The notes beneath the pieces are model-generated. The model had not been told where the DNA came from. It saw only the letters and a program-made list of their open reading frames with translations, and made no database searches. A program made the translations under genes and the position numbers. This document shows positions 1 to 64,000 of a stretch of DNA of 64,000 nt, piece by piece. Numbering within the stretch: position 1 is the stretch's first letter; each line of letters starts with the position of its first letter. Source of the stretch: Nitrospirota bacterium (lineage in GTDB: Bacteria > Nitrospirota > JACRHL01); NCBI GenBank assembly GCA_016212085.1, contig JACRHL010000011.1, positions 64,161 to 128,160 of the forward strand, written 5' to 3'.

Positions 1-338
1 GGCGCGCAGGGTGGTGTCGTCGTACCAGGTGTCCACCACCAGGGGGCGCCAGGGGAGCCGGGCCACCCAGCGGTGGGCGGCGGTGGGCGCCGGCATGGGG
101 GCGAACGCCTCCTCCAGGATGCCGGTGAGCACCCGGCGGTGGCGGTTGCTCTCGATGTACTGGGCGGCGGCGGGCAGGTGGCCGCGGGCCCGCTGGGGCA
201 CCGTGACCTTGGCCTCCAGCCGGGTGCACAGGGCGGCGGGGGTGGTGGGGATCGGCGCGTCCGCCGGGAACAGCCCCGGCCCCAGATAGGGGACGACCAG
301 CCCTTCCGCCAGTTGCTCCGCCAGGGAGTCGATGGTTG
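1..338 (-). CDS. Hypothetical protein, partial. About 112 N-terminal aa are in the window (MNNATIDSLAEQLAEGLVVPYLGPGLF...); the CDS continues past the window start. It is the last gene in the nif operon direction. Alternative start at 350.
   Basis: Reverse-complement of 1-350 reads as one open frame with GC-rich third positions. A GGAAGG motif lies 4 nt before the ATG. It is absent from the ORF track because no stop codon falls within the window. Confidence 0.5.
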
Positions 339-362
339 CGTTGTTCATGCTGCCTTCCATGC

Positions 363-1505
363 CTACAGGTAGATGCTGGCCCCGGCCCCCACGTTGACCG
401 AGGCGTCCTTGAGGGTGTCCACCACGAACGCCACGTCGTCGGCGGAGAGTCTGGCGTGGAACGGCAGGGCCAGGGCCCGGTCGCCGTTCTTCTCGGCGAT
501 GGGGCACGTGCCCCGGGCGCCGCCCTGCGCCGCGTGGAACGGCTCCAGGTGCGCGGGGTGGCAGAACGGGGCCGCCTCCACCGCCTGGCCCGCCAGGTCC
601 TCGATGATGGCGTCGCGGGCGCCCTTGCCGAAGCGGGTGCCCAGGTGCACCACGTACAGGAACCAGTGCACGGCGGTCACGTCCGGCGCGGTGTAGGGGT
701 CCTTGATGCCCTCGAAGGACTTCATCTTCTCGTGGTAGGTGCGGGCCACCTGGCGGCGCCGGCCCAGGATCTCCCCCAGCCGCCCCAGTTGCACCAGCGC
801 CAGGGCGCAGGCCAGGTCGTTGGGCACCGCCCCGACGGACGGCACCTCGGCCATGCGGCGGCCGCCCCGGCCGCTGCGCAGGTCGCGCAGGGCGCGGGCG
901 CGGGCGGCGTCGTCCAGCACCACCAGCGCCGCGCCGCCGGTGGCGAACGGGCCGGGGCCGCCAAGGTCGAAGATGGCCACGTCGCCAAAGGAGCCCACGG
1001 GCCGCCCCTTGTAGGTGGAGCCCACCGCCTCGGTGGAGTCCTCGATCAGCAGCAGGCCGTGCCGGTCCGCCAACGCGCGCAGGCCGTCCCAGTCGGCGGG
1101 GTGGCCGTTGGTGTTGGCGGCCACGATGGCGCGGGTGCGGGGGGTGATGCGCTGGGCCAGCTTGGCCGGGTCCAGGGTGCAGCGCCAGTAGTCGATCTCG
1201 CCGAACACGGCGGTCGCCCCCGCCAGGGGCACCGCGTCGGAGATGCGGTGCCAGGTGAAGGGCGAGACGATCACCTCGTCGCCGGCGCCGATGCCCCAGG
1301 CCATCAGGGTCAGCCACAGCCCCACGGTGCCGCCGCTCACCCCCACCGCGTGGACGCGGCCGGTGGCGGTGGCGAACGCCGCCTCGAACGGCAACAACAC
1401 GGCGCCGCCGCCGAACCGGGCCGACGTGGCCAGCCGGGCGAGGGTGTCGGTCTCCGCGTCGCCCAGGTCGGGCCAGGAAAGGGGGATCAGGGTGTCGCGG
1501 TTCAT
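363..1505 (-). CDS. DegT/DnrJ/EryC1/StrS-family PLP aminotransferase
   Basis: 380 aa starting MNRDTLIPLSWPDLG. It has the family pattern GDEVIVSPFTW and a GGAVLLPFE...SGT-like N-terminus. The start lies 2 nt after the nifT stop, with a GAGGAGGA Shine-Dalgarno inside the end of nifT. Confidence 0.8.
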   Translation of the reverse strand: MNRDTLIPLSWPDLGDAETDTLARLATSARFGGGAVLLPFEAAFATATGRVHAVGVSGGTVGLWLTLMAWGIGAGDEVIVSPFTWHRISDAVPLAGATAVFGEIDYWRCTLDPAKLAQRITPRTRAIVAANTNGHPADWDGLRALADRHGLLLIEDSTEAVGSTYKGRPVGSFGDVAIFDLGGPGPFATGGAALVVLDDAARARALRDLRSGRGGRRMAEVPSVGAVPNDLACALALVQLGRLGEILGRRRQVARTYHEKMKSFEGIKDPYTAPDVTAVHWFLYVVHLGTRFGKGARDAIIEDLAGQAVEAAPFCHPAHLEPFHAAQGGARGTCPIAEKNGDRALALPFHARLSADDVAFVVDTLKDASVNVGAGASIYL

Positions 1506-1507
1506 GC

Positions 1508-1723
1508 TCAGTCCTCCTCGCGGATGCGGCGGGCCTCCACGGTGATGGGCAGGTCGGGCGGGGTGTCCATCTCGGGAAGCTGGAGGCGCCAGCCGTTGGC
1601 CAGGGTGACGGTGCCGCCCCACATCCCCTCGCGCTCCATGTCCACCACCGGTTCCTCCAGGTCCTTCTTGGCCACGTAGGCGGTGAGGCGCCCGGCGGTG
1701 TCCTTCCGAATCATCACTTTCAC
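1508..1723 (-). CDS. nifT: NifT/FixU small nitrogen-fixation protein
   Basis: 71 aa, MKVMIRKDTAGRLTAYVAKKDLEEPVV...WGGTVTLANGWRLQLPEM..ITVEAR, which matches the NifT/FixU family layout. Uses a GTG start. Confidence 0.8.
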   Translation of the reverse strand: MKVMIRKDTAGRLTAYVAKKDLEEPVVDMEREGMWGGTVTLANGWRLQLPEMDTPPDLPITVEARRIREED

Positions 1724-1744
1724 GTCGTACCTCGTTTCATCCGG

Positions 1745-2893
1745 TCAAAGGGCGCATGCGGCGGCGGGGATGCCGACCGCCTCGGGCAGCCGGTCCAGCA
1801 CCGCCTCGATGTCCGCCAGGGTGGTGTAGCGGCTCAGGGAGAAGCGCAGGGATGCGCCGGCCCGCCTCGCGTCCAGCCCCATGGCGGTGAGCACGTGGGA
1901 CGGCTCGCCGCCCCCCGCGGAACAGGCGGACCCGGCGGACACGGCGACGCCCGCCCGGTCCAGGCGCATCAGCACCGCCTCGCCGTCCTGCCCGTCGAAG
2001 CACAGGTTGCTGGTGGTGGGCACGCGGGCGATGCGGTGGCCGTTCACCCGCACCCACGGCAGCGCCCGGGTGACGCCCGCCTCCAGGTGATCGCGCAGCG
2101 TGCGCACGCGGCCCGCCACGTCCGGCAGCGTGTCCGCCGCCAGGCGGCAGGCCTCGCCAAGGCCGACGATGGCGGGCACGTTCTCGGTGCCGCCGCGGCG
2201 GCGGCGTTCCTGGTGGCCGAACAGCAGGGGCGGCAGCGGGACGCCGCGCTTCACGTACAGCGCGCCGATGCCCTTGGGGCCGTGCAGCTTGTGGGCCGAG
2301 AGCGACAGGAAATCGGGCCGGATCTTCTGCACACCCACCGGCAGCCTGCCCGCCGCCTGCACGGCGTCCGTGTGGAACAGGGCCCCCGCGCGCTCGGCGA
2401 GGGAGGCGGCCAGGCCCACCGGCAGCACCACGCCGGTCTCGTTGTTGGCCCACATGACCGACACCAGGGCGGTGTCGCGGTCGATGGCCTCCGCCAGCCG
2501 ATCGAAGCGGAGGGTGCCGTCCGCCTCCACCGGCAGGCGCACCACCTCGTAGCCCTGGCGCTCCAGGTGGTCGAACAGCAGCATGCTGGCGGGGTGCTCC
2601 ACCCGGGTGGTGACGATGCGGCGCCGCCCGGCCCTGATGGCCAGGGCCCCCAGCACGGCCGTGTGGTTGGCCTCGGTGGCGCTGCCCGTGAACACGATCT
2701 CGGCGGGCGCGGCGCCCAGGAAATCGGCCACCTGCCCGCGGGCGATTCCCACCGCCCGCCTGGCCGGTTCGCCCAGCCGGTGCGGGCTGGACGGATTGCC
2801 ATAAACCTCCGTCAGGAACGGCAGCATGGCCTCCAGCACCTCGGGCGCCACGCGGGTGGTGGCGGCGTTGTCCAGGTAAACGGGGTTCATCAT
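1745..2893 (-). CDS. nifS: Cysteine desulfurase NifS
   Basis: 383 aa, MMNPVYLDNAATT...SAHKLHGPKGIGALYV...SAGSACS, the class I cysteine desulfurase signature. Its ATGA start overlaps the stop of the LRV gene. Confidence 0.9.
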   Translation of the reverse strand: MMNPVYLDNAATTRVAPEVLEAMLPFLTEVYGNPSSPHRLGEPARRAVGIARGQVADFLGAAPAEIVFTGSATEANHTAVLGALAIRAGRRRIVTTRVEHPASMLLFDHLERQGYEVVRLPVEADGTLRFDRLAEAIDRDTALVSVMWANNETGVVLPVGLAASLAERAGALFHTDAVQAAGRLPVGVQKIRPDFLSLSAHKLHGPKGIGALYVKRGVPLPPLLFGHQERRRRGGTENVPAIVGLGEACRLAADTLPDVAGRVRTLRDHLEAGVTRALPWVRVNGHRIARVPTTSNLCFDGQDGEAVLMRLDRAGVAVSAGSACSAGGGEPSHVLTAMGLDARRAGASLRFSLSRYTTLADIEAVLDRLPEAVGIPAAACAL

Positions 2894-3651
2894 GGGCCGG
2901 GCACCTCCGCATTGTCGTAAAGCCGCGCCAACGCCTTTTCCTGCACCATGTGGTCGGGGTCGTTCACCAGTTCGAACACGTGTTGCCGGGGCGCCCGGCG
3001 GGCCACCTCGTAGCGCACCCGCCAGTCCGCGTCGTCCCGGTAGGGGCCCAGGGCGTCGGCGGGAAGGCGCTGTACCGCCTCGGCGCGCACGTCGCCGTCC
3101 GCGTCCGCAGCGAGCAGCGGCAGCAGGTCCACGCCGATCCGCCCCGCCACCGCCCTGCGCACCTCCCGCTCCGGGTCGAGGATCATCGCCCTCAGGTGAT
3201 CGGGGCGGATGCGGCGGGCGACCACCAGGCGCACGTAGTAGTCCGGGTCGTGGGCCATGGCGTGCAGCCGTTCTGGCGCCAGGCGGTGGGCGACGCGGAT
3301 GCGCACCTCCCGGTCCGGGTCGTGCTGGAGGTATGCCAGGTGGCACTCCGGCAGCCGGTCGGCGGCGGCGCGGCGCACGGTACCGTCCAGGTCGTGCACC
3401 AGGGGCGGCAGGTGGAGGGGGTCCGCGAGGCGCGCGGCAATCGCCCGCACCTCGAAGAACGGGTGCCTCAGGTAGCCGGCCGCCAGGTCGCGGTTCTGGC
3501 GGAAGAAGCGGTCGATGCGCTTGGCATAGCCGTCGTGCACGCAGGCGTCGCCGGGCATACAGGTGCCCCCGCGCAGCCGGTCCTGGTGGGGGCAGTCGGC
3601 GCAGATCACCGGCTCGCCGGTCCAGGTCACGATGGGAAACCGCTCACTCAT
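2890..3651 (-). CDS. Leucine-rich-variant (LRV) Fe4S4 repeat protein
   Basis: 253 aa. The N-terminus carries a Cys cluster (CADCPH...CMPGDAC). It is followed by tandem DPDxxVR repeats (DPDREVR, DPDYYVR, DPEREVR, DADGDVR, DPDHMV) like the Azotobacter LRV protein. Confidence 0.75.
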   Translation of the reverse strand: MSERFPIVTWTGEPVICADCPHQDRLRGGTCMPGDACVHDGYAKRIDRFFRQNRDLAAGYLRHPFFEVRAIAARLADPLHLPPLVHDLDGTVRRAAADRLPECHLAYLQHDPDREVRIRVAHRLAPERLHAMAHDPDYYVRLVVARRIRPDHLRAMILDPEREVRRAVAGRIGVDLLPLLAADADGDVRAEAVQRLPADALGPYRDDADWRVRYEVARRAPRQHVFELVNDPDHMVQEKALARLYDNAEVPGP

Positions 3652-4028
3652 CCCTGTCCCCTGTTTCCACAGGTGGCGGCGGGCGGCGGCGTGAAGCCCT
3701 CCACCGCGAACGAGCTGCCGCAGCCGCAGGATCCCGCGGCGTTCGGATTGGTGAAGGTGAGTCCCGAGCTGGCCAGGGTGTCGACGAAGTCGATCACCAG
3801 GCCGTCGAGGTACGGCACGCTTTCCGGGGGCACGCACAGGGTCAGGCCGGCGGCCTGCACCACCGTGTCGCCCTGGACCGGCGTGCCCTCGACGGTGAAG
3901 TCGTAGCTCAGGCCCGCGCAGCCGCCCGGCGCCACCGCCAGCCGGAAGGCGGCGTTCGCGTCGCCGCCGCCAAAGCGGACCATGCGCCGCATGAATTTGG
4001 CGGCGCCCTCGGTGATCGTCAGTTTCAT
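3648..4028 (-). CDS. iscA: HesB/IscA-type Fe-S cluster assembly/carrier protein (nif-associated IscA)
   Basis: 126 aa, MKLTITEGAAKFMRRM..., with the C-terminal CGCGSSF motif. The ATGA overlaps the downstream LRV gene. Confidence 0.8.
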   Translation of the reverse strand: MKLTITEGAAKFMRRMVRFGGGDANAAFRLAVAPGGCAGLSYDFTVEGTPVQGDTVVQAAGLTLCVPPESVPYLDGLVIDFVDTLASSGLTFTNPNAAGSCGCGSSFAVEGFTPPPAATCGNRGQG

Positions 4029-4052
4029 GTGTTCCTCCTGGTCTGGTTTTTT

Positions 4053-5576
4053 CTATTCCGATGCCTTCGTGCCCACCAGGGCGCCGGAGCGGATCTCCGC
4101 GTCGCCGCGCGCCAGGTGCTGGATCTCGCCCGCCGCCACCCGGCTCGCGTAGTCGCGGAAGTAGGCGATCAGCCCCTTCTGGATGGACTCGTGGGCGAAC
4201 CGGTCCACCGGATCGATGCCCGCCCGGGTCAGCTCGCCCTTGGGGCATTCCCCGATGCGGGAGACGAACACGGCCGTACAGTCGCCGATGGCGCGGATCA
4301 CCGTTTCCAGGGTGTCCTCCTCGCCGTGGCCGCCCTGGCAGTACATGTCGACCCGGCGGTGGCCGACGAACTTGGCGCCGTCGCGGCTGACCTCGTAGAT
4401 CTGGAACTCGCGGGCGTGGCCGAAGTGCTCGTTGATGAGCCCCTCGCCCTTGGTGGCCACGGCGGCCAAAATGGATAGGGTGCCCGCCATCTCGGTGGTC
4501 ATCGCCTGGAGGGCGGCCAGCTCGTTTTCCTGCCCGGCGAACAGGGCGGCGCGCTGGGCCTCCACCATCTGTTGGTAGGCCTGGCGCTTCTCCAGGTCGT
4601 AGTTGACCTGCATCCGCTCGATCTTCTCCAGGGTGAACTCGTCGCTGCGGTCCTCCCCCAGCAGGCCCACGGCGTCGGCGCGGCACTGGCGGCAGTGGCG
4701 CATCATGTTCATCTCCCCCTCCTCGCACTGGTCCTGCAGGGCCTTCAGCTCCCTGGCGGTGGGGCCGCGCTGGCCGGTGAGGCCGTAGTGGGTGCCGTGC
4801 TCCGGGCTGGAGATGAGGGGCATGATGTTGTGCAAAAAGGCGCCGTTGCCCTTGACCACCCGGTTCACCTCCACTAGGTGCCGGTCGTTGACGCCGGGGA
4901 TCATGACCGAGTTGACCTTCACCAGGATGCCCCGCTCCACCAGCATCCCGAGGCCCTTCTGCTGCTGCGCGGAGAGGATGGCGGCGGCCTCCTCGCCGTG
5001 GCGGCGCTTGTTGTCCCAGAAGATCCAGGGGTAGATCTGGGCGCCCACCCTCGGGTCCACGTGGTTGATGGTGATGGTCACGTGGTCCACCCTGTAGGCG
5101 GCGATGGTGTCCACGAACTCCGGCAGGCGCAGGCCGTTGGTGGACAGGCACAGCTTGATGTCCGGCGCCTCGCGCTGGATCATCGCGAAGGTCCGGAAGG
5201 TCTTTTCCGGGTTGGCCAGGGCGTCGCCGGGGCCGGCGATGCCGAGCACGGTCATCTGCGGGATCTCGCTGGCCACCGCCAGCACCTTCCTGGATGCCTG
5301 CTCCGGGGTGAGCTTCTCGCTCACCACGCCGGGGCGGCTCTCGTTGGCGCAGTCGTACTTGCGGTTGCAGTAGTGGCACTGGATGTTGCAGGCGGGGGCC
5401 ACCGCCACGTGCATGCGGGCGTAGTGGTGGTGGGCCTCCTCGCTGTAGCACGGGTGATTTTTGACCTTCTCCCAGGTGGCGGGGTCCATGTCGGCGGGGC
5501 CCTTGGACGAGCCGCAGCTTCCCGATACCTCGCAGCCGCCGCCCTGGGGGGCGGTATTCAGCATGGGCAGTTCCAT
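4053..5576 (-). CDS. nifB: FeMo-cofactor biosynthesis radical-SAM protein NifB, with a C-terminal NifX-like domain
   Basis: 507 aa. Contains the radical SAM motif [14 protein letters not shown] and the NifB-typical [29 protein letters not shown]-terminal NifX/NafY-like domain is present. An AGGAGAA RBS precedes the start. Confidence 0.92.
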
Positions 5577-5585
5577 GTGGTTCTC

Positions 5586-5906
5586 CTATTGCTTGCCGGT
5601 GAGGGTGGCGATGCTGATCACGCCGGGCACGGGGTTCTGGAACACCTTGAACAGGCGCTCGTCGTGGGCGGTGCGCTCCAGGAAGGTGGCGTAGGCGCGC
5701 GCCAGGGCGTCGCGGTAGCGCCGGTAGCGCTCGTCGGTGGCAAGGCCCCCCGGCCCCGCGTCGATCTCGTTCTTGAGCAGGGCGAATTTTTTCAGGATGT
5801 GCAGGCGGTTCACCCGCACCACCTGGGGGTCGTAATCCAGCTCGAACAGGGCGAAGAAATCCTCCGCGTCGATGGCGTGGTCCAGTTTGTCCAGCGTGGC
5901 GTTCAT
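5586..5906 (-). CDS. nifW: NifW-like nitrogenase-stabilising protein (tentative)
   Basis: 106 aa with no Cys. The motif ...FFALFELDYDPQVVRVNRLHILKKF... resembles the NifW family core. It sits between nifN and nifB where nifX is usually found. Confidence 0.55.
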   Translation of the reverse strand: MNATLDKLDHAIDAEDFFALFELDYDPQVVRVNRLHILKKFALLKNEIDAGPGGLATDERYRRYRDALARAYATFLERTAHDERLFKVFQNPVPGVISIATLTGKQ

Positions 5907-5923
5907 CGGTTCGGTCCTTTCCG

Positions 5924-7252
5924 TTAGGAGTCATCCCCCGGCACACTTCCCGGAACCGGTTCCGGGCGGTGCGCGAGCAGGAGGTTGGCGGCGTCGAAGA
6001 TGAGGCGGGTGGCGCCCCGGTACCCCACGTTGAGCTGGTGGGCGGCGCCCAGCCGGTCGAAGTTGGGAATCCCCATCCGCATGAGCGGGATATCCAGCCG
6101 TTGCGCGGCCTGGCGGCCGTGGGAGTGGGTCACCAGCAGGTCGCACCCCCGTGCGGCGGCCTCCAGGTCCTCCAGGTCGCCGACGATCACCGTGTCCGCT
6201 GGGAGGGTTTCCAGGTTGGGCGCGGTGGCGGGGGCGACCGCGCAGGCCACGGTGGCGCCCATGCCCGTGAACAGGTCGGCCAGCGCCGCCAGCAGGTCGG
6301 CCTCGGCGCCGATGGCGATCCTGCGGCCGGCAAAATGGAAGTGGCCGTCCAGCATGGCGTCCTCCAGGCGGCTGCGCTGGCGGCGGACCTTGAGGGGCAC
6401 GTCCTCCATGCTGATCTCGTGCAGGAGCGCCACCAGGCGGTCCACCTCCTCCAGGCCCGAGAGGTGGTCGAACACCGTGTACGGCACGCCGTTGCGCTGG
6501 CACAGCACGTCCGCCGCGGGCTGCATGCTGCGCCCCACGGCGATGGTGTGCTCCGCGCTTCCCATGGCGCGGATGCGGGCCAGGGGGGTACCGCCCAGGG
6601 TGGTGGGCGAGAAGGTGTCCGGCACGTGGCCGTCCAGGGAGCCGGACAGGTCGGGCAGGATGGTGGGCACCAGGCCGAACGCCTCGATCAGCTCCCGGAT
6701 CTCCTCCACGTCTGCGGGGGTGAGGGAGGCGCCCGCCAGCACGTTCACGCGGCCCGACAGGAGGGCGGATTCCCCCTCCGCCAGCTCGCGCACCAGGGCG
6801 GTCACGGCCTTGCCGAAACCGTCCTGGAGCGAGCCGGAAAAATCGGGGGTGGCCACGGGCACGATGGCCACGTGGTTCATCTCCGGGTGCTTCCCGCGGA
6901 ACAGGCGGATCACCCCCTCGATGTCCTCGCCCTTGGTTTCCGTGAGGCCCGTGGTGGCCAGGCCGATGATCCGGGGGCGGGCCTTCTCGTAAATGGTCAG
7001 CAACGCCTGCTCGATGCTTTCCTCGCCGCCCAGGATGGTGGTCACCTCGTTCATGGCGGTGGTCTGCATGGGGATGCTCTCGCGGAAGTGGCGCACGAAC
7101 AGCACCAGCCCGAACGACGTGCAGCCCTGCGAGCCGTGCAGCACCGGCAGGCACTGGTCGAGCCCCAGGAACGCCAGGGCCGCGCCGATGGGCTGGCTCA
7201 TCTTGAGCGGGTTGACGGTGCAGGCCTTGCGGGGTTTGGTGATGAGGGTCAT
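5924..7252 (-). CDS. nifN: Nitrogenase MoFe cofactor biosynthesis protein NifN
   Basis: 442 aa with the N-terminus KACTVNPLKMSQPIGAALAFLGLDQCLPVLHGSQGC typical of NifN. It immediately follows nifE. Confidence 0.9.
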   Translation of the reverse strand: MTLITKPRKACTVNPLKMSQPIGAALAFLGLDQCLPVLHGSQGCTSFGLVLFVRHFRESIPMQTTAMNEVTTILGGEESIEQALLTIYEKARPRIIGLATTGLTETKGEDIEGVIRLFRGKHPEMNHVAIVPVATPDFSGSLQDGFGKAVTALVRELAEGESALLSGRVNVLAGASLTPADVEEIRELIEAFGLVPTILPDLSGSLDGHVPDTFSPTTLGGTPLARIRAMGSAEHTIAVGRSMQPAADVLCQRNGVPYTVFDHLSGLEEVDRLVALLHEISMEDVPLKVRRQRSRLEDAMLDGHFHFAGRRIAIGAEADLLAALADLFTGMGATVACAVAPATAPNLETLPADTVIVGDLEDLEAAARGCDLLVTHSHGRQAAQRLDIPLMRMGIPNFDRLGAAHQLNVGYRGATRLIFDAANLLLAHRPEPVPGSVPGDDS

Positions 7253-7261
7253 GGCGCCCCC

Positions 7262-8665
7262 CTATGCCGTCACGGTGGGCGCCGCGGCCGGTGCCACATG
7301 CCAGGGCGCGGGCTTCCTGAGGCGCGCCCAGACGGGGTTGTGGATGGCCTTGTCGATCCGGTCCACCAGGTTCACCATGCCGTCGTACCCCGCATAGGCG
7401 TGGTGGCGCTCCTGGTTGATGTCGAGGAACGGCACCTTGGCCTTCAGGGCCACGAACTGGGAGCGGCCGCCGGCCATGAGGATGTCGGCCTTGGCCTCGG
7501 CGAGCATGGCGTACATCTCGCGCGGGGTGATGGACTCGATCATGTGGGCGTCCTGCCCCATCAGCTCGACGATGCGGTGCTTGTCCTCCTGGGTGCTCTT
7601 CTTGACGCTGGTGCCCACCACCTCCATGCCCACCTCCTGGAGGGCGGACACCACGGACCAGCTCTTCACGCCGCCGGTGATGAGCAGCACGCGCTTGCCC
7701 GCCAGGCGCTCGCGGTAGGGCAGCAGGCGCTCCCAGGCGACGGCCTCCTGCTCGGCGATCAGGGCTTCCGTGCGGTCGAGCAATGCGGCGTGGGCACCCT
7801 GGCGGACCAGCAGCCCGGCGATCTGGCGCAGGGCGTCCGACATGTCGGAGATGCCGTAGAAGGAGCCCTCGAAGAACGGGATGCCGTAGCGCTCCTCCAT
7901 CTTGCGGGCGATGTTGATCATCGCCTTGGAGCACACCATCATGCTGGCCCTGGCCCGGTGCGACCAGGCCACCTCGCGGTAGCGCGCGTCGCCGGAGATG
8001 CAGGCGAGCAGGCGGATGCCCAGCCGGTCGAGGAGCGGCGTCACCTGCCACAGCTCGCCGGAGAGGTTGTACTCGCCGATGATGTTGATGTCGTGATCGG
8101 TGAGGTAGTCCGGCTCCTGGGTGCCGATCACGTGGTCCAGCAAGGCCTCCGCCGCCAGCTTGTTGCCCAGGTTCTTGCCCCCCACGAAGCCGGGGGCGTT
8201 GACCGGGATGACCGGCTTGCCGAACTGCTCCCTGGCGGCCTTGCACACCGCCTCCACGTCGTCGCCGGTGAGGGCGGGCACGCAGGTCTGGTAGACGAAC
8301 ACGGCGGGCGGGTCGTACTTGTCGAGGATCTCCCGGATCGCCCGGAACAGGCGTTTCTCGCCCCCCATGATGACGTCCTGCTCGTCCAGGTCGGTGGTGA
8401 AGCCGGTGCGGTAGAGCAGGGGGCCGGACGATGCGGCGCCGCGGTTGTCCCACGAGTTGCCCTCGCAGGCGATGGGGCCGTGCACCAGGTGGGCGGCGTC
8501 GACGATCGGCTGGAGGGCGATCTTGGCGCCGTCGAACGCGCAGCCGCCGGCCGCCGCGCCGGGCTGGGCGGACTTGGTGCAGCCCTTCTTGCGGTCCTTG
8601 TCCGACTTGTTCCGGTTGTGCTCGCAACCCGGTTCGTCGAGGACCTCGGCGACCTTCGTGATCAT
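7262..8665 (-). CDS. nifE: Nitrogenase MoFe cofactor biosynthesis protein NifE
   Basis: 467 aa from [20 protein letters not shown]...GCAFDGA...HGPIAC, a NifE/NifD-like fold. It lies upstream of nifN. Confidence 0.9.
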
Positions 8666-8812
8666 GTGTGCCTTGCCCCAAATAAAAAAGGAGGCCGAAC
8701 GCGCACATCGATGGGTGCGCATCCGGCCTCCAGTCGTCTGGTCAGCCTGTTGTTGCGTTCCGTGGAGACCGGTGCCCCCGGCGGGTCGCGCCGTCTCCTT
8801 GCCCGGAAGCTA

Positions 8813-8830
8813 CAGCATGGATCGTGCCAA
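8813..8830 (-). promoter_or_regulatory. sigma54 (-24/-12) promoter for the nifENWB...nifS operon
   Basis: Minus strand reads TTGGCACGATCCATGCTG. The GG-N10-GC spacing is correct. The -24 element TGGCACG is perfect and the -12 element is ATGCT (4/5). It lies about 150 nt upstream of the nifE start. Confidence 0.6.
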
Positions 8831-8880
8831 CTGTTGCGGACGCGGCGGAAGTCCCCGGATATCATCGGGTTTGGCGCAGG

Positions 8881-8897
8881 TTGGCAGGCGGTGCCAA
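8881..8897. promoter_or_regulatory. Perfect dyad TTGGCA-N5-TGCCAA between two divergent sigma54 promoters; candidate enhancer-binding-protein site
   Basis: ttggcaggcggtgccaa has perfect 6-N5-6 symmetry. It is about 60 bp upstream of the nifE -24 element and about 155 bp upstream of the opposite sigma54 promoter. It is preceded by the half-repeat TTGGCGCAGG. Confidence 0.35.
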
Positions 8898-9038
8898 GCG
8901 TGCCGTGCGCCGGATACGGAATCGCTCCGGTGGGTTTTGAAGGGGATGCGACAAGTTTGTTGCGATCCCCGCCACGGCGGCCGCCCCAACGGCCGCCCGG
9001 TCCCCCGGACGGCCCCGCGCCAGGCGGCGCGGCGGGGG

Positions 9039-9058
9039 CTGGCACGCCGATTGCTGCA
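9039..9058 (+). promoter_or_regulatory. sigma54 promoter for the Cache-like/4TM gene
   Basis: CTGGCACGCCGATTGCTGCA matches -24 TGGCACG, then 4 nt, then -12 TTGCT, with GG-N10-GC spacing. It lies about 90 nt upstream of the ATG at 9145. Confidence 0.65.
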
Positions 9059-9144
9059 CCGGATCATCGGAGACGGCCGGGCGCCTGGGGACCGCCCCGC
9101 ACGCCAGGACGGCCGGCGGACACACCCCGTATTCAGGTCGACCC

Positions 9145-10173
9145 ATGCATGATCTTCACGCCCAGCTGTTCGAATACCGGGTCAACGCACTGCGCGAGAT
9201 CCGGCCCGCCTTGCGGAGCCTGGCGCGGGAGCTCACCGAGGCCACCCCGCAACAGATGGACGGGGTTCTTTGCGACCACCTGCGGGATCTGCCGTCCTGC
9301 GAGCTGCTCTACGTGCTGGACCGGGAGGGGCGGCAGGTCTCGTCGAACGTGCGCCGCCGGGCCTTTGGCTTCGGTATCGCCCTGGACCGGGGCGAGAAGA
9401 ACGTCTCCAGGGCCCACTGCCACTATTACAGGGACGCGGTGACCGCCCTGGAGTGCGTGATCACCGAGCCGTACCGCAGCAAGGCCACCGGCCACCCGGT
9501 GGTGACCGTCACCTATCCGGTGTCGGACGCGGCGGGCAGGCTGGTCATGGTGATCGCGGCGGACATCCGCGCGCGGGACCTGCTCTACCTGGTCACCTGC
9601 GGCAGCCGCCCGGCGGCGTTCCTCAAGCTCGGCCGGGGCATGTACCTGACCATCGCCCTGTTTCTGGGCGTCATCAGCACCGCCCTGCTGGGGCACGCGC
9701 TGGTGGAGTTGTGGGGGCTGGTCACCCACCTGGGGCGCGAGTTCGATCCGGACCGGCTGTTCCAGGCCACCATCATGGCCACCCTGTCCCTGGCGGTGTT
9801 CGACCTGGGGCGGACGGTGTTCGAGGAAGAGGTGCTGTTCATCCGTGACCCGCACAAGCCGGCGGCCATCCGCAAGGCGCTGTCGCGGTTCATGGGCTCC
9901 ATCATCATCGCCCTGGCCATCGAGGCGCTCCTGCTGGTGTTCAAGAGCACCATCAAGGACCCGTCCCTGTTCCCCAACGCGGTGGCGCTGATCGCGGCGG
10001 TCGGCTTCCTGCTGCTCACCCTGGGGGCCTACGTCTACCTGGGCAGCAGGGCCGAGGCGGCGGCTCCGGCGCGGCCCGGCCGGGAACACGAGCCGCCCGC
10101 CGGCGGGCCGCGCGGGACGGGCGACTCCGCCGGGTCGGCCACCGCCTTTGCCGGCAAGCGCCTCGGCCCCTGA
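9145..10173 (+). CDS. Membrane protein with an N-terminal cytoplasmic Cache/PAS-like sensor domain and a C-terminal 4-TM module; no output domain
   Basis: 342 aa. The Cache-like signature is EPYRSKATGHPVVTVTYPVSDAAGRLVMVIAADIRARDL. Four hydrophobic helices follow, containing AVFDLGRTVFEEEVLFIRD...RKALSRF...IALAIEALLLVF, and then a Pro/Gly/Ala-rich tail. Confidence 0.7.
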   Translation: MHDLHAQLFEYRVNALREIRPALRSLARELTEATPQQMDGVLCDHLRDLPSCELLYVLDREGRQVSSNVRRRAFGFGIALDRGEKNVSRAHCHYYRDAVTALECVITEPYRSKATGHPVVTVTYPVSDAAGRLVMVIAADIRARDLLYLVTCGSRPAAFLKLGRGMYLTIALFLGVISTALLGHALVELWGLVTHLGREFDPDRLFQATIMATLSLAVFDLGRTVFEEEVLFIRDPHKPAAIRKALSRFMGSIIIALAIEALLLVFKSTIKDPSLFPNAVALIAAVGFLLLTLGAYVYLGSRAEAAAPARPGREHEPPAGGPRGTGDSAGSATAFAGKRLGP

Positions 10174-10186
10174 CCGGGGCCGTCGC

Positions 10187-11851
10187 TCACGCCGGATAGG
10201 CCGGTGTGGTGCGCAGCCGCGTGTCCGGCACCGGGCCGCCCACGGTAAAATGGTACACGCTTTGCCAGGCGGTGCCGGTGATGCCGAACAGTTCGTGGAC
10301 CGGATCGTCCAGGTAACAGCCGATGCCCGTTCCCGCCAGCCCCCACGCCTCGGCCTCCAGGTACAGCAATTGGCCGATGGCACCGGCCTCCCAGAACAGG
10401 CGGCGGTAGGCCCAGGCGCCGTCCCGCTGGAGGGTGGACGCGAACTCCGCCAGCATGCCCAGGCTGAAGGCGCCCTGGGCGGCGATGTCCTGGTGGCAGC
10501 TCAGCGCCCGCGCGGCGCCGGTGGCGTTGCCCGCCATCAGGAGGCTCAGGTCCAGCCCGTCGGGGCAGCCCGGGGGGCGCTCCCAGGCGAATTCCGGGTG
10601 GCTCAATCCGGCGCGGAGCGCGGCCCCTCGCGCCGGGTCGCGGCACAGCACGTAAAGTCCGGGGGCGATGCCCACGACCCGGTGCACGAACAGCAGCAGG
10701 TGGATCGCCGGGGGCCACGCCATCGCCGCCAGGGCGGGCCCGCCATGCACCAGCCGCCCGAGGGTGGCAAACAAGGCGGCCGCGGGCATGGGGGTGACGC
10801 CATCCATGTCCACCGCGCTGCGCCGCCGCCGGACCAGGCGGCGCAGGGAGGGGGCCTCGCGCCGGGGGGACGCGGGCGCCGCCCACGGCGGCTCCGGCGC
10901 GGGCGCCAACCCGTTCCGAACCGGGGTGGCGGGCTTGACGGTGGCCTCGGCCACCCGGTCCATGTCGTCCCAGGGGACGTGGACCGGGCTCAGGGCGTTG
11001 GCCGTGCCGCGCCAGGGGCCGGCGGCCACGGCGCCGATGCCGTCCGCCCGCAACGATCCGGACGCGGGCGGCCCGCCGTCCGGGAACAGGCAGACGATCA
11101 CGTCCGGGTGCTCCGGTTCCGTCTCCCCATGGGCCGGCCCCGGCGGCCAGGGGAGCCCCAGCAGGGCCGCCACTTGCTCGTCTCCCAGATCGTCCAGTAT
11201 CCGCGCGCTCCAGCCGAGCCCGGCGGCGGCCACGGCCACGGCGGCGATGGCGTGGCCCACGTCGTGCTGGCAGTAGCGGAAGGCGCGCATGCCGTACTTC
11301 CAGGCCTCGCGCCAGTGGATGGACGCAAGGCCGACCAGCACCGCGTTCGGCTCCAGGTCTCCCGCCAGGGCCGCCCAGGTGGCGGCGTCGAGGCGGCGGC
11401 GCACCTCCAGGGCGTGGGGCTCCGGGGCGTAGTGGGCCACCATGCCGCCCGCGCACAGCCCCGCCACCGGGCCGCACACCAGATACCCTTCCGTGGGGTG
11501 CAGGTTGCCGCTGGACGGGTTCACCCGCAGGGCCCAGCGGCTGGGGCCCGCCTCCTTCCAGGCGGAAAGGGCCAGGCTGTCGTAGAACAGCCGGCCGATG
11601 GCGCGGCCGTCCAGCGCCGCCGGGGCAACGGGCGGCCCGGCAAACACCCGGTCGTAGGCCGGATCGGTGCCCACCGCAAGGGGCGCGTCGACGGGACAGC
11701 GCATCAGGGGCAGCAGCTCGGCCCCCGCATAGCGGCGGAAGGGATCGGGCCGGGAGGCCCAGTCCAGCCCCCGGGGGCCCGGCGCATAGCCGTCGAACCG
11801 GTGCTTGCTGGCGGCGTGATAGGCCATCACGGTATCGAGCGGGTCGGCCAT
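10187..11851 (-). CDS. SagB/ThcOx-type dehydrogenase (tandem nitroreductase-fold protein)
   Basis: 554 aa. The N-terminus MADPLDTVMAYHAASKHRF...LDWASRPDPFRRY is a SagB-type start. A second nitroreductase-like half follows (..HPEFAWERPPG..CYLDDPVHELFGI). No YcaO gene or precursor-peptide ORF lies nearby. Confidence 0.7.
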   Translation of the reverse strand: MADPLDTVMAYHAASKHRFDGYAPGPRGLDWASRPDPFRRYAGAELLPLMRCPVDAPLAVGTDPAYDRVFAGPPVAPAALDGRAIGRLFYDSLALSAWKEAGPSRWALRVNPSSGNLHPTEGYLVCGPVAGLCAGGMVAHYAPEPHALEVRRRLDAATWAALAGDLEPNAVLVGLASIHWREAWKYGMRAFRYCQHDVGHAIAAVAVAAAGLGWSARILDDLGDEQVAALLGLPWPPGPAHGETEPEHPDVIVCLFPDGGPPASGSLRADGIGAVAAGPWRGTANALSPVHVPWDDMDRVAEATVKPATPVRNGLAPAPEPPWAAPASPRREAPSLRRLVRRRRSAVDMDGVTPMPAAALFATLGRLVHGGPALAAMAWPPAIHLLLFVHRVVGIAPGLYVLCRDPARGAALRAGLSHPEFAWERPPGCPDGLDLSLLMAGNATGAARALSCHQDIAAQGAFSLGMLAEFASTLQRDGAWAYRRLFWEAGAIGQLLYLEAEAWGLAGTGIGCYLDDPVHELFGITGTAWQSVYHFTVGGPVPDTRLRTTPAYPA

Positions 11852-11891
11852 GGGGGCAGTGTACGCCCGCGTCCCCGCCCCGGACACCGCT

Positions 11892-12035
11892 GGGCACCTC
11901 TAATAACCTGCTGCGCGCCGCGATTGCTGCGTTGGGCGGTGCTCGAACCCTCTCCTATCACCATGATATGTCTCGGGTTCTGCGCTCCGTCCGCCTTGCA
12001 CTCACGCCGCTCGCGACGCTTATTAGAGGTGCCCC
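11892..12035. repeat. 144-bp MITE/REP-like intergenic element with 15-bp perfect terminal inverted repeats; contains copy A of a 3-copy motif
   Basis: GGGCACCTCTAATAA at 11892-11906 pairs with TTATTAGAGGTGCCC at 12021-12035. The right end carries CCTTGCACTCACGCCGCTCGCGACGCTTATTAGAGG, which recurs at about 17736 and, reverse-complemented, at about 60507. Confidence 0.6.
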
Positions 12036-12059
12036 GTCTTGTGGTGCGCTGGCGGCGAT

Positions 12060-12932
12060 TCAGCACATGGCCGCGATCAGGGAGCGGAACGCGTCGCCGT
12101 TCCCCTTGATGGGGCGCTTGACCGGGGGGCCGTCCGCCAGCGCCGGTTCCCGGTCCGCGTAGCTGGGCCGCTCCACCTGGTAGAACAGGCCGGTTGGAAG
12201 GCGCTCGGACTCGCCCGCCGCCCGCATCGCGGCGGCCAGGTCGGCCGGATCGTGCCCGGCCTCCTCCAGCTTGTAGACCCGCTCGCGGAAATAGGGGTAG
12301 GTGTTCAGGTGGTTGTAGGTGACGCACGGGGAGAACACGTCCACCAGGGCGAACCCCCGGTGCCGCATGCCCCCGGCGATGAGCCCGGCCATCTGGGCGA
12401 CATCGCCGGAGAAGCCCCGCGCCACGTAGCCGCAGCCGGCGGCCAGGGCCATGGCCAGGGGGTTCAGGGGAAGCTCCGGGTTGCCCCGGGGGGTGCTCTT
12501 GGTGACGACCTCCAGCCCGGTGGTGGGGGAGGCCTGGCCGGTGGTCAGCCCATACACCTGGTTGTTCATCACCACGTAGGTGAGGTTCAGGTTGCGGCGC
12601 ATGGCGTGCAGCATATGCCCCAGGCCGATGCCGTAGCCGTCGCCGTCACCCCCGGTGATGACCACCGTCAGGTCCGTGTTGGCCAGGTGCGCGCCGGTGG
12701 CCAGGGGTACCGCCCGGCCGTGCAGGCCGTGGACGCCGTAGGCGTGGATGAAGCCCGGCAGGTTGGAGGAGCAGCCGATGCCCGAGACCACCAGCATGTC
12801 GTCGGGGCGGATGCCCAGGCTCCCGGCCGCCTGCTTGAGCGCCTTCAGGACGCCGAAGTCGCCGCACGCGGGGCACCAGTCCGGGTCCACCGGGCCGTCG
12901 TAGGTTTCGATGGGCAGTTCAAGCGTGGCCAT
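12060..12932 (-). CDS. korB: 2-oxoacid:ferredoxin oxidoreductase beta subunit (TPP-binding), KorB-like
   Basis: 290 aa with CPGCGDFGVL...GIGCSS...GGDGDGYGIG, the TPP/FeS motifs of KorB/PorB. It overlaps the korA stop. Confidence 0.85.
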   Translation of the reverse strand: MATLELPIETYDGPVDPDWCPACGDFGVLKALKQAAGSLGIRPDDMLVVSGIGCSSNLPGFIHAYGVHGLHGRAVPLATGAHLANTDLTVVITGGDGDGYGIGLGHMLHAMRRNLNLTYVVMNNQVYGLTTGQASPTTGLEVVTKSTPRGNPELPLNPLAMALAAGCGYVARGFSGDVAQMAGLIAGGMRHRGFALVDVFSPCVTYNHLNTYPYFRERVYKLEEAGHDPADLAAAMRAAGESERLPTGLFYQVERPSYADREPALADGPPVKRPIKGNGDAFRSLIAAMC

Positions 12933-14928
12933 GGGCCGCCTCCTGGGTGCGGGGGATGGGGTGATGCAGGGCCAGCACCGCCCCGGTATCGGCGCCGATC
13001 ACCAGCAGCCCCATGTCGTGCCCGTCGTCGCGGCCCTCCAGGCGCGCCTCCCAGGCGGGCTCGCCATACACATGCTCGCCCACCCGGCGCAGCGTCGCGG
13101 GCCAGGCCATGTCGCCCAGCCGGCTGCGGATGTAGTGGTACGCGCACTCACGGGCCTCGCCCTCCGAAAGGGCCAGGGGCTGGCTGCGGCCCGTCAGGAC
13201 GGCCTGCGCCCGCTCGGCGATGTAGCCGGGGGTGAACGGCTCGCCGTCGTAGCGGAGCACCAGGCCGTGCGCCCGGTGGCCGGTCTCGGCCCGCAGGTAG
13301 CGGGCAAACTGACCGGTCAGGTTGTTCTCCACCACCACGGTGCGGCGGGCGGTGTCGATGGCCTCCAGCATGGCACCGGTGGGGAACGGCAGCAGGTACT
13401 TCACCTGCATCTGGCCGGCCACCACGCCCCGCTCCGAGAGCAGGTCCACCGCCTCGCGGATGACGCCGCCGGTGGACCCCCAGCCGATGAGCAGGACCTC
13501 CGGCCGCGAGGCGCCGTAGCGCTCCGGCGGCGGGAGCTGGGCCGCCACGGCCTCCAGCTTGCGCATCCGCTTTTCGTGCATCTTGCGGCGCATGGGGGGG
13601 CTCGCGAACACGTCCGACAGCAGGATTCCCGCCTCGTCATGCTCGTCCGACGCGGCGATGTGCGCCGCCCGCGGGGTGCCGGGCAGGGCCCTGGGCGAGA
13701 CGCCCGATGGGGTCAGCCGGTAGCGCAGGTAGCCGTCCGCCTCGGCGACGTCGTCCACCCGTTCGCCCCGGTCGATGGGCATATCCCAGTCCAGGTCCGT
13801 GTGCTCCACCGTCTCGTAATGCTCCGCCAGCGCCAGGTCGGACATCACGATCACCGGCATCTGGAACCGCTCCGCCAGGTTGAATGCCTCCGCCACGGAG
13901 CCGAAGGCGTCCGCCGTGTCCACGGGGGCCAGGATCGCACGGGGATAGTCGCCCTGGGAGGCCCCGAACACCTGGTTCAGGTCGCCCTGCTCGGTCTTGG
14001 TGGGCACACCGGTGGAGGGGCCCGCGCGCTGCCCCTCCACGATCACCACCGGCGCCTCGATCATGCCGGCGAAACCCACCGCCTCGCTCATCAGGGCAAA
14101 GCCGCCGCCGGAGGTGGCGCACATGGCGCGCACCCCGGCATACCCCGCGCCGATGGCGGTGTGGATCACGGCGATCTCGTCCTCGCACTGCTTGACCACC
14201 ATGCCGAAATCCGGGCCGTGGGCCGCCAGGTAGTGGAGGATGTTGGAGACGGGGGTCATCGGGTAGGCCGCGTAGAACTTGCAGCCCGCCGCCAGGGCGC
14301 CCAGGGCCATGGCCTGGTTGCCGGTGAGGAAGGGGCGCGCCGTGCGCGAAAAGGCCCAGCCGGTGTTCAGCGCGGCGGTGTGTTGCCGGGCGTGGGCGTG
14401 ACCGGCGCGGGTGGCGTCGACGTTGTGCGCGATGACCTCCACGGGCTTGCCCGCGTAGATGTCGCCAGTCACCCCTTCCAGCACCGCCGGGTCAAGGCCC
14501 AGCAAGTGGGCGGCGGCCCCCACCAGCACACTGTTTTGCATGACCGGGGGCACCTTGCCCAGGGGCTTGAGCAACTCCTTGACCGGCATCCCCAGCAGGT
14601 TGACATCCTTGCCCGGCAGCCGCTCGGGGCAGGTGAGACGGTCGGCCGCGTACACGATCCAGCCCCCCGCTTCCACCTGGGGGGCGTGGCGTTCGAGGGT
14701 GTCCTGGTTGAGGGCGATGAGCAGGTTCAGGTGGTCGCCGTGGGAGCGCACCTTGTCCTCGCCCATGCGCAGGGTGAGCCAGATGTGCCCCCCCCGGATC
14801 ACCGACTGGTAGCTGTTGTAGGCGTAGGCGTGAAGCCCCAGACGGGTGCCCGTCCGCGCGAGGATGTCGCCGCAGCGGGCGAGCCCGTCTCCCGCCGCAC
14901 CGCCGATTCCGATGCTGAGTGCGCCCAT
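12919..14928 (-). CDS. korA: 2-oxoacid (2-oxoglutarate):ferredoxin oxidoreductase alpha subunit, KorA-like
   Basis: 669 aa from MGALSIGIGGAAGDG. The chosen start is the ATG 5 nt after a GGAGG RBS; the upstream GTG abuts the RBS. A gamma-like N-terminal domain is fused to the alpha domain (YPMTPVSNILHYLA). Confidence 0.85.
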   Translation of the reverse strand: MGALSIGIGGAAGDGLARCGDILARTGTRLGLHAYAYNSYQSVIRGGHIWLTLRMGEDKVRSHGDHLNLLIALNQDTLERHAPQVEAGGWIVYAADRLTCPERLPGKDVNLLGMPVKELLKPLGKVPPVMQNSVLVGAAAHLLGLDPAVLEGVTGDIYAGKPVEVIAHNVDATRAGHAHARQHTAALNTGWAFSRTARPFLTGNQAMALGALAAGCKFYAAYPMTPVSNILHYLAAHGPDFGMVVKQCEDEIAVIHTAIGAGYAGVRAMCATSGGGFALMSEAVGFAGMIEAPVVIVEGQRAGPSTGVPTKTEQGDLNQVFGASQGDYPRAILAPVDTADAFGSVAEAFNLAERFQMPVIVMSDLALAEHYETVEHTDLDWDMPIDRGERVDDVAEADGYLRYRLTPSGVSPRALPGTPRAAHIAASDEHDEAGILLSDVFASPPMRRKMHEKRMRKLEAVAAQLPPPERYGASRPEVLLIGWGSTGGVIREAVDLLSERGVVAGQMQVKYLLPFPTGAMLEAIDTARRTVVVENNLTGQFARYLRAETGHRAHGLVLRYDGEPFTPGYIAERAQAVLTGRSQPLALSEGEARECAYHYIRSRLGDMAWPATLRRVGEHVYGEPAWEARLEGRDDGHDMGLLVIGADTGAVLALHHPIPRTQEAAHGHA

Positions 14929-15153
14929 CGTCACCTCCGTGTCGAAAGCGTGGGCATGTATTACTGGGGCACACTTCGAACGTACACCCGTGGCGGCCGC
15001 TGCGCCAGCCGGTAATGCCCTGATTTAATTCGATGTGGCGGTTGCGCAGCGCCCTGTTTGGCGCCACTGTTAAGCAAGGCCCCAAGCGGATGAATCCCCT
15101 GGGCGAGTGGGGATGGGGTTGTTTTCCCACTCCCCAACGCGTGGAGAGACACC

Positions 15154-15465
15154 ATGGCATATGTGGTCACCGAGAACTGTCGGGGTTGCCGCTACACCGA
15201 CTGCGTAACGGTCTGCCCGGTGGAGTGCTTCTGGGGCGACGGGGAGATGCTGTACATCGACCCGGAAACCTGCATCGATTGCGGCGCCTGCATCCCCGAG
15301 TGCCCGGTGGAGGCCATCTTTGCGGACGACGAAGTGCCCGCCGGCCAGGAGGAATGGATCGGGATCAACGCCGAGCGCTGTGCCAGCGGGGAGCTGGTGA
15401 ACGTCACCGCGAAGGCGGCCGCCCTCGCCGGTGCCGACGCGCGCAAGGCCGCCCTCGGTTTCTAG
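15154..15465 (+). CDS. fdxA: 7Fe ([3Fe-4S][4Fe-4S]) ferredoxin, Azotobacter FdxA type
   Basis: 103 aa, [27 protein letters not shown]...[17 protein letters not shown], the FdxA cysteine pattern. Confidence 0.85.
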
Positions 15466-15492
15466 GCTGAGGGTCGCCCCCGCGCCCCGGCG

Positions 15493-15975
15493 TCATAACG
15501 ACGGGCGTTCGGCCTCGGGAATGGTCAACGCCAGTTCGAGCCGCTTGATCTCGTCCAGGTGGCCCTGCTCCAGGCGCGACAGATCCTCGAAAAAGGCCCG
15601 CATGGACGGATCGTCCGTTTCCGTGGCCAGGTCGCGGTAACTGTCGCGGGCCTCGGCCTCGCGCCGCCGGGCGAGCTTCAGGATCTCCTTGCTGTCGCCC
15701 TTGCGCACCGTCTTCTCGTCCTCCGGAGAGATCACGCCGGAGACCCGCTCTTCCAGTTTCTCCACGTAGGCGAACGCGTCGAAATCCAGGTTGAGCGGTG
15801 GTTCCGACACGCGGCGGGCCAGATCCCGCGCGTGGTCCACCTCCAGGTCGGCCAGTTCCATGAACAGGACGCGGGAGTCGTCCCGGTCGGTCAGTGTCGT
15901 GGCCAGGCGGTAAAAGGCGCGCGACTTGACCTCGCTCAACAGCGCCCGCTTGACGGTTTTGATGGATGTTGCCAT
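15493..15975 (-). CDS. Ferritin-like diiron-carboxylate protein (rubrerythrin/bacterioferritin-like four-helix bundle)
   Basis: 160 aa with two ExxH motifs (LEVDHARDL and LEQGHLDE), each preceded by a Glu-containing helix. About 65% identical to the C-terminal half of the ORF at 16486-17439. Confidence 0.65.
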   Translation of the reverse strand: MATSIKTVKRALLSEVKSRAFYRLATTLTDRDDSRVLFMELADLEVDHARDLARRVSEPPLNLDFDAFAYVEKLEERVSGVISPEDEKTVRKGDSKEILKLARRREAEARDSYRDLATETDDPSMRAFFEDLSRLEQGHLDEIKRLELALTIPEAERPSL

Positions 15976-16001
15976 GGTGCCCTCCTGTTGCCGGGGTGCC
16001 G

Positions 16002-16027
16002 CCCGGCGCGCACGAGGCCGCGCCGGG
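16002..16027. other. Perfect 9-bp stem-loop between the Rieske and ferritin-like genes (CCCGGCGCG-N8-CGCGCCGGG)
   Basis: Read directly from the sequence. There is no downstream T-run, so this may be an mRNA processing or attenuation structure rather than an intrinsic terminator. Confidence 0.4.
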
Positions 16028-16041
16028 AGCCGGCGGCCGGC

Positions 16042-16350
16042 TTACACCTCGATTTCAATTTCCTCCCCGGTGACGCGGACGTTGTAGCGCGTCACGTCCT
16101 CCCCCGCCGGCGGCATGGTGACCTCCCCGGAGGCGATGGTGAAATGGGCGCCGTGCCAGGGACACACCACCTCGTCCCCCTGGATGAGCCCCTCGGACAG
16201 CGGCCCCCCCATGTGGGTGCAGGCGTCGTCGATGGCGAAGAACGTGCCACCCAGGTTGAACAGCGCGATGCGCCTGGCCCCCACCCGCACGCATTTCGCG
16301 CCCTGGTCGGGTATTTCCATCTTCTTGGCGATGGCGATGAATTGCGACAT
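16042..16350 (-). CDS. Small Rieske [2Fe-2S] ferredoxin-like protein
   Basis: 103 aa from MSQFIAIAKKMEIP. The Rieske ligands are CTHMGGPLSEG and CPWHGAHF. A GGAGG RBS lies before the ATG. Confidence 0.8.
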   Translation of the reverse strand: MSQFIAIAKKMEIPDQGAKCVRVGARRIALFNLGGTFFAIDDACTHMGGPLSEGLIQGDEVVCPWHGAHFTIASGEVTMPPAGEDVTRYNVRVTGEEIEIEV

Positions 16351-16485
16351 GGCGATAGCCTCCTTGCGCCATGGCAGCCGCGCCCTCCCGTCGGGATGCC
16401 GTCCTGATTTGACTATATGCCCCCCACCGGCGCTGCGCCAGGAAGGGGGGGGCACATGGGCGGGCAACCGCCCCCGGCCGCGCCG

Positions 16486-17439
16486 TCACGCGGCCGGGGG
16501 CGCCGCGTCGGCCGTCCCGAGGTGTGCTTCCAGCCGCCGGAGCCCTTCGAGATGGGCCTGTTCGGTGCGGGAGAGCTCCTCGCAGAACGCCCGCATCAGC
16601 GGATCGTCCGCCTCCTGCGCCAGCTCCCGGTAATTGTCCCGCGCCTCCGCCTCGCGGCGCTTGGCCAGCTTCAACACGGCCCTGGGGTCCCCCTCGCGCA
16701 CGGTTTTTTCGTCCTGCGGCGCCAGGGTGCCGGAGATCTGTTTCTCCCACTTGCTCACGTAAGCGAACGGGTCGAAATCCAGGTTGAGCGGCGGCCTGGA
16801 GGCGCGCTCGGCGAGTTCGCGTGCGTGGCCCACCTCCAGCGCGGCCAGGTCCAGGAACAGGGCGCGGGAGTCGTCCCGGTTCGTCAGATCGGCGGCCAGG
16901 CGGTAGAAGGCCCGCGACTTGATTTCGCTCAGCAGTGCGCTCTTGATGGTTTTGGCGGGGGTGAGCGCGGAGGTCTCGGTGCTGTTCTCGGCGTGGGCGC
17001 TGAGCCGCTGGAAGGCGCCCAGGCACACCACGCCCAGGCTGGCGACGGCGAGCAGCAGCGTGGGGTAGATGATCTGCGCCATCTCCTGCGTGGCCGCGCT
17101 GAAGATGAACACCAGCGCCTCCAGGTAGGCGGCGATGGTCACGATCACCAGGAACTTGGTGAGGGTCTTGCGGGCCTCGGCGGAGGAGCGCAGTTCCCGG
17201 TTGCGCAAGACCTCCTCCTCGATCAGGTATTTGCTCACGTCGAACACCGCCACGGCGACGACGATGAGGCCGATGGCGTCCAGCATCCGGGGCACCGCCT
17301 CGGTGCTGGAGTGGAACGCCAGCCACACGTCCCAGCCGCCGGCGCCGATCATGGCAAGGCTGATCAGCAGCAGCGAGGTGCTCGCCGTGATGTACATGAT
17401 GTGGGTGACGAGGGTGTGTAGGCGGTTCTGGTTCCTCAT
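16486..17439 (-). CDS. Membrane-anchored ferritin-like diiron protein: an N-terminal 4-TM module fused to a ferritin-like domain
   Basis: 317 aa from MRNQNRLHTLVTHIMYITAST. The TM module (AVFDVSKYLIEEEVLRNRE...RKTLTKF...IAAYLEALVFIF) is homologous to the C-terminal module of the 9145-10173 protein. The C-terminal about 160 aa is a paralog of the ORF at 15493-15975. Confidence 0.65.
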   Translation of the reverse strand: MRNQNRLHTLVTHIMYITASTSLLLISLAMIGAGGWDVWLAFHSSTEAVPRMLDAIGLIVVAVAVFDVSKYLIEEEVLRNRELRSSAEARKTLTKFLVIVTIAAYLEALVFIFSAATQEMAQIIYPTLLLAVASLGVVCLGAFQRLSAHAENSTETSALTPAKTIKSALLSEIKSRAFYRLAADLTNRDDSRALFLDLAALEVGHARELAERASRPPLNLDFDPFAYVSKWEKQISGTLAPQDEKTVREGDPRAVLKLAKRREAEARDNYRELAQEADDPLMRAFCEELSRTEQAHLEGLRRLEAHLGTADAAPPAA

Positions 17440-17735
17440 CGCTCGATGTTTGTTGGGGGTGGGGGCATTCCGGCCGTCTCGCCAATCATGGCACCTGGCG
17501 GCCGCCTGCGAAAGGGCGGGGTAATACTCCCGTTGCAACCGCGGCGGGTGGCGCCCCGGTGTCGCGAAAACCCGGCCGATGTCATAATGAAAACATCGGG
17601 TTGGCTTCGCATCCGGAGAGGCAAAACGATTCCAGCCAACCCCCTGGAGGGTCGTCCGCCCCGGCCACCCCCGCTTCCAGCGGGCGGTTCGGAATGGACG
17701 GATTCCGCGCGGCGTAACGGTGCCGCTCCGCTCGG

Positions 17736-17781
17736 GGCGCCTTGCACTCGGGGGCGCTCGCGACGGTTAATAGAGGCGCCC
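17736..17781. repeat. Copy B of the intergenic repeat motif, about 25 bp upstream of the fumC start
   Basis: GGCGCCTTGCACTCGGGGGCGCTCGCGACGGTTAATAGAGGCGCCC, compared with copy A CCGCCTTGCACTCACGCCGCTCGCGACGCTTATTAGAGGTGCCCC. Confidence 0.55.
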
Positions 17782-17805
17782 AGGACAAGCGATGAGACGT
17801 GGACC

Positions 17806-19215
17806 ATGAAACCCGCCGGAACCCGCACGGAACACGACGCCATGGGGCCGGTCGAGGTGCCGGAGGCGGCATACTGGGGGGCATCCACCCAGCGCGCGCT
17901 GGCCAACTTTCCCATCAGCGGCAAAACGTTCCCGCGGCCGTTCATCGCGGCGCTGGGGCTGATCAAGGCCGCCGCCGCCCAGGCCAACCATGAGCTGGGC
18001 CTGCTGCCGCCGGAGCTGGCCTTGGCGATAGCCAAGGCCGCGTGGGAGGTGGCGGATGGCCGCTGGGACGACCAGTTTCCGGTGGACGTGTTCCAGACCG
18101 GCTCCGGTACCTCCACCCACATGAACGCCAACGAGGTGATCGCCAACCGGGCGGCGGAGTTGCTGGGCGGCCGCCGCGGCGACCGGGTTGTGCACCCCAA
18201 CGACCACGTGAATCTGGGGCAGTCGTCCAACGACGTGATCCCGACCACCGTGCACCTGGCGGCGCTGCTGACCCTGCGCGACCGCTTGCTGCCGGCGTTG
18301 ACGCGGCTGGAGACCGCCCTGAACCAGAAGGCCGATGCGTTCTGGCCGGTGGTGAAGACCGGCCGCACCCATTTACAGGACGCCATTCCGGTGCGCCTGG
18401 GCCAGGAGTTCGGCGGCTACGCGGCCCAGGTCGGGCAGGCCCGCGTCCGGCTGGACCAGGCCCGGCGCGAGCTGTCGGCGGTGGCCCTGGGGGGCACGGC
18501 GGTGGGGACCGGCTTCGGCGCGCACCGGCGCTTTGCGGAACGGGCCCTGTTTCACCTGTCGGAGGCGGCGGGGGTCGCCGTCCACGAAACCGGCAACCAC
18601 TTCGCGGCCCAGGCCTCCCTGGACGGGGTGGTGGCGGCCAGCGGCGCCGTGCGCGGCGCCGCCCTGGCGCTGGTCAAGGTGGCCGGCGACATCGCCCTGC
18701 TCGGTTCCGGGCCAAGGGCCGGATACGGCGAGATCACCCTGCCGGCGGTGCAGCCCGGCAGCTCCATGATGCCCGGCAAGGTCAATCCGGTGATCGCCGA
18801 GGCGCTCATCCAGGCGTGCGCCCAGGTGGTGGGCAACGATGCGGCGATCGCCTTCGCCGCCCAGCGCGGCGCGTTCGAGCTGAACACCATGTGGCCGGTG
18901 GCGGGCTGCAACCTGGTCGGTTCCATGGAGCTGCTGGCCGCCGCCGCCGGGGTGTTCTGCGAGCGCTGCGTGGTGGGGATCACCGCCACCGGGCGTGGCC
19001 CGGCGCTGGTGGCATCGGGCCTGGCCCTGGCCACGGCCCTGGTGCCGGCCATCGGCTACGACCGGGCCGCCGCCATCGCCCGGGAGGCGGCGGAGACGGG
19101 CCGCACCATCCCCGAGGTGGCGCGGGAACGCACGAACCTGTCCGACGCCGAACTGGCCCGGCTGCTGGACCCGGCATCCATGACCGGACCCGGCGACGGG
19201 ACGGAGGACACGTGA
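17806..19215 (+). CDS. fumC: Class II fumarate hydratase (fumarase C; fumarate lyase/aspartase family)
   Basis: 469 aa. N-terminus ...TEHDAMGPVEVPEAAYWGASTQRALANF. Carries the lyase signature GSSMMPGKVNP and the SSNDVIPT motif. Confidence 0.85.
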   Translation: MKPAGTRTEHDAMGPVEVPEAAYWGASTQRALANFPISGKTFPRPFIAALGLIKAAAAQANHELGLLPPELALAIAKAAWEVADGRWDDQFPVDVFQTGSGTSTHMNANEVIANRAAELLGGRRGDRVVHPNDHVNLGQSSNDVIPTTVHLAALLTLRDRLLPALTRLETALNQKADAFWPVVKTGRTHLQDAIPVRLGQEFGGYAAQVGQARVRLDQARRELSAVALGGTAVGTGFGAHRRFAERALFHLSEAAGVAVHETGNHFAAQASLDGVVAASGAVRGAALALVKVAGDIALLGSGPRAGYGEITLPAVQPGSSMMPGKVNPVIAEALIQACAQVVGNDAAIAFAAQRGAFELNTMWPVAGCNLVGSMELLAAAAGVFCERCVVGITATGRGPALVASGLALATALVPAIGYDRAAAIAREAAETGRTIPEVARERTNLSDAELARLLDPASMTGPGDGTEDT

Positions 19216-19284
19216 TGGCAAACCCGGGGCAGCGCCCGGTTCCCACCCGCGCCGCCGGCGGAGCGGGCGCGCCGGCGGCGGGGA

Positions 19285-20439
19285 TCAGCGCACGCACACC
19301 TCGTAGATCATGGCGGCGTACAGGCGTGCCGCCTGGGCGGTCTCCTTGAGGGAGACGTGCTCGTGGCGCGAGTGCGCCACCTCCAGGTGGCCGGGGCCGC
19401 AGATGACCGCGACCGATCCCTTCTGGTGGAACAGGCTGCCGTCGGAGTGGGAGCGGAAGGCGGCGGGGGCCCAGACCGACCCGCTGCCCTCGAAGGCGCG
19501 CCGCAGCGGCGCCAGCAGCGGATTGTCCGGGGCATTGGCGTAACCGGGCGCCCAGTAGAGGTTCTCGGTCTCCAGCTCGCAGCGCGGGTGGCTTTCCAGC
19601 GCCTTGGCGCGCGCCTCCTCGATGAGCCGGTCCACCGCCGTCCGGTCGACGCCCGGCAGGGTGTGGATGTCGATGGCCACCTCGCACTCCTCGGCCACCA
19701 TGAACAGCCCCGCGCCGCCCCGGATCTCGCGCGGGTTGATGGTCAGCCCTTCGGCGAAGTAGGTCTGGTCGCCCAGTTCCAGGATGTGCTGCATCCACAC
19801 CAGCATGGCGTGGATGGCGCTGGCGCCCAGCTCGGGCAGCGCCGCGTGGGCGCGGGCGCCGCGCGCGGTGAGGCGGCACTCGTAATAGCCGTAGTGGTCC
19901 ACGCAGGGGGCGAGGCCCGTGGGCTCGCCGATCACGGTAAGGGGGGTGGTGCGCCACTCCAGCAGCGTTTCCGAGCCGTCGCCGTAATCCTCCTCGCCCA
20001 CCACCAGGGCCACGATCAGGCCGCGCTTGAACTCCACCTTGGCCTGCACCAGCGCCACCACCGCCTCGACGATGGCGGCGCAGCCGGACTTCATGTCGGC
20101 GGTGCCGAGCCCGTGCAGCACGTCACCCTCGCGGTGGATGCGCTGCTCCTCCTCGCCGATGAGCGGCACCGTGTCCACGTGGCCCACCCACATCATGGCG
20201 GCGGGCTGCGGCCCCAGCTCGACGATCAGGTTGGCGCGGTGGGCCACCGTGGGGACGCCGCTCTCGGGGATCGGCTGGCGCATGTGGCGCACGCCGCACT
20301 CGCTCAGGCGCTCCGCGAACACCTCCATGGCCGGCTCCTCCGCGTAGGAGGGGCTGTACTGCTCCACGGCGTCGAGCAGGAGCGAGGTGAGCCGCGTGTC
20401 GTCGATGCGGTCGAGTATGGGGCCCAGCGGGTCGCTCAT
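19285..20439 (-). CDS. M20-family metallopeptidase (ArgE/DapE-like deacylase)
   Basis: 384 aa with HVDTVP and GTADMKSG motifs and ...EEDYGDGSE. It is co-transcribed with the upstream GNAT gene; the two overlap by 4 nt. Confidence 0.75.
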   Translation of the reverse strand: MSDPLGPILDRIDDTRLTSLLLDAVEQYSPSYAEEPAMEVFAERLSECGVRHMRQPIPESGVPTVAHRANLIVELGPQPAAMMWVGHVDTVPLIGEEEQRIHREGDVLHGLGTADMKSGCAAIVEAVVALVQAKVEFKRGLIVALVVGEEDYGDGSETLLEWRTTPLTVIGEPTGLAPCVDHYGYYECRLTARGARAHAALPELGASAIHAMLVWMQHILELGDQTYFAEGLTINPREIRGGAGLFMVAEECEVAIDIHTLPGVDRTAVDRLIEEARAKALESHPRCELETENLYWAPGYANAPDNPLLAPLRRAFEGSGSVWAPAAFRSHSDGSLFHQKGSVAVICGPGHLEVAHSRHEHVSLKETAQAARLYAAMIYEVCVR

Positions 20440-20963
20440 GGCGTCTTGTCCTCGGCGGGGGGCGTCTTGCCCGTGCGGCGGGAACCCCGCGGCTCCTGTT
20501 TCTGGCGGCGCAGGCGCCGGTAGCTGGGGTGGGTGGTCAGGTTCTTGCTCAGGTAGACGTGGCGGTCCTCGTTGGAGAACTCGTGCTGGCGGAAGAAGGT
20601 GAGCGCCGGTTTGTTGCCCGCGTCCGTGTCGACGATCATCATGCGCGCGCCGGCGCGGATGAAGGCGTCGGTGATGGCCTCCAGCAGTTGGGTGGCGATG
20701 CCGCTCCGCTTCATCTCCGGGTTCACGGCGAGCCAGGTCAGGTAGCCGTAGCTCCAGGCGCTGTTGCGCTTTTCGATGAGGGAGCCGAGGGCGAAGCCCA
20801 CCACCTTGTCCTCGTATATGGCGACGAAGCAGAACTCACCGTCGGAGTGGAACAGCCCCACCGGCTCGTATTCGTCCCAGGTCCGGTAGAGGCTGGGCCA
20901 CAGGTCGGCGGTGAAGACGGCCTCGCCCAGGGCGTAGACCGCGGGCAGGTCTTCCAGCTCCAT
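20436..20963 (-). CDS. GNAT-family N-acetyltransferase
   Basis: 175 aa with the acetyl-CoA binding motif WLAVNPEMKRSGIATQLL. Its stop overlaps the M20 peptidase start. Confidence 0.7.
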   Translation of the reverse strand: MELEDLPAVYALGEAVFTADLWPSLYRTWDEYEPVGLFHSDGEFCFVAIYEDKVVGFALGSLIEKRNSAWSYGYLTWLAVNPEMKRSGIATQLLEAITDAFIRAGARMMIVDTDAGNKPALTFFRQHEFSNEDRHVYLSKNLTTHPSYRRLRRQKQEPRGSRRTGKTPPAEDKTP

Positions 20964-21257
20964 CTCGCGGACGGCAACCACCTTCTGCAATGGGGATCGG
21001 ATCGGTTTCGAGATAGTACCTCCAGGGGTGATCGACGCCGCGAAATTATACCCGATTCCACGACGCAACCAGTACCCCGCCGTGCGGAACCCGGGACACG
21101 CGGGCCGCCGGCGGCGGAACGGCGCCGGAGCGGCATGCCGTCGGGTGGTGGCGGGCGCCGGGAATGGCGGGGGACCCCGGCGGTTCCTTGACTTTTTCCG
21201 CCGGTTATCCGATAAGAGGCGGTCAGGGGTCAGACAATCGCAGCAGGGAACCCTCCT

Positions 21258-22796
21258 ATGCCTTTCTTGCGCCCGTCCGCCGCCCTGTCCCTCATCGCAG
21301 CTTGCCTGCTGCTGTTCATTGGCGGCACCTCCCACGCCCACACATTGCACGTCACCGACGACGCGTCGTCGGATCGGTCGGCGCATTCAAGACTGTCCGG
21401 CGACGGTGGCGACATGGTGTTGCGCGCCGCCGCCGTGCCTGATCGCGACGGGGAGGACCGCGACCGCCGTGGCCGGGACCATGGGGACGATGACGACCAC
21501 GACACCGCTGGCGCCGCGTTGGCGCTGGCCCGCTTTGACCTGTCGACGCTGGCCGCCGGCGCCGATATCGAGAAGGCCACGCTGCGCCTGTGGGTAACCC
21601 GGGTTGCCCACCCCGGCACCGTGCACGTGCGGCTGATGCTGGACGGGTGGTCGGAACGCGACCGCTACCTGCGGGCGGAAATGGACCCGGTGCCGGTGCG
21701 GTCGTTCGCCGTTTACGCGGATGACGGCGGGCGCACCCTGACCGTCGATATCACCGACGCCGTGCGTCTCTGGCGCGCGGGCGTCCTTCCCAACCACGGC
21801 CTGGCGCTGACCACGGATGATGCCAGCCTGTGGCTGGCCAGCAAGGAAAACACCGCCACCTCCCACGCCGCCGAGGTGGAGGTGGCGCTGGCGCCAACGC
21901 GGGCACTGGCGGATTCCGGCGGCTCACCCGGCTCCACCGGGCCGCAAGGCCCCACCGGTCCGCAAGGCCCGGCGGGCGTGCCGGGTGACCCCGGCCCCGC
22001 CGGCCCGCAAGGCCCCACCGGTCCGCAAGGCCTGGCGGGCGCGCCGGGTGACCCCGGTCCCGCCGGCCCGCAAGGCCTCACCGGTCCGCAAGGCCTGGCG
22101 GGCGCGCCGGGTGACCCCGGCACCGCCGGTCCGCAAGGTCCCGCCGGTCCGCAAGGCTTGGCGGGCGTGCAGGGCGACCCCGGCCCCGCCGGCCCGCAAG
22201 GCCCCGCCGGTCCGCAAGGCCTCACCGGTCCGCAAGGCCCGGCGGGCGCGCCGGGGGCGACAGGCCCGGTTGGGCCACAGGGGCTCACGGGGCCGCAGGG
22301 CCCTCCCGGCCCCGGCGGGTTGTCCGGCGTGGTGATCGGCCCGCACCTGGTCAGCGTCACGACGCCGGACGCGGTCACCCTGGACGTTGCCGGGATGCCG
22401 GGCGTGGCGTTCGGGGCCGCCTACCTGGCGAGCCCGTACATCCTCACCACCACGTGGCGCGACCCGCTCACCCTGGCCATGGACGTGCCGGCGGACGGGG
22501 TGATTCTGATCCAGTACACCCTGACCTGCGAGCTGGTGTCGGCGGGCGCGCCGGCCGCGCTGGCGAGCGGGTTTGTCAGCAACCTGCCGGTGCAGCTCAT
22601 CCCATCGGCGGACCCGGGCACGTTCCATTGCACCACCGGACCGTCGCCGCAGACGGACGTCATGCGCCAGAAGCTGTTCCCGGTGCAGAAGGGGGTGAAC
22701 AACTTCTACCTGCGCGCCGCCATGCAGACACCCACCGGCCTGGGCATGTTGCGCAACATCACCATGTCGGGCATGTATTTCCCGGCCACCTACTGA
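21258..22796 (+). CDS. Secreted collagen-like protein: signal peptide, an N-terminal beta-rich domain that may be DNRLRE/CBM96-like, about 45 Gly-X-Y triplets, and a C-terminal globular domain
   Basis: 512 aa. [29 protein letters not shown] looks like a signal peptide. [16 protein letters not shown] resembles a DNRLRE-like pattern. A long uninterrupted [19 protein letters not shown]... run follows. The roughly 150-aa C-terminal domain ends ...YFPATY. Confidence 0.75.
21918..22330 (+). repeat. Tandem 63-bp (21-codon) repeats encoding the collagen-like region (about 4.5 near-identical units, with 9-bp sub-periodicity)
   Basis: The unit ggccccaccggtccgcaaggcc(c/t)ggcgggcg(t/c)gccgggtgaccccgg(c/t)cccgccggcccgcaa recurs with only a few substitutions. 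Confidence 0.8.
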
Positions 22797-22816
22797 CCGG
22801 GCCGGGCTACCCCGCA

Positions 22817-22850
22817 AGGGGCCGGGTGGCAACGCCCGGCCCTTTTTTTG
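22817..22850 (+). terminator. Rho-independent terminator after the collagen-like gene
   Basis: GGGGCCGGG-tggcaacg-CCCGGCCC followed by TTTTTTT. Confidence 0.75.
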
Positions 22851-22957
22851 GTGCCCCCGGACGGCGACCCTGGGCGGCCGCGCCCGACCTGATCGCGCCG
22901 GAGCGGGGCGGCCGACCGTTTGGGTCCACGCCCCCAAAGCCGTTACAATCGGCCCCC

Positions 22958-24109
22958 ATGCTCACCGTCCTCCACCGTGTCCCCGTTTGGCTGCCGCAGA
23001 CCGAGACCTGGAACCACACCCAGATCTCGAACCTGCCGCCGGAGCGCGTTTCCTGCCACGTGGTGTGTGACACCACCGCCAACCTCGACCAGTTCCCCAT
23101 CGCCAACCTGCACTGCCTGACGGACGACTCCGCCGCCGCCCGCCTGCTGCGCCGGGTCGCCCGCAAGACGCCGCTCTACCCCTGGCTGCGCAACCGCTAT
23201 GGCGCGGCGGTGGCGCGGGCGGCGGGGGCGCGGGTGCTGCATTCCCACTTCGGCTTCTACGGCTGGCAGGACCTGCCCCTGGCCCGGGCGGCGGGCCTGG
23301 GGCACGTGGTCACCTTCTACGGGGTGGACGTGAACAAGTTCCCGCGCCAGTACCCCGTGTGGCGCCGGCGCTACCGGGAGCTGTTCGCCCGCGTGGACCG
23401 GGTGCTGTGCGAGGGGCGCCACATGGCGGACGCCCTGGTGGCCCTGGGCTGCCCGGCAGGCAAGGCGCGCGTGCAGCACCTGGGGGTGCGGCTGGACCGG
23501 GTTCCCTATGCGCCGCTGGCGTGGCGGCCCGGCGAGCCGCTCAAGGTGCTGATCGCCGCCTCGTTCACGGAAAAGAAGGGCATCCCCCACGCCATCCGCG
23601 CCCTGGGCCGCATCCGCAACGACGTGCCGCTGGCGGTCACCCTCATCGGCGACGCCGCCGACAACCCGGACAGCCGCGCCGAAAAGCGGATCATCCTGCG
23701 CGCCATCGCCGAGGCGGGGATCGCGCCGCGCCTGCTCGGCTTCCAGCCGCACCGGGTGATGCTGGAGGAGGGGCGCCGCCACCACGTCTTCCTGTCCCCC
23801 AGCATCGAGGCGAAAAGCGGCGACACGGAGGGGGGCGCGCCCGTGTCCCTCATCGAGATGGCCGCCACCGGCATGATGATCGTGAGCACCCGCCACTGCG
23901 ACATACCGGACGTGGTGCGGGACGGGGAGACCGGCCTCCTGGCGGACGAGGGCGACGTGGACGGGCTGACGGCCCACCTGCGCGCCCTGATCGCCCACCC
24001 GGAGCGGTGGGAGGCCATGCGCCGCGCCGGCCGCGCCCACATGGAGGCGGACTACGACGCCGCCGTGCAGGGGGAGCGCCTTGCCGCCATCTATGCGGAG
24101 CTGGCGTAG
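22958..24109 (+). CDS. Glycosyltransferase family 4 (GT-B, RfaG-like)
   Basis: 383 aa from MLTVLHRVPVW with the C-terminal GT4 motif ...EGGAPVSLIEMAATGMMIVSTRHCDIPDVV..GETG. Confidence 0.75.
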   Translation: MLTVLHRVPVWLPQTETWNHTQISNLPPERVSCHVVCDTTANLDQFPIANLHCLTDDSAAARLLRRVARKTPLYPWLRNRYGAAVARAAGARVLHSHFGFYGWQDLPLARAAGLGHVVTFYGVDVNKFPRQYPVWRRRYRELFARVDRVLCEGRHMADALVALGCPAGKARVQHLGVRLDRVPYAPLAWRPGEPLKVLIAASFTEKKGIPHAIRALGRIRNDVPLAVTLIGDAADNPDSRAEKRIILRAIAEAGIAPRLLGFQPHRVMLEEGRRHHVFLSPSIEAKSGDTEGGAPVSLIEMAATGMMIVSTRHCDIPDVVRDGETGLLADEGDVDGLTAHLRALIAHPERWEAMRRAGRAHMEADYDAAVQGERLAAIYAELA

Positions 24110-24959
24110 GGTGCGGCTCGTGTCCGTCGTCATCCCCGTGTTCAACAACCGGGCGACCCTGGGGCCGGTGCTGGCCGCCCTGAACGCCCAGGACTATCCG
24201 CGCCTCGAGGTGATCGTGGCGGACAACAACTCCACCGACGGCTCGCCGGACGTGGCCATCGCCCACGGCGCCACGGTGGTGTTCGAGCGCGAGACCCAGG
24301 GCAGCTACGCCGCCCGCAACAAGGGCATCGCCGCCGCCAAGGGGGATATCCTGGCGTTCCTGGATGGCGACTGCCGGCCGCGCCCGGACTGGCTGTCCAA
24401 CGCCGTGGCCGCCATGCGGCGCGCCGGGGCCGACCTGGCGGGCGGACGCATCGACATCGAGGCCGGGGCGGGGGGCTCCGGGCTGCTGGCCGCCTACGAG
24501 CGGCTGAGCTACGTGCGCCAGGAGGAGACCATCCGCGACCACGGCACCTCCGCCGGCGGCAACCTGCTCATCGCCAGGCGGGTGATCGACGCCATCGGGC
24601 CGTTCCGGGCGGAACTGCGCTCCGGGGGCGACGGCGAGATCTGCGTGCGCGCGCGCCGCGCCGGTTTCGCCATCGTCTACGCGGGGGACGCGGTGGTGAG
24701 CCACACCGCGGTGAACAGCGTGCGCACCCTGCTCAAGCGCTACCACCGCCTGGGCAAGGGCGAGGCGGAGCTGGCCGCCTTCGGCGTGGCGCCCATCCGC
24801 GCCGGCGGCAGCTCGTATCTGAGCCGCAAGCGCGCCTACCTGCGGCGGGTGTGGGCGGAGCGGGCCCTGTCGCCGCCTGGCCGCCTGGCCATCGTCGCCC
24901 TCAACCTGGCCGCCAGCGTGGCCCAGTGGCTGGGGCGGCGCGCCGGACGCCATGCCTGA
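24093..24959 (+). CDS. Glycosyltransferase family 2. Start uncertain: ATG 24093, GTG 24111 or TTG 24081.
   Basis: [10 protein letters not shown]...ADNNSTDGS...FLDGDC are GT2 DXD-region motifs. Confidence 0.7.
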
Positions 24960-25767
24960 ACTGCCCGAGGTGGAGACCACCCGGCGCGGCCTTTGCCCGC
25001 TGCTGGTGGGGCGCCTGGTGACCGGCGTGACCGTGCGCGAGCCGCGCCTGCGCTGGCCGGTGCCGGACGACCTGGGCACGGTGCTGACCGGCCAGGCGCT
25101 ACGGGGCATCGGGCGGCGCGCCAAGTACCTGCTGTTCCAGATGGACGCGGGCACCCTCATCGCCCACCTGGGCATGTCGGGCAGCCTGTGCGTGGTGGAC
25201 GCGGGCACCCCGCCGGGGCCCCATGACCACGTGGACATCGCCATCGAGGGCGGCACCCTGCTGCGCCTCAGGGACCCGCGCCGCTTCGGCTCCCTGCACT
25301 GGACGGCGGACGACCCGGCCGGACACCCACTGCTCAGGGAGCTGGGGCCGGAGCCCCTGGGTGATGCCTTCGACGGCCGCTACCTGTTCCGCCGTTCGCG
25401 GGGGCGGCGGGTGGCGGTGAAGGCGTTCCTGATGGATAGCCACATCGTGGTGGGGGTGGGCAACATCTACGCCGCCGAGGCCCTGTTCGCCGCGGGCATC
25501 CACCCGGCCCGCGCCGCCGGGCGGGTGGGCCGGGAGCGCTACGAGCGGCTGGCGCAGGCGGTGCGGAGCGTGCTCGCCGCCGCCATCCAGGCGGGGGGCA
25601 CCACCCTGCGCGACTTCAAGGGGGGCGACGGCCGCCCCGGCTACTTTCAGCAGACCCTGTCCGTGTATGGCCGCGCCGGGAAGCCGTGCCCGCGTTGCGG
25701 CACGGCCATCGAACTCACCCGCCAGGGGCAGCGCGCCACCTGCCACTGCCCCGCCTGCCAGCGCTAA
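24952..25767 (+). CDS. mutM: Formamidopyrimidine-DNA glycosylase (Fpg/MutM)
   Basis: 271 aa, [14 protein letters not shown]..., with a C-terminal zinc finger [25 protein letters not shown]. Confidence 0.9.
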
Positions 25768-27578
25768 CGCCCCGTGGCGAGGCGGGCGTAGGCAGCTTCC
25801 AGGAACGGGGTCACGGCGCCGTTCTCGCGGGCCCGGTCCATCAGGGCGTGCGCCTGTGGTGAGCGGCCCAGGGCAACGTAAAGGCTCATCAGGTTGACGT
25901 AGGTCTGGGGGGCGCGCGGGTCGTACTCCAGGGCGGTTTCCATCTCTGCCGTGGCGCCCGCCAGGTTGCCGCCCCTGGCCATCAGGATCGCCAGGTTGAC
26001 CCGCGCGTCCACGAACGACGGCACCAGCTCCAGCGCCCGCCGGTAGGCGCGCATGGCGGTACCGGGGTTGCCCTCCCGCTCCAGCAGGATGCCCATGTTG
26101 AAGTGGCTGTGGGCGTAGGGCTCGTACAGTTGCAGGGCGCGGATGAGGGTGGCCTTCGCCTCCGCGTGGCGCCCCATCTGGGTGAGGGCGCCGCCCAGGT
26201 CCGCATACACCGCCGCCTCCCCGTCGTAGATGGCCAGGGCGGCCCGGTATTCGGCCACGGCGGCCGGATAGTTTCCGCTCGCGTGCAGGGCGGTGCCCAG
26301 ATTGGCGTGGGCGCGGAAGTTGCCCGGCGCCTTGGCCACCGCGTCGGACCACAGGGCGAGGCCGCTGCCCCACACCGGGCCCCGTGCCACGGTGCCCGCC
26401 CCCAGCAGCGCCACCAGCGGCAGCGTCAGCCAGGCCCAGCGGCGGCGCCAGCCGAACCGGCGCGCCGCCGCCTGCGCCAGCGCCGCCAGCGCCAACAGCA
26501 CGCCGGCCACGGCCGCGTAGCCCCGGCTTTCCTGCAACGGGGTGTTCATGGGCAGGATGGTGGTGGGCAGCAGCACCAGCACGAACAGGCCCAGCCCCAT
26601 GCCGAACAGGGGCACCCGGTGCCGCAGCACCCACGCCAGCACGGCAAGTGCCACCAGGCACAGGGCCGCCCCGATGGACGCCGCCGAAGCGCCGGACGGC
26701 CCGCCAAAGTCGTGCACGATGGACAGCCCCGTGGGCAGCACCGACAGGCGCAGGTATTCCACCAGCACCCGCGCCTGCAACCACAGGTTCTCGCCAATCC
26801 CGCGCGGCCCGGCGCCGCCGGCCAGCACCTTCTGGAAGTAGCGGTGGAAGCCCATGGCGAACAGGAACATCAATCCCGCCGCCATCAGCCCCAGGTCCAG
26901 CCCGAAGCCCCGCACCCCCCAGCGCCGCGGCCGGGGGGGCGGGTAGAGCAGGTCGTACAGCAGGCACATGAGCGGCACGGTGACCGCCACCTCCTTGCTC
27001 AGCACCGCCGCCACCGTGAGCAGGGCGCACAGGGCCAGCCACAGCGGCCAGGCGCCTTCGGCGCGGCGCGAGCGGGCGAAGGCGTACACGGCGGCCAGGC
27101 TCAGCACGCCGCTCTGCAACGACGAGCGGGCGGTGATGTAGTTTACCGCCTCCGATTGCAGCGGATGGGCCAGGAACACCAGGGCGGCCCCCGCCGCCCA
27201 CGGCCACGCCAGCCCCAGCAGGTTCCCCAGGGCGGCCACCAGCAGCGCCCCCGCCCCGTGCAGCAGCAGGTTGTGGACGTGGAAGCCCGCCGTGCCCTCG
27301 CCGGTGACCGCGAAATCGAGGGCATAGCTGGTGAGCAGCAGCGGCCGGTAATGGACCGCCTGCGGCTCGGACGGGGCGAAGTAGGCCTTGCCCTCCGGGT
27401 AGGCGAAGAATCGGGGGATGTTGGCCGGATCGCGCAGGGTGTGGTTCTCGGCGATGCCGTGCCGGTCGTCGAAGTGGAACGGGTTGTTCAGGGCGCCGCC
27501 GTACAGGGCCAGCGCCAGCCCCAGCAGGAGGGCGGTCAGCGCCAGCCAGCGGCGCGCCGGGGTGGAGATGGCCGTCAT
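25764..27578 (-). CDS. Integral-membrane TPR-repeat protein (N-terminal multi-TM domain, possibly a GT-C/PMT-like glycosyltransferase, plus C-terminal TPR repeats)
   Basis: 604 aa from [28 protein letters not shown] with about 10 predicted TM segments. TPR repeats follow ([24 protein letters not shown]...). Its stop overlaps the mutM stop convergently. Confidence 0.65.
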
Positions 27579-28465
27579 GGCGTGGCCGCCCCGCGCGGGT
27601 CGCGCTCCAGGCCCCGGGCGGCGGCCCAGCACCAGATGACCTTGGCCAGATACACGGCGGGAAAGGTATGCAGATCCTTGAGCAGCTCCGGGTGCCGCCA
27701 CCCGATGCGCGCCGTGACCGCCAGGGCCACCAGCGGCGCCAGCAGCCGCAGCCGCCACGGCCCGCGCAAGATCCACGGCGTGCCCAGCGCCACCGCGTGG
27801 CGGTGGCGCACCTGGATGGAATAGGGCGCCCAGGCCGCCGCGTGGCGCAGGAACCCCTGGAGGGAGGTGCGCACGTGGCGGTGGGCGGCGCGGGCGGCGG
27901 GCTCGAAGTGCATGGAGTGGCCCCGGGCCTCGAGGCGCATCATCAGGTCGAAGTCCTCGCCGCACACCAGGTCTTCCTGGAGGCCGTTCACCGCCTCCAG
28001 GGCGGCCTTGTCCAGGCACAGGTTGGCGCAGCTCAGGTGGAAGCCCCTGGGAGGGCCGGCGGGGGTGGAGGGCAGGAAGCCGTGGGCGGCGGCGATGTTG
28101 TCCGCCACGGACCAGTAGCCGTCCCGGTCGAAGGTGAGGGCGCCGCCCACCACGTCCGGTCCCTTGGCGCGGGCGGCGAGCATGGCGCGCATCCAGCCGG
28201 GCTCCGGCACGCAGTCCGCATCCAGGAACAGGCAAACCGCCCCGTTGGCCTGGCGGATGGCCTCGTTGCGGGCCTCCGCCGGGTTGTAGTCGCGCGGGGT
28301 CTCCACAAAGCGCACCCGCGGATCGGTGGGGATCAGGCCGAAGCGGTCGCGCCCCACCACCACCACCTCGAACGGCTCGTCCACCCCCTGCTGGGCGAGC
28401 ACGGCGTTCACGGTGTCGCCGATGCGCGGCGAGTGCAGGTTGGGGATCAGGACCGAAAGGCGCAC
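27575..28465 (-). CDS. Glycosyltransferase family 2. Start uncertain: GTG 28465, TTG 28468 or GTG 28579.
   Basis: LSVLIPNLHSP...FLDADC... are GT2 motifs. The 5' extension to 28579 has AT-rich third positions (CTA TTT TTA), which is atypical for this genome, so the shorter start is preferred. Confidence 0.65.
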   Translation of the reverse strand: MRLSVLIPNLHSPRIGDTVNAVLAQQGVDEPFEVVVVGRDRFGLIPTDPRVRFVETPRDYNPAEARNEAIRQANGAVCLFLDADCVPEPGWMRAMLAARAKGPDVVGGALTFDRDGYWSVADNIAAAHGFLPSTPAGPPRGFHLSCANLCLDKAALEAVNGLQEDLVCGEDFDLMMRLEARGHSMHFEPAARAAHRHVRTSLQGFLRHAAAWAPYSIQVRHRHAVALGTPWILRGPWRLRLLAPLVALAVTARIGWRHPELLKDLHTFPAVYLAKVIWCWAAARGLERDPRGAATP

Positions 28466-28612
28466 CAAGGGAGTTCCAGGCCAGACACGAAAGGGACGGC
28501 CGGCGTCGGCCGGCAGGCCCCGTAAAAATAGCACAGCGGACGGCGCGGCCGACAATTCATCGGCGGAGCCGGCAAACACCGTGTGCTATGATTTCCCGCT
28601 TTGATTTTGATC

Positions 28613-30916
28613 ATGCACACCCGTACCCGCCTCCTCACCCACCTGCTTGCCGTTTTCGCCATGCTTTGCATATCGGCGGGGACGGCCCGCGCCGACACCG
28701 CCGCGCTGATCGGCCGCCCGGTGGTGGCCATCGACGTGGCGGGCCACACGACCATCGAGGAAACCACCCTGCGCGGCGCCATGAGCGCCCGCGTCGGCGA
28801 TCCCCTGTCCGACCGCGCCGTGGCGGACGATGTGCGCAAGATCTTCGCCCTGGGCTTCTTCCGCGACGTGGTGGTGGAGGCCGAGCCCGATGGCGACGGG
28901 GTGCGGCTGACCTACCGGGTGGAGGAGCTGCCCAACCTGTCGGCGGTGACCTTCGAGGGCAACGACAAGGTGCTGGAGGAAACCCTGAAAGGGGCGGCCG
29001 CGGGCCTTACCGAGGGTGTGTTCCTGGCGCCGGACAAGCTGATCAAGGCCCGCGAGGGGCTGCTCGATGAGTATGCGGACGCCGGCTTCCGCCGCGCCCA
29101 GGTGGTGCCGGTGCAGGTGGTGACCCGCAGCGAGGGGGGCGACCGGGTGGACCTGTCGTTCGTGATCGAGGAGGGCGACAAGACCAAGATCGGCATCATC
29201 CGCGTCGAGGGCAACGAGGCGTTCTCGGACCGCATCCTCAAGAAGCGCCTGAAGACCCGGGAGCGCTTCTGGCTCACCAGCTGGATCACCGACTCGGGCA
29301 TCTACAAGCCCGCCCAGGTGCAGGACGACCTGCTGCGCCTGGAGGACTATTACCAGGACCACGGCTATCCGGAGGTGGTGGTGTCGGAGCCGGTCAGCGA
29401 TCTCTCCGCCGACCTGCGCTGGCAGACCCTCACCTACCCGGTGCAGGAGGGGCGCCTCTACCACATGGGCGAGGTCCGTTACGAACACGCCGGCAAGGTG
29501 CCGGAGGCGGAACTGACCGCCGACCTGACGGTGCGCGCGGGGAACCTCTACGACCGCTCCGCCATCCGCGCCGACCGGGCCCGCATCACCGACGTGCTGG
29601 GCGAGCACGGCTACGCCTTCGCCCAGGTGACCCCCGATCCGGTGCCGCGCCCGGAGGACGGCCTGATGGATATCGCCTTCCGGGTCGACGAGGGGGAACA
29701 GGTGCGCATCCGCCGCATCAACATCAGCGGCAACACCAAGACCCGCGACAAGGTGATCCGCCGCGAGGTGCGCCAGCAGGAGGGCGAGATCATCAACACG
29801 GCGCTGCTGCGCCGCAGCTTCCAGCGCATCAACAACCTCAATTTCTTCGAGAGCATCGACATCGTGCCGGTGGAGGTGGGTTCCGGCGAGCTGGACCTGG
29901 ACGTGAAGGTCAAGGAGAAGTCCACCGGCCAGTTCTCCGTGGGCGGCGGCTACAGCTCCGTGGACGGCCTGGTGGGCCTGGCCGAGGTCACCCAGGGCAA
30001 TCTGGGCGGCCGCGGCCAGACCCTGAGCGGCCGCTTCGAGCGCAGCGGCCGGCGCACGGTCTACAACCTGCGCTTCCAGGAGCCATACCTGTTCGACACC
30101 ACCTATTCCGCCGGGTTCGACCTGTTCAACACCGCGCGCGACTTCGAGTCGTACGAGGAAACCCGCACCGGCGGCAGCGTCACCCTGGGCAAGTCCGTGG
30201 GCGAGTACGTGAGCGGCGCGCTCACCTACAGCCTGGAGGCGGTGGACATCAAGGTGCTCGACGCCACGGCCCCCAGCATCATCACCAGCCAGGCGGGCAG
30301 TTCCACCACCGGCGCCCTGGGTTTTTCGCTCACCCGCGACGCGCGCGACAACTTCATGGACCCGACCCGCGGCACCCGCAACGTGCTGGCGGTGGAGGTG
30401 GCCGACAACGCGCTGGGCGGCACCAACCAGTTCTGGAAGGGGTCCATCGAGTCGAGCGCCTATCTCCCGCTGTTCAAGGGGTCGGCCCTCTCGTTCCGCA
30501 ACCTGGTGGGCATGGGCAGGGGGTTCGGCGGCAAGGCGCTGCCCCCCGGCGAGCGCTATTTTGTTGGCGGCATGCGCACCGTGCGCGGCTTCGGCTTTGG
30601 CGAGGCGGGCCCGCTGGCCACCAACGGCGACCCCGTGGGCGGCCCCAAGGAGTGGGTGATGAGCGCCGAGCTGGCGTTCCCGCTGGTGGCCGCCGCCAAC
30701 CTGAAGGGCGCCCTGTTCGTGGACTGGGGCGCGGGCTTCGACGACGGCCAGTCGTTCAGCACCCGCGACCTGAACCTGACCTGGGGCTACGAGATCCGCT
30801 GGATATCGCCCCTGGGCCCGCTGCGCTTCGGCTTTGGCTGGGTGCTGGACGATCAGCGCCCGGCGGCCTTCCAGAACGGTGGCGAGCAGTTGTTCACCAT
30901 CGGTACGTTCTTCTGA
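28613..30916 (+). CDS. bamA: Outer-membrane protein assembly factor BamA (Omp85)
   Basis: 767 aa with a signal peptide, five POTRA-like repeats and a C-terminal beta-barrel ending ...GEQLFTIGTFF. Confidence 0.9.
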   Translation: MHTRTRLLTHLLAVFAMLCISAGTARADTAALIGRPVVAIDVAGHTTIEETTLRGAMSARVGDPLSDRAVADDVRKIFALGFFRDVVVEAEPDGDGVRLTYRVEELPNLSAVTFEGNDKVLEETLKGAAAGLTEGVFLAPDKLIKAREGLLDEYADAGFRRAQVVPVQVVTRSEGGDRVDLSFVIEEGDKTKIGIIRVEGNEAFSDRILKKRLKTRERFWLTSWITDSGIYKPAQVQDDLLRLEDYYQDHGYPEVVVSEPVSDLSADLRWQTLTYPVQEGRLYHMGEVRYEHAGKVPEAELTADLTVRAGNLYDRSAIRADRARITDVLGEHGYAFAQVTPDPVPRPEDGLMDIAFRVDEGEQVRIRRINISGNTKTRDKVIRREVRQQEGEIINTALLRRSFQRINNLNFFESIDIVPVEVGSGELDLDVKVKEKSTGQFSVGGGYSSVDGLVGLAEVTQGNLGGRGQTLSGRFERSGRRTVYNLRFQEPYLFDTTYSAGFDLFNTARDFESYEETRTGGSVTLGKSVGEYVSGALTYSLEAVDIKVLDATAPSIITSQAGSSTTGALGFSLTRDARDNFMDPTRGTRNVLAVEVADNALGGTNQFWKGSIESSAYLPLFKGSALSFRNLVGMGRGFGGKALPPGERYFVGGMRTVRGFGFGEAGPLATNGDPVGGPKEWVMSAELAFPLVAAANLKGALFVDWGAGFDDGQSFSTRDLNLTWGYEIRWISPLGPLRFGFGWVLDDQRPAAFQNGGEQLFTIGTFF

Positions 30917-31039
30917 TTCCCGGGGCCGGCCGTTTGAAGCGGCCCGCCCGCGGGGGGTATTCTTTTACGGATTCGGTTCCGGCCGCCCGGAACCCAGGGA
31001 CGGGGTGTGGTCCCCCGCCCGGCACCACGAAGGGGATTG

Positions 31040-31585
31040 ATGAAAGCCATGAGAACAGCCACCGTGGGCCGCGTGCTCCTGATCCTGTTGGCCGTGTGCT
31101 GCCTGGCGGCGCCGGCGACCGCCCGCGCCGAGGGCCAGAAGATGGGGTGGATCGACGCCCAGAAGATCCTCGACGAGAGCAAGGCCGGCAAGGCCATCAA
31201 GTCGCGCGTGGAGGCCTACCGCGACAGCCGCCAGGCGGTGATCGACCTGGAGGAGCAGGAACTCAAGGACCTCGAGACCAAGCTGGGGCAGCAGATGGCG
31301 CTGCTTACCGAGGACGCGCGCCGCGCCAAGCAGGTGGAGTTCAAGGACCGGCTGGAGCAGTACCAGAAAAAGGTCATGGAACTCACCCAGGAGTTGCAGG
31401 ACAAGAAGGTCGAGCTGCTCACCGAGTTCAACGACCTGCTCTCCACCGCGCTCGACAAGGTGGCCAAGCGCGGCGGCTACGACTTCATCTTCGACCAGGG
31501 CGGCGAAAGCGCCCTGGTGTACGGCGCCAAGACCTACGACCTCACCGACCAGGTGATGGCGGAGATCGATGCCGCCCAGCCCTAA
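31040..31585 (+). CDS. skp: Periplasmic chaperone Skp (OmpH)
   Basis: 181 aa with a signal peptide, then [11 protein letters not shown] and a coiled-coil [15 protein letters not shown]. An AAGGGG RBS precedes the start. Confidence 0.85.
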
Positions 31586-32597
31586 CGGCGCCACCCTGGC
31601 CGAGCTGGCCGGGCTCATCGGCGCGCGCCTGGTGGGGGACGGGGGGCGCGCCGTGCGCGGCGTCGGCCCCATCGGCGATGCGGGGCCGGACCAGATCACC
31701 TTTCTGGCCAACCCGCGCTACCGGCCGGCCCTGGGCGCCTGCAAGGCGGCGGCGGTGATCATCGCCGAGGAGGTGGCCGGACTGCCCATGGCCCAACTGG
31801 TGATGGGCGACCCCTACTACGGCTATGCGCGGGTGCTCCAGCACCTGTACCGCGCGCCGCGCCGCGCCGCCGGCATCTCCACCGACGCGCGGGTGGCGGG
31901 CACGGTGGGGGAGGACCCGGACATCGGGCCGTTCGCCACCGTCGGCGCGGGCAGCTCCCTGGGGGACCGGGTGACCCTGCACGCCGGCGTGCGCGTCGGG
32001 AATCACTGCGCCATCGGCGACGACGTGGTGCTGCACCCCAACGTGGTGGTGTACGACGGCTGCGTGATCGGCAACCGGGTGATCGTCCACGCGGGCACCG
32101 TGATCGGCAGCGACGGCTTCGGGTTCGCCACCCACGGCGGCGTGCACCACAAGATCCCCCACGTGGGGCGGGTGGTGATCGGCGACGACGTGGAACTGGG
32201 CGCCGGCGTCACCGTGGACCGCGGCGCCCTGGGTGACACGGTCATCGGCCCCGGCACCAAGGTGGACAACCTGGTGCAGATCGCCCACAACGTGCGCCTG
32301 GGGAAGGGCTGCCTGCTGGTCGGCCAGAGCGGCGTCTCCGGCAGCAGCGAGCTGGGGGACTATGTGGTGCTGGGCGGCAAGGCGGGGGTGGCCGGGCACC
32401 TCGCCGTTGGCGACCAGGCCATGATCGGCGGCATGGCCGGCGTGACCAAGAACCTGGAGGGCGGGCAGATGTACTCGGGCTTTCCCGCCCGGCCGCACCG
32501 CGAGTTCATGAAGGCCCAGGCGGCCACCCTGCGCGTGCCGGAGCTGCGCGAGCGGGTGCGGCGCCTGGAGGATCGCCTGGGGGACGGCAAGGAATAA
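31569..32597 (+). CDS. lpxD: UDP-3-O-(3-hydroxyacyl)glucosamine N-acyltransferase LpxD
   Basis: 342 aa with left-handed beta-helix hexapeptide repeats and a C-terminus ..[14 protein letters not shown]. Confidence 0.9.
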
Positions 32598-32642
32598 CCC
32601 TTTTCGCCCGGCACCCCGGGCCCGTGGAGGACGCGACAAACG

Positions 32643-33092
32643 ATGGTGATGGACTGCGCGCAGATCATGGAGGTGCTCCCGCACCGTTACCCGTTCCTCC
32701 TGGTGGACCGGGTGGACGAGATGGAGCTGGGGCAGCGCATCGTGGCCACCAAGAACGTGACCATCAACGAGCCGTTCTTTCCCGGCCACTTCCCCGGCCA
32801 TCCGATCATGCCCGGCGTGCTGATCATCGAGGCCATGGCCCAGGTGGGCGGCATCCTCGCCTACAAGACCGCCGAATCGCGCCAGAGCGGCAAGTTCGGC
32901 AGGAAGCTCACCTACTTCATGGGCATCGACAAGGCCAAGTTCCGCCGCCCGGTGAACCCCGGCGACACCCTGCGCCTCGAGCTCACCCTGCTCCAGGAAC
33001 GCGCCCCCTACTGGAAGCTCCAGGGCCGGGCGTTCGTGGACGGCAAGCTGGTGTGCGAGGCGGAACTGAAGGCCATGCTGGCGGACGCGTGA
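32643..33092 (+). CDS. fabZ: 3-hydroxyacyl-ACP dehydratase FabZ
   Basis: [13 protein letters not shown]...[26 protein letters not shown]. Confidence 0.92.
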
Positions 33093-33094
33093 GC

Positions 33095-33871
33095 ATGACC
33101 ACCATCCACCCCAGCGCCGTGGTTGACCCCAGGGCCGAACTTGGCGTGGGCGTCAGCGTCGGCCCGTTCTCGGTGATCGAGGCGGGCGTGCGGGTGGGCG
33201 ACCGCTGCCAGATCGGCCCCCACGTGGTGCTGTCGGGCCACACCACCCTGGGCAGCGGCAACCGCGTGTTTCCGCACAACGCCATCGGCGGCATCCCGCA
33301 GGACCTGAAGTATGCCGGCGAGGACACCCGCCTGGAGATCGGCGACGACAACACCTTCCGCGAGTTCATGACCGTCAACACGGGCACCGTGGGCGGTGGC
33401 GGCGTCACCCGCATCGGCAACGGCAACCTGTTCATGGCCTATGTGCACATCGCCCACGACTGCATCATCGGCGACGGCGCCATCCTGGCCAACGCGGTCA
33501 CCCTGGCCGGCCACGTGACGGTGGAGGACCGGGCGGTGATCGGCGGCCTGACCGCCGTGCACCAGTTCTCGCGCATCGGCCAGCTTGCCATGATCGGCGG
33601 CTGCTCGGCGGTGGACCAGGACGTGCCGCCGTTCTGCCTGGCCATCGGCAACCGGGTGACCCTGCGCGGCCTCAACCTCACCGGCCTGAAGCGCGCCGGC
33701 CTGTCGCGGGAGGCGGTCCGCGACCTGCGCGACGCGTATGCGCTGCTGTTCTCGGAGCAGACGCCCCTGGCGGACACCATCCCCCAGGTGCGCTCCAGGT
33801 GGCCGGACGATCCGCGCGTGGCCACCCTGACCGGGTTCCTGGAATCCAGCGAGCGGGGGGTGTGCCGCTGA
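33095..33871 (+). CDS. lpxA: Acyl-ACP:UDP-GlcNAc O-acyltransferase LpxA
   Basis: 258 aa from MTTIHPSAVVDPRAELG with hexapeptide repeats and a C-terminal helical domain. Confidence 0.9.
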   Translation: MTTIHPSAVVDPRAELGVGVSVGPFSVIEAGVRVGDRCQIGPHVVLSGHTTLGSGNRVFPHNAIGGIPQDLKYAGEDTRLEIGDDNTFREFMTVNTGTVGGGGVTRIGNGNLFMAYVHIAHDCIIGDGAILANAVTLAGHVTVEDRAVIGGLTAVHQFSRIGQLAMIGGCSAVDQDVPPFCLAIGNRVTLRGLNLTGLKRAGLSREAVRDLRDAYALLFSEQTPLADTIPQVRSRWPDDPRVATLTGFLESSERGVCR

Positions 33872-35037
33872 CGGGCGGGGCGGCACCCAACGTCTTCCTG
33901 TCCGCCTGCGAGGCGTCCGCCGACCTGCACGGCGCGCACCTGATGCGGGCCATTGCCCAGGAACGTCCGGCGGCGCGCTTCGCGGGCATCGGCGGCGAGC
34001 GCATGGGCGCGGCCGGGCAGGAACAGCTGTTCCACGCCCGCGACCTGAGCGTGATGGGCCTCACCGAGGTGCTGGGCCGGCTCGGGGCCGTGCGCCGGGC
34101 CTTCGCCGCCGCGCGCCGGGCCTTCGCGGAAGGCGGCGTCGACGTGGCGGTGCTCATCGACGCGCCGGATTTCAACCTGCGCCTGGCCGCCCACGCGCGC
34201 CGCGCGGGCATTCCGGTGGTGTATTTCATCGGCCCCAAGTTCTGGGCGTGGCGGAAGGGGCGCCTGAGGACCATCGCCGCCCGAGTGGACCACATGATGA
34301 CCATCCTGCCCTTCGAGAAACCGCTCTACGACGCCGCCGGGGTGCCCGCCACCTACGTGGGCAACCCGCTGGTGGACGAGATGGCCGAGGTCGCCGCCGC
34401 CGCCCCGACCCCCGGCGGCTGGCGCCCGTCGGACCTGGGGCTGGATGACGCCCGGCCGCTGGTGGCCCTGCTGCCCGGCAGCCGCCCCGGCGAGATCGCC
34501 GCCATCCTGCCCGGCCTGCTGGACGCGGCCGGACGGGTGGCGGAACGGGTGCCGGATGCCCAGTTCGCCCTGCCCGTGGCCCCCTCCCTGGACGGGGCCG
34601 CCATCCGCGCGCGGGTGGCGGCGTGCGGCGTGCCGGTGACCTGCCTGGACGGCCGGGCGGTGGAGCTGCTGTGCGCCGCCAGGGTGGCCGCCATGGCCTC
34701 CGGCACCGTCACCCTGCAGGCCGCCCTGGCGGGCACGCCGGGGGTGATCGTGTACCGGGTTTCCCCGCTCACCTGGGCGGTGGGGCGGCGCCTGGTGACG
34801 CTGAGCCACGTGGGGCTGGTGAACCTGGTGGCCGGCGAGGGGGTCGTGCCCGAGCTGTTGCAGGACGCCTTCACGCCGGAGGCGGTCGCCGAGCAGTTGG
34901 TGGCGTTGCTTGCGGATGGCGGCGCCCGCGACCGGCAGTGCAAGGGCCTGGCCAGGGTGCGCGGCCTCATGGGGGGCGCCGGCGCCCCCCGGCGCGCGGC
35001 CAGGGTGGTGCTGGACCATGTGCGGGGGGCGGCCTGA
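33862..35037 (+). CDS. lpxB: Lipid-A-disaccharide synthase LpxB (GTG start)
   Basis: About 391 aa; ...FLSACEASADLHGAHL... matches the GEASGD-like motif. It overlaps the lpxA stop. Confidence 0.85.
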   Translation: MPLTGGAAPNVFLSACEASADLHGAHLMRAIAQERPAARFAGIGGERMGAAGQEQLFHARDLSVMGLTEVLGRLGAVRRAFAAARRAFAEGGVDVAVLIDAPDFNLRLAAHARRAGIPVVYFIGPKFWAWRKGRLRTIAARVDHMMTILPFEKPLYDAAGVPATYVGNPLVDEMAEVAAAAPTPGGWRPSDLGLDDARPLVALLPGSRPGEIAAILPGLLDAAGRVAERVPDAQFALPVAPSLDGAAIRARVAACGVPVTCLDGRAVELLCAARVAAMASGTVTLQAALAGTPGVIVYRVSPLTWAVGRRLVTLSHVGLVNLVAGEGVVPELLQDAFTPEAVAEQLVALLADGGARDRQCKGLARVRGLMGGAGAPRRAARVVLDHVRGAA

Positions 35038-36794
35038 TGCCCGGCGCCACGCCCACCGACTTCCGCCGCCTGCTGGGCTACCTGCGGCCCTACCTGGGCT
35101 TGAGTACCGCCATCATCGGCCTGGGGTTGGTGGTGTCCGGCGCCACCGGCGCCAGCGCTTATATCATCCGCCCGGTCATGGACAAGGTGTTCGTGGACCG
35201 GGAGGCGGGCATGCTGGCCTGGCTGCCGTGGGCGGTGCTGGCCATCTTTTTCGTGAAGTGCACCGCCGCGTACGGCCAGTCGGTGCTCACCGAAATGCTC
35301 GGCAGCCGCGTGCTGATGGATATCCGCAACGACTTCTTTGGCGCCCTGCTGTCGCTGCCCGTGGGGCGCTTCACCACCACCGCCAGCGGCGAGTACGTGA
35401 GCCGCCTCACCAACGATGTGGCGCTGCTGCAACGGGTGGTGGGCACCCTGGTCAAGGACCTGGTGCGCAACGGCGCCACGGTGATCGTGCTGATCGGGGT
35501 GATCCTCTACCAGGACGCCTTCCTGGCCATCTTCGCCCTGGGCGTGATGCCCATCGCCTACTATCCGCTGATCGCCCTCAGCAAGCGCCTGCGCAAGCGC
35601 AGCCGCGAGGGGCAGGAGGCGGTGTCCATCCTCACCCAGGTGCTCACCGGCACCCTGGGCGGCATCCGCGAGGTGAAGGGCTTCGTGGCCGAGGAGCGCG
35701 AGGCCCGGCGCTTCGCCGGGGCCAACCGGGTGTACCGCTCGACGGTGGTGCGGGTGGCGCGGGTGGCCTCCATCCCCCCGCCGATGATGGAATTCATCGG
35801 CGCCCTGGGCATCGTGGGCATCATCATGGCCGGGGGCACGCGGGTGATCGACGGGGCCATCACCGCCGGCGCCTTCTGGTCGTTCGTGGCCGCCTGCCTG
35901 ATGCTTTACAGCCCCATGCGCTCCCTGGCCCTCACCAACGCCAACCTGCAACAGGCGCTGGCCGCCGCCCGGCGCGTGTTCGAGGTGCTCGACATGCCGC
36001 GCGAGGGGCAGGACGGCGGTGCCCGCGTCCTGGACGGCGTGCGCGAGTCGGTGGTGTTTGATGGCGTGTCCTTCGCCTATGCGGGTGAGGACGGGGGCGC
36101 CGTGCGCGGCGTGTCGCTGACCGCCGGCGTGGGTGACGTGGTGGCCCTGGTGGGCCCCTCCGGCGCCGGCAAGAGCACGCTGGTGAACCTGATCCCGCGC
36201 TTCCTGGAACCGGCGGAGGGGGTGATCCGCATCGACGGGGTGGACAGCCGGGAGTTCTCGCTGCCGTCCCTGCGCGCCCGGATCGGCATCGTGGGCCAGG
36301 ACCCGGTGCTGTTCGACGCCACCATCGGCGAGAACATCGCCTACGGCGCCGGCGGCGCCGAGGTGAGCGCCGAGGCCATCGCCGACGCGGCCGCCAAGGC
36401 CCACGCCCACGACTTCATCAGCGCCCTGCCGAACGGCTACGACACGCGGGTGGGCGAGCGCGGCGTGATGCTGTCCGGCGGGCAGCGCCAGCGCATCGCC
36501 ATCGCCCGCGCCATCCTCAAGGACGCGCCCATCCTGATCCTGGACGAGGCCACATCGGCCCTCGACTCGGAGAGCGAGCGCCACGTGCAGGAGGCCCTGA
36601 ACGGGCTGATGGCGCGGCGCACCACGTTCGTCATCGCCCATCGCCTGTCCACCGTGCGCCACGCCACGCAGATCCTGGTGCTGGACGGCGGCCGGGTGGC
36701 GGAGCGCGGCACCCACGACGAGCTGCTGGCCCTGGACGGCCTCTACCGCAAGCTGCACGACATCCAGCTGAAACCCGCCGCGCACGGGGGGTAG
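35037..36794 (+). CDS. msbA: Lipid A export ABC transporter MsbA (fused permease-ATPase)
   Basis: 585 aa with 6 TM segments plus Walker A GPSGAGKST, the ABC signature LSGGQRQR and Walker B ILILDEATSALD. Embedded in the lpx operon; its ATGA overlaps lpxB. Confidence 0.85.
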   Translation: MPGATPTDFRRLLGYLRPYLGLSTAIIGLGLVVSGATGASAYIIRPVMDKVFVDREAGMLAWLPWAVLAIFFVKCTAAYGQSVLTEMLGSRVLMDIRNDFFGALLSLPVGRFTTTASGEYVSRLTNDVALLQRVVGTLVKDLVRNGATVIVLIGVILYQDAFLAIFALGVMPIAYYPLIALSKRLRKRSREGQEAVSILTQVLTGTLGGIREVKGFVAEEREARRFAGANRVYRSTVVRVARVASIPPPMMEFIGALGIVGIIMAGGTRVIDGAITAGAFWSFVAACLMLYSPMRSLALTNANLQQALAAARRVFEVLDMPREGQDGGARVLDGVRESVVFDGVSFAYAGEDGGAVRGVSLTAGVGDVVALVGPSGAGKSTLVNLIPRFLEPAEGVIRIDGVDSREFSLPSLRARIGIVGQDPVLFDATIGENIAYGAGGAEVSAEAIADAAAKAHAHDFISALPNGYDTRVGERGVMLSGGQRQRIAIARAILKDAPILILDEATSALDSESERHVQEALNGLMARRTTFVIAHRLSTVRHATQILVLDGGRVAERGTHDELLALDGLYRKLHDIQLKPAAHGG

Positions 36795-36795
36795 C

Positions 36796-38079
36796 TTGTA
36801 CCTCCCCCTTTACAATCTGGCCCTGCTCCTGGGGCTGCCGTTCGGCGCGGCGGCGCTGGCGTGGCGCGTGGCGCGCCACGCCGAGTACCGCCACGCCCTG
36901 GGGGAGCGCTTCGGCCAGGTGGCCCCGTCACCGCCGGACCGCACGGTGATCTGGCTGCACGCGGTGAGCGTGGGCGAGGTGATCTCGGCCGTCCCCCTGG
37001 TGCGCGCCCTGCGCGAGGCCTACCCGGAGGCGCACCTGGTGGTGAGCTGCGGCACCTCCACCGGCCGCGCCACCGCCCTGGAACGCCTGGAGGGCATCGC
37101 GGACCGGGTCATCTACCTGGCCTACGACCTGCCGCCCCTGGTGTGGCCCGCCGTGCGCGCCGTCCGTCCGGACTTGGTGCTGCTGGTGGAAACGGAGATA
37201 TGGCCCAACCTGCTGTTGGCCCTGGGCCGCCGGCGGGTGCCCGCGCTGCTGGTCAACGGCCGCATCTCGCGGCGCTCCTTCCCCCGCTACATGCGGGTGC
37301 GGCCGCTCATGCGCGATGCCCTTGCGCCGCTCACGCGCCTGCTCATGCAGACCCCGCGCGACGCCAGTCGGCTGGTGCGCATCGGCGCCCCGCGCCACAA
37401 GGTGCGGGTACTGGGCAACATCAAGTACGACCAGCCCCTCCCCCGGGTGACCCTGGGGCAACTGGAGGCCCATGCCGCCGCCCTGGGTTTTGCCACCGGC
37501 ACGCCGGTGCTGCTTGCCGGCAGCACCCACGCGGGGGAGGAGGAGGCGCTGGCGCGGGTGTGGCGGCGCCTGCGCGAGCGGGAGCCGAAGCTGGTGCTGG
37601 TGCTGGCCGTGCGCCACCCCAACCGGGCCCCGGACGTGGTGGCGCGGCTGGCGGCCATGGGCATCGACGCCGGCCGCAGGAGCCTGGGCGATTGCGCCGG
37701 CAAGCCGGTGGTGCTGCTCGACACGGTGGGCGAGCTGGCCCAGCACTACGCCCTGGCCACGGTGGCCTTCGTCGGCGGCAGCCTGGTGCCGGTGGGGGGC
37801 CACAACCCGCTGGAACCGGCCGCCATGGGGGTGCCGGTGGTGTACGGCCCGCACGTTACCAACTTCCTGGGGCCGTGCGGCTCGCTGGAGGCCTCCCACG
37901 CGGCCGTGCGGGTGGCGGACGAGGACGAGCTGGCCGAGGTGGCCGGCCGCCTGCTGGCGGACCCGGACCGCCGCCGCGAGATGGGCATGGCCGGGCAGGC
38001 GGTGTTCCGCCTCAACCAGGGCGCGGTGGCGCGGACCCTGCGCGAGATCCGCGAGGTGCTGGACGGTGGCCGCCCTTGA
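36796..38079 (+). CDS. waaA: 3-deoxy-D-manno-octulosonic acid (Kdo) transferase WaaA/KdtA (TTG start)
   Basis: 427 aa, ...WLHAVSVGEV...ETEIWPNLL..., in the Kdo transferase family. Confidence 0.85.
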   Translation: MYLPLYNLALLLGLPFGAAALAWRVARHAEYRHALGERFGQVAPSPPDRTVIWLHAVSVGEVISAVPLVRALREAYPEAHLVVSCGTSTGRATALERLEGIADRVIYLAYDLPPLVWPAVRAVRPDLVLLVETEIWPNLLLALGRRRVPALLVNGRISRRSFPRYMRVRPLMRDALAPLTRLLMQTPRDASRLVRIGAPRHKVRVLGNIKYDQPLPRVTLGQLEAHAAALGFATGTPVLLAGSTHAGEEEALARVWRRLREREPKLVLVLAVRHPNRAPDVVARLAAMGIDAGRRSLGDCAGKPVVLLDTVGELAQHYALATVAFVGGSLVPVGGHNPLEPAAMGVPVVYGPHVTNFLGPCGSLEASHAAVRVADEDELAEVAGRLLADPDRRREMGMAGQAVFRLNQGAVARTLREIREVLDGGRP

Positions 38080-38095
38080 GCGCCTGGCGCGGCGC

Positions 38096-39163
38096 GTGTG
38101 GGCCACGCCGGGCGGCGCGGCCGACGTGCTGCTGTGGCCCCTGGGGGGCTTGAGCTGGCTGTACGCCCGCGCCGCCGCCGCCCGCGCCGCCGCCTACGCC
38201 ACGGGCAACAAGCCGCGCCAGGCGCTGCCGGTGCCGGTGATCTCGGTGGGCAACCTGGCCGTGGGCGGCACCGGCAAGACCCCGCTCACCATGCTGCTGG
38301 CCCGGGAGCTGACGGCGCGGGGGCGGCGCGTGGGCATCCTCACCCGGGGCTACGGCGGCAGCAACGAGGGGGAGGATCCCATCATGGTGTCCCTGGGCGC
38401 GGGGGCGTTGGTGGGGCCGGACGTTTCCGGCGACGAGCCGGCGCTGATGGCCGCCTCCCTGCCGGGGGTTCCCGTCGCCGCCGGTGCCCGCCGCGCCGAG
38501 GCGGGCCGCCTGCTGCTTCAATGTGCCCCGGTGGACGTGCTGCTCATGGACGACGGCTTCCAGCACCACGCCCTGGTGCGCGATGCGGACGTGGTGCTGG
38601 TGGACGGCGCATCTCCCTTTGGCAACGGCCATTGCCTGCCGCGCGGCTCCCTGCGCGAGCCCCCGGCGGCCCTGGGGCGGGCGGACCTGATCGTGGCCCG
38701 CGACCCGCCCCCCGGCGCCGATCCGCAAACGGCCCTGGCGGCGTTTTCCGCCGCCCCGGTGGCCACCGCCCGCACCCGCGTGGCGGGGGTGTTCGACGCA
38801 TCCGACAAACGCATCGAGGTGGGCGGGCGAAAGGTCCTGGCCGTGTGCGGCATCGCCGCGCCCGGGCGTTTCGCGGCCACCCTGGCGGAAACCGGCGCGC
38901 GGCCGGCGGGCTTCATGGCCTTCGCCGACCACGCCCCCTACGACCGGGCGCGGGCGGACGCCATCGCCGCCGAGGCGGAACGGCTGGGGGCGGAGGCGGT
39001 GGTCACCACCGGGAAGGACGCGGTGAAGCTGGCGCCCCTGTGGCGGGGTGCCACTCCCCTGTGGACCGTGCGCATCGAGCTGGCGGTGGATGCCCCGGAC
39101 GGGGGCGACTGGGTGGCGGCCCTGCTCGACCTGGCCGCGCGCCGCTTTGCGGGGCGGCCCTAG
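38096..39163 (+). CDS. lpxK: Tetraacyldisaccharide 4'-kinase LpxK (GTG start)
   Basis: 355 aa with the P-loop VISVGNLAVGGTGKTP. It closes the lpx operon. Confidence 0.85.
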   Translation: MWATPGGAADVLLWPLGGLSWLYARAAAARAAAYATGNKPRQALPVPVISVGNLAVGGTGKTPLTMLLARELTARGRRVGILTRGYGGSNEGEDPIMVSLGAGALVGPDVSGDEPALMAASLPGVPVAAGARRAEAGRLLLQCAPVDVLLMDDGFQHHALVRDADVVLVDGASPFGNGHCLPRGSLREPPAALGRADLIVARDPPPGADPQTALAAFSAAPVATARTRVAGVFDASDKRIEVGGRKVLAVCGIAAPGRFAATLAETGARPAGFMAFADHAPYDRARADAIAAEAERLGAEAVVTTGKDAVKLAPLWRGATPLWTVRIELAVDAPDGGDWVAALLDLAARRFAGRP

Positions 39164-40230
39164 CGGTTGCGCAGGGCGAAGTTCACGCGCCCCCAGGCCT
39201 TTTCCAGCCCCATCCTCAGGGCGGTGAGCGGGTTGCGCCGGCGCAGGGCGTGGCGGGCCAGGATTCGCGCCGGGCGGCCCGTGGGGGCGGGGGCCACGCC
39301 GCGTTCGGCGATGATGGCGGCCACGGTGGCGAAGGTGTTGTATTGCTCCAGCACCCGGCGCCGTGCCTCCACGATGTGGGGCAGGCGCCTTGCGTATTCC
39401 CCGTCGCGCACGGCGCGTTGGATGGTCTCTAGGGCGCCCTGCGTGTCGTGCACGTCGATGGGGATGATGCTCTCCTCCGGGAAGTAATCCGCCCAGTTCG
39501 GGCAGCCGTGATAGAAGGGCAGGGCGAACCCCAGGAACGTGTCCGCCAGCTTCTCGGTGAAGTGGTGGGGCGCGAACTGGTTCTCGATGGCGATGTGGTA
39601 GCGGAACGGGTCGATGGCCTCCGCCTTGTCGCCGACGGGGCGCACGCCGCGCCCGAACACGGTCAGCTCCGGCATCAGGCCTTTAAGTTCCTGGGTGAAG
39701 GCGTAGCGCCGCTGGTGCAGGGTGTGGCGCTGCTGCTTGGTGGAGCAGATGGTGGACACGTCGCCAGTCTTGGCGGGCGGGGTGGCGGCGGCCAGGGTGT
39801 CGTAGCCGATCAGGCGGTCCGGCCCCACCCCGTAGAACCACTGCATGGCCGGCTGCGAATAGATGCGCCGGGGGTGCCCGAGGGCCCACGGCTCCTGGCT
39901 GGTGAGCACCTGGCCGAACTGGCGGGTGTAGGCGCTGCCGTAGGCCTTGATGGACGACGGCTCGGTGGTGATGAGCAGGGTGTTGGCGCGGGCGCAGGCG
40001 AGGGTCTCGCAGCGGTCGGAGAAGCGCTCGCCGGCCACCGGCGGCAGGTCGTCGTAGACCACCAGCCAGTCGTAGTCCCTGGCGTCCGGGTCGAACAGGA
40101 ACGCGCAGTCGCCCCACACCGGCTCCCCGTGGGGGAGCTGGCGCAGCCAGTAGCGGGAGGGCACCTTGCCCATCAGCATCTTGACGCGCGCGCGGCGGCC
40201 GGTGAATGTGCGGGCGGGGCTGGGGCTCAT
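39160..40230 (-). CDS. Glycosyltransferase family 10-like (fucosyltransferase-type). Start uncertain: 40230 or 40179.
   Basis: HIAIENQFAPHHFTEKLADTFL matches the GT10 ENS...YxTEK motif. An upstream KTGDVSTICSTKQQR box is also present. Confidence 0.6.
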   Translation of the reverse strand: MSPSPARTFTGRRARVKMLMGKVPSRYWLRQLPHGEPVWGDCAFLFDPDARDYDWLVVYDDLPPVAGERFSDRCETLACARANTLLITTEPSSIKAYGSAYTRQFGQVLTSQEPWALGHPRRIYSQPAMQWFYGVGPDRLIGYDTLAAATPPAKTGDVSTICSTKQQRHTLHQRRYAFTQELKGLMPELTVFGRGVRPVGDKAEAIDPFRYHIAIENQFAPHHFTEKLADTFLGFALPFYHGCPNWADYFPEESIIPIDVHDTQGALETIQRAVRDGEYARRLPHIVEARRRVLEQYNTFATVAAIIAERGVAPAPTGRPARILARHALRRRNPLTALRMGLEKAWGRVNFALRNR

Positions 40231-40499
40231 GGGCGTGGCGGCGACGGGTTGATGGGGAAGCGGTTGCCGGCGGCGCTGCAAAACCGGCTCACCCTCGGGT
40301 CGCGCACATGTTACCCTAACGGCGCCGGGAAACCCACGATACCCCCGTGTCCGGGGCCGCCGGGTCGCCGTGCTAGGCACCGGCGCCCGAAATGTGCGAA
40401 CCTCTCCGCCAGGTGCGCCATCAAGCTTGCCGCGCGCCACGCGTGAGCGGAAAAGTGGGGATTGAAACGACAGGGCGCGGCCGCCGGCCGCCCGCTGGG

Positions 40500-41576
40500 A
40501 TGCCAGGAACCGTGACCGAAACGAACGACACCAAGGACGCCATCGCAGCCTGGCTGCAAGACTCCCACCTGCTCAACCGCACCGGGATCGGCGCCGCCGT
40601 CGCCGCCCTGGGGCTGGCCACCGCCCACCCGCCGTCGGCCGCGGCGTTCGGCATCGCCGCCCTCCTGGCCCTGGCCGGGGCGGTGATCCGTTTCTGGGCG
40701 GCGGGCATCATCTCGAAGAACCGCGAGCTGGCCACCACCGGCCCCTATGCCTACGTGCGCAACCCGCTGTACACCGGCAGCATGCTCATCGCCATCGCGT
40801 TCCTGTTCCTGAACGGCAACCCGGTGTTCATCATCCCGGCGGTGGTCGGCGCGGTGGTGCTGTACATGCGCACCATCGAGAGCGAGGAGGCCGACCTGCG
40901 CGACCTGTTCGGCGCCGCCTTCGAGCGCTACCGAGAGCAGGTGCCCGCCATCATCCCCTGGCGCGGCCGGGTGGACACCGGCGGCGGCGGCGAGACGAGC
41001 TACTCCCTGGAGCAGAGCCTGTTCAACAAGGAGTTCAACGGCGTGGCGGGCACGCTGGGCATGTTGGCCCTGTTCTACTGCTATGCCCACTGGATTCCCG
41101 AGGTCACCTTCCGCGTGGGCACCACCCTGATCGTGATCGCCCTGATGGCCTTGCGCGGCTCCCGCCGCGTCGCCAAGGAGCGCGCCCTGCGCGGCAACAC
41201 CTACGCGCCGGAGACCGCCGCCCCCGCCGGGGTGGCCGCGGGCACCGCCGCCCTGGCGCCGGAGGCACCGGCGGATGCGGCTGCGTCCGCGCGGCCCGGC
41301 GGCGATGGGTTCGATGCGGCGGGCGCCGCCGCTCCCCCGGCCGGTGAGCCGTCCGCCGACGAGCCGTTTGCCATCGACGCGTTGCAGGAACCGGTCCTTC
41401 CCGCCAATCCGGCTCCGGCGGAAACCGTGGCCGACGAGGCGGAAGACGAGATCGACCCCCGCGCCCTGCTCGACGCCATCGACGCCGACGAGGTGGCCGA
41501 CGCCCTGGGCGCCCTGGAGCTGCCGAAGGACGAACCCGGCGCGCCGCCCCGCCGGGGCGGTTCCGCCGGCGCCTGA
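40500..41576 (+). CDS. Isoprenylcysteine carboxyl / phospholipid methyltransferase-family membrane protein with a long acidic Ala/Pro-rich C-terminal tail
   Basis: TM helices plus the ICMT/PEMT motif RNPLYTGSML..., ending EEADLRDLFGAAFERYREQVPAIIPW. The C-terminal roughly 150 aa is low complexity (APETAAPAG...DEAEDEIDPRALLDAIDADEVADAL). Confidence 0.65.
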   Translation: MPGTVTETNDTKDAIAAWLQDSHLLNRTGIGAAVAALGLATAHPPSAAAFGIAALLALAGAVIRFWAAGIISKNRELATTGPYAYVRNPLYTGSMLIAIAFLFLNGNPVFIIPAVVGAVVLYMRTIESEEADLRDLFGAAFERYREQVPAIIPWRGRVDTGGGGETSYSLEQSLFNKEFNGVAGTLGMLALFYCYAHWIPEVTFRVGTTLIVIALMALRGSRRVAKERALRGNTYAPETAAPAGVAAGTAALAPEAPADAAASARPGGDGFDAAGAAAPPAGEPSADEPFAIDALQEPVLPANPAPAETVADEAEDEIDPRALLDAIDADEVADALGALELPKDEPGAPPRRGGSAGA

Positions 41577-41587
41577 CCGGGCGTTCC

Positions 41588-42625
41588 GTGGCGCAAGACG
41601 TGCCCTGGGCCCTGGTTCTCTCCGACGGCAAGCCGGGCCACGAAAACCAATCCATCGGCGTGCTGCCCAAGGGGCTGGCCCACCGGGTGTTCCCCGTGAC
41701 GTTCCACGGGCGCGGCGCGCGCCTGCGCGCCAGCCTGGCGGCGCGGCTGCGCTGGCGGGCCCTGGCGGGGCGCTTTCCGTGGCACGGGCTGATCGGGGAC
41801 GGCGCGGGGCTGATGGCGCTGGCGGCGGAACGGCCGTCGGTGGTGGTGTCCGCCGGCAGCGGCCCGGCGCCGATCAACCTGCTGCTGGCGCGCCACCTGC
41901 GCGTTCCCGCGGTCACCTGCATGACCCCGTCCGTGGGCCTGGGCGGGTTCGACCTGGCCCTGGTGCCGCGCCACGACCATCCCCCCGATCGCCCCAACGT
42001 GGTGGTCACCCTGGGCGCCCCCAACCGGGTGGACCCGGACACGCTGCGGGCGGAAGGGGAGGCCTTCCGCGCCCGCCACGGTCTGCCGCAAGGCAGGTAT
42101 GCCGTCCTGCTCATGGGGGGCGACTCGGCCCGCTTTCGCATCGGCGTGGCCCAGGGCCTGGCGGCGCTGGAGGGGTGCCTGGCGCTGGCGGCCCGGCACG
42201 GCATGGAACTGCTGGTGACCACCTCGCGCCGCACCGCGCCGGACACGGAGGCGGCCATGGCCGCCCTGGCGCACCGGTGTGCCTATTTCTGCGCGGGGCG
42301 CGATGACCCGGAGCGGGTGGTGCCGGGCATGCTGGCCCTGGCGGAGCTGGCGGTGGTGACGGAGGACAGCGTGTCCATGGTGTCCGAGGCGGCGTCGGCC
42401 CCGGCGCGGGTGCTGGCCCTGGGGGTGGAGCGGAAGGGCGGCGTGCCGCGCCGCCACGAGGCGGTGCTGGCGGCCCTGGCGGACGGCGGCTACGTGCGCC
42501 GCGCCACCACCACGGACCTGATCGCCGCGGGCTCGGCCCTGCTGGCCGCCGCCCCCCCGCCGCGGCTGGACGACACCGCCCGCTGCCGGGCCGCCGTGGC
42601 GCGCCTGATCGGGGTGGCCCCATGA
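41588..42625 (+). CDS. ELM1/DUF1022-family putative glycosyltransferase
   Basis: VLSDGKPGHENQSIGV is the ELM1-family N-terminal signature. Confidence 0.65.
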   Translation: MAQDVPWALVLSDGKPGHENQSIGVLPKGLAHRVFPVTFHGRGARLRASLAARLRWRALAGRFPWHGLIGDGAGLMALAAERPSVVVSAGSGPAPINLLLARHLRVPAVTCMTPSVGLGGFDLALVPRHDHPPDRPNVVVTLGAPNRVDPDTLRAEGEAFRARHGLPQGRYAVLLMGGDSARFRIGVAQGLAALEGCLALAARHGMELLVTTSRRTAPDTEAAMAALAHRCAYFCAGRDDPERVVPGMLALAELAVVTEDSVSMVSEAASAPARVLALGVERKGGVPRRHEAVLAALADGGYVRRATTTDLIAAGSALLAAAPPPRLDDTARCRAAVARLIGVAP

Positions 42626-43752
42626 GCCGCCCGCTGACCATCCTGCAGATGCTGCCGGAGCTTGACGTGGGCGGCGTGGAGCAGGGCACGGTGGATTCCG
42701 CCATCGCCTACGCGCGCCTGGGCCACGCCTCCATCGTGATGTCGGGCGGCGGGCGCCGGGTGCCGGAACTGATCGCCGCCGGGGTCATCCACCACGAGCT
42801 GCCGGTACACAAAAAGCGCCTGGGCAACGTGCTTCGCCTCATCCCCAAGGTGGCGCGCATCATCAAGGCCTCCGGGGTGGACGTGGTGCACGCCCGCTCG
42901 CGCCTGCCCGCCTGGATCGGCTATTACGCGGCCAGGAAGGCCGGGGTGCCGTTCGTCACCACCGTGCACGGCTACTACAGCCCGCACTTCTACTCGCGCA
43001 TCATGGCGCGGGGCGAGCGGGTGATCGCCGTCAGCCACCCGGTGGCGGAGTATGCCAACGCCTCCCTGGACGCGGATCCGGCCACCTTGCGGGTGATCTA
43101 CCGGGGTATCGACCCCGCCCCCTACGAACTGACGTGGGGCGCGGAACGGAAGGCCGCCCTGCGCGCGGAGCTGGGCATCCCCGAGGCCGCGCGGGTGGTG
43201 GCCATCGTCGGCCGCATCACGCGCCTGAAGGGGCACGGGGTGTTCCTGGAGGCCATGGCGCGGGTGTGCGCCGCCCTGCCGGACGTGACGCCGCTGGTGA
43301 TCGGCGCCGTGCCCCCCAAAAAGGCCGCCTATGGCGACGAGCTGAAGCGCCAGACGGAGCGGCTGGGGCTGGCCGGCCGGGTGGTGTTCGCCGGTTCCCG
43401 GTCCGACGTGCCCGACGTGCTCAAGGTGTGCGACCTGCTGGTGAGCGCCTCCACCCAGCCCGAATCCTTCGGCCGCACCCTGGTGGAGGCCATGGCCACG
43501 GGCATCCCGGTGGTGGCCACCGCCCACGGCGGCGCGCTGGATATCGTCAAGGGCGAGACCTGCGGCCGCCTGGTGCAGCCGGGCAACCCGGAGGAACTGG
43601 CCGGCGCGGTGGCGGAAATCCTCTCCCTGCCGGACGGCGGCCACGCCCTGGGAGCCGCCGGTCGGGCGCGGGTGCGCGCGCTGTTCACGGTGGAGCACAT
43701 GGTTTCGGATACAATCGCCGTCTACCGGGAATTGGTGCGCGGGGAGGGCTGA
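42622..43752 (+). CDS. Glycosyltransferase family 4
   Basis: 376 aa. The N-terminus LTILQMLPELDVGGVEQG is a GT4 start. The C-terminus has ...EGFGRTLVEAMATGIPVVATAHGG. Confidence 0.8.
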   Translation: MSRPLTILQMLPELDVGGVEQGTVDSAIAYARLGHASIVMSGGGRRVPELIAAGVIHHELPVHKKRLGNVLRLIPKVARIIKASGVDVVHARSRLPAWIGYYAARKAGVPFVTTVHGYYSPHFYSRIMARGERVIAVSHPVAEYANASLDADPATLRVIYRGIDPAPYELTWGAERKAALRAELGIPEAARVVAIVGRITRLKGHGVFLEAMARVCAALPDVTPLVIGAVPPKKAAYGDELKRQTERLGLAGRVVFAGSRSDVPDVLKVCDLLVSASTQPESFGRTLVEAMATGIPVVATAHGGALDIVKGETCGRLVQPGNPEELAGAVAEILSLPDGGHALGAAGRARVRALFTVEHMVSDTIAVYRELVRGEG

Positions 43753-43753
43753 C

Positions 43754-44866
43754 GTGGCCGCCGGCAGCATCCTCATGTGGGGCCGGTTCGACCCGGACTA
43801 CTCCCGCAACCGGGTGGTGCGCCAGGCCCTGGCCGCCCTGGGCTGGCGGGTGACCGACTTCCGCCCCCGCTGGCCGCCGGCCGGCGACCTGGAGGCCGTC
43901 CTGCGCCGCGTGCCGCGCCCGGACTTGGTGTGGGTGCCGTGCTTCCGCCACCGGGATCTGGCCGCCGCCGCCCGCTGGTGCCGCCGCAAGCAGGTGCCGC
44001 TGGTCTTCGACCCGCTCATCAGCCAGTGGGACAAGCAGGTGTTCGAGCGCGGCAAGCTGGCGGAGCACGGGGCCGCCGCGCGGCGCCTCAAGGCGCGCGA
44101 GGGCCGCCTGTACCGCCGTGCCAGCCTGGTGGTGGCCGACACCAGCGAGCACCTGCATCTGTTCGCGGAGGCGTTCCAGGTGCCGGAGGAGCGCCTCCGC
44201 GTGGTGTACGTGGGGGCCGAGGCGGGCGGCTTCCAGGTCCATCCGCAGGGGGAGTGGGCGCCGGGGCGTCCCATCCACGTGCTGTTCTACGGCAGCTTCA
44301 TCGGCCTGCAGGGCCCCGGGTGGATCGTGGAGGCGGCGCGCCGTTACCAGGGGCCGCCGGTCACCTGGCATCTGCTGGGCGCGGGGCCGCTGCTGGCGGA
44401 ATGCCGCGCCCGAGCGGCGGGGCTGGACAATGTCCGCTTCGAGCCGTGGCTGCCCTACCGGGATCTGCCGGCCCGTATCGCCCGCGCGGACGTGCTGCTG
44501 GGGGTGTTCGGCACCACCGCCAAGGCGGGCCGGGTGATCCCCAACAAGGTGTTCCAGGCCCTCGCCTGCGGCAAGCCGGTGGTCACCCGCAAATCCGCCG
44601 CCTACCCGGAGGCGCTCGCCGACGGCGCCGAGCACGGCGTCCGCTGGGTGGCGCCGGGCGACCCGGACGCCCTGGCGGCGGCGGTGGCACGCCTGGCGGC
44701 GGCGCCGGAGCGGCTGCCGGAGATCGGCCGTGCAGCCCGCGCCACGTTCGACCGGTATTTTTCGGAAAGCGTCATCCAGGGCCAGGTGGCCGAGGCGTTG
44801 CGCGCCGCCCGGGGCGGGCCAGGGGGGCATGGGGGCGCGGTTGCAGCCCCATCCCCGGTCCCTTAG
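43754..44866 (+). CDS. Glycosyltransferase family 4 / GT-B (GTG start after a GGAGGG RBS)
   Basis: 370 aa with the C-terminal Glycos_transf_1-like ...KVFQALACGKPVVT.... Confidence 0.65.
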   Translation: MAAGSILMWGRFDPDYSRNRVVRQALAALGWRVTDFRPRWPPAGDLEAVLRRVPRPDLVWVPCFRHRDLAAAARWCRRKQVPLVFDPLISQWDKQVFERGKLAEHGAAARRLKAREGRLYRRASLVVADTSEHLHLFAEAFQVPEERLRVVYVGAEAGGFQVHPQGEWAPGRPIHVLFYGSFIGLQGPGWIVEAARRYQGPPVTWHLLGAGPLLAECRARAAGLDNVRFEPWLPYRDLPARIARADVLLGVFGTTAKAGRVIPNKVFQALACGKPVVTRKSAAYPEALADGAEHGVRWVAPGDPDALAAAVARLAAAPERLPEIGRAARATFDRYFSESVIQGQVAEALRAARGGPGGHGGAVAAPSPVP

Positions 44867-44925
44867 AATGGCCTGCCAGCGCCGCTGAGCCGGTCCCCGG
44901 TCCCTTCCTCGGAGCTTTTTTTCCC

Positions 44926-45966
44926 GTGCGCATCCTTTACGCCGCCGTGTTCAACGAAGACCGCCGCGCACGGTCGTTCTACGCCATCGACCACAAGCTG
45001 AAGCGCGCCTTCACCCAGCTGGGCCACTGGGTGGAGCCCTTCAGCTACCGCGACGTGGCGCGCCGCTCCAACTGGCTGGGTGTCAAGAAGCTCGGCATCT
45101 CCAAGATGAACCAGGCCCTGGTGGAGACCGCCCGCTATTTCCGCCCCGACGTGGTGGTGATCGGCAAGGGCGAGCTGTTGCGCTCCGGCACCCTGGCCCG
45201 CATCCGCGAGATGGTGCCCCACGTGCGCGTGGCCCTCACCACCTACGATCCGGTGTATTACGTCGAGCCGACCTTCCGGCGCCTGGCGCCCCATGCGGAC
45301 GCGGTGTTCGCCACCATGGCCGGCCGCCCGCTGGCCCGGCTGGGGGAGGCCACCGGGCTGCCCGCCTATTTCTATCCCAACCCGGTGGACCCGGCGGTGG
45401 AAAAGCGCCGTCCCATGCCGCCGGGCAGCGCGCCCATCTCGGTGCTGTGGACCGGCTCCACCAAGCCGGAGCCGGAGCGCGAGGCCTTCGCGCGCTGGGT
45501 GCGGGACTACCCGGGCGGCGCCGTGTATGGCGGCCTGGGGCACGACAAGGTGTTCGGCATGGACTACTTCGACGTGCTGGCCCGCGCCCGCGTGGTGATG
45601 GGCTACAACCGCCACCACGACGTGCCGTGGTACAGCTCGGACCGGATCGCCAACGTCATGGGCAGCGGCGCTTTTTTCCTGTCGCGCCATTTCCTGGGGA
45701 TGGAGGATTTTTTCGAGCGCGGCGTCCACCTGGACTGGTTCGACGGCATGGACGAGTGCCAAGAGCTGGCCGCCCGCTACCTGGCTGACGACGCCCTGCG
45801 CGAGAAGGTCGCCGCCGCCGGGCGGGAGCGGGTGCTGGAGCTGTTCCCCCACACGCGGGTGGCGGAGCACATCCTGGCCTGCACCCTGGAGGGGGACGAC
45901 CGCCGCTACCCGGTCACGCCGGAGCGCGCCGGCCAGGGGCCGGAAAACCTGCGGGCGCGGCTGTGA
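44926..45966 (+). CDS. CgeB-like / DUF3880-type glycosyltransferase (paralog 1, GTG start)
   Basis: 346 aa, ...VLWTGSTKPEPEREAFARWV...YFDVLARARVVMGYNRH.., similar to the next gene. Confidence 0.55.
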   Translation: MRILYAAVFNEDRRARSFYAIDHKLKRAFTQLGHWVEPFSYRDVARRSNWLGVKKLGISKMNQALVETARYFRPDVVVIGKGELLRSGTLARIREMVPHVRVALTTYDPVYYVEPTFRRLAPHADAVFATMAGRPLARLGEATGLPAYFYPNPVDPAVEKRRPMPPGSAPISVLWTGSTKPEPEREAFARWVRDYPGGAVYGGLGHDKVFGMDYFDVLARARVVMGYNRHHDVPWYSSDRIANVMGSGAFFLSRHFLGMEDFFERGVHLDWFDGMDECQELAARYLADDALREKVAAAGRERVLELFPHTRVAEHILACTLEGDDRRYPVTPERAGQGPENLRARL

Positions 45967-45982
45967 GCACCGGCGGGCGCCG

Positions 45983-47116
45983 ATGAGCATCAAGGGCCTG
46001 CGCCGCCGCATCCGCCTGGGCTGGGAGGACGCCAGCTACCGGCGCCGCGCGCGGCGCCGGGGGTTGATGTACGACCCGGCGCGCATCGCCAGCCGGGTGC
46101 GCCACCCGGAGGCGGCCGAACGCCTGGCGCGGGCCATGGCCGACGGCACCCTGCGCACCTTCGCCGCCGTGCGCCACCACAACTGGGAGGGGTACAACCT
46201 GATCCCCGCCCTGGCCGAACTGGGCGAGGTGATCCACTTCGACTGGGGCGCCGAGGGCTTTCCGCCGGATCGAAGCTGGGCGCCGCAGCACAAGCGCGCC
46301 ATGAACCGCCTTCTGCTGGAGCGCTTCCAGCAGGCGCGGGCGGCGGGCCCGGTGCACCTCTGCTTCATGTACGTCACCGGGCGCCAGGTGTTCCCGGAAA
46401 CGGTCCGGGCGATCGGGGAGGCCGGCACGGTGACCGTCAACATCTCCCTCGACGACCGCGCCAAGTTCCGGGGCCGGTGGAAGGGCGGCACGTGGCTGGG
46501 CGTCGCCCCCATCGCCCCCGCCTTCGACCTGTGCTGGACCAGCACCCGGGACGCCTGCGAAAAGTACCTGGTGGAGGGGGCCAACCCCATCTTCCTGCCC
46601 GAGGGGGCCAATCCCCACGTCTACCGGCCGGTGGACGTGCCGTTCGAGTACGACGTGAGCTTCGTGGGGCAGTGCTACGGCATCCGCCCCGAACTGGTGG
46701 ATGCCCTGGCGGCGCGGGGCATCCGGGTGGCGTGCTTCGGCAAGGGCTGGCCGAACGGGCCGCTGCCCATCGACGAGATGGTGGCAACCTATTCCAAAAG
46801 CCGCATCAACCTGGGCTTCGGCGGGGTGGGCGACGGTGACGATCTGTTGTGCCTGAAGGGGCGCGACTTCGAGGTGCCCATGGCCGGCGGCCTCTACCTC
46901 ACCCGGTACAACCCGGAGCTGGCCGAGGTCTACGCCATCGGCCGCGAGATCGTCTGCTATCGGGATCTGGACGAGCTGGCGGAGCGGATCGGGCACCTCC
47001 TCGACCATCCCGACCAGGCGTCCGTCATCCGCAATGCAGGGTATCGCCGCGCAAGGGCCGACCACGCCTGGAGCGGGCGCATGGGAACCATGCTGCGCAG
47101 CCTGGCCGGCCCCTGA
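45983..47116 (+). CDS. CgeB-like / DUF3880-type glycosyltransferase (paralog 2)
   Basis: 377 aa, ...VSFVGQCYG.RPELVDAL...YSKSRINLGFGG...GGLYLTRYNPELAEVY... Confidence 0.55.
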   Translation: MSIKGLRRRIRLGWEDASYRRRARRRGLMYDPARIASRVRHPEAAERLARAMADGTLRTFAAVRHHNWEGYNLIPALAELGEVIHFDWGAEGFPPDRSWAPQHKRAMNRLLLERFQQARAAGPVHLCFMYVTGRQVFPETVRAIGEAGTVTVNISLDDRAKFRGRWKGGTWLGVAPIAPAFDLCWTSTRDACEKYLVEGANPIFLPEGANPHVYRPVDVPFEYDVSFVGQCYGIRPELVDALAARGIRVACFGKGWPNGPLPIDEMVATYSKSRINLGFGGVGDGDDLLCLKGRDFEVPMAGGLYLTRYNPELAEVYAIGREIVCYRDLDELAERIGHLLDHPDQASVIRNAGYRRARADHAWSGRMGTMLRSLAGP

Positions 47117-47213
47117 CCGAAATTGGCCGCGCGGGCTGCCGGCATGCGGCGCGGTGAGGTATCATGCCATGCCCGGCGAATCGCATTGGTGGCGAGCCGA
47201 TCGAGGAGAGTTC

Positions 47214-47828
47214 ATGCCGCGTTACGACCCCGTTTCCCTTTGGCTGGCCCGTTTCCGCCAGCGGCGCAAGTATGACCGGTGGCTGCGCGATGGCAAGCCG
47301 TACCCGACGGCCCACCTTGCCAAGCAAGGGGTGATTCGCGATTTTGCCCGGCGCCATGGGTCCAGGGTGTTCATCGAGACCGGAACCCACATGGGCACCA
47401 TGGTCGAGGCCGTGAAGCGCGATTTCGACGCGGTGTATTCGATCGAGTTGGCCGACCCCCTGTACGCCGACGCGGTGCGCCGCTTCCGGAAAGACCCCCA
47501 CGTCCACATCCTGCACGGCGACAGCGGCAAGGTGCTGCCCGAACTCATCCGGGGGTTGACCCGGCCGGCCCTGTTCTGGCTGGACGGACACTATTCCGGC
47601 GGGGTCACCGCGTGCGGTGACAAGGAAACCCCCATCTCCGAGGAGCTGAACGCGGTGCTGGCCCACCCGGTTCCCGGGCACGTCATTCTCATCGACGATG
47701 CCCGGTGCTTCACGGGCGCGGCCGACTATCCGGAACTGGAGGCCCTGCGCCGCTCGGTGCTGGAGGCCCGCCCGGACCACCGGTTCGAGGTTGCGGACGA
47801 CATCATTCGCATCCACAAGCCCGTGTGA
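47214..47828 (+). CDS. Class I SAM-dependent methyltransferase (TylF/MycF-like O-methyltransferase fold)
   Basis: 204 aa with a [11 protein letters not shown]. Carries ...FIETGTHMGTMV... and ..LFWLDGHYSGG...ILIDDAR. Confidence 0.65.
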   Translation: MPRYDPVSLWLARFRQRRKYDRWLRDGKPYPTAHLAKQGVIRDFARRHGSRVFIETGTHMGTMVEAVKRDFDAVYSIELADPLYADAVRRFRKDPHVHILHGDSGKVLPELIRGLTRPALFWLDGHYSGGVTACGDKETPISEELNAVLAHPVPGHVILIDDARCFTGAADYPELEALRRSVLEARPDHRFEVADDIIRIHKPV

Positions 47829-47862
47829 GGGGCTGGTGCGATTGCGCTTCGTGGGAGGTGTC

Positions 47863-49023
47863 ATGAGCGGTCTTGCCGGGCGCCAGGCGCGGGTTGTGTG
47901 CCGGGTGATGATGCTTGGGGCCTTCCTGGCGACGTCCGGCTGTGGCGGAAAGAGCGGTGGCAACGCCGCCACCCCGCCGCCGGAGAACCACGTTTCCGTG
48001 GAGGTGATCACCGCCCGGCCGGCCCCCTTCACCGAGCATTACCAGATACCCGCCGTGGCGGAGCCGGTGCAGGCCTTCCACCTGGGGGTGGAGGTGGGGG
48101 GCACCCTGGCGGAGCTGGCGGTGGACGTGGGCGACCGGGTGAAGGCGGGGGACGTGCTGGCGCGCCTGGACGGCGAGCCCCTGGCCCTGGCGCGGGACTC
48201 GGCCCGGGCGGCCCTGGAGCGCGCCCAGGTGCGGGTGGCGCTGGCGCGGAAGGCTTACGCCCGGCAGCGCTCCCTGCGCGCGGAGGGCTCGGTGGCCGAG
48301 TCGGCTCTGGAGGATGCGGAGCTGGCCGTGCGCCTGGCGCTGGCGGACCGGCGCCTGGCCGGGATCGCCCTGGCGGAGGCGGAGCGCAACCTGCGCCTGG
48401 CCACCGTGGCCGCCCCGGCGGACGCGGAGGTGACGGCGCGCTTCGCCGAGCTGGGGGCGGTGCTGGCCCCCGGCGCGCCGCTGTTCAACCTGGCCCGCAC
48501 GGACCGGATCCGCCTGGTGGCGGGCCTGTCCGAGGCGGAGGTGGTGCACGTGGCCGAGGGAGCGGGGGCCAAGGTGCGTTTCGACGCCCTGCCGGAGCAG
48601 GTATTTGGTGGCAGTGTGGTGCGCGTGGGCTCCGTGGATGGGGCGGGCGGCGCCACCTTCCCGGTGGAGATCCGGGTGGACAATCCCGACGGCCGCATCC
48701 GCCCCGGCATGGTGGCCCGGATCTCCCTGCCGGGGCGCAAGGTGGCGAACGCCGTCCCGGTGCCGGCGGTGGCCCTGCGCCGCGACGGCGACACGGTGGT
48801 GGTGTTCACCGCCGTCGAGGGCGCGGCCCGGCCGCTGCCGGTGCGGGTGGCGGCGCTGGTGGACGAGACCGCCTGGATCGACCGGGGGCTGGCCGCCGGC
48901 ACCCCGGTGGTGGTGGTCGGCCAGAGCACCCTGAAGGGGGGCGACAAGGTGGCCGTGACCCGGATCGACGGCCGGGAGGCGGGCGCCGACCGCCAGGCCC
49001 CGGCGGTGTACGGCCTGCCGTAG
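47863..49023 (+). CDS. Efflux RND transporter periplasmic adaptor (membrane fusion protein) lipoprotein
   Basis: 386 aa with a lipobox LATSGC and HlyD-like coiled-coil and beta-barrel regions. A GGGAGG RBS precedes the start. Confidence 0.8.
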   Translation: MSGLAGRQARVVCRVMMLGAFLATSGCGGKSGGNAATPPPENHVSVEVITARPAPFTEHYQIPAVAEPVQAFHLGVEVGGTLAELAVDVGDRVKAGDVLARLDGEPLALARDSARAALERAQVRVALARKAYARQRSLRAEGSVAESALEDAELAVRLALADRRLAGIALAEAERNLRLATVAAPADAEVTARFAELGAVLAPGAPLFNLARTDRIRLVAGLSEAEVVHVAEGAGAKVRFDALPEQVFGGSVVRVGSVDGAGGATFPVEIRVDNPDGRIRPGMVARISLPGRKVANAVPVPAVALRRDGDTVVVFTAVEGAARPLPVRVAALVDETAWIDRGLAAGTPVVVVGQSTLKGGDKVAVTRIDGREAGADRQAPAVYGLP

Positions 49024-49120
49024 TGTCCCGTTCCGCAGATCACGTTGCGCGCGCGGCCCTGGCGGCCCCTGGCGGCGCTCCCTGCCACGGCCCCTGCCCG
49101 GCTCCCGGCGCCCCAAGGCC

Positions 49121-52100
49121 ATGAAGTCCGTCCTGTTCTCGGTCAGGAACCCGGTCTTCGTCAACCTGCTGATGCTGTTGACGGTTGTCGCCGGCGCCTA
49201 TTTCTACACCACCATGACCCGGGAGGTGTTCCCGGAGATCCCCCTCGACATCGTCGCCGTCTCCACCACCTACACGGGGATCTCGCCGGACCAGATCGAG
49301 AAGGAGATCACCATCCCCATCGAGGACGCGGTGCACGCCATCACCGGCGTCGACGAGGTGAACTCCCGCTCCCTGGAGGGGGTCTCCATGATCGAGCTGG
49401 CCCTGGAGCAGGACGCCGACATGGCCAAGGTGGCCCAGGACGTGCGCGGCGAGATCGAGCGCCTGGTGGACCTGCCGGCGGACGCGGACGACCCGCAGGT
49501 GGTCGAGATCGAGAGCCAGTTCCCGGTGATCAACGTCACCGTGCACGGCAACGTGCCGGAGGAGAGCCTGCGCGTCGTCGCCAAGGCGCTCAAGGACGCC
49601 ATCGAGGCCATCCGCGGCGTGGCGGCGGTGACCATGACCGGCTACCGCGACCAGGAGGTGTCGGTCACCCTCGACCCCCGCCGCCTGGTGGCGCTGGGCG
49701 TGGGGGCGGCCGAGGTGGCGGACGCGGTGGCGGCCCGCAACGTGGACCTGCCCGCCGGCGTCATCCGTGGCGACAAGAGCGAGTTCCTGGTGCGCACCGC
49801 CGGCGAGTACGAAGACCCCACGCGCCTGGCCGACGTGGTGGTGCGAGCCCGCCCCGACGGCCGCCACGTGCACCTGCGCGACGTGGGCGAGGTGACCGTG
49901 GCCTACAAGGAGGAGGAGGCGTTCGGCAAGATCGACGGCGAGCGCGCCATCTCCCTGGAGGTGTCCAAGAAGCGCAAGGGCGACACCATCGCCATCGTCT
50001 CCGAGATCAACGGGCTGGTGGAGGAGGCACGGCGGGGGGCGCCGGAGGGGCTGACCCTCACCACCACGCGCGACGGCTCCGTGTGGATCGAGTCGCGCCT
50101 GGAGACGCTCTACGCCAATGGCGCCGTCGGCTTCGTGCTGGTGTGCCTCACCCTGTTCGCGCTGCTCGACTGGCGCATGGCGTTCTGGGCGGCGGTGGGC
50201 ATCCCCACCTCGTTCCTGATGGCGTTCGTGTTCATGCACATGGCGGGCATGAGCATCAACATGCTGTCCCTGTTCGCGCTGATCGTGGTGCTGGGGTTGA
50301 TCGTGGATGACGCCATCATCATCACCGAGAACGTGTACCGCTACCTGCTCAAGGGCTACACGCCGCGCATGGCGGCGGTGGTCGGCGCCGCCGAGGTGAT
50401 GATGCCGGTGCTGGCCGCCACCACCACCACCATGGCCGCCTTCCTGCCCATGATGCTGATGACCGGCATCATGGGCAAGTTCATGAAGGTGATTCCCATC
50501 GTGGTGGTGTTCTGCCTGATCGCCACCATGATCGAGTCGCTGGTCATGCTGCCCAGCCACCTGGCGGAGTTCGGAAAGGGCCTCACGGCCGGCGTGCGCC
50601 GCGAGGGGCACCTGTTTCTCAAGCTGCGCCGGCGCTACGTGCACCTCATTTTCACCGTCCTGCGCCACCGTTACCTGACCGTGGCGCTGCTGGTGCTGGC
50701 GGCGGTGTTGAGCGTGGTGGTGATGCGCTATCACATGCAATTCGTGATGTTCAACACCAAGGACCTGCCGGGCTTCGCGGTGCTGGTGGAGACCCCGGAG
50801 GGCACCAGCCTCAAGGAGACCGAGCGGGTGCTGGCCCAGGTGGAGCGGGTGGGGGCCGGGCTGCCGGACACGGACCTGAACGCCATGGTGTCGCTGGTGG
50901 GCAGCCACTTCGACATCTCCACCGGCCGCAGCACCAACGGCAGCAACCTGGGGATGATCTACTTCGAGCTGGCGCACTTCGACGACCCCTTGCGCCGCAA
51001 CGGCTACGAGGTGCTGAACGACTTCCGCGCGCGCCTCACCGGCATCACCGGCTACGAGTCGCTGCGCGTCATCGAGACCCAGGGCGGTCCGCCCGTGGGC
51101 CGCGCGGTGGAGGTGAAGGTGCGTGGCGACGACGTGGCCGTGCTGCGCCGCATCGCCGGCGAGGTGGAGGCCTATCTGGGCACCGTTGCCGGCGTGTACG
51201 ACATCGCCAACGACGACGTGCTGGGCAAGCAGGAGCTGGCCGTGCGCGTGGACGAGGACCGTGCCGCCCTGTACGGCCTGAACGCCGGCGCCATCGCGCG
51301 GGTGGTGCGCATCGCCTTCGAGGGGGTGGAGGTGTCGGAGGTGCGCCGCGGCAACGATACCCTGGACGTGATCGTGCGCTACCAGGAACGCTACGCGGAG
51401 CGCCCGCAGGAGGTGCGCCAGTTGCGCGTGCTGTCGCCCAGCGCCGGCTGGGTGCCGTTGACCAGCGTGGCCGAGGTGCGCCTGGAGCAGGGCCCGGCCG
51501 CCGTGGTGCGCAAGGACCGCAAGCGCACCATCCTGGTGTCGTCGGCGGTGGACAAGGCGACCGTCACCTCCACCCAGGCCAACGCGCTGGTCAAGGCGCG
51601 CTTCGCCGACGTGCCGGCGCGCTACCCCGGCTACGAGCTGGTGTACGGCGGCGAGAACGAACAGCAGCTCGAATCGCTGGCCTCCCTGGCCCGCGCCAGC
51701 GCCCTGGCCGTGCTGCTCATCTACCTGATCCTGGGCACCCTGTTCCGCTCGTTCATCCAGCCCGTGGTCATCATGTCCACGGTGCCGTTCGCGTTCATCG
51801 GCGTGGTGGTGGGGCACCTAGTGATGATGCAGCCGCTGGGGCTGCTGTCGCTCATCGGCCTGGCCGGCCTGGTGGGGGTGGTGGTGAACGACTCGCTGGT
51901 GCTGGTGGCCTTCGTCAACGACTCCCGGCGCCGCGGCGCGTCGCGCTGGCTGAGCGTGGCCCGGGCGGCCAGGCACCGCCTGCGGCCCATCCTGCTCACC
52001 TCCATCACCACCATCCTGGGGCTGCTGCCCTTGTCGTTCCAGACCCGGGGCCAGGCGGCGTACCTGGCGCCCATGGCCATCTCCATCGTATGGGGCCTGC

Positions 52101-52252
52101 TGTTCGCCACCGTGCTCACCCTGGTGATGGTGCCGTGCGTCATGGGCATGCTGGACGACATCGGCAAAAAACTGGGCCTGAAAATCGGTCCGGCCGCCGA
52201 GGGCGAGACCCTGGAGCAGGAGTTGGCCCGTGCCGGGTATGACGCCCGTTAA
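49121..52252 (+). CDS. Efflux RND transporter permease (AcrB/CzcA superfamily)
   Basis: 1043 aa with the 12-TM RND architecture and two large periplasmic loops. Confidence 0.9.
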   Translation: MKSVLFSVRNPVFVNLLMLLTVVAGAYFYTTMTREVFPEIPLDIVAVSTTYTGISPDQIEKEITIPIEDAVHAITGVDEVNSRSLEGVSMIELALEQDADMAKVAQDVRGEIERLVDLPADADDPQVVEIESQFPVINVTVHGNVPEESLRVVAKALKDAIEAIRGVAAVTMTGYRDQEVSVTLDPRRLVALGVGAAEVADAVAARNVDLPAGVIRGDKSEFLVRTAGEYEDPTRLADVVVRARPDGRHVHLRDVGEVTVAYKEEEAFGKIDGERAISLEVSKKRKGDTIAIVSEINGLVEEARRGAPEGLTLTTTRDGSVWIESRLETLYANGAVGFVLVCLTLFALLDWRMAFWAAVGIPTSFLMAFVFMHMAGMSINMLSLFALIVVLGLIVDDAIIITENVYRYLLKGYTPRMAAVVGAAEVMMPVLAATTTTMAAFLPMMLMTGIMGKFMKVIPIVVVFCLIATMIESLVMLPSHLAEFGKGLTAGVRREGHLFLKLRRRYVHLIFTVLRHRYLTVALLVLAAVLSVVVMRYHMQFVMFNTKDLPGFAVLVETPEGTSLKETERVLAQVERVGAGLPDTDLNAMVSLVGSHFDISTGRSTNGSNLGMIYFELAHFDDPLRRNGYEVLNDFRARLTGITGYESLRVIETQGGPPVGRAVEVKVRGDDVAVLRRIAGEVEAYLGTVAGVYDIANDDVLGKQELAVRVDEDRAALYGLNAGAIARVVRIAFEGVEVSEVRRGNDTLDVIVRYQERYAERPQEVRQLRVLSPSAGWVPLTSVAEVRLEQGPAAVVRKDRKRTILVSSAVDKATVTSTQANALVKARFADVPARYPGYELVYGGENEQQLESLASLARASALAVLLIYLILGTLFRSFIQPVVIMSTVPFAFIGVVVGHLVMMQPLGLLSLIGLAGLVGVVVNDSLVLVAFVNDSRRRGASRWLSVARAARHRLRPILLTSITTILGLLPLSFQTRGQAAYLAPMAISIVWGLLFATVLTLVMVPCVMGMLDDIGKKLGLKIGPAAEGETLEQELARAGYDAR

Positions 52253-52258
52253 AAGCGG

Positions 52259-52287
52259 TTGACCAGGGGTTTCCACCCATTTAAAAT
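52259..52287 (+). promoter_or_regulatory. sigma70-type promoter for ccsA-ccsB(-icd)
   Basis: TTGACC-N17-TAAAAT lies about 120 nt upstream of the ccsA GTG. An AAGGAGAG RBS sits at the start. Confidence 0.5.
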
Positions 52288-52406
52288 TGTGGGTCCAAGG
52301 AATTTCGGTGCACCACTGCGCGTGCCGTCGGAGACGTGCGAACCGGCGCGCTGGGCGGACGGGCGGGGTGCGGACAACACCGCTGCATCTGGGTAAGGAG
52401 AGAAGT

Positions 52407-53714
52407 GTGAATCTCTACGAGCACGAGGCCGTCGCCACAATCTACAGGAAGTATGGGATCTCCCATCCCCGGTTCGTGGTGGCCACCGAGCCCAACGAGG
52501 AAGTGGCCGCCTTCGTGCGCGAGAATGGCGGTGCCGTGGTCAAGGCCATGGTGCTGGTGGGCAAGCGCGGCAAGGCCGGCGCCGTGAAGCTGGTCAAGAC
52601 CGAGGCCGAGGCCGCCAAGGCCGTCACCGACATCATGAACATGCTGGTGTGGGGCGAGAAGCCGGTGGCGGTGATGGTCTGCGAGAAGGCCGACATCCAG
52701 GCCGAGATGTACTGCGCCGTGACCTACTCCACCGAGACCCGCAGCCCGGTGATCACCCTCTCCATGGACGGCGGCATGGACGTGGAGGCGATCGACCCCT
52801 CCCGCATCATCAATTTCCCGGTGGACGCCAGGCCCGAGGTGGAGCCCTACCAGATCCGCGACATGCTGGTGGCGATCGGCTTCACCCGGAAGTATGGCGA
52901 GATCCTGCGCCAGGCCTCGCTCACCATCGCGAGCGTGTACAAGGCCTTCTGGGGTTCCGAGGCGCGCCTGCTCGAGATCAACCCCCTGGCGGTGGTGAAG
53001 GTCGCCAGGAAGGACAGGAAGACCGGTGAGATGGTCGAGACCCTCGAGCTGCGCGCCCTGGACGCGGTGGTCACCCTGGACGACGACGCCACCGTGGCCC
53101 CGCAGAAGATCTACGGCGAGCGCTCCGCCTACACCCGCGAGTCGACCCGGCGCGAGGTGGACGCCCTGCTCATCGACCGCGACGACCACCGCGGCAAGGC
53201 CGGCTCCTACGTGGAGCCCGAGGACATGAGCGGCGACATCGCCATGATGACCTTTGGCGGCGGCGGCTCCGCCGTGACCATCGAAACCTGCTACGACGCC
53301 GGCCTGCGCCCCGCCAACTTCACCGACATCGGCGGCAACCCGCCGGCGGAGAAGATGTACAAGATCTCCCGCATCATCCTCTCCAAGCCGGGCATCAAGG
53401 GGGTGCTGGTGTGTGGCGGCACCGCCTCCAACACCCGCATCGACGTGACCCTGGGCGAGGGCCTGGTGAACGCCATCGACGACCTGGCCAGGGAGGGCAA
53501 GCTCGACCGCGACCTGATCTGGGTGGTGCGCCGCGGCGGCCCCGAGGTGGAGAAGGGCCTGCGCCTGCTGGCCGAGTGCTTCCAGCGCAACGGCATCAAG
53601 GGCCGCATCTTCGATTCGGAGCTGCCCATCACCCAGGCGCCGCTGATCCTGCGCGACCTGCTGGTGGAGCACCGCGGCTATGTGTGTGGCGACACGGCCC
53701 AGGCCAGCGTCTGA
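52407..53714 (+). CDS. ccsA: Citryl-CoA synthetase large subunit (SucC/AclB-like ATP-grasp subunit), GTG start
   Basis: 435 aa, VNLYEHEAVATIYRKYGISHP...VVKAMVLVGKRGKAGAVKLV, with the succinyl-CoA synthetase beta fold. The adjacent SucD-like gene and a separate citryl-CoA lyase gene support the call. Confidence 0.65.
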   Translation: MNLYEHEAVATIYRKYGISHPRFVVATEPNEEVAAFVRENGGAVVKAMVLVGKRGKAGAVKLVKTEAEAAKAVTDIMNMLVWGEKPVAVMVCEKADIQAEMYCAVTYSTETRSPVITLSMDGGMDVEAIDPSRIINFPVDARPEVEPYQIRDMLVAIGFTRKYGEILRQASLTIASVYKAFWGSEARLLEINPLAVVKVARKDRKTGEMVETLELRALDAVVTLDDDATVAPQKIYGERSAYTRESTRREVDALLIDRDDHRGKAGSYVEPEDMSGDIAMMTFGGGGSAVTIETCYDAGLRPANFTDIGGNPPAEKMYKISRIILSKPGIKGVLVCGGTASNTRIDVTLGEGLVNAIDDLAREGKLDRDLIWVVRRGGPEVEKGLRLLAECFQRNGIKGRIFDSELPITQAPLILRDLLVEHRGYVCGDTAQASV

Positions 53715-53766
53715 CCCGGCAACGATTTCAACGACTGCTAGATATAGCGGACCGGAAGGAGAGCAA

Positions 53767-54732
53767 ATGGGACCTTCACTGCTGAATGAGAACACCCGCA
53801 TCATCGTGATCGGCGCCACCGGCCGCGAGGCCTCCCAGGTGGTGCGCGAGTCCGAGGACCTGTTCCCGGGCAGGATCGCGGCGGGCGTGACGCCGGGCAA
53901 GGGCGGCACCACCATCGAGCCCAACGTGCCTATCTTCAACACCATCAAGGAGGCCAAGGCCCAGGACCCCCGCATCAACCTGGCCCTGATCTACGTGCCC
54001 CCGTCATCGGTCAAGGACGCGGTGCTGGAGGCCATCGGCAACGGCCTGAAGACCGTGTTCGTCATCACCGAGCACACCCCCATCCGCGACGCGGCGGAGA
54101 TCTACCTGGCCGCCAAGAACGCCGGGGTGCGCGTGGTGGGCGGCACCAGCCTGGGCTGTTTCGTGCCGAACGTGGGCCGCATCGGCGCCATCGGCGGCAA
54201 GGACCCGTCGGGCGCCCTGGCCGCCGGCGGCGTGGTGGTGATCTCCAAGAGCGGCGGCCTCACCGTCACCACCGCCGAGATGCTCAAGCGCCGCGGCCAC
54301 GGGGTCTACTTCGCCGTGGGCATCGGCGGCGACATGATCGCCGGCACCACCTATGCGGACCTGATGGACGAGTTGCAGGCCGACCCCCACGTCACCGCCC
54401 TGTGCATGCTGGGCGAGGTGGGCGGCGCCTACGAGGAGCAGGCCGCCGAGGCGGTGGCCGCGGGCCGGTTCACCAAGCCGCTGGCGGCGTTCATCGGCGG
54501 CGAGTTCCAGGAGAACCAGGAGGGCGTGTCGTTCGGCCACGCCGGCGCCGTGGTGGAGCGTGGCAAGGGCAAGGCATCGGACAAGAAGACGGCCCTGGCC
54601 GCGGCCGGCCGCAACGTGCGGGTGGCCCGGTACTACCACAACCTGGTGGACTGCATCGAGGAGCTGGGGGTGAAGCCCAACCTGCCGGACGCGACCGGCC
54701 GGGTGGTGCAGCCCAAGTACGCGACGATCTAG
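53767..54732 (+). CDS. ccsB: Citryl-CoA synthetase small subunit (SucD-like CoA-binding/His-phosphorylation subunit)
   Basis: 321 aa, ...RIIVIGATGREA...GVTPGKGGTT...SKSGGLT...GHAGAVV. Confidence 0.65.
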   Translation: MGPSLLNENTRIIVIGATGREASQVVRESEDLFPGRIAAGVTPGKGGTTIEPNVPIFNTIKEAKAQDPRINLALIYVPPSSVKDAVLEAIGNGLKTVFVITEHTPIRDAAEIYLAAKNAGVRVVGGTSLGCFVPNVGRIGAIGGKDPSGALAAGGVVVISKSGGLTVTTAEMLKRRGHGVYFAVGIGGDMIAGTTYADLMDELQADPHVTALCMLGEVGGAYEEQAAEAVAAGRFTKPLAAFIGGEFQENQEGVSFGHAGAVVERGKGKASDKKTALAAAGRNVRVARYYHNLVDCIEELGVKPNLPDATGRVVQPKYATI

Positions 54733-54796
54733 GCGGATTCGACGGACAGGGGGCGGGGCCGGCATGGCGCCGGGCCCCGTCCGGAGCACGCGTTGA

Positions 54797-57103
<2,307 letters not shown>

Positions 57104-57109
57104 CAGGAT

Positions 57110-57141
57110 GTTGAAAAAGTCCATACGTGGCCTTTTTCAAC
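57110..57141 (+). other. AT-rich perfect 10-bp hairpin immediately after the icd stop
   Basis: GTTGAAAAAG-N12-CTTTTTCAAC. Confidence 0.4.
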
Positions 57142-57326
57142 CCGGAACCGGAACAACGTGGTTTTCCGGTTTCTGCGGATTCCAGGCGTTTACGCGCCGG
57201 ATGCAGGCGTGCCGAAACGCTCCGTTTTTCAGCAGCCTGCCAGGGCTGAACCGTGCGGCCCGGCTGGGTGCATTGATGACGTTCAGGGAGGGGGCCTCTC
57301 GGAACCCCGTGGGTTGATTCACCGGC

Positions 57327-57359
57327 AAAAAGGGGTGGCCAGCGGGCCGCCCCTTTTTG
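57327..57359 (+). terminator. Rho-independent terminator between icd and ccl
   Basis: GGGGTGGCC-agcg-GGCCGCCCC followed by TTTTT. Confidence 0.7.
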
Positions 57360-57383
57360 CGGGCGGGTGGCCGGGCCACCCGC
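57360..57383 (+). other. Second perfect hairpin abutting the ccl RBS
   Basis: GCGGGTGGC-CGG-GCCACCCGC lies about 10 nt before the RBS GGAGGAG. Confidence 0.4.
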
Positions 57384-57399
57384 ATCACTGGAGGAGAAC

Positions 57400-58200
57400 A
57401 TGTCCGACGTGCTTTGGAAGACGTCTGTCGCGGGCCAGATCGACGGCAAGACGGTGATCCGGGGATACCCGCTTTACGATCTGATCGGGAACATCACCTT
57501 CCCGGAGGCCATCTACCTGGCGCTCAAGGGCGAACTGCCATCGCAGCCGGAGGCCAGGATGATGAACGCCATGCTGACCGCGTGCATCGACCACGGCATC
57601 GCCCCGCCCTCGGTGGTGGCGGCGCGCACCGTGTTCTCCGGCGGCAACTCGCTCAACTCCGCCGTGGCGGCGGGCGCCCTCACCCTGGGTGACTTCCACG
57701 GCGGCGCCATCGAGCAGTGCATGAAGCTGTTCGAGGATCTGGTGGGAGACAGCACCAGCGACGTGACGCGCCTGGCCAAGGACCAAGTGGCCGCCATGCG
57801 CGCCGCCAAGCTCCGCTTTCCCGGCTTCGGCCACAAGCTGTACAAGCGCGACCCGCGCACCGTGCGCATGCTGGAGCTGGCCAAGGAATACGGCTTCGGC
57901 GGGCGCTACATCGACTTTGCCGTGGCCGTGCAGAACGCGCTGGAGGAGTCCATGGGCCGCGACATGCCGCTCAACGTGGACGGCGCCATCGCCGCCATCC
58001 TGTGCGACATGGGCTTCGACTGGAAGGTGGGCAAGGGCTTCTTCATCATCGCCCGCATCCCCGGCGTGGTGGCCCACATCGTCGAGGAGTGGTCGCGCGA
58101 GAAGCCGTTCCGCCGCCTTCCGGAAGGCTCGTACGAGTACGACGGCCCCGCCCTGCGCGCGGTCCCCGGCACCGTCGTGTCCGACGTTGCGTCGTCCTAA
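57400..58200 (+). CDS. ccl: Citryl-CoA lyase (small citrate-synthase-fold protein)
   Basis: 266 aa from MSDVLWKTSVAGQIDGKTVIRGYPLYDLIG with a citrate synthase-like C-terminal domain (...HGGA...GFGHKLYK.DPR). A GGAGGAG RBS precedes the start. Confidence 0.7.
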   Translation: MSDVLWKTSVAGQIDGKTVIRGYPLYDLIGNITFPEAIYLALKGELPSQPEARMMNAMLTACIDHGIAPPSVVAARTVFSGGNSLNSAVAAGALTLGDFHGGAIEQCMKLFEDLVGDSTSDVTRLAKDQVAAMRAAKLRFPGFGHKLYKRDPRTVRMLELAKEYGFGGRYIDFAVAVQNALEESMGRDMPLNVDGAIAAILCDMGFDWKVGKGFFIIARIPGVVAHIVEEWSREKPFRRLPEGSYEYDGPALRAVPGTVVSDVASS

Positions 58201-58228
58201 CAGTTAACACCCGGATCGGGAAACGACC

Positions 58229-60505
58229 ATGCTCATCGATATCAACGACGTGAAGCAGCTCTACGCGCGGCTCGACGCCGTGCACGCGGCGGCGCGCAAG
58301 CGCCTGGGCCGCCCCCTCACCATGGCCGAGAAGGTGCTGTTCTCGCACATGGACAACTTCGAGACCGGCCCCATCCAGCGCGGCAAGGACGACGTGTGGC
58401 TGCGCCCGGACCGGGTGGCCATGCAGGACGCCACGGCGCAGATGGCCATCCTCCAGTTCATGACCGCAGGGATGCCCAGGACCGCCGTGCCCAGCACCGT
58501 GCACTGCGACCACCTGATCACCGCCTACAAGGGCTCGGCCCAGGACCTGCTGGTGGCGGAGGACACCAACAAGGAGGTGTACGACTTCCTGCACGCCGCC
58601 TCCCAACGCTACGGCATGGGCTTCTGGAAGCCGGGCAGCGGCATCATCCACCAGGTGGTGCTGGAGAACTACGCCGTGCCGGGCATGATGATGATCGGCA
58701 CCGACTCGCACACCCCCAACGCCGGCGGCATGGGCATGATCGCCATCGGCGTGGGGGGCGCCGACGCGGTGGACGTGATGACCGGCCAGCCGTTCCTGAC
58801 CCGCATGCCCAAGCTGGTGGGCATCAAGCTCACCGGCAAGCTGTCGGGCTGGACCTCCCCCAAGGACGTGATCCTCAAGGTGGCCCAGATCATGACCGTG
58901 AAGGGCGGCACCGGCAAGATCGTCGAATACTTCGGCCCCGGCGCGGCGTCCATCTCCGCCTCGGGCAAGGGCACCATCACCAACATGGGCGCCGAGATCG
59001 GCGCCACCACCTCCATGTTCGGCTACGACGCCGCCATGGGCCGCTATCTGCGCGCCACCGAGCGCGCCGCCGTGGCGGACCTGGCGGACCGGTACGCCCG
59101 TTACCTCACCTCCGACCCGGAGGTGGAGGCCAACCCCGGCGCCTTCTACGACGAGCTTCACGAGATCAACCTGTCGGAGCTGGAGCCCCACGTGGTGGGC
59201 CCGCACACCCCGGACCTGGCCCGCCCCATCTCCGCCCTGGCGGCGGAAACGGACCGGGAGGGCTACCCGGAGCGGCTCACCGCCGCCCTGATCGGCTCCT
59301 GCACCAACTCCTCCTACGAGGACATGACCCGCGCGGCCAGCATCGCCAAGCAGGCGGCGGCCCACGGCATCAAGGCCAAGAGCAGCTTCATGATCAGCCC
59401 CGGTTCGGAGCGGGTGCACGAGACCATCATCCGCGACGGCATCATGGAGACCTTCAACAGCGTGGGCGGCATCGTGCTGTCCAACTCCTGCGGCCCGTGC
59501 ATCGGCCAGTGGAAGCGGGACGACGTCAAGAAGGGCGACGCCAACAGCATCATCACGTCGTTCAACCGCAACTTCAAGGCGCGCAACGACTCGAACCCCG
59601 AGACCCGCGGCTTCATCGCCAGCCCGGAGATCGTGGTGGCCATGGGCCTGGCCGGCTCCCTCAAGTTCAACCCGCTCACCGACACCCTCAAGGGGGCCGA
59701 CGGCGCCGAGTTCAAGCTCCGCCCGCCGGTGGGCGAGGAGCTGCCGTCCGGCGGCTTCATCAGCAAGGACGCGGGCTACGTGGCGCCGGTGGACGACGCC
59801 CCGGCGGTGCAGGTGTCGCCCAGCAGCGACCGCCTGGCGCTGCTGGAGCCGTTCCCCAAGCTGGACCCGGTGGCCGATTACAAGGACATGCCGGTGCTGG
59901 TGAAGGCCCTGGGCAAGTGCACCACCGACCACGTGTCCCCCGCCGGCCCGTGGCTGAAGTACCGGGGCCACCTGGACAACATCAGCAACAACATGTACAT
60001 CGGCGCCGTGAACGCCTTCACGCAGGAGGCGGGCAAGGGCGGCAACGTGCTCACCGGCCAGACCGGCCAGGACTACAACCAGGTGGCCCGCGACTACAAG
60101 GCCAGGGGCATCGGCTGGGTGGTCATCGCCGACGAGAACTACGGCGAGGGTTCGTCCCGCGAGCACGCCGCCATGGAGCCGCGCCACCTGAACGGCCGCG
60201 CCGTCATCGCCCGCAGCTTCGCCCGCATCGCCGAGGCGAACCTGAAGAAGCAGGGCATCCTGCCCCTGTGGTTCGCCAACGCGGCGGACTACGACAAGGT
60301 GCGCGAGGACGACCGCATCACCCTGGAAGGGCTGGCGGGCATCGCCCCCGACCAGCCGCTGACCATGGTGATCCGCCATGCGGACGGCCACACCGACCGG
60401 GTGGGCGTGACCCACACCCTGAACGACGAGCAGATCACCTGGTTCCGCGCGGGCTCCGCGCTGAACGCGATCCGCGAGGCGCAGGACAGGGCCGCCCGCG
60501 CCTGA
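58229..60505 (+). CDS. acn: Aconitate hydratase (about 760-aa mitochondrial-type aconitase)
   Basis: 758 aa containing ...VHCDHLI..., [22 protein letters not shown] and [11 protein letters not shown], the Fe-S ligand motifs of aconitase. Confidence 0.88.
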
Positions 60506-60506
60506 C

Positions 60507-60548
60507 GGATACCTCTAACCGTCGCGAGCGGCGTGAGTGCAAGGCCCC
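60507..60548. repeat. Copy C (reverse orientation) of the intergenic repeat motif, just downstream of acn
   Basis: The reverse-complement reads GGGGCCTTGCACTCACGCCGCTCGCGACGGTTAGAGGTATCC. Confidence 0.55.
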
Positions 60549-60583
60549 CTTCCCGCGGTCAAGGCGGGGAGGGGGTCTTTTGC
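60545..60583 (+). terminator. Probable rho-independent terminator after acn
   Basis: CCCCCTTCCCGC-ggtcaagg-GCGGGGAGGGGG followed by TCTTTTG. Confidence 0.55.
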
Positions 60584-60734
60584 GTTGGTTCGCCGGCGGA
60601 ATGCCCTTATGACGGCCGTCATAAGCGGCGGCGCCCGTGATTTTGGTAGAATGGCCGCACATCGCCCCATTCGCCACGGCCCGCGTTCCCCCAGGCCCCG
60701 ACCGGGGTGGGGCCGTTACATAGGTAGGCAGCCC

Positions 60735-61451
60735 ATGCTCAACACCAAAGAGATGATCCTGCTCGTCGCCGGCACCGCCGGTGGCGTGCTGAGCGGCATT
60801 CCGGTTCCCCAGTCCATCATCCAGGGTGCCAGCCTGGGCTTCCTGATCGCCCTGGGTATCATCCTTGGCCAGCGCGAGATCGACCGGCGCGGCCTCCACG
60901 GGCGCGGCGCCAAGGTGCGCGCCAAGTGGCTGACCCTCACCGGCGCCGCCTGGGGCGCGGTGATCGGGGCGCTCACCGCCGCAGGGCCGCTGGCCTTCGA
61001 GTACGGCGTGTACAGCCAGGCCTTCGGCTTCCACTACCCCCGCACCAACACCTTCGGGCAGACCATCCACGGCGTGCTGCCCGGCACCATCACGGGGATC
61101 TGCGTGGCGGTGGCCATGGGCCTCGCCTTCACCATGGTGAAGGAGGAGGAGAAGATGTGGTTCATGATCCCGTTCGCCATCCCCCTCGGCTGGTGGACCG
61201 GGGCCGAGTCGCTGGCGGTGGGCCAGTCGCTGGGGCACCTGAACTGGGACTACATGGGCCCCGCCCAGGTGCAGGGCATGCGCTTCGGCATCCCCTGGAT
61301 GGAGTGCATGATCATCTTCCGCTGGGCCTACCTGGCCGCCACCGGCGACCTGAGGCGCATGCGCGCCGCCATCAAGGCCGCGGACGACGCCAAGTGGGCG
61401 GCCGCCGAGTCCGCCCCGGCCGCCCAGGCCGGATCGTCCCGGTCTTCGTGA
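60735..61451 (+). CDS. Hypothetical integral membrane protein
   Basis: 238 aa from MLNTKEMILLVAGTAGGVL with about 5 hydrophobic segments and GC-rich third positions. Confidence 0.55.
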   Translation: MLNTKEMILLVAGTAGGVLSGIPVPQSIIQGASLGFLIALGIILGQREIDRRGLHGRGAKVRAKWLTLTGAAWGAVIGALTAAGPLAFEYGVYSQAFGFHYPRTNTFGQTIHGVLPGTITGICVAVAMGLAFTMVKEEEKMWFMIPFAIPLGWWTGAESLAVGQSLGHLNWDYMGPAQVQGMRFGIPWMECMIIFRWAYLAATGDLRRMRAAIKAADDAKWAAAESAPAAQAGSSRSS

Positions 61452-61465
61452 CGGGGGGGGTGCCC

Positions 61466-62170
61466 ATGTACCGCCGTCTCGCGGCGCCGCTGCGCGCGCT
61501 GCTGGTGGGGGCCCTGTGCGCCTCCCTGTCCGTCGCCATCCTGGGCGCCGGAGGCTGCCGCGAGGAGACGCCGGCCATGAAGAAGGCCAACCTGGGGCGC
61601 GCCCTCACGGAACGCGGCGCGCTGGACAAGGCCATCGCCACCCTGAACGAGGCCGTCCGCCTGGACCCGGAGCTGGTCATGTCCTACGAGCTGCTGGGCC
61701 AGGCCTACGAGGCCGCCGGCCGCCATGCCGATGCCATCGGCGCCTACCGCGAGACCGTGCGGCGCGATCCGGTGCGCGACACGGCCTATGTGTCGCTGGG
61801 CTGCCTGCTGCTGTCCACCGGCGGCGGCACCGACGAGGCGGAGGCGGCGCTCGCCCGCGCCCTCGAGATCAACCAGACCAACGCCGGCGCCCACGCCTGC
61901 CTGGGGGCCGCCTATCTGGACCGGCGCGATTTCGCCCGCGCCATCGCCTCCAGCGAGACCGCCGTGTCGTTCAACCCGCAAAGCGTGCAGGCGCATCTCA
62001 ACCTGGGCATCGCGTATACTGAAACCGGCCAGTACGACAGGGCCCGCGCCGAGGTGGAAAAGGTCATCCGGTTCGCCGCCGGCAACGAGGCGGTGATCGG
62101 CCAGGCCAGGATGTTGCTGGAAACCCTCGACCACCCGGTGGTGGAAGGGGGGCCGGGCGGCCGCACTTAG
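61466..62170 (+). CDS. TPR-repeat lipoprotein
   Basis: 234 aa with a signal/lipobox LGAGGC and 4-5 TPR repeats (LGQAYEAAGRHADAIGAYRETV...). Confidence 0.65.
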   Translation: MYRRLAAPLRALLVGALCASLSVAILGAGGCREETPAMKKANLGRALTERGALDKAIATLNEAVRLDPELVMSYELLGQAYEAAGRHADAIGAYRETVRRDPVRDTAYVSLGCLLLSTGGGTDEAEAALARALEINQTNAGAHACLGAAYLDRRDFARAIASSETAVSFNPQSVQAHLNLGIAYTETGQYDRARAEVEKVIRFAAGNEAVIGQARMLLETLDHPVVEGGPGGRT

Positions 62171-62212
62171 GGCCCCTTCCCTTTGCGCCCGGCCGGTCCG
62201 GGTGTGGATCCC

Positions 62213-63715
62213 ATGAAGACCGAAATCGACGAGCTGCGGCGGTATTTGCAGACCATCACCGCCCTGGAGCAGGCGGCCTTCGTCCTCATGTGGGACCAGG
62301 CCACCTACATGCCGGCGGCGGGGGGGCACGCGCGCGGCGCGCAACTGGCAGCCATCAAGCAGGAGGCCCACCAGCGCGCCACGTCTCCGGCCCTGGGGCG
62401 GTTGCTCGACACGCTGGACGCCGCCCCCGGGCTGGACGCGGAGAACGCCGCCATGGTGCGCGTGGCCCGGCGCGACTACGAGATCCGCCGCCAAGTGCCC
62501 GCCGCCCTGGTGCGGCGCATCGCCCGCGCCCACGTGGCCAGCCACATGGCATGGGAGGCGGCGCGCGCCGCCAACGACTTCGCCGTGGCCACCAAGGCGC
62601 TGGAGAAGAACCTGGAACTGAGCCGGGCCTACGCCGCCTGCTTCCCCGGCGCCGCCCACGTGGCCGATCCGCTCATCGACATCTCCGATCCGGGCCAGAC
62701 GGTGGCCCAGGTGGGCCCCATGTTCGAGGGGCTGCGCAAGGAGCTGGTGCCCCTGGTGCGCGCCGTGCAGGCGGCGGACGCGCCGCGCGCGGTGCCGCGC
62801 GGCCGTTACCCGCAGGCGGACCAGATCGCCTTCAGCCGCCAGGTGGCCACGGCCATCGGTTACGACTTCGGGCGCGGCCGGCTGGATCTTTCGACCCACC
62901 CGTTCACCGTGGCCGTGTCCGCCGACGACGTGCGCATCACCACCCGCGTGCGCGAGGACGACTTTTCCGAATGCCTGTTCTCCACCGTGCACGAGGCCGG
63001 CCACGGCATCTATGAGCAGGGCATCGACCGGGCCTTTGCCGGCACGCCGGTGGCGGAGGGGGCGTCGGCGGGGCTGCACGAGTCCCAGTCGCGCCTGTGG
63101 GAGAACCTGGTGGCGCGCAGCCGCCCGTTCTGGGAGCATTTCTACCCGCGCTTGCAGGCCACGTTCCCGGAGCCCCTGGCGGGCCTGGAGCTGGACGGCT
63201 TCTTGCGGGCCATCAACCGGGTACGGCCGTCCCTCATCCGCACCGACGCGGACGAGGTGACCTACAACCTGCACGTGATGATGCGCTTCGACCTGGAGCT
63301 GGAGCTGTTGTCCGGCGCCCTGGCCGTGCGCGACCTGCCGGAAGCCTGGGTCGCTCGCATGGAGGCGGACCTGGGGGTGACACCACCGGACCACAACCTG
63401 GGGGCCTTGCAGGACCTGCACTGGTTCGACGGCCATGTGGGTGGCGCCTTCCAGGGCTACACCCTGGGCAACGTCTACAGCGCCCAACTGTTCGAGGCCG
63501 CCTGCCGCGCCCACCCGGACATCGTGCCCCACATGGCCCAGGGCCGGTTCGACACCCTGCGCGGCTGGCTGACGGCCAACGTCCACCGTTTCGGCCGGGC
63601 CAAGACCGCCGCCCAGGTCATCGCCGATGCCACCGGCGGCGCGCCGGACAGCGCCCCCTACGTGGCCTATCTGAAGCGCAAGTACGGCGCCATGTACGGC
63701 CTGCCGGTGGCGTGA
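62213..63715 (+). CDS. M32-family carboxypeptidase (Taq-type metallocarboxypeptidase)
   Basis: 500 aa with the HEAGH zinc motif (STVHEAGHGIYEQ) and the HESQSRLWEN motif. Confidence 0.8.
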   Translation: MKTEIDELRRYLQTITALEQAAFVLMWDQATYMPAAGGHARGAQLAAIKQEAHQRATSPALGRLLDTLDAAPGLDAENAAMVRVARRDYEIRRQVPAALVRRIARAHVASHMAWEAARAANDFAVATKALEKNLELSRAYAACFPGAAHVADPLIDISDPGQTVAQVGPMFEGLRKELVPLVRAVQAADAPRAVPRGRYPQADQIAFSRQVATAIGYDFGRGRLDLSTHPFTVAVSADDVRITTRVREDDFSECLFSTVHEAGHGIYEQGIDRAFAGTPVAEGASAGLHESQSRLWENLVARSRPFWEHFYPRLQATFPEPLAGLELDGFLRAINRVRPSLIRTDADEVTYNLHVMMRFDLELELLSGALAVRDLPEAWVARMEADLGVTPPDHNLGALQDLHWFDGHVGGAFQGYTLGNVYSAQLFEAACRAHPDIVPHMAQGRFDTLRGWLTANVHRFGRAKTAAQVIADATGGAPDSAPYVAYLKRKYGAMYGLPVA

Positions 63716-63799
63716 TGCCACGGCGCTTGCCGCGTCCGCCCGGCAGCGGGCACAATCGAAACGTAATTACCAACCCGTGACCATGGGGAGTCCCGAATA

Positions 63800-64000
63800 T
63801 TGGACCGCAAGGCCAAGATCATCTGTACCATCGGCCCCGCCACCCACACCGAGGAGGCCATCGCCCAACTGATCGACGCGGGCATGGACGTGGCGCGCCT
63901 GAACTTTTCCCACGGCAGCCACCAGAGCCACCTGGAGGCCATGCGCCTAGTGCGCGCCGTGTCCGAGCGCAAGGGCAAAACGGTGGCCGTCCTTCAGGAC
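63800..64000 (+). CDS. pyk: Pyruvate kinase, 5' partial (N-terminal 67 aa; probable TTG start)
   Basis: LDRKAKIICTIGPATHTEEAIAQLIDAGMDVARLNFSHGSHQSH... is the canonical PK N-terminus. It runs off the window end. Confidence 0.6.
   Translation, partial: MDRKAKIICTIGPATHTEEAIAQLIDAGMDVARLNFSHGSHQSHLEAMRLVRAVSERKGKTVAVLQD

Follow-up and report, generated by a model that had tools for sequence, protein, structure and literature searches.

The window analysed here, a 64,000-nucleotide stretch of a Nitrospirota contig, encodes two proteins that carry one homologous membrane module of four transmembrane (TM) helices, joined to two unrelated cytoplasmic domains: a PDC/Cache-like sensor domain in protein A and an erythrin-type di-iron domain in protein B. 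This was the central reading of a first-pass annotation made from the sequence letters, and it is supported. The module is a conserved four-helix membrane domain with no function assigned, uncatalogued yet widespread, and the two fusions lie beside a nitrogen-fixation cluster. The best explanation as a whole, which combines two ancient paralogous modules, the architectures of A and B, and an ion- or metal-related mechanism, is held with slightly better than even confidence.

Homology and family of the membrane module

As judged from sequence, the C-terminal ~150 aa of A are homologous to the N-terminal ~150 aa of B. Residues 166-304 of A align with residues 15-151 of B at 32% identity over 141 aa, and under the composition correction that had been posed beforehand as the test of this similarity it stays significant (BLASTP with compositional adjustment, E=6e-17). 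The claimed alignment of the two protein ends is likewise borne out by reciprocal HMMs and shuffled controls. An HMM of free-standing members only matches A at aa 162-306 (E=1.5e-24), and an HMM of PglG-like proteins only, built without A and without its 76%-identical orthologue, matches B at residues 7-153 (E=2.9e-25). Aligned with each other, the two modules reach 63.5 bits; 200 block-wise shuffles in which the composition of TM segments and loops was kept gave 11.9 +/- 5.4, with a maximum of 24.6. Nothing in the results speaks against the homology or the family assignment. The shared motifs first noticed by eye, AVFD..K...EEEVL and ..IEAL..VF, turned out to mark the region of highest conservation in the module family.

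The window holds two copies of the module only, those in A and B, and they are ancient paralogues belonging to different subfamilies; recent local recombination is not their origin. The B module is 50-62% identical to free-standing forms, while the A module is 30-40% identical to PglG-like forms. The earlier picture of a mobile, recombined module is thus partly right: two distinct fusions exist, but the module is usually free-standing and the window copies are old paralogues.

Among 1.84 billion representative sequences, the family comprises 761 clusters at 50% identity (E<=1e-3). Its usual state is a free-standing protein of ~155 aa (mostly 150-200 aa), and the best 120 module matches are all 146-205 aa long. 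The module is predicted to have four TM helices, with both termini and the long charged TM2-TM3 loop in the cytoplasm; the placement of the C-terminus follows from the positive-inside rule, as K+R counts are higher in loop 2 (5.3) and the C-tail (2.3) than in loop 1 (1.0) and loop 3 (0.8). The AF2 model of the B module (pLDDT 85.9) displays four long helices, and those of the A module span residues 156-194, 202-230, 239-270 and 273-306. Five residues (D67, E75, F96, A103 and E107 in B numbering) are invariant in all 87 aligned sequences. As to placement, an Asp lies where TM2 nears the cytoplasm, an EEE cluster follows shortly after it, and a Glu sits halfway through the membrane in TM3; all of these carboxylates are invariant or nearly so across the family. 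No conserved gene neighbours were found at 46 free-standing loci, and neighbouring genes vary at 80 PglG-like loci, so genomic context offers no functional handle.

Scans of A, B, free-standing and PglG-like members gave no Pfam or NCBIfam match to the module, and no PDB relative was found by sequence or by fold. No curated family model covers it, in agreement with the initial view that this is not a recognised named family. Pfam, NCBIfam, the PDB, PsiE and YqhA all failed to provide a link, and the module could not be mapped with confidence onto any characterised family.

Protein A, the PglG-like proteins and the sigma-54 context

Protein A is a 342-aa protein (ORF 9145..10173, plus strand) made up of a PDC/Cache-like sensor domain (aa 1-152; 9145..9600), the 4-TM module (aa 156-306; 9610..10062, delimited by BLASTP, HMM and AF2 helices) and a low-complexity tail. 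A MAG protein on record at NCBI matches it with 100% identity, and the AF2 model of the whole of A has a pLDDT of 83.8. The N-terminal domain matches Pfam dCache_1 (E=1.7e-5) and also MCP-like_PDC_1; in Foldseek the model matches the KinD sensor 4jgo (E=1e-6) as well as the Tlp3 and YkuI sensors, and a PDB profile search returns PDC domains only, with KinD at E=4.8e-12. As neither a signal peptide nor a TM segment precedes it, the PDC domain is predicted to be cytoplasmic. Pfam and NCBIfam scans recognised no output domain in A. The first description of A, a cytoplasmic Cache/PAS-like fold followed by the module and lacking an output domain, therefore holds, the PDC/Cache fold being given by dCache_1 and Foldseek.

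By its sequence, A belongs over its full length to an existing family, PglG or 'PDC sensor domain-containing protein', rather than being an orphan. Its full-length homologues are ~300 aa long with scores down to E=1e-43, aa 25-305 of A match a PglG-only HMM from which A was left out (E=8.8e-78), and the alignment of A with the family (A3) has 33 invariant columns that span both domains. Every one of 44 family members matches dCache_1 and MCP-like_PDC_1, and 18 of the 44 match YkuI_C. UniRef labels these proteins either as 'PDC sensor domain-containing' or as 'general glycosylation pathway protein'. The homologue from Campylobacter troglodytis lies directly after pglA/C/D/E/F-like genes, between the pglF-like gene and cheY-prmA-ftsH (locus L061). 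Campylobacter pglG is in this way a synteny-confirmed homologue of A, an assignment that goes through the C. troglodytis position and the UniRef names rather than through alignment with the C. jejuni sequence. The pgl locus corresponds to Cj1119c-Cj1130c (PMC1899501), and PglG is a named protein whose function is not known (PMC11389370); the family name therefore yields no mechanism for A. Location in a pgl cluster is also not family-wide, since only 9 of the 80 homologous loci have a pglF-like gene directly upstream (10 have one nearby).

A sigma-54 type -24/-12 promoter, TGGCACGCCGATTGCT (9040..9055, plus strand), lies 90 nt upstream of the ATG of A and matches exactly the consensus scored here, TGGCAC-N5-TTGCW (-24 GG / -12 GC). 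The same consensus scan places a sigma-54-like site with one mismatch, TGGCACGATCCATGCT (8814..8829, minus strand), upstream of the divergent nifE; nifE, nifN and nifB were identified next to A from ORFs and Pfam. The locus of the 76%-identical orthologue (L096) has an equivalent site upstream of the gene, at its positions 1220-1234. Of the loci scored, 13 are non-Campylobacterota, and 10 of these have a site with 0-1 mismatch just upstream of the gene; none of the 64 others does. The ten bearing it are mostly from Acidithiobacillus or related MAGs, and many adjoin prkA and amt; of all 80 PglG-like loci, 9 have a divergent prkA, 7 an amt gene and 7 a DUF2126 gene. The prkA homologue yeaG is activated by NtrC in E. 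coli (bioRxiv 10.1101/254623). The non-Campylobacterota group includes the closest homologues of A. The NifA-type motif TGT-N10-ACA has no exact copy in the A-nifE intergenic region, its sole copy in the window being at 17580-17595. In assigning A its own sigma-54 promoter in a nitrogen-fixation context, the first-pass annotation was correct about the promoter, which is present and conserved, but the adjacency to nifE is not shared by the 76%-identical orthologue; a nitrogen/sigma-54 regulatory context is consequently better supported than a specific nif linkage.

Protein B and the Rieske-erythrin unit

Protein B is a 317-aa protein (ORF 16486..17439, minus strand) in which the 4-TM module is in frame with an erythrin-type di-iron domain. 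The module occupies aa 1-155 (16975..17439) and is of the free-standing subfamily type by identity, AF2 and HMM; the erythrin/ferritin-like domain occupies aa ~164-306 (16522..16950). The start ATG at 17439 is backed by independent gene calls and by an aligned upstream ATG in an 82%-identical orthologue. Pfam Rubrerythrin (PF02915) matches aa 165-303 above its cut-off of 22.8 bits (35.6 bits, E=1.4e-8); the scan used a 350-aa form of the protein, in which the match is numbered 198-336. The candidate di-iron ligands, read from the translation, are E172, E202-x-x-H205, E263/E265 and E293-x-x-H296. A rubrerythrin/ferritin-like domain with two ExxH motifs, as first proposed, is accordingly confirmed by a match above the cut-off and by the motifs themselves. 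Among solved sequences, the erythrin domains come closest only to a DPS-like protein (8w1d, E=1.6e-4) and to an encapsulated ferritin.

Two further genes follow B on the minus strand. Immediately downstream is a 102-aa Rieske [2Fe-2S] ferredoxin (16042..16350; Pfam Rieske E=3.7e-17, with a supporting gene call), and the third gene of the unit encodes a stand-alone erythrin of 160 aa (15493..15975; Pfam Rubrerythrin E=4.2e-10, 40.6 bits). The erythrin domain of B is 67.6% identical to this neighbour over 148 aa, and it was recently duplicated from the neighbouring gene. The gene order B-Rieske-erythrin, with B first, is conserved in the orthologous locus L093; a GltD-like oxidoreductase adjoins the unit there. 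Only two clusters of module-erythrin fusions were found, and B is a rare, lineage-specific fusion of a free-standing-type module to an erythrin domain.

Possible function of the module and comparison with known systems

The likeliest reading of the module is that it may act as an autonomous ion- or metal-handling membrane unit, regulated or fed by the cytoplasmic domains. Its strong conservation as a stand-alone protein and its invariant intramembrane carboxylates suggest that it would most likely be self-sufficient, probably oligomeric, and able to bind or conduct ions or metal cations rather than serve as a passive anchor, a proposal made with low confidence. The same caution applies to both fusions. 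In A, binding of a ligand to the cytoplasmic PDC domain might modulate the module at times of nitrogen limitation, under sigma-54 control. For B, the module could hold a di-iron oxidase or ferroxidase at the membrane, where it would be reduced via the Rieske ferredoxin; by analogy, B may be functionally comparable to the membrane-bound ferritin MbfA, with a putative role in iron or oxygen/peroxide handling beside genes for nitrogenase-cofactor assembly. The invariant acidic residues could alternatively serve in helix packing or partner binding.

A distinctly less probable, though serious, alternative is that the module is a membrane tether or oligomerisation scaffold without transport activity, which would place the PDC sensor and the erythrin at the inner membrane face. 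Its cytoplasmic loop would dock a putative partner for signal relay, and the free-standing forms would be adaptor subunits of other membrane complexes. As A has no recognisable output domain, its signal must be passed on either by contact with another protein or via the membrane part; the juxtamembrane cytoplasmic FD..K...EEEVL together with the start of TM3, where conservation of the module peaks, is a possible docking surface, and no transporter fold was detected for the module. However, the free-standing proteins are 50-60% identical across orders and have nothing to anchor, a passive anchor would not usually keep a mid-membrane Glu and a TM Asp unchanged in 87 of 87 sequences, and neither the 46 free-standing nor the 80 PglG-like loci hold a conserved partner gene.

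It is improbable that the module is a very divergent form of UPF0114/YqhA (TIGR00645) or of PsiE, in which case the finding would reduce to a known family. These are, like the module, small 4-TM inner-membrane proteins of similar length and unassigned function, and they share its layout of TM1-short loop-TM2-long charged loop-TM3-short loop-TM4. One PglG-like protein is named 'YqhA' by JGI, PF03350 matches 3 of 44 PglG-like proteins (all at E>=0.57), and the best hhalign alignment to YqhA, while non-significant, is co-linear on TM3-TM4. Equal size and helix-loop layout are nevertheless unaccompanied by significant sequence or profile similarity. Comparison of the module alignments A1 and A2 with a YqhA alignment of 10 sequences gives an hhalign probability of 0.3% (E about 0.2), and A2 against E. 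coli PsiE gives 0.1% (E=0.55), the latter with the limited sensitivity of a single PsiE sequence. Neither TIGR00645 nor PF03350 matches A, B or the free-standing members (17 in A1) at E<=1 to 10, PsiE (PF06146) is absent among the Pfam families listed for A and B and among the best 25 listed for the module alignments, and the YqhA alignment contains no counterparts of the invariant D67, EEE and E107.

Least credible of all is that B arose as an assembly or frameshift artefact from a free-standing module gene and an adjacent erythrin gene: its close module homologues (the best 120 matches) all stand alone, the linker between the homology regions is about 8 residues only, and another apparent module fusion (P0399, with META) resembles a read-through artefact, but the reading frame of B runs through the junction without a stop codon and without an ATG, GTG or TTG for a second gene, the identical 317-aa product is found in two Logan contigs (one from run SRR12113396) and an NCBI record, and the orthologue with 82% identity, which comes from a JGI metagenome unrelated to this one, is an uninterrupted fusion of matching architecture.

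In comparison with known systems, A aligns end to end with the ~300-aa family of PglG (Cj1119c of the C. jejuni pgl locus). Common to both are an N-terminal PDC/Cache domain, where DPYxS is among the shared motifs, and a C-terminal 4-TM module that carries FDLxKTxFEEEVL, IEALxLVFK and I.IA...E.L. Unlike PglG, A lies outside any glycosylation locus, between nifENB and SagB-like/OFOR genes; it is 30-40% identical to other members and adds a low-complexity tail of ~35 aa.

The C-terminal domain of B and its 160-aa neighbour resemble rubrerythrin/erythrin (PF02915) in keeping the series E, ExxH, E, ExxH. They differ from rubrerythrin in lacking the rubredoxin domain, and the B copy is tethered to the membrane through the module. 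A parallel in layout is with MbfA, an erythrin fused to a VIT1 iron exporter (NCBIfam NF045676), which, as B does, carries a cytoplasmic erythrin and a small polytopic membrane domain on a single chain. NF045676 matches B at 28 bits against a cut-off of 450 (E=1e-6) and in the erythrin part only, both erythrin domains of the unit matching it weakly. The membrane parts themselves differ: where MbfA has VIT1 (PF01988), B has the four helices of the module, and neither B nor 17 module sequences match VIT1 at E<=10. The domain order is also reversed relative to MbfA, as in B the membrane part is N-terminal.

Two proteins with a common membrane domain

Proteins A and B are encoded in a window of about 70% G+C, and both have 100% identical counterparts in an NCBI metagenome-assembled genome that carries the label 'Nitrospirae bacterium'. 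Protein A (9145-10173, +; 342 aa), a PDC/Cache-like domain followed by a four-helix membrane module, is divergent from nifE (7262-8722, -), after which come nifN (5924-7252) and a nifB-like radical-SAM/NifX gene (4053-5576). Protein B (16486-17439, -; 317 aa) carries the module at its N-terminus, ahead of an erythrin domain, and on the same strand lie a Rieske ferredoxin gene (16042-16350) and a gene for a 160-aa erythrin (15493-15975). The latter is separated by a ferredoxin gene on the + strand from a 2-oxoacid:ferredoxin oxidoreductase beta/alpha pair (12060-14934, -). Downstream of A, a SagB-type nitroreductase-family gene (10187-11887, -) encodes a 566-aa protein that scores over the TIGR03605 cut-off and converges on A with a gap of 13 nt, an arrangement kept in all four short contigs carrying A. 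An ORF with collagen triple-helix repeats at 21258-22796 (+; Pfam Collagen, E=4.5e-20) may be a spurious frame, given its overlap with other long ORFs.

Residues 166-304 of A align with residues 15-151 of B at 32% identity (BLASTP with compositional adjustment, E=6e-17). An HMM built from free-standing homologues only, which are proteins of about 155 aa consisting of the module, finds residues 162-306 of A at E=1.5e-24; one built from PglG-like proteins only (PDC-module proteins of about 300 aa, with A and its 76% orthologue left out of the build) finds residues 7-153 of B at E=2.9e-25. Cross-matching between these subfamilies covers 118/118 PglG-like and 119/119 free-standing proteins. The real pair of modules scores 63.5 bits, compared to 11.9 +/- 5.4 bits (maximum 24.6) for shuffles in which the module of A was permuted inside 12-residue blocks, preserving the TM/loop pattern. 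Chance or compositional similarity of TM segments is ruled out by the adjusted BLASTP, the reciprocal independent HMMs and the block shuffles; the likeness claimed in the first-pass annotation is borne out and, on these alignments, is one of homology and not of hydrophobic composition. These two copies are the only ones in the window. The evolutionary and architectural statements made here on the module, A and B carry high confidence.

The module is modeled as four long helices with a mean pLDDT of 85.9 (AlphaFold2, 87-sequence alignment). Lysine plus arginine average 5.3 residues in the TM2-TM3 loop, 2.3 in the C-tail and 1.0 and 0.8 in the remaining two loops, and hydropathy together with the positive-inside rule predicts that the N-terminus, the TM2-TM3 loop and the C-terminus are cytoplasmic. 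With this topology the erythrin domain of B would be cytoplasmic, and so would the PDC domain of A, which has no signal peptide or TM segment ahead of it. Ten columns are invariant over both subfamilies (Y16, L23, A64, D67, E75, F96, A103, E107, L109 and L140 in the numbering of B), and K70, E74, E76, V77, T92 and I100 are nearly so. The resulting signature has two parts. TM2 bears an Asp that lies a few residues in from its cytoplasmic end and, on its helical extension, a Lys followed by an EEE cluster; TM3 bears a mid-helix Glu on an otherwise invariant face (F96, I100, A103, E107).

No Pfam-A or NCBIfam match to the module was found at E up to 10 in A, B, 17 module sequences or 44 PglG-like proteins, the TM matches in those scans being at chance level and mutually inconsistent (DUF5362, Rv2743c, Bestrophin-like and MntP (2/17)). 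As one homologue is labelled 'YqhA' in a JGI record and PsiE is of similar size, hhalign was run against E. coli psiE, E. coli yqhA and a 10-member YqhA (TIGR00645) alignment from plasmid records; probabilities of at most 1% (E 0.06-0.55) reject kinship with PsiE and YqhA/UPF0114. The first-pass annotation did not recognize the module as a named family, and Pfam-A, NCBIfam and hhalign agree in placing it outside characterized families. It is an undescribed domain family of which PglG is the only named member.

The domain is mostly found alone. A query with the module of B returned 511 proteins, the best 120 of which are all 146-205 aa long and 49-66% identical, many of them belonging to purple sulfur bacteria or to further Gammaproteobacteria. 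When 1.84 billion cluster representatives were searched exhaustively with a profile, 761 clusters, defined at 50% identity, were recovered at E<=1e-3, of which 125 reach E<=1e-30, and the great majority are of 150-200 aa; the longer entries inspected were mostly mis-called starts or charged tails. A metagenome protein joining the module to a META domain (P0399, 310 aa, ENA) was set aside as a third architecture, its linker containing a stretch that resembles the lipoprotein-type signal peptide of a second gene, and is probably a read-through or frameshift artefact. Across 46 loci, free-standing module genes have no conserved neighbour, and none has an erythrin or Rieske gene nearby; gene context thus gives no functional clue. 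In Thiorhodovibrio (L001, 6434-8465), a free-standing module gene begins 4 nt behind a same-strand BCCT-family transporter gene, an arrangement suggestive of an operon; none of the other free-standing loci examined showed it. Azotobacter vinelandii also has a copy (chromosomal loci L091/L092, 8001-8639), which adjoins terC and is found about 1 kb downstream of two regulatory genes, one of the GAF + sigma-54-activator type and one ModE-like; its product is annotated as 212 aa, probably with a spurious N-terminal extension.

The PglG-like group and its sigma-54 sites

Protein A aligns end to end with the PglG family (E down to 1e-43, 30-40% identity), whose hosts are Campylobacterota, Acidithiobacillus, Sulfurihydrogenibium and assorted MAGs, and whose members are labelled 'PDC sensor domain-containing protein' or, in UniRef, 'general glycosylation pathway protein'. 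The full-length AlphaFold2 model of A (pLDDT 83.8) has a PDC fold at residues 1-152 and then four helices, and Foldseek matched it to the sensor domains of KinD, Tlp3 and YkuI. The homologue in C. troglodytis sits where pglG (Cj1119c) is located in C. jejuni. In the latter species, the pgl genes extend over Cj1119c-Cj1130c (PMC1899501). Synteny among 80 PglG-like loci is only lineage-specific: a pglF-like gene is just upstream in only 9, with 10 loci having one in the vicinity, and the neighbours in the remainder are hisH/hisA, psd, a HAD phosphatase and prkA/amt/DUF2126, and also cheY-prmA-ftsH. With pglF-like genes in so few loci and such varied neighbours elsewhere, the 'glycosylation' name reflects local synteny and not function. 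Campylobacter pglG is shown to be one fusion form of the module and is not specific to glycosylation.

An exact sigma-54 consensus, TGGCACGCCGATTGCT, is present at 9040-9055, 90 nt upstream of A, and on the opposite strand TGGCACGATCCATGCT lies upstream of nifE. At L096, the locus of the 76% orthologue of A, which is not beside nifE, TGGCACGGCAATTGC lies 84-98 nt upstream of the orthologue in a spacer that is otherwise poorly conserved. The divergent neighbour there begins with a GAF domain (2-904, -; cut by the contig end), has its own exact sigma-54 site, TGGCACACCCGTTGC, at 983-997 (-), and may be an activator of the NifA/NtrC type.

A sigma-54 motif (0-1 mismatch) just upstream of the PglG-like gene was found in 10 of the 77 genome loci scored, these 10 being related loci and not independent events. 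All fall within a 13-locus non-Campylobacterota group (Acidithiobacillus and 'Nitrospirae'/'Proteobacteria' MAGs) that contains the closest homologues of A, and the motif is absent just upstream in all 64 other scored loci. As the N5 spacers vary among loci, the hexamers are maintained and not merely inherited; judged by these motifs, control by sigma-54 is conserved in the group to which the closest homologues of A belong. The non-Campylobacterota loci further have sigma-54-like sites toward a divergent prkA (9 loci) and amt nearby (7 loci). In the Acidithiobacillus-type loci L019, L026, L058, L063, L070, L074, L075, L082 and L087, the two extra sites facing prkA, e.g. TGGCACGCTTCCTGC and TGGCACAGGAAATGC, lie about 100-450 nt upstream of the PglG-like gene on the opposite strand. 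Other exact sigma-54 sites occur several kb off, and the surroundings resemble a dense sigma-54 regulon island, with amt and a DUF2126/transglutaminase gene among its members.

In nitrogen-starved E. coli, yeaG, a prkA homologue, is activated by NtrC (bioRxiv 10.1101/254623). Together with the conserved sigma-54 sites and prkA/amt, this precedent supports a nitrogen context for A in the sense of sigma-54 and nitrogen stress. The first-pass annotation had placed A in a nitrogen-fixation regulatory context; taken as a whole, its observation of the module was correct and its interpretation largely so, but the nif adjacency is lineage-specific, as none of the 80 PglG-like loci is linked to nif. 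The spacer between A and nifE contains no exact NifA-type TGT-N10-ACA.

Protein B and its gene unit

An artefactual origin of B, the alternative to a true joining of the module to a ferritin-like domain, is ruled out. The two domains share one reading frame, with neither a stop codon nor an alternative start at the junction; the 317-aa product was called in two Logan contigs and is on the NCBI record; and the 82% orthologue, which comes from an unrelated JGI metagenome, is fused in the same way. B is, on this evidence from reading frames and an orthologue, a rare and real fusion, as first proposed; two fusion clusters only were found among 8000 word-sharing candidates scored. Its module is of the free-standing type. 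The 67.6% identity over 148 aa between its erythrin domain and the erythrin encoded two genes downstream argues for a recent duplication and a subsequent fusion.

Both erythrin domains score above the Pfam Rubrerythrin threshold and retain the E/ExxH/E/ExxH ligands; they show weak matches to the MbfA model, in its erythrin part, and to an NCBIfam model for GltD-ferritin fusion proteins. The B-Rieske-erythrin unit is kept in the orthologous contig L093, where a divergent gene upstream of it (1-984, -) encodes a GltD-like Fe-S flavoprotein (Fer4_20 + Pyr_redox_2); this gene and the GltD-ferritin model hint at an electron path from NAD(P)H through Rieske to the di-iron centre.

A sigma-54 promoter or NifA site for B was considered and rejected, the candidate being an unconvincing, weak GG-N10-GC directly abutting a single TGT-N10-ACA. 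This TGT-N10-ACA, at 17580-17595 and about 140 nt upstream of the ATG of B, is the sole exact one in the 64-kb window, against a chance expectation of about 5. A block upstream of B (17480-17535, -) is conserved in L093 (1200-1290) despite divergent flanks; it reads GGGAGT[A/T]TT..CTTTCGCA[G/A]GC[G/A]GCCG..GGTGCCA[T/G]GATTG..ACGG, is not compatible with a sigma-54 promoter, and could act as promoter or operator of the B-Rieske-erythrin unit.

Possible function of the module

A stand-alone protein of 155 aa that is still 50-60% identical across orders must have a function in its own right. Carboxylates that are invariant and lie within the membrane, combined with a cytoplasmic EEE cluster, are a typical mark of small oligomeric proteins that conduct ions or are coupled to them. 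The stand-alone conservation, the intramembrane carboxylates and the EEE cluster favour the module being an autonomous cation- or proton-handling unit, which in PglG-type proteins would be regulated by the cytoplasmic PDC sensor and in B would be coupled to a di-iron centre reduced by the Rieske protein, in analogy to MbfA though not through homology. A role as scaffold or relay is the main rival and would leave a useful domain definition of modest interest. A transport mechanism, as suggested by the residue pattern, is itself a proposal of low confidence.

What is new is the undescribed domain family, the erythrin fusion and the sigma-54 association of one family group; a discrete, widespread membrane domain, missing from curated libraries, is defined by a sharp invariant Asp/EEE/Glu signature. 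Three handles are gained: free-standing forms in tractable bacteria (e.g. A. vinelandii), the link of the group of A to sigma-54 and nitrogen stress, and a natural di-iron fusion whose conserved operon also encodes a Rieske ferredoxin. Were the module an ion or metal conduit, it would represent a new small-transporter family and a second membrane-bound ferritin architecture. In its fullest form, which is improbable as a whole, the module would be a hitherto unrecognized family of small, probably oligomeric, cation/metal channel or transporter subunits built on the TM2 Asp, the EEE cluster and the TM3 Glu, and the PglG types would be PDC-gated pores induced by sigma-54 under nitrogen limitation. 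B would then be an independent second 'membrane-bound ferritin' of the MbfA type, its Rieske-reduced di-iron centre coupled to the pore, managing iron and oxygen next to nitrogenase-cofactor assembly.

Follow-up and report, generated by a model that had tools for sequence, protein, structure and literature searches.

A stand-alone tandem SagB-like protein of a Nitrospirota bacterium, probably a non-RiPP FMN-dependent dehydrogenase, and its large uncharacterized family

The gene at positions 10187-11851 (minus strand) of the window, that is, of the whole 64-kb stretch of DNA analyzed in this study, encodes a tandem SagB-like flavoprotein of 554 aa. The protein is typical of its family, which is very large, strongly conserved, and uncharacterized. 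We consider it probable, at roughly 60%, that this protein works on its own, outside RiPP pathways, as an FMN-dependent dehydrogenase of the SagB/McbC clade with the architecture of a fused pseudo-dimer. A role outside RiPPs, already proposed in the first-pass annotation of this sequence, is the best reading because the gene is an orphan throughout its family, as seen at about 170 loci from 55 lineages. The family is old and evolves slowly, and its genes stand alone in their genomes, tied neither to YcaO nor to nif or kor.

Gene and domain architecture

The open reading frame is a real gene, since its ATG matches the starts of the homologues, its GC pattern is that of coding DNA, and its product has domain matches. 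In the ORF list it occupies positions 10187-11887 (minus strand) with a GTG start, and the ATG at 11851, which yields the 554 residues, coincides in the alignment with the exact N-terminus of the homologues (pattern M.D.L..V.AYH); the stop codon is at 10187-10189. The GC content at the three codon positions is 0.76, 0.58, and 0.92, as in genuine genes of this 71% GC window. The product matches at 100% a database protein from a Nitrospirae MAG named "SagB/ThcOx family dehydrogenase".

Pfam family PF00881, the sole one on the protein, matches it in two stretches (49.6 bits, the best stretch being residues 452-538). The NCBIfam SagB-domain model TIGR03605, the profile search proposed in the first-pass annotation, also gives two stretches and scores above its cut-off (89.3 versus 78.4 bits, best at residues 85-235). 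The best Foldseek match of the AlphaFold model (pTM 0.89) in the PDB is 3EO7, a protein of tandem nitroreductase fold, and it extends along the whole chain. These two-stretch matches and the full-length structural match bear out the earlier view that both halves are nitroreductase-like. The protein falls short of the model TIGR04511 (SagB_rel_DH_2, putative peptide maturation dehydrogenase; 61.1 bits, cut-off 240), none of the nitroreductase subfamily models of NCBIfam matches it, and no RRE (RiPP recognition element) was found on it in the Pfam scan. Placement in a well-characterized non-SagB subfamily, which had been named as grounds for abandoning the initial interpretation, is not what was found: the protein belongs to an uncharacterized subfamily within the SagB clade.

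Four regions can be distinguished along the chain, all on the minus strand. The N-terminal extension (residues 1-79, positions 11615-11851) contains in the alignment the conserved pattern YH-x-x-x-KH ... LDW-x-x-QP-x-PFRRY, in which H12 is conserved in at least 97% of the 142 representatives described below, and this segment aligns to residues 11-45 of 3EO7. Half 1 (residues 80-256, positions 11084-11614) has a nitroreductase/SagB-type fold without the RRS motif, contains the best TIGR03605 stretch, and aligns to half 1 of 3EO7. It is followed by a variable linker (residues 257-330, positions 10862-11083), which is gapped and poorly conserved in the alignment and has pLDDT below 50 at residues 313-324 of the AlphaFold model. 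Half 2 (residues 331-554, positions 10190-10861), with a nitroreductase fold, aligns with the Ox domain of BmdC and with half 2 of 3EO7. A profile-profile comparison of half 1 with half 2 gave no significant similarity (E = 0.68), and it is from the fold and the HMM matches only that we infer their origin by duplication.

On one side a convergent ORF lies 13 bp away (14 bp in the first-pass annotation), and the gene that had been called a sensor has only sub-threshold Pfam matches to Cache (24.9 bits versus a cut-off of 45). On the other side the gene lies downstream of korAB on the same strand, and the korB spacer is 208 bp long, exactly as annotated. The spacers had also been described as free of small ORFs; one 33-aa ORF with a GTG start is present in the 208-bp spacer, but it has no cysteine and is not TOMM-precursor-like. 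The korB spacer contains an imperfect hairpin of 143 nt (11892-12034, minus strand), identified from sequence and fold energy (-75.7 kcal/mol, z = -4.94) whose ends pair through a 15-bp AT-rich inverted repeat without mismatches (12034-12020 and 11906-11892), a motif that occurs in the window at these two sites only, with 0.01 expected. No Rfam family, promoter, or terminator match was found in the spacer region. The hairpin may act as an insulator between korAB and the downstream gene, or it may couple the two.

Conserved residues and the predicted FMN site

Conservation was assessed in 142 representatives with 38-57% identity, in which 48 positions reach 97% conservation or more, and the profile-PDB alignment served to locate the equivalent residues of BmdC. 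The FMN-binding motifs are kept in half 2. The predicted FMN-phosphate-binding motif R343-R344-S345 (10817-10825, minus strand), invariant in all 142 representatives, aligns with BmdC Arg145/Arg146/Ser147. The segment S451-C452-H453-Q454 (10490-10501, minus strand) aligns with BmdC I235-N236-Q237, of which N236 contacts FMN N3/O4 (PMC8795117), and in G509-I510-G511-C512 (10316-10327, minus strand) the residue G511 aligns with BmdC Gly294, which contacts FMN N5 (PMC8795117). Conservation is complete for Q454 (142/142) and nearly so for C452 and G511 (141/142 each) and C512 (138/142). Both cysteines are family-specific and, judging from the sequence alignment, would adjoin flavin-contact positions. 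BmdC Arg149, which contacts FMN N1/O2, is not kept, V347 standing in its place.

Half 1 contains the N111-P-S-S-G-N116 loop (11504-11521, minus strand), the equivalent of BmdC 182-186 "ASAGG", an FMN-contact motif that comes from the partner protomer (PMC8795117). Each of P112, S113, S114, and G115 is conserved in at least 97% of the representatives, and the loop has low pLDDT in the cofactor-free AlphaFold model. The W184-K185-Y186-G187 segment (11291-11302, minus strand), present in half 1 only, corresponds to the Lys-Tyr catalytic-base motif of azoline dehydrogenases, represented by the catalytic pair Lys201/Tyr202 in McbC (PMC6395948) and by the catalytic Tyr260 in BmdC (PMC8795117). K185, Y186, and G187 are found in all 142 sequences, whereas the counterpart in half 2 is x-x-G478, where Lys-Tyr is not conserved. 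The FMN-binding set is complete but divided, with R343/R344/S345 and G511 in half 2 and P112-N116 in half 1, and the loss of motifs is complementary, half 1 having no RRS and half 2 neither PSxG nor Lys-Tyr. Therefore we predict one composite FMN site per chain.

Comparison with known systems

The fold, the RRS motif, the PSxG loop, and the Lys-Tyr pair are shared with SagB, BcerB, and McbC (of the microcin B17 synthetase B-C-D complex). However, the latter are single-domain homodimers with two equivalent FMN sites and act in YcaO cyclodehydratase complexes on leader-bearing precursors, whereas the protein studied here is a fused chain with a single predicted composite site and has neither YcaO nor precursor nearby; its family is also far more conserved and of broader phylogenetic spread. 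The Ox domains of ThcOx (cyanobactin oxidase, 5LQ4/8PZ5) and BmdC (bacillamide NRPS oxidase, 7LY4-7) match each half (Foldseek E 3e-6 to 1e-5), and BmdC aligns by sequence profile to half 2, including RRS and the N5-contacting Gly. These oxidases have an RRE or an RRE-like domain at the N-terminus, and their substrates are thiazolines bound to a peptide or a PCP; the N-terminal extension of our protein is different and has no RRE match, and relative to BmdC the protein is distinguished by the missing Arg149 and the two additional cysteines that would lie beside flavin-contact positions.

Among solved proteins, only 3EO7 (Ava_2154 of Anabaena variabilis, an unpublished JCSG "putative nitroreductase") has this tandem architecture over its full length, and it appears in published work as a molecular-replacement model only. 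The two proteins align over 577 columns (Foldseek E 1.4e-21, TM 0.64 for the query and 0.72 for the target; profile E 3e-38) and have in common the N-terminal segment YH..TK...LDW..QP.PF. Yet 3EO7 has Arg-Tyr or Gln-Tyr for Lys-Tyr and no counterparts of C452 and C512 (Gly at the C512 position); with 18% identity and the family-specific residues absent from 3EO7, our protein is not in its orthologous group. Two SagB-like Ox halves fused in one chain are also found in the indigoidine synthetase IndC, whose Ox domain is a natural pseudo-dimer that requires no dimerization (PMC8795117). The IndC Ox domain is embedded in the NRPS adenylation domain and has a carrier-bound substrate, whereas the protein studied here is free-standing, with no NRPS nearby. 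Finally, the classical NAD(P)H nitroreductases (NfsA/NfsB, Frp, NOX) share PF00881 and bind FMN at the dimer interface, but they are homodimers of ~200-240 aa without the Lys-Tyr motif, and NfsB/NfrA-type structures match weakly (Foldseek E > 0.05, versus E <= 1e-4 for the SagB clade).

Family distribution and genomic context

More than 8000 full-length relatives were found at 50-60% identity, and family members occur in at least 595 species genomes from at least 15 phyla, including Methanosarcina. Representative clusters number 9271, 4309, and 1400 at E <= 1e-3, 1e-10, and 1e-30, respectively, and about 50% identity is kept across at least 15 phyla and Archaea. No functional study on tandem or orphan SagB-like proteins, TIGR03605, or 3EO7 was found in the literature. 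Rare fusions of family members to rhodanese-ankyrin domains (for instance P0220, with an intact CYHGNAS loop in the rhodanese and ankyrin repeats) and to aldo/keto-reductase-like domains are the sole physical clues to function.

Neither YcaO nor TfuA was detected in the 64 kb by Pfam scans of all long ORFs and all unassigned gaps, and phmmer and blastp searches with the E. coli YcaO, a lone query that reaches divergent TOMM YcaOs only to a limited extent, gave no match in the window. There is also no plausible precursor peptide anywhere in the 64 kb. The gene is accordingly an orphan SagB-type tandem gene in a window without YcaO, as had been noted from the sequence. YcaO and other RiPP partners are absent from the 12 homologue loci with full Pfam labels, and no recurrent partner gene was seen among the ~170 loci, the most frequent neighbor family reaching 6 of 55 lineages (11%).

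The position of the gene between a nif-linked sensor gene and korAB had been taken as a hint of a redox role, with conservation of the neighborhood in relatives as the proposed check; this context is not kept. Among the ~85 loci of the first set, kor lies beside one other homologue, in Latescibacterota (locus L016), where the order fdxA-korA-korB-target is as in the window; about one such case is predicted by chance, and kor was found at none of the 80 loci of an independent replication set. No homologue in either set has nif genes nearby, and the nearest relatives (57-60% identity) lie among other neighbors, without kor or nif. Linkage to kor or nif was rejected as chance, and the placement beside these genes looks incidental.

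Of the 48 window genes, those recurring most near homologues are a small Rieske gene, at 7 loci, and fdxA, at 3. Genes for Rieske, FdxA, ErpA, Nfu, Mrp, SufT, YggX, and CyaY proteins are found near the family member at three loci (L081, L022, and L145). At L081 it ends in a stop codon that overlaps with the beginning of an IscA-rhodanese gene, followed by CDGSH, ErpA, Rieske, FdxA, SufT-like, and YggX-like genes, and at L022 the order is Mrp, Nfu, bacilliredoxin-like, and the family member. Other adjoining genes encode Thioredox_DsbH (twice), DsbB, and rhodanese. As a control, rates of small Fe-S and Fe-S-carrier genes were computed per distance bin, with query-source loci excluded. The values of 0.78, 0.65, 1.04, and 0.92 hits per 100 kb show no enrichment close to the gene (p = 0.81), and an Fe-S, sulfur, or small-ferredoxin neighborhood theme was rejected.

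Two further neighbors were observed in several lineages, SelO in four (at 19 bp in L088) and pterin-4a-carbinolamine dehydratase in three (at 35 bp in L109). Both links are post hoc and within the multiple-testing range, and are retained as leads only.

Discussion

The most probable function, that of a stand-alone non-RiPP dehydrogenase, would be realized as follows. The homodimer usual in the nitroreductase superfamily would have been fused into one chain, the pseudo-dimer, probably with one composite FMN site. Half 2 would hold the FMN, with RRS at the phosphate, the region around Q454, and G511 in contact with N5, and half 1 would supply what normally comes from the partner subunit, namely the Lys-Tyr catalytic base and the PSSGN loop. 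If the mechanism resembles that of McbC and BmdC, Lys185 would activate Tyr186, which would take the substrate proton while a hydride passes to FMN N5. The reaction would be a two-electron α,β-dehydrogenation or its reverse. The near-invariant C452 and C512, placed by alignment, may contribute thiol chemistry, and the substrate is presumably not a locally encoded RiPP. An O2-dependent oxidase cycle cannot be general, because many hosts are strict anaerobes (Methanosarcina, Syntrophobacteraceae).

Closest to the textbook role of SagB proteins would be a trans-acting azoline dehydrogenase in a split TOMM/RiPP pathway, with the YcaO cyclodehydratase encoded elsewhere in the genome. The TIGR03605 match, the invariant Lys-Tyr motif, and the nearest characterized structures (ThcOx, BmdC, and McbC) agree with it, and the 64 kb inspected belong to a contig of at least 154 kb. 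We nevertheless regard it as quite improbable: YcaO is absent from the window and the ~170 homologue loci, no RRE accompanies PF00881, the TIGR04511 score is below the cut-off, and RiPP tailoring enzymes are fast-evolving and patchy, whereas this family keeps about 50% identity across at least 15 phyla and Archaea, and 48 of its positions are nearly invariant. A role in detoxification, as a nitroreductase or flavin reductase of the generic NAD(P)H-dependent kind and without a dedicated partner, is very unlikely. PF00881 membership, the fusions to an aldo/keto-reductase-like (NADPH-type) domain, and a non-conserved context typical of detoxification enzymes are compatible with such a role, but NfsA/NfsB-type structures match weakly, no NCBIfam nitroreductase subfamily does, and the invariant Lys-Tyr together with the very high conservation argues for one specific reaction.

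The genes near the protein and its homologues point to two other possibilities. A redox partner of korAB/ferredoxin or nif genes, exchanging electrons, for example, with FdxA or Rieske-type carriers in a 2-oxoacid:ferredoxin or nitrogenase-maturation network, would explain the position 208 bp downstream of korAB, the gene order in L016, and the recurrence of small Rieske and fdxA genes. It is unlikely in view of the replication set, the chance expectation, the neighbors of the closest relatives, the distance-decay control, and the hairpin between korB and the gene. A flavoenzyme of thiol/sulfur (persulfide) or Fe-S homeostasis, working through putatively flavin-adjacent cysteines with rhodanese-type carriers or thiol-disulfide oxidoreductases, is doubtful, though the least improbable of these alternatives, given the conservation of C452 and C512 (at least 97%), the rhodanese-ankyrin fusion, the gene runs of L081 and L022, and the adjoining DsbH, DsbB, rhodanese, and SelO genes. 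All these leads are, however, post hoc and from minority lineages, the Fe-S/sulfur gene set is not enriched by proximity, and thousands of families were implicitly tested, so that 3-4 chance hits are expected for a few of them. As a tentative extension, the family could be a distinct ancient housekeeping flavoenzyme that has re-used the azoline-oxidase site (Lys-Tyr and FMN) and added a putatively flavin-adjacent cysteine pair for a cellular non-RiPP substrate, which could be a thiol, a persulfide, or protein-bound, in sulfur/Fe-S redox homeostasis. This idea draws on the rhodanese-ankyrin fusion and on the operon-like IscA-rhodanese, Nfu, Mrp, and bacilliredoxin-like clusters of a few lineages.

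For the window itself, the gene is uninformative on nif or korAB function. SagB-type annotations are routinely taken as markers of thiazole/oxazole RiPP clusters. As this family, with its at least 595 species genomes across bacteria and Methanosarcina, illustrates, a large share of the "SagB/ThcOx family dehydrogenase" annotations are stand-alone enzymes without RiPP context, and genome-mining tools should not count them as RiPP markers. The family is among the more strongly conserved of the uncharacterized enzyme families, and the predicted composite active site and the candidate flavin-adjacent cysteines provide concrete, testable hypotheses about it.

Protein family and predicted flavin site

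The gene at 10187-11851 (minus strand) encodes a 554-residue protein when read from the ATG at 11851; read from a GTG, the open reading frame spans 10187..11887. In the alignment the start of the homologs coincides with this ATG, and the codon-position GC content (0.76/0.58/0.92) is like that of other real genes in this 71% GC window, both in agreement with the gene as described in the first-pass annotation. The sole Pfam family in the protein is nitroreductase (PF00881), found in two stretches. The NCBIfam profile of the SagB-type dehydrogenase domain, TIGR03605, also covers two stretches and scores 89.3 bits against a curated cut-off of 78.4; TIGR04511 gives 61 bits against a cut-off of 240. 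Thus the two nitroreductase-like stretches of SagB type proposed earlier were recovered, and the protein is, as judged by the curated HMM, a member of the SagB-domain superfamily. Database records contain an identical protein, named "SagB/ThcOx family dehydrogenase", in a "Nitrospirae bacterium" MAG.

A word-indexed protein search with this protein gave at least 8000 matches, the best 120 of which all span the full length (98-100% coverage, 533-604 aa, 50-60% identity) and, where named, are called SagB-type dehydrogenases. When 1.84 billion cluster representatives were searched exhaustively with an HMM, 9271, 4309, and 1400 of them matched at E<=1e-3, E<=1e-10, and E<=1e-30, respectively. With a single genome scanned for each species, at least 595 genomes carry the family, including members of Nitrospirota, Nitrospinota, Acidobacteriota, Planctomycetota, Verrucomicrobiota, Latescibacterota, Hydrogenedentota, Omnitrophota, Chloroflexota, Myxococcota, Desulfobacterota, Gamma- and Betaproteobacteria, Photobacterium, and Methanosarcina. 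Among 26 aligned sequences at ~53% identity, about 130 columns do not vary at all, and across 142 representatives, whose identity to the window protein is 38-57%, conservation reaches at least 97% at 48 positions. No work on the function of any family member was found in the literature.

Overall confidence of the AlphaFold model is high (pTM 0.89); it is low in the invariant loop 98-117, as expected for a model without the cofactor. The best full-length PDB match is 3EO7, an unpublished tandem protein from Anabaena variabilis (Ava_2154; E 1.4e-21, TM 0.64/0.72), and in the PDB structure search the azoline oxidases ThcOx, BmdC, and McbC match individual halves. In BmdC, the FMN phosphate is held by Arg145/Arg146/Ser147, Asn236 touches N3/O4 and Gly294 touches N5, further backbone contacts come from 182-186 ("ASAGG") of the partner protomer, and the role of general base is proposed for Tyr260 (PMC8795117). 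In McbC, where each FMN site is built from both subunits, Lys201 activates Tyr202, which takes the C-alpha proton while the hydride passes to FMN N5 (PMC6395948).

Residues were mapped onto BmdC by profile-PDB alignment, and conservation was counted in the 142 representatives. In half 2 (residues 331-554), R343/R344/S345 correspond to the RRS motif Arg145/Arg146/Ser147 (142/142), C452-H453-Q454 to I235-N236-Q237 (C452 in 141/142, Q454 in 142/142), and G511-C512 to G294-H295 (141/142 and 138/142, respectively). Half 1 (residues 80-256) supplies P112-S-S-G-N116, equivalent to the partner-protomer loop 182-186 (P112-G115 conserved in at least 97%), and K185-Y186-G187, matching the Lys-Tyr pair (142/142). 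Half 1 has no conserved RRS in the alignment; half 2 has no PSxG loop, and its Lys-Tyr position is unconserved (R476-D477 in the window protein). From this complementary loss of motifs we infer that each chain has a single composite FMN site, which would be assembled from both halves in a geometry predicted from the alignment; such a loss is as expected if one of two ancestral interface sites still works. C452 and C512, which adjoin flavin-contact positions in the alignment, are family-specific, being absent from 3EO7 and BmdC. Among the other cysteines, 88% of representatives share C194, and C429 is unconserved.

By analogy, the protein would work most like an azoline/azole-type FMN dehydrogenase. 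Functional dehydrogenases of the thiazole/oxazole RiPPs (TOMMs) are, however, homodimeric single-domain proteins, whereas this one is a fused tandem, and in the window and at the collected loci it lacks the partnership with YcaO and a precursor that defines them. The tandem architecture is common to 3EO7, which belongs to another orthologous group (18% identity) and differs in key residues. Elsewhere, a pseudo-dimer of fused Ox domains is known as part of indigoidine synthetase (PMC8795117).

Local context in the window

On the minus strand the order of transcription is korA, korB, a 208-bp spacer, and the SagB-type gene, whose end converges on the plus-strand ORF 9145-10173. No YcaO or TfuA was detected across the 64 kb by Pfam scans of all long ORFs and all unassigned stretches, and the E. 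coli YcaO query gave no match, which upholds the first-pass statement that YcaO is missing here. Of the two intergenic lengths given there, 208 bp is correct, but the other gap is 13 bp, not 14. The spacer was described as free of small ORFs; it does contain one, a 33-aa GTG frame, but this frame has no cysteine and does not resemble a TOMM precursor. The convergent ORF had been called a sensor gene; its Cache scores in Pfam stay below threshold.

The spacer also holds an imperfect hairpin of 143 nt (window 11892-12034, minus-strand reading), closed by a perfect AT-rich 15-bp inverted repeat (GGGCACCTCTAATAA / TTATTAGAGGTGCCC). The 15-bp motif has two sites in the whole window, both here, with 0.01 expected, and the fold energy is -75.7 kcal/mol (z = -4.9). 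Scans of the spacer for Rfam families, sigma-70 promoters, and intrinsic terminators were all negative. The hairpin could act in intercistronic stabilization or attenuation or provide paired operator sites, or it could be a REP/MITE-like element.

Ahead of the convergent ORF in window coordinates lies a nif cofactor-assembly block (3702-8722, minus strand) of an IscA-like gene, nifB, nifW, nifN, and nifE. The IscA/HesB-like ORF (3702-4025, minus strand), directly downstream of nifB and matched by an ErpA query in tblastn, is probably the real gene in this region, rather than the plus-strand 318-aa ORF (2950-3906) chosen in the longest-ORF map, which has no Pfam hit. In a compact redox/oxidative-stress cluster (15154-17538), fdxA (plus strand) is followed by a rubrerythrin-like gene (15493-15975), the gene of a small Rieske protein (16045-16350 being its true CDS), and a gene at 16486-17538 whose 350-aa product has a rubrerythrin domain at its C terminus; a fumarase gene follows, with lipid-A and envelope genes beyond. 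A reductive-TCA-type set at 52287-60505 comprises citryl-CoA synthetase-like subunits, monomeric IDH, a citryl-CoA-lyase-like gene, and aconitase. The presence of this set, the nif block, korAB, fdxA, and fumarase in one 64-kb stretch suggests a diazotrophic autotroph using the reductive TCA cycle. Separately, ORF 21258-22796 (plus strand) has Pfam collagen triple-helix repeat matches (E 4.5e-20), but part of it coincides with the next called gene (22454-24109), and in DNA this rich in GC the frame may be a spurious one of Gly-X-Y-like type.

Genomic neighborhoods of the homologs

Neighborhoods were compared in 80 loci from species genomes, 80 metagenomic loci serving as an independent replication, and 12 loci with precomputed Pfam labels. 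Loci whose SagB-type proteins are at least 65% identical were merged, leaving 55 lineages, and neighbors were counted within 3.5 kb. The commonest neighbor family, ECF sigma factors, occurs in 6/55 lineages (11%), followed by response regulators, ABC ATPases, GGDEF, and TolB proteins, all abundant multi-copy families. Tight recurring neighbors are confined to close relatives: TPR, VanZ, M15 peptidase, and an uncharacterized 284-aa protein in Nitrospira; DJ-1/PfpI, CNNM, and DUF92 in Methanosarcina.

YcaO, TfuA, or any other RiPP gene was found in none of the collected loci, which at the family level supports the proposed role unrelated to RiPPs. The position between nif-linked and kor genes had been taken as a hint of a redox role, a reading that the homologs do not bear out: nif genes occur in no collected locus other than the window, and kor genes in one of about 85 loci and in 0/80 of the replication set. 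The single case, L016 (3799-11608, a Latescibacterota chromosome), has the order of the window, fdxA-korA-korB-SagB-type gene, with a DDE transposase splitting korA-korB and a pyruvate dehydrogenase E1 gene just downstream of the homolog. The neighbors seen in the window do not accompany the homologs elsewhere, and the closest relatives (57-60% identity) adjoin PEMT and methyltransferase genes, or SelO.

When all 48 window genes were ranked by recurrence near homologs, the small Rieske gene led with 7 loci, followed by FdxA with 3. The Rieske homologs (34-61% identity) lie within 10 kb of the SagB-type gene at these 7 other loci, with no proximity enrichment. In a Luteitalea MAG (L081, 11659-16298), the stop codon of the SagB-type gene overlaps the start of an IscA-rhodanese fusion gene, followed by CDGSH, ErpA, Rieske, IS630-type transposase, FdxA, DUF59/SufT-like, and YggX-like genes, an Fe-S biogenesis/repair neighborhood broken by a mobile element. 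The order in L022 is Mrp, Nfu, a bacilliredoxin-like gene, and the SagB-type gene. In a distance control with query-source loci left out and counts normalized by the DNA available per distance, the Fe-S/sulfur set gave 0.78, 0.65, 1.04, and 0.92 matches/100 kb at 0-2.5, 2.5-5, 5-7.5, and 7.5-10 kb. Since this profile is flat (binomial p = 0.81), the Fe-S/sulfur theme is treated as anecdotal.

SelO, a protein AMPylase, lies near the SagB-type gene in four lineages (19 bp, 173 bp, 1.2 kb, and 6 kb), at loci L088 (3840-5321, 19 bp upstream), L027, L156, and L001 (2431-3936). This recurrence exceeds expectation for a single-copy gene, yet it was noticed post hoc. Pterin-4a-carbinolamine dehydratase is found upstream in three lineages (35 bp, 253 bp, and 2.4 kb; loci L109, L140, L158, and L073), adjoined in L140 and L158 by a sulfite/nitrite-reductase-like gene and a small Rieske gene. 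Both were kept at most as leads, being post hoc observations; a few such coincidences are expected by chance because thousands of gene families were implicitly tested.

The only physical links to other functions are rare fusions, seen in a survey of the 150 best representatives. In P0130, P0133, and P0135 (~1030 aa), the whole tandem protein is joined to a divergent aldo/keto-reductase-like domain, and in P0220 (824 aa) to a rhodanese with an intact GlpE-type CYHGNAS loop and ankyrin repeats. The window protein is an ordinary member of a large, uncharacterized, strongly conserved family of genomic loners. As a family it is a sensible choice for biochemical work, since the cysteines and the predicted single site allow sharp tests.

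What the first reader, a model, noticed from the sequence alone, without database searches (positions are those of the whole stretch)
15493..17439. Duplicated ferritin-like diiron / Rieske / membrane-anchored ferritin-like gene trio next to fdxA and korAB
Three co-directional genes encode a soluble 160-aa ferritin-like ExxH x2 protein, a 103-aa Rieske [2Fe-2S] protein, and a 317-aa protein whose C-terminal half is about 65% identical to the first gene product. This points to a recent tandem duplication with acquisition of a membrane anchor. The combination of diiron domains with a Rieske electron carrier, beside a 7Fe ferredoxin and oxygen-sensitive 2-oxoacid:ferredoxin oxidoreductase and nif genes, suggests an O2/ROS-scavenging or iron-handling redox system. 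That would protect oxygen-labile enzymes. I do not know this arrangement as a described system.
Basis: partly seen in the sequence, partly recalled or inferred. Interest (0 to 1): 0.65.

Follow-up and report, generated by a model that had tools for sequence, protein, structure and literature searches.

The report
Rieske ferredoxin with paired diiron proteins
Three neighbouring genes encode a small Rieske iron-sulfur electron carrier and two related two-iron proteins, one fused to a four-helix membrane domain. This is a rare, undescribed gene set that probably reduces peroxide or oxygen at the inner face of the membrane, but that function is untested.

Summary
On the minus strand lie a 317-aa membrane/ferritin-like fusion (17439..16486), a 103-aa Rieske ferredoxin (16353..16042) and a 160-aa ferritin-like protein (15975..15493). 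The two ferritin-like domains are 65% identical. Both keep a symmetric E-x29-ExxH diiron ligand set.

The interpretation needs three corrections:
- The duplication is old, because both copies occur in a second organism with 57% GC.
- The "anchor" is a full member of an independent, uncharacterised 4-TM family (771 representative clusters), distantly PsiE-like.
- Linkage to fdxA, korAB and nif is not conserved, and there is no sigma-54 promoter match.

The conserved core is Rieske plus ferritin-like protein. Relatives carry Rieske, one or two ferritin-like genes, then a membrane globin–PsiE protein.

The best explanation is a Rieske-fed, rubredoxin-less rubrerythrin-type (per)oxidase at the cytoplasmic membrane face (confidence about 0.4). 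Rivals are MbfA-like or Bfd-like iron handling, a redox sensor, and a lipid or quinone hydroxylase.

I rate it a new variant of a known kind, of moderate interest. Everything about function is inferred.

The parts
16486..17439 (-). TM-FLP: a 317-aa fusion protein. Residues 1-~155 form a PsiE-like 4-TM domain. Residues ~160-317 form a rubrerythrin/erythrin-type diiron four-helix bundle, predicted to be cytoplasmic.
   Evidence: ORF. PF02915 over residues 165-303. Four hydrophobic segments; K+R fall in the N-terminus and the TM2-TM3 loop. NCBI names it only 'ferritin family protein', MBI5136994.1.
16966..17439 (-). The 4-TM membrane domain of TM-FLP. Its conserved motif is AVFDVsKYLIEEEVlRxRELR...EARxxLTKF...LEALV...YP.
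   Evidence: Alignment A2. Family of 771 representative clusters, almost all stand-alone at 155-210 aa. No Pfam family. AF2 model of four long helices, pLDDT 86.7, with no PDB fold match. hhalign to the PsiE domain of globin-PsiE proteins scores 33, E 5.6e-5, over 124 columns, against <=19 for reversed or shuffled controls.
16486..16965 (-). Diiron ferritin-like domain of TM-FLP. Ligands are E172, E202/H205, E263, E293/H296.
16042..16353 (-). Rieske-type [2Fe-2S] ferredoxin, 103 aa, soluble. Ligands are C45, H47, C64, H67.
   Evidence: PF00355 E 1.5e-17. The closest solved proteins are the BphF, TodB and CarAc ferredoxins of oxygenase systems, E 1e-15 to 1e-12. Below the NCBIfam cutoffs for HcaC and NirD. 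Motif.
15493..15975 (-). FLP1: a soluble 160-aa diiron ferritin-like (erythrin-type) protein. Ligands are E15, E45/H48, E106, E136/H139.
   Evidence: AF2 model: four long helices plus two short helices in the B-C connection, pLDDT 84.6. The best PDB fold match is 2oh3, a COG1633 protein.
17474..17532 (-). Conserved block upstream of TM-FLP, shared with L002. Its nature is unresolved: an upstream ORF, an N-terminal extension or an operator.
   Evidence: 30/41 nt and 13/20 codons are conserved in otherwise diverged intergenic DNA. The block is in frame with TM-FLP here but out of frame in L002.

Best explanation
The trio is a small electron-transfer module that works at the cytoplasmic face of the inner membrane.

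Proposed mechanism:
1. The Rieske ferredoxin takes electrons from a cellular reductase. That reductase is not encoded in the trio; a GltD-like NAD(P)H oxidoreductase sits next to it in L002.
2. The Rieske protein delivers the electrons one at a time to the diiron sites of the two ferritin-like paralogs. It plays the role that the fused rubredoxin domain plays in rubrerythrin, and that FNR plays for ferriperoxin.
3. The reduced diiron sites turn H2O2, organic hydroperoxides or O2 into water.

One paralog is held at the membrane, and probably oligomerised, by a PsiE-like 4-TM domain. The soluble paralog probably pairs with it, because erythrin-type bundles work as dimers.

Shown: gene order, domain identities, ligand conservation, cytoplasmic topology by the positive-inside rule, and the conserved Rieske-FLP linkage.

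Inferred: electron flow from Rieske to diiron site, the substrate, heterodimer formation, and the role of the membrane domain.
For: - Complete, symmetric diiron ligand sets, E-x6-Y-x22-ExxH twice, are invariant or nearly so across the subfamily.
- The domain matches the Pfam Rubrerythrin model over its full length.
- The Rieske protein has all four cluster ligands. It is most similar to soluble ferredoxins that feed oxygenases.
- Rieske-FLP adjacency recurs in four independent contigs at 62-78% Rieske identity: window, L002, L014 and L015. L018 adds the Rieske with only an FLP remnant.
- Relatives place the pair directly upstream of a membrane globin-PsiE protein, an O2/redox-reactive haem on the same kind of 4-TM domain. 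That protein class has been proposed to act in redox sensing or membrane e-/H+ transfer (PMC8076648).
- The FLP domain also matches the ferritin domain of PRK12775, a model named as a hydroxylase/glutamate synthase beta subunit/ferritin-domain protein. A GltD-like gene is adjacent in L002. Both point to reductant supply.
- A stand-alone relative sits beside msrB, msrA and a thioredoxin-like gene.
- There is precedent: rubredoxin-less rubrerythrin homologues are peroxidases that use a separate reductase (ferriperoxin, PMC3317640).
Against: - There is no experimental or expression data.
- Helix C carries a single invariant Glu (E106) with no Glu three residues away. By my recollection rubrerythrin and sulerythrin have an ExxE pair there, so the site would be the six-ligand type shared with bacterioferritin, MbfA, AOX and Coq7. 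That does not specify peroxidase chemistry.
- The nearest sequence matches are iron-handling proteins: the MbfA N-terminal domain, EncB and EncFtn.
- Rubrerythrin and sulerythrin structures score poorly or not at all.
- No reductase is encoded in the trio.
- In L018 the FLP gene has decayed while the Rieske and globin genes persist, so the Rieske may primarily serve the membrane protein.
Confidence: 0.4

Rival explanations
1. Iron handling. TM-FLP is a functional analogue of the membrane-bound ferritin MbfA: a cytoplasmic diiron domain captures or oxidises Fe2+ and hands it to a membrane domain for export or sequestration. Alternatively the FLPs store iron and the Rieske protein acts like Bfd, reducing Fe3+ for release.
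For: - The best NCBIfam match of both FLP domains is the ferritin-like part of the iron exporter MbfA, E 4e-8 and 7.5e-7.
- The best solved-structure sequence matches are the encapsulated ferroxidases EncB and EncFtn.
- The ligand set is the six-ligand type.
- The membrane domain has invariant or near-invariant acidic residues inside TM2 and TM3 (D67, E107) and a Glu-rich cytoplasmic loop.
- From my own knowledge, a small [2Fe-2S] protein encoded next to a ferritin-like gene parallels bfd-bfr.
Against: - The membrane domain is unrelated to VIT1/CCC1: no Pfam or NCBIfam hit.
- That family has no known transport role.
- The MbfA match scores 33 bits against a 450-bit cutoff and covers only part of the domain.
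- Linkage to a membrane globin in relatives is hard to explain by iron export.
- No Fur or Irr type site was identified, but this was only inspected by eye.
Confidence: 0.2
2. Redox, O2 or iron sensor. TM-FLP uses its diiron domain as a sensory cofactor coupled to a PsiE-type 4-TM 'transmitter'. This mirrors the membrane-bound globin-coupled sensors that occupy the equivalent position in relatives. The Rieske protein and FLP1 would reset or modulate it.
For: - The 4-TM domain is distantly similar to the PsiE domain of globin-PsiE proteins.
- Such proteins lie next to Rieske-FLP in L013, L014 and L018.
- GsGCS is discussed as a possible redox sensor (PMC8076648).
- A response regulator gene flanks the trio in L002.
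Against: - No output domain such as a kinase, cyclase or MCP is present.
- The PsiE function is itself unknown.
- The GsGCS authors consider intramolecular signalling unlikely.
- Keeping two diiron paralogs and a dedicated electron carrier fits catalysis better than sensing.
Confidence: 0.15
3. Membrane-associated diiron oxygenase or oxidase. It would act on a lipid or quinone in the manner of Coq7, AOX or PTOX, with the Rieske ferredoxin as electron donor as in toluene-4-monooxygenase.
For: - The E-x6-Y-x22-ExxH spacing of the first half equals the motif I recall for Coq7 (for the spacing; the Coq7 motif is from memory).
- One copy is tethered to the membrane.
- The Rieske protein is closest to ferredoxins of oxygenase systems.
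- A conserved 40-residue insert between helices B and C (F65, D66, Y70, E75, R91, G93 invariant) could form a substrate or partner site.
Against: - There is no Pfam match to COQ7, AOX, desaturase or monooxygenase families at E <= 0.1.
- At 160 aa the protein is small for a substrate-binding hydroxylase.
- No biosynthetic genes are linked in any of the contexts seen.
Confidence: 0.12

Closest known systems
Rubredoxin-less rubrerythrin homologues ('erythrins': ferriperoxin, sulerythrin, aerobic-type rubrerythrin)
   Same: - A ~140-160-aa four-helix-bundle diiron protein without a rubredoxin domain.
- It matches Pfam PF02915.
- It needs a separate electron donor; ferriperoxin uses FNR plus NADPH (PMC3317640).
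   Different: - The donor here is predicted to be a co-encoded Rieske ferredoxin.
- Helix C lacks the ExxE pair that I recall for this group.
- A conserved ~40-residue B-C insert is present.
- Sulerythrin and rubrerythrin chains score poorly or not at all in the sequence search.
- The gene context differs: aerobic-type rubrerythrins cluster with DUF3501 (PMC5114695).
- One copy is fused to a membrane domain.
MbfA (membrane-bound ferritin; erythrin-VIT1 iron exporter of alpha-proteobacteria)
   Same: - A cytoplasmic erythrin-type diiron domain covalently joined to a polytopic membrane domain.
- It is the best NCBIfam match of both FLP domains.
   Different: - The domain order is reversed, with the membrane domain N-terminal here.
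- The membrane domain is a 4-TM PsiE-like family, not VIT1/CCC1.
- The score is far below the family cutoff (33 against 450 bits).
- A Rieske partner and a soluble paralog are present.
Membrane-bound globin-coupled sensor GsGCS (globin-PsiE)
   Same: - An O2/redox-reactive metal domain fused to a 4-TM PsiE-type domain.
- Homologues occupy the membrane-protein slot next to Rieske-FLP in related contigs.
- In GsGCS the 4-TM domain drives tetramerisation (PMC8076648).
   Different: - The cofactor domain is a diiron bundle, not a haem globin.
- That domain is C-terminal rather than N-terminal to the membrane domain.
- The 4-TM domain is only distantly related (hhalign E ~5e-5) and has a longer charged TM2-TM3 loop.
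Rieske ferredoxin with diiron hydroxylase systems (e.g. T4moC-T4moH), and bfd-bfr
   Same: A small [2Fe-2S] carrier is encoded beside a carboxylate-bridged diiron four-helix-bundle protein and is presumed to reduce it.
   Different: - There is no large hydroxylase, effector protein or reductase gene.
- The FLP is not a 24-mer-type bacterioferritin by sequence.
- Bfd is a different [2Fe-2S] fold.

Membership tests
Ferritin-like superfamily, rubrerythrin/erythrin branch (Pfam PF02915) | Match to the family profile above the curated cutoff, over the whole domain | tested here: met
   FLP1 scores 40.6 bits and TM-FLP 35.9 bits against a cutoff of 22.8. They cover profile positions 3-136 of 137.
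Ferritin-like superfamily, rubrerythrin/erythrin branch (Pfam PF02915) | Diiron ligands E, ExxH, E, ExxH on helices A-D | tested here: met
   E45, H48, E106, E136 and H139 are invariant, and E15 is present in at least 90% of 10 subfamily sequences. Both halves share the same spacing.
Ferritin-like superfamily, rubrerythrin/erythrin branch (Pfam PF02915) | Four-helix-bundle fold | tested here: met
   The AF2 model has pLDDT 84.6 with helices at 2-28, 32-57, 95-119 and 123-151. The top Foldseek hits are all ferritin-like proteins, led by 2oh3, but E is only ~0.02.
Classical rubrerythrin | C-terminal (or N-terminal) rubredoxin-like Cys4 domain | tested here: not met
   No such domain or CxxC pairs occur in either protein.
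Classical rubrerythrin / sulerythrin | Seventh ligand: a second Glu on helix C (ExxE). This feature is recalled from memory. | tested here: not met
   Helix C reads RRE106-A-E108-A-R-D. No Glu lies at +/-3 from E106.
MbfA iron exporter (NCBIfam NF045676) | Score above the equivalog cutoff, and presence of a VIT1/CCC1 membrane domain | tested here: not met
   33 and 28.9 bits against a cutoff of 450. There is no VIT1 hit.
Rieske [2Fe-2S] ferredoxin | CxH...CxxH cluster-binding motif and a Rieske domain profile match | tested here: met
   Motif C45-T-H47-x16-C64-P-W-H67. PF00355 scores 63.7 bits against a cutoff of 20.3. It resembles the BphF, TodB and CarAc ferredoxins.
HcaC / NirD / AndAb specific Rieske subfamilies | Score above the NCBIfam equivalog cutoff | tested here: not met
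   77.8 against 113, 70.2 against 150, 70.0 against 74.65 and 68.9 against 150.
PsiE family (Pfam PF06146) | Profile match of the 4-TM domain | tested here: inconclusive
   The window protein has no Pfam hit, and only 3 of 113 family members hit PsiE weakly. Profile-profile alignment to the PsiE domains of globin-PsiE proteins scores 33, E 5.6e-5, spanning all four helices, against <=19 in 10 controls. A sequence of E. coli PsiE recalled from memory gave nothing.
nif regulon / NifA-sigma54-dependent genes | A -24/-12 promoter upstream | tested here: not met
   TGGCAC-N5-TTGCW matches lie at 8814-8829 (before nifE) and 9040-9055. None lies in 17440-17805 at up to 2 mismatches.

The most novel reading that the evidence does not exclude
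The Rieske protein, the diiron paralogs and the PsiE-like 4-TM domain form a previously unrecognised class of membrane-bound, ferredoxin-driven oxygen or peroxide reductase. In it the 4-TM domain is an active partner, for example conducting protons or passing electrons to or from the quinone pool. The membrane-tethered redox head is evolutionarily interchangeable between a haem globin and a diiron bundle. This would also give the widespread orphan 4-TM family, PsiE and the membrane globins their first functional context.
Probability: 0.15. Interest if true: 0.7.

Novelty: new variant of a known kind. Interest (0 to 1): 0.45.

Why it matters
If the mechanism holds, it adds a third way of feeding electrons to rubrerythrin-type diiron centres: a dedicated Rieske ferredoxin, alongside a fused rubredoxin domain and free FNR.

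It would also be a second, independently evolved "membrane-bound ferritin-like" architecture beside MbfA.

The swap between a diiron head and a globin head on related 4-TM domains, in the same gene neighbourhood, offers a concrete handle on two orphan groups. These are the PsiE-like 4-TM proteins (771 or more representative clusters, one of them in Azotobacter) and the membrane-bound globin-coupled "sensors".

The practical impact is limited. The subfamily is rare, with about 15 sequences found, and is so far known only from metagenomes.

Tried and rejected
- **Recent duplication: rejected.** The paralogs are also present in L002, and the fused copies cluster together. The NJ tree has no bootstrap support; the bootstrap run timed out.
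- **Simple membrane anchor: rejected.** The domain belongs to a conserved, independent family.
- **Fusion of previously adjacent genes: no support.** Stand-alone 4-TM genes in Azotobacter (L003-5) and in L006/7 and L019-21 have unrelated neighbours and no FLP or Rieske gene nearby.
- **nif or kor co-regulation: no support**.
- **Fold search of the 4-TM model against PDB:** only spurious BAR-domain and GPCR hits.
- **Genome-collection scan:** only one distant hit, at 35% identity, in an Armatimonadetes MAG.
- **Rfam on 15000-18000:** nothing above noise.
- **Sigma-70 and terminator scan:** nothing above shuffles.
- **Other domain fusions in the 4-TM family:** one META-domain fusion (P0016) and none among ten longer members.
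- **Globin-PsiE or GltD-like genes elsewhere in the window:** none found.
- **Literature:** I found no paper describing a Rieske-erythrin-PsiE module.
Full report
**1. The observation**

The window is high-GC, about 68% over the trio. Three co-directional minus-strand genes occupy 17439..15493:
- TM-FLP, 17439..16486, 317 aa.
- A Rieske protein, 16353..16042, 103 aa.
- FLP1, 15975..15493, 160 aa.

The gaps between them are 132 and 66 bp. Codon-position GC supports all three as genes. FLP1 and the Rieske gene have AGGAGG ribosome-binding sites.

FLP1 aligns to residues 160-316 of TM-FLP at 102/157 = 65% identity, E 3e-73. Pfam gives Rubrerythrin PF02915 for both, over the full profile length, and Rieske PF00355 for the middle gene.

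The stated neighbours are real:
- An FdxA-like ferredoxin, convergent with the trio.
- korA and korB.
- A SagB/nitroreductase-domain protein.
- nifE, nifN, nifW and nifB.

NCBI annotates the source as a Nitrospirota MAG and calls both FLPs simply "ferritin family protein".

**2. The diiron proteins**

An alignment of ten subfamily members (A1) shows E45, H48, E106, E136 and H139 invariant, and E15 and Y113 nearly so. The two halves have identical spacing, E-x6-Y-x22-ExxH, in both the window FLP1 and TM-FLP.

The AlphaFold model has pLDDT 84.6. It is a four-helix bundle with two extra short helices in a conserved ~40-residue B-C connection, where F65, D66, Y70, E75, R91 and G93 are invariant. 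Foldseek returns only ferritin-like folds, led by the COG1633 protein 2oh3, with weak E-values.

By sequence the closest characterised relatives are:
- The ferritin-like domain of the iron exporter MbfA.
- The encapsulated ferroxidases EncB and EncFtn.
- The ferritin domain of PRK12775, a model named as a hydroxylase/GltD-like/ferritin-domain protein.

There is no rubredoxin domain. Helix C has no second Glu at ±3 from E106. From memory, the site is therefore the six-ligand type shared with bacterioferritin, MbfA, AOX and Coq7, not the seven-ligand rubrerythrin/sulerythrin type. On that basis I file the proteins as erythrin-type members of the rubrerythrin branch, not as rubrerythrins proper.

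**3. The Rieske protein**

It carries the motif C45-x-H47-x16-C64-x2-H67. It is most similar to the soluble Rieske ferredoxins BphF, TodB, CarAc and NdoA, which shuttle electrons to oxygenases. It falls below the cutoffs of every specific NCBIfam subfamily. Neither it nor FLP1 has an N-terminal hydrophobic segment that would suggest a signal peptide (by inspection of the sequences).

**4. The membrane domain**

Residues 1-~155 of TM-FLP contain four hydrophobic helices. All the K/R residues lie in the N-terminus and the TM2-TM3 loop, so the N-terminus, that loop and the C-terminal diiron domain should all be cytoplasmic.

This domain is not an ad hoc anchor. Database hits to it are stand-alone ~175-aa proteins, including an Azotobacter hypothetical protein. 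An exhaustive profile search finds 771 representative clusters, almost all 155-210 aa. The motif AVFDVxKYLIEEEVxRxRELR...LEALV...YP is strongly conserved.

Pfam and NCBIfam have no model for it. The AlphaFold model (pLDDT 86.7) has no meaningful PDB match.

Profile-profile comparison with the PsiE domains of 120 globin-PsiE proteins gives score 33, E 5.6e-5, over 124 columns spanning all four helices. One reversed and eight block-shuffled controls scored 7.5-18.9. I take this as moderate evidence for distant PsiE-superfamily membership.

Fusion to a ferritin-like domain is exceptional. Only the window protein and P0002 (82% identical) show it.

**5. Conservation and variants of the module**

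The FLP subfamily is rare, with about 15 sequences from two word-index searches and a metagenome scan. It splits into two groups.

*Group A* consists of high-GC stand-alone FLPs without a Rieske neighbour (L009-L012). In L009 the gene lies between Calvin-cycle genes and msrB, msrA and a thioredoxin-like gene.

*Group B* is linked to a Rieske gene. Its arrangements are:

| Contig(s) | Gene order |
|---|---|
| Window and L002 | TM-FLP → Rieske → FLP |
| L015 with L013 (86% identical overlapping DNA) | Rieske → FLPa → FLPb → protoglobin-PsiE membrane protein |
| L014 | Rieske → FLP → protoglobin-... |
| L018 | Rieske → 21-codon remnant of FLP → protoglobin-PsiE |

So Rieske-FLP adjacency, two FLP paralogs, and a PsiE-type 4-TM protein carrying an O2/redox-reactive cofactor all recur, while the flanks do not. 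L002 has a GltD-like Fe-S flavoprotein and a response regulator where the window has an aspartase/fumarase-like gene and fdxA. More distant globin-PsiE genes lack the module.

The membrane-fused copies of the window and L002 are 73-77% identical and cluster together. FLP1 is only 64% identical to its L002 counterpart. L002 also has 57% GC against 68% here. The duplication and fusion are therefore old.

**6. Regulation**

Good sigma-54 promoter matches precede nifE (8814-8829) and the divergent dCache-like gene (9040-9055). None precedes the trio. The sigma-70 and terminator scans and Rfam gave nothing.

A 59-bp block upstream of TM-FLP (17532..17474) is conserved with L002, with a codon-like substitution pattern. 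It is in frame with TM-FLP only in the window. Its meaning is unresolved, as is the exact start codon.

**7. Mechanism**

The most economical reading is an electron-transfer chain: reductase → Rieske ferredoxin → diiron centres → H2O2, ROOH or O2, at the cytoplasmic membrane surface.

- Rubredoxin-less rubrerythrin homologues are proven peroxidases that use a separate reductase (ferriperoxin, PMC3317640).
- Rieske ferredoxins are classical donors to diiron bundles (from my own knowledge of the toluene-4-monooxygenase system).
- The match to the PRK12775 ferritin domain and the GltD-like neighbour point to reductant supply.
- The interchange with a membrane globin, for which redox sensing or membrane e-/H+ transfer has been proposed (PMC8076648), points to O2/redox chemistry rather than iron transport.

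I give this model 0.4. The rivals are:
- Iron handling, MbfA-like or Bfd-like: 0.2. It is supported by the nearest sequence relatives and the acidic membrane residues.
- A diiron redox sensor: 0.15.
- A membrane lipid or quinone oxygenase: 0.12.

None can be excluded by computation alone.

**8. Novelty**

Every part belongs to a known superfamily, but I found no description of the combination:
- A dedicated Rieske partner for erythrin-type proteins.
- A second kind of membrane-bound ferritin-like protein.
- The diiron/globin swap on PsiE-like domains.

I rate it a new variant of a known kind, with interest 0.45. It is rare, known only from metagenomes, and has no functional data. It does offer a tractable entry into two orphan membrane-protein groups.

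Noticed in passing
window 17474-17532 (minus strand); L002 ~1170-1230: A block upstream of TM-FLP is conserved with L002 in otherwise diverged intergenic DNA: 30/41 nt, and 13/20 codons ('REYYPALSQAAARCHDWRDG' against 'REFSLMLSQAAVRCQDCKNG'). Many of the substitutions are synonymous. It is in frame with TM-FLP in the window (ORF from TTG at 17538) but out of frame in L002. It could be an upstream ORF, an N-terminal extension or an operator.
   Followed up: partly
window 8814-8829 (-) and 9040-9055 (+): Two divergent sigma-54-type promoter matches: TGGCACGATCCATGCT before nifE, and a perfect TGGCACGCCGATTGCT before a 342-aa gene (9145-10173). That gene has only a sub-threshold dCache/PDC sensor match. 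It may be a nif-co-regulated sensor.
   Followed up: no
L018 1096-1372: Between the Rieske gene and the globin-PsiE gene, only the first ~21 codons of an FLP gene remain ('VAISVRTIQRAILREIEAQAF', then a stop). The diiron gene has been lost while the Rieske and membrane globin genes persist.
   Followed up: partly
L009 1655-9811: A stand-alone FLP homologue (5995-6483) sits between Calvin-cycle genes (transketolase, phosphoribulokinase, fructose-bisphosphatase) and msrB, msrA and a thioredoxin-like gene. No Rieske gene is nearby. The neighbouring genes were identified by inspecting the translations, not by profile search.
   Followed up: partly
window 10187-11887 (-): A 566-aa protein with SagB-type dehydrogenase/nitroreductase domains lies directly downstream of korB, between the kor genes and the nif cluster. 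Its function is unclear.
   Followed up: no
L002 vs window 15493-17439: TM-FLP is 82% identical at the protein level between a 57% GC contig and this 68% GC window. That suggests horizontal transfer of the trio or unusually divergent genomic GC among its carriers.
   Followed up: no
window 17446-19215 (+): The aspartase/fumarase-like ORF is probably over-extended. The family profiles align from residue ~120, so the likely start is near 17806. That leaves a ~365-bp divergent intergenic region shared with TM-FLP.
   Followed up: partly
window 21258-22796 (+): This ORF has a collagen-like triple-helix repeat match (PF01391, E 4.5e-20). In 70% GC DNA this may be a Gly/Pro-rich translation artefact. 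It overlaps a glycosyltransferase ORF.
   Followed up: no
L003-L005 8001-8639 (Azotobacter vinelandii chromosome): The stand-alone 4-TM family member in Azotobacter lies about 1 kb downstream of a GAF/sigma-54 activator gene, which is itself preceded by a ModE-like (HTH_1 + TOBE) regulator gene, and next to a TerC gene. The activator gene identities rest on domain composition only.
   Followed up: no
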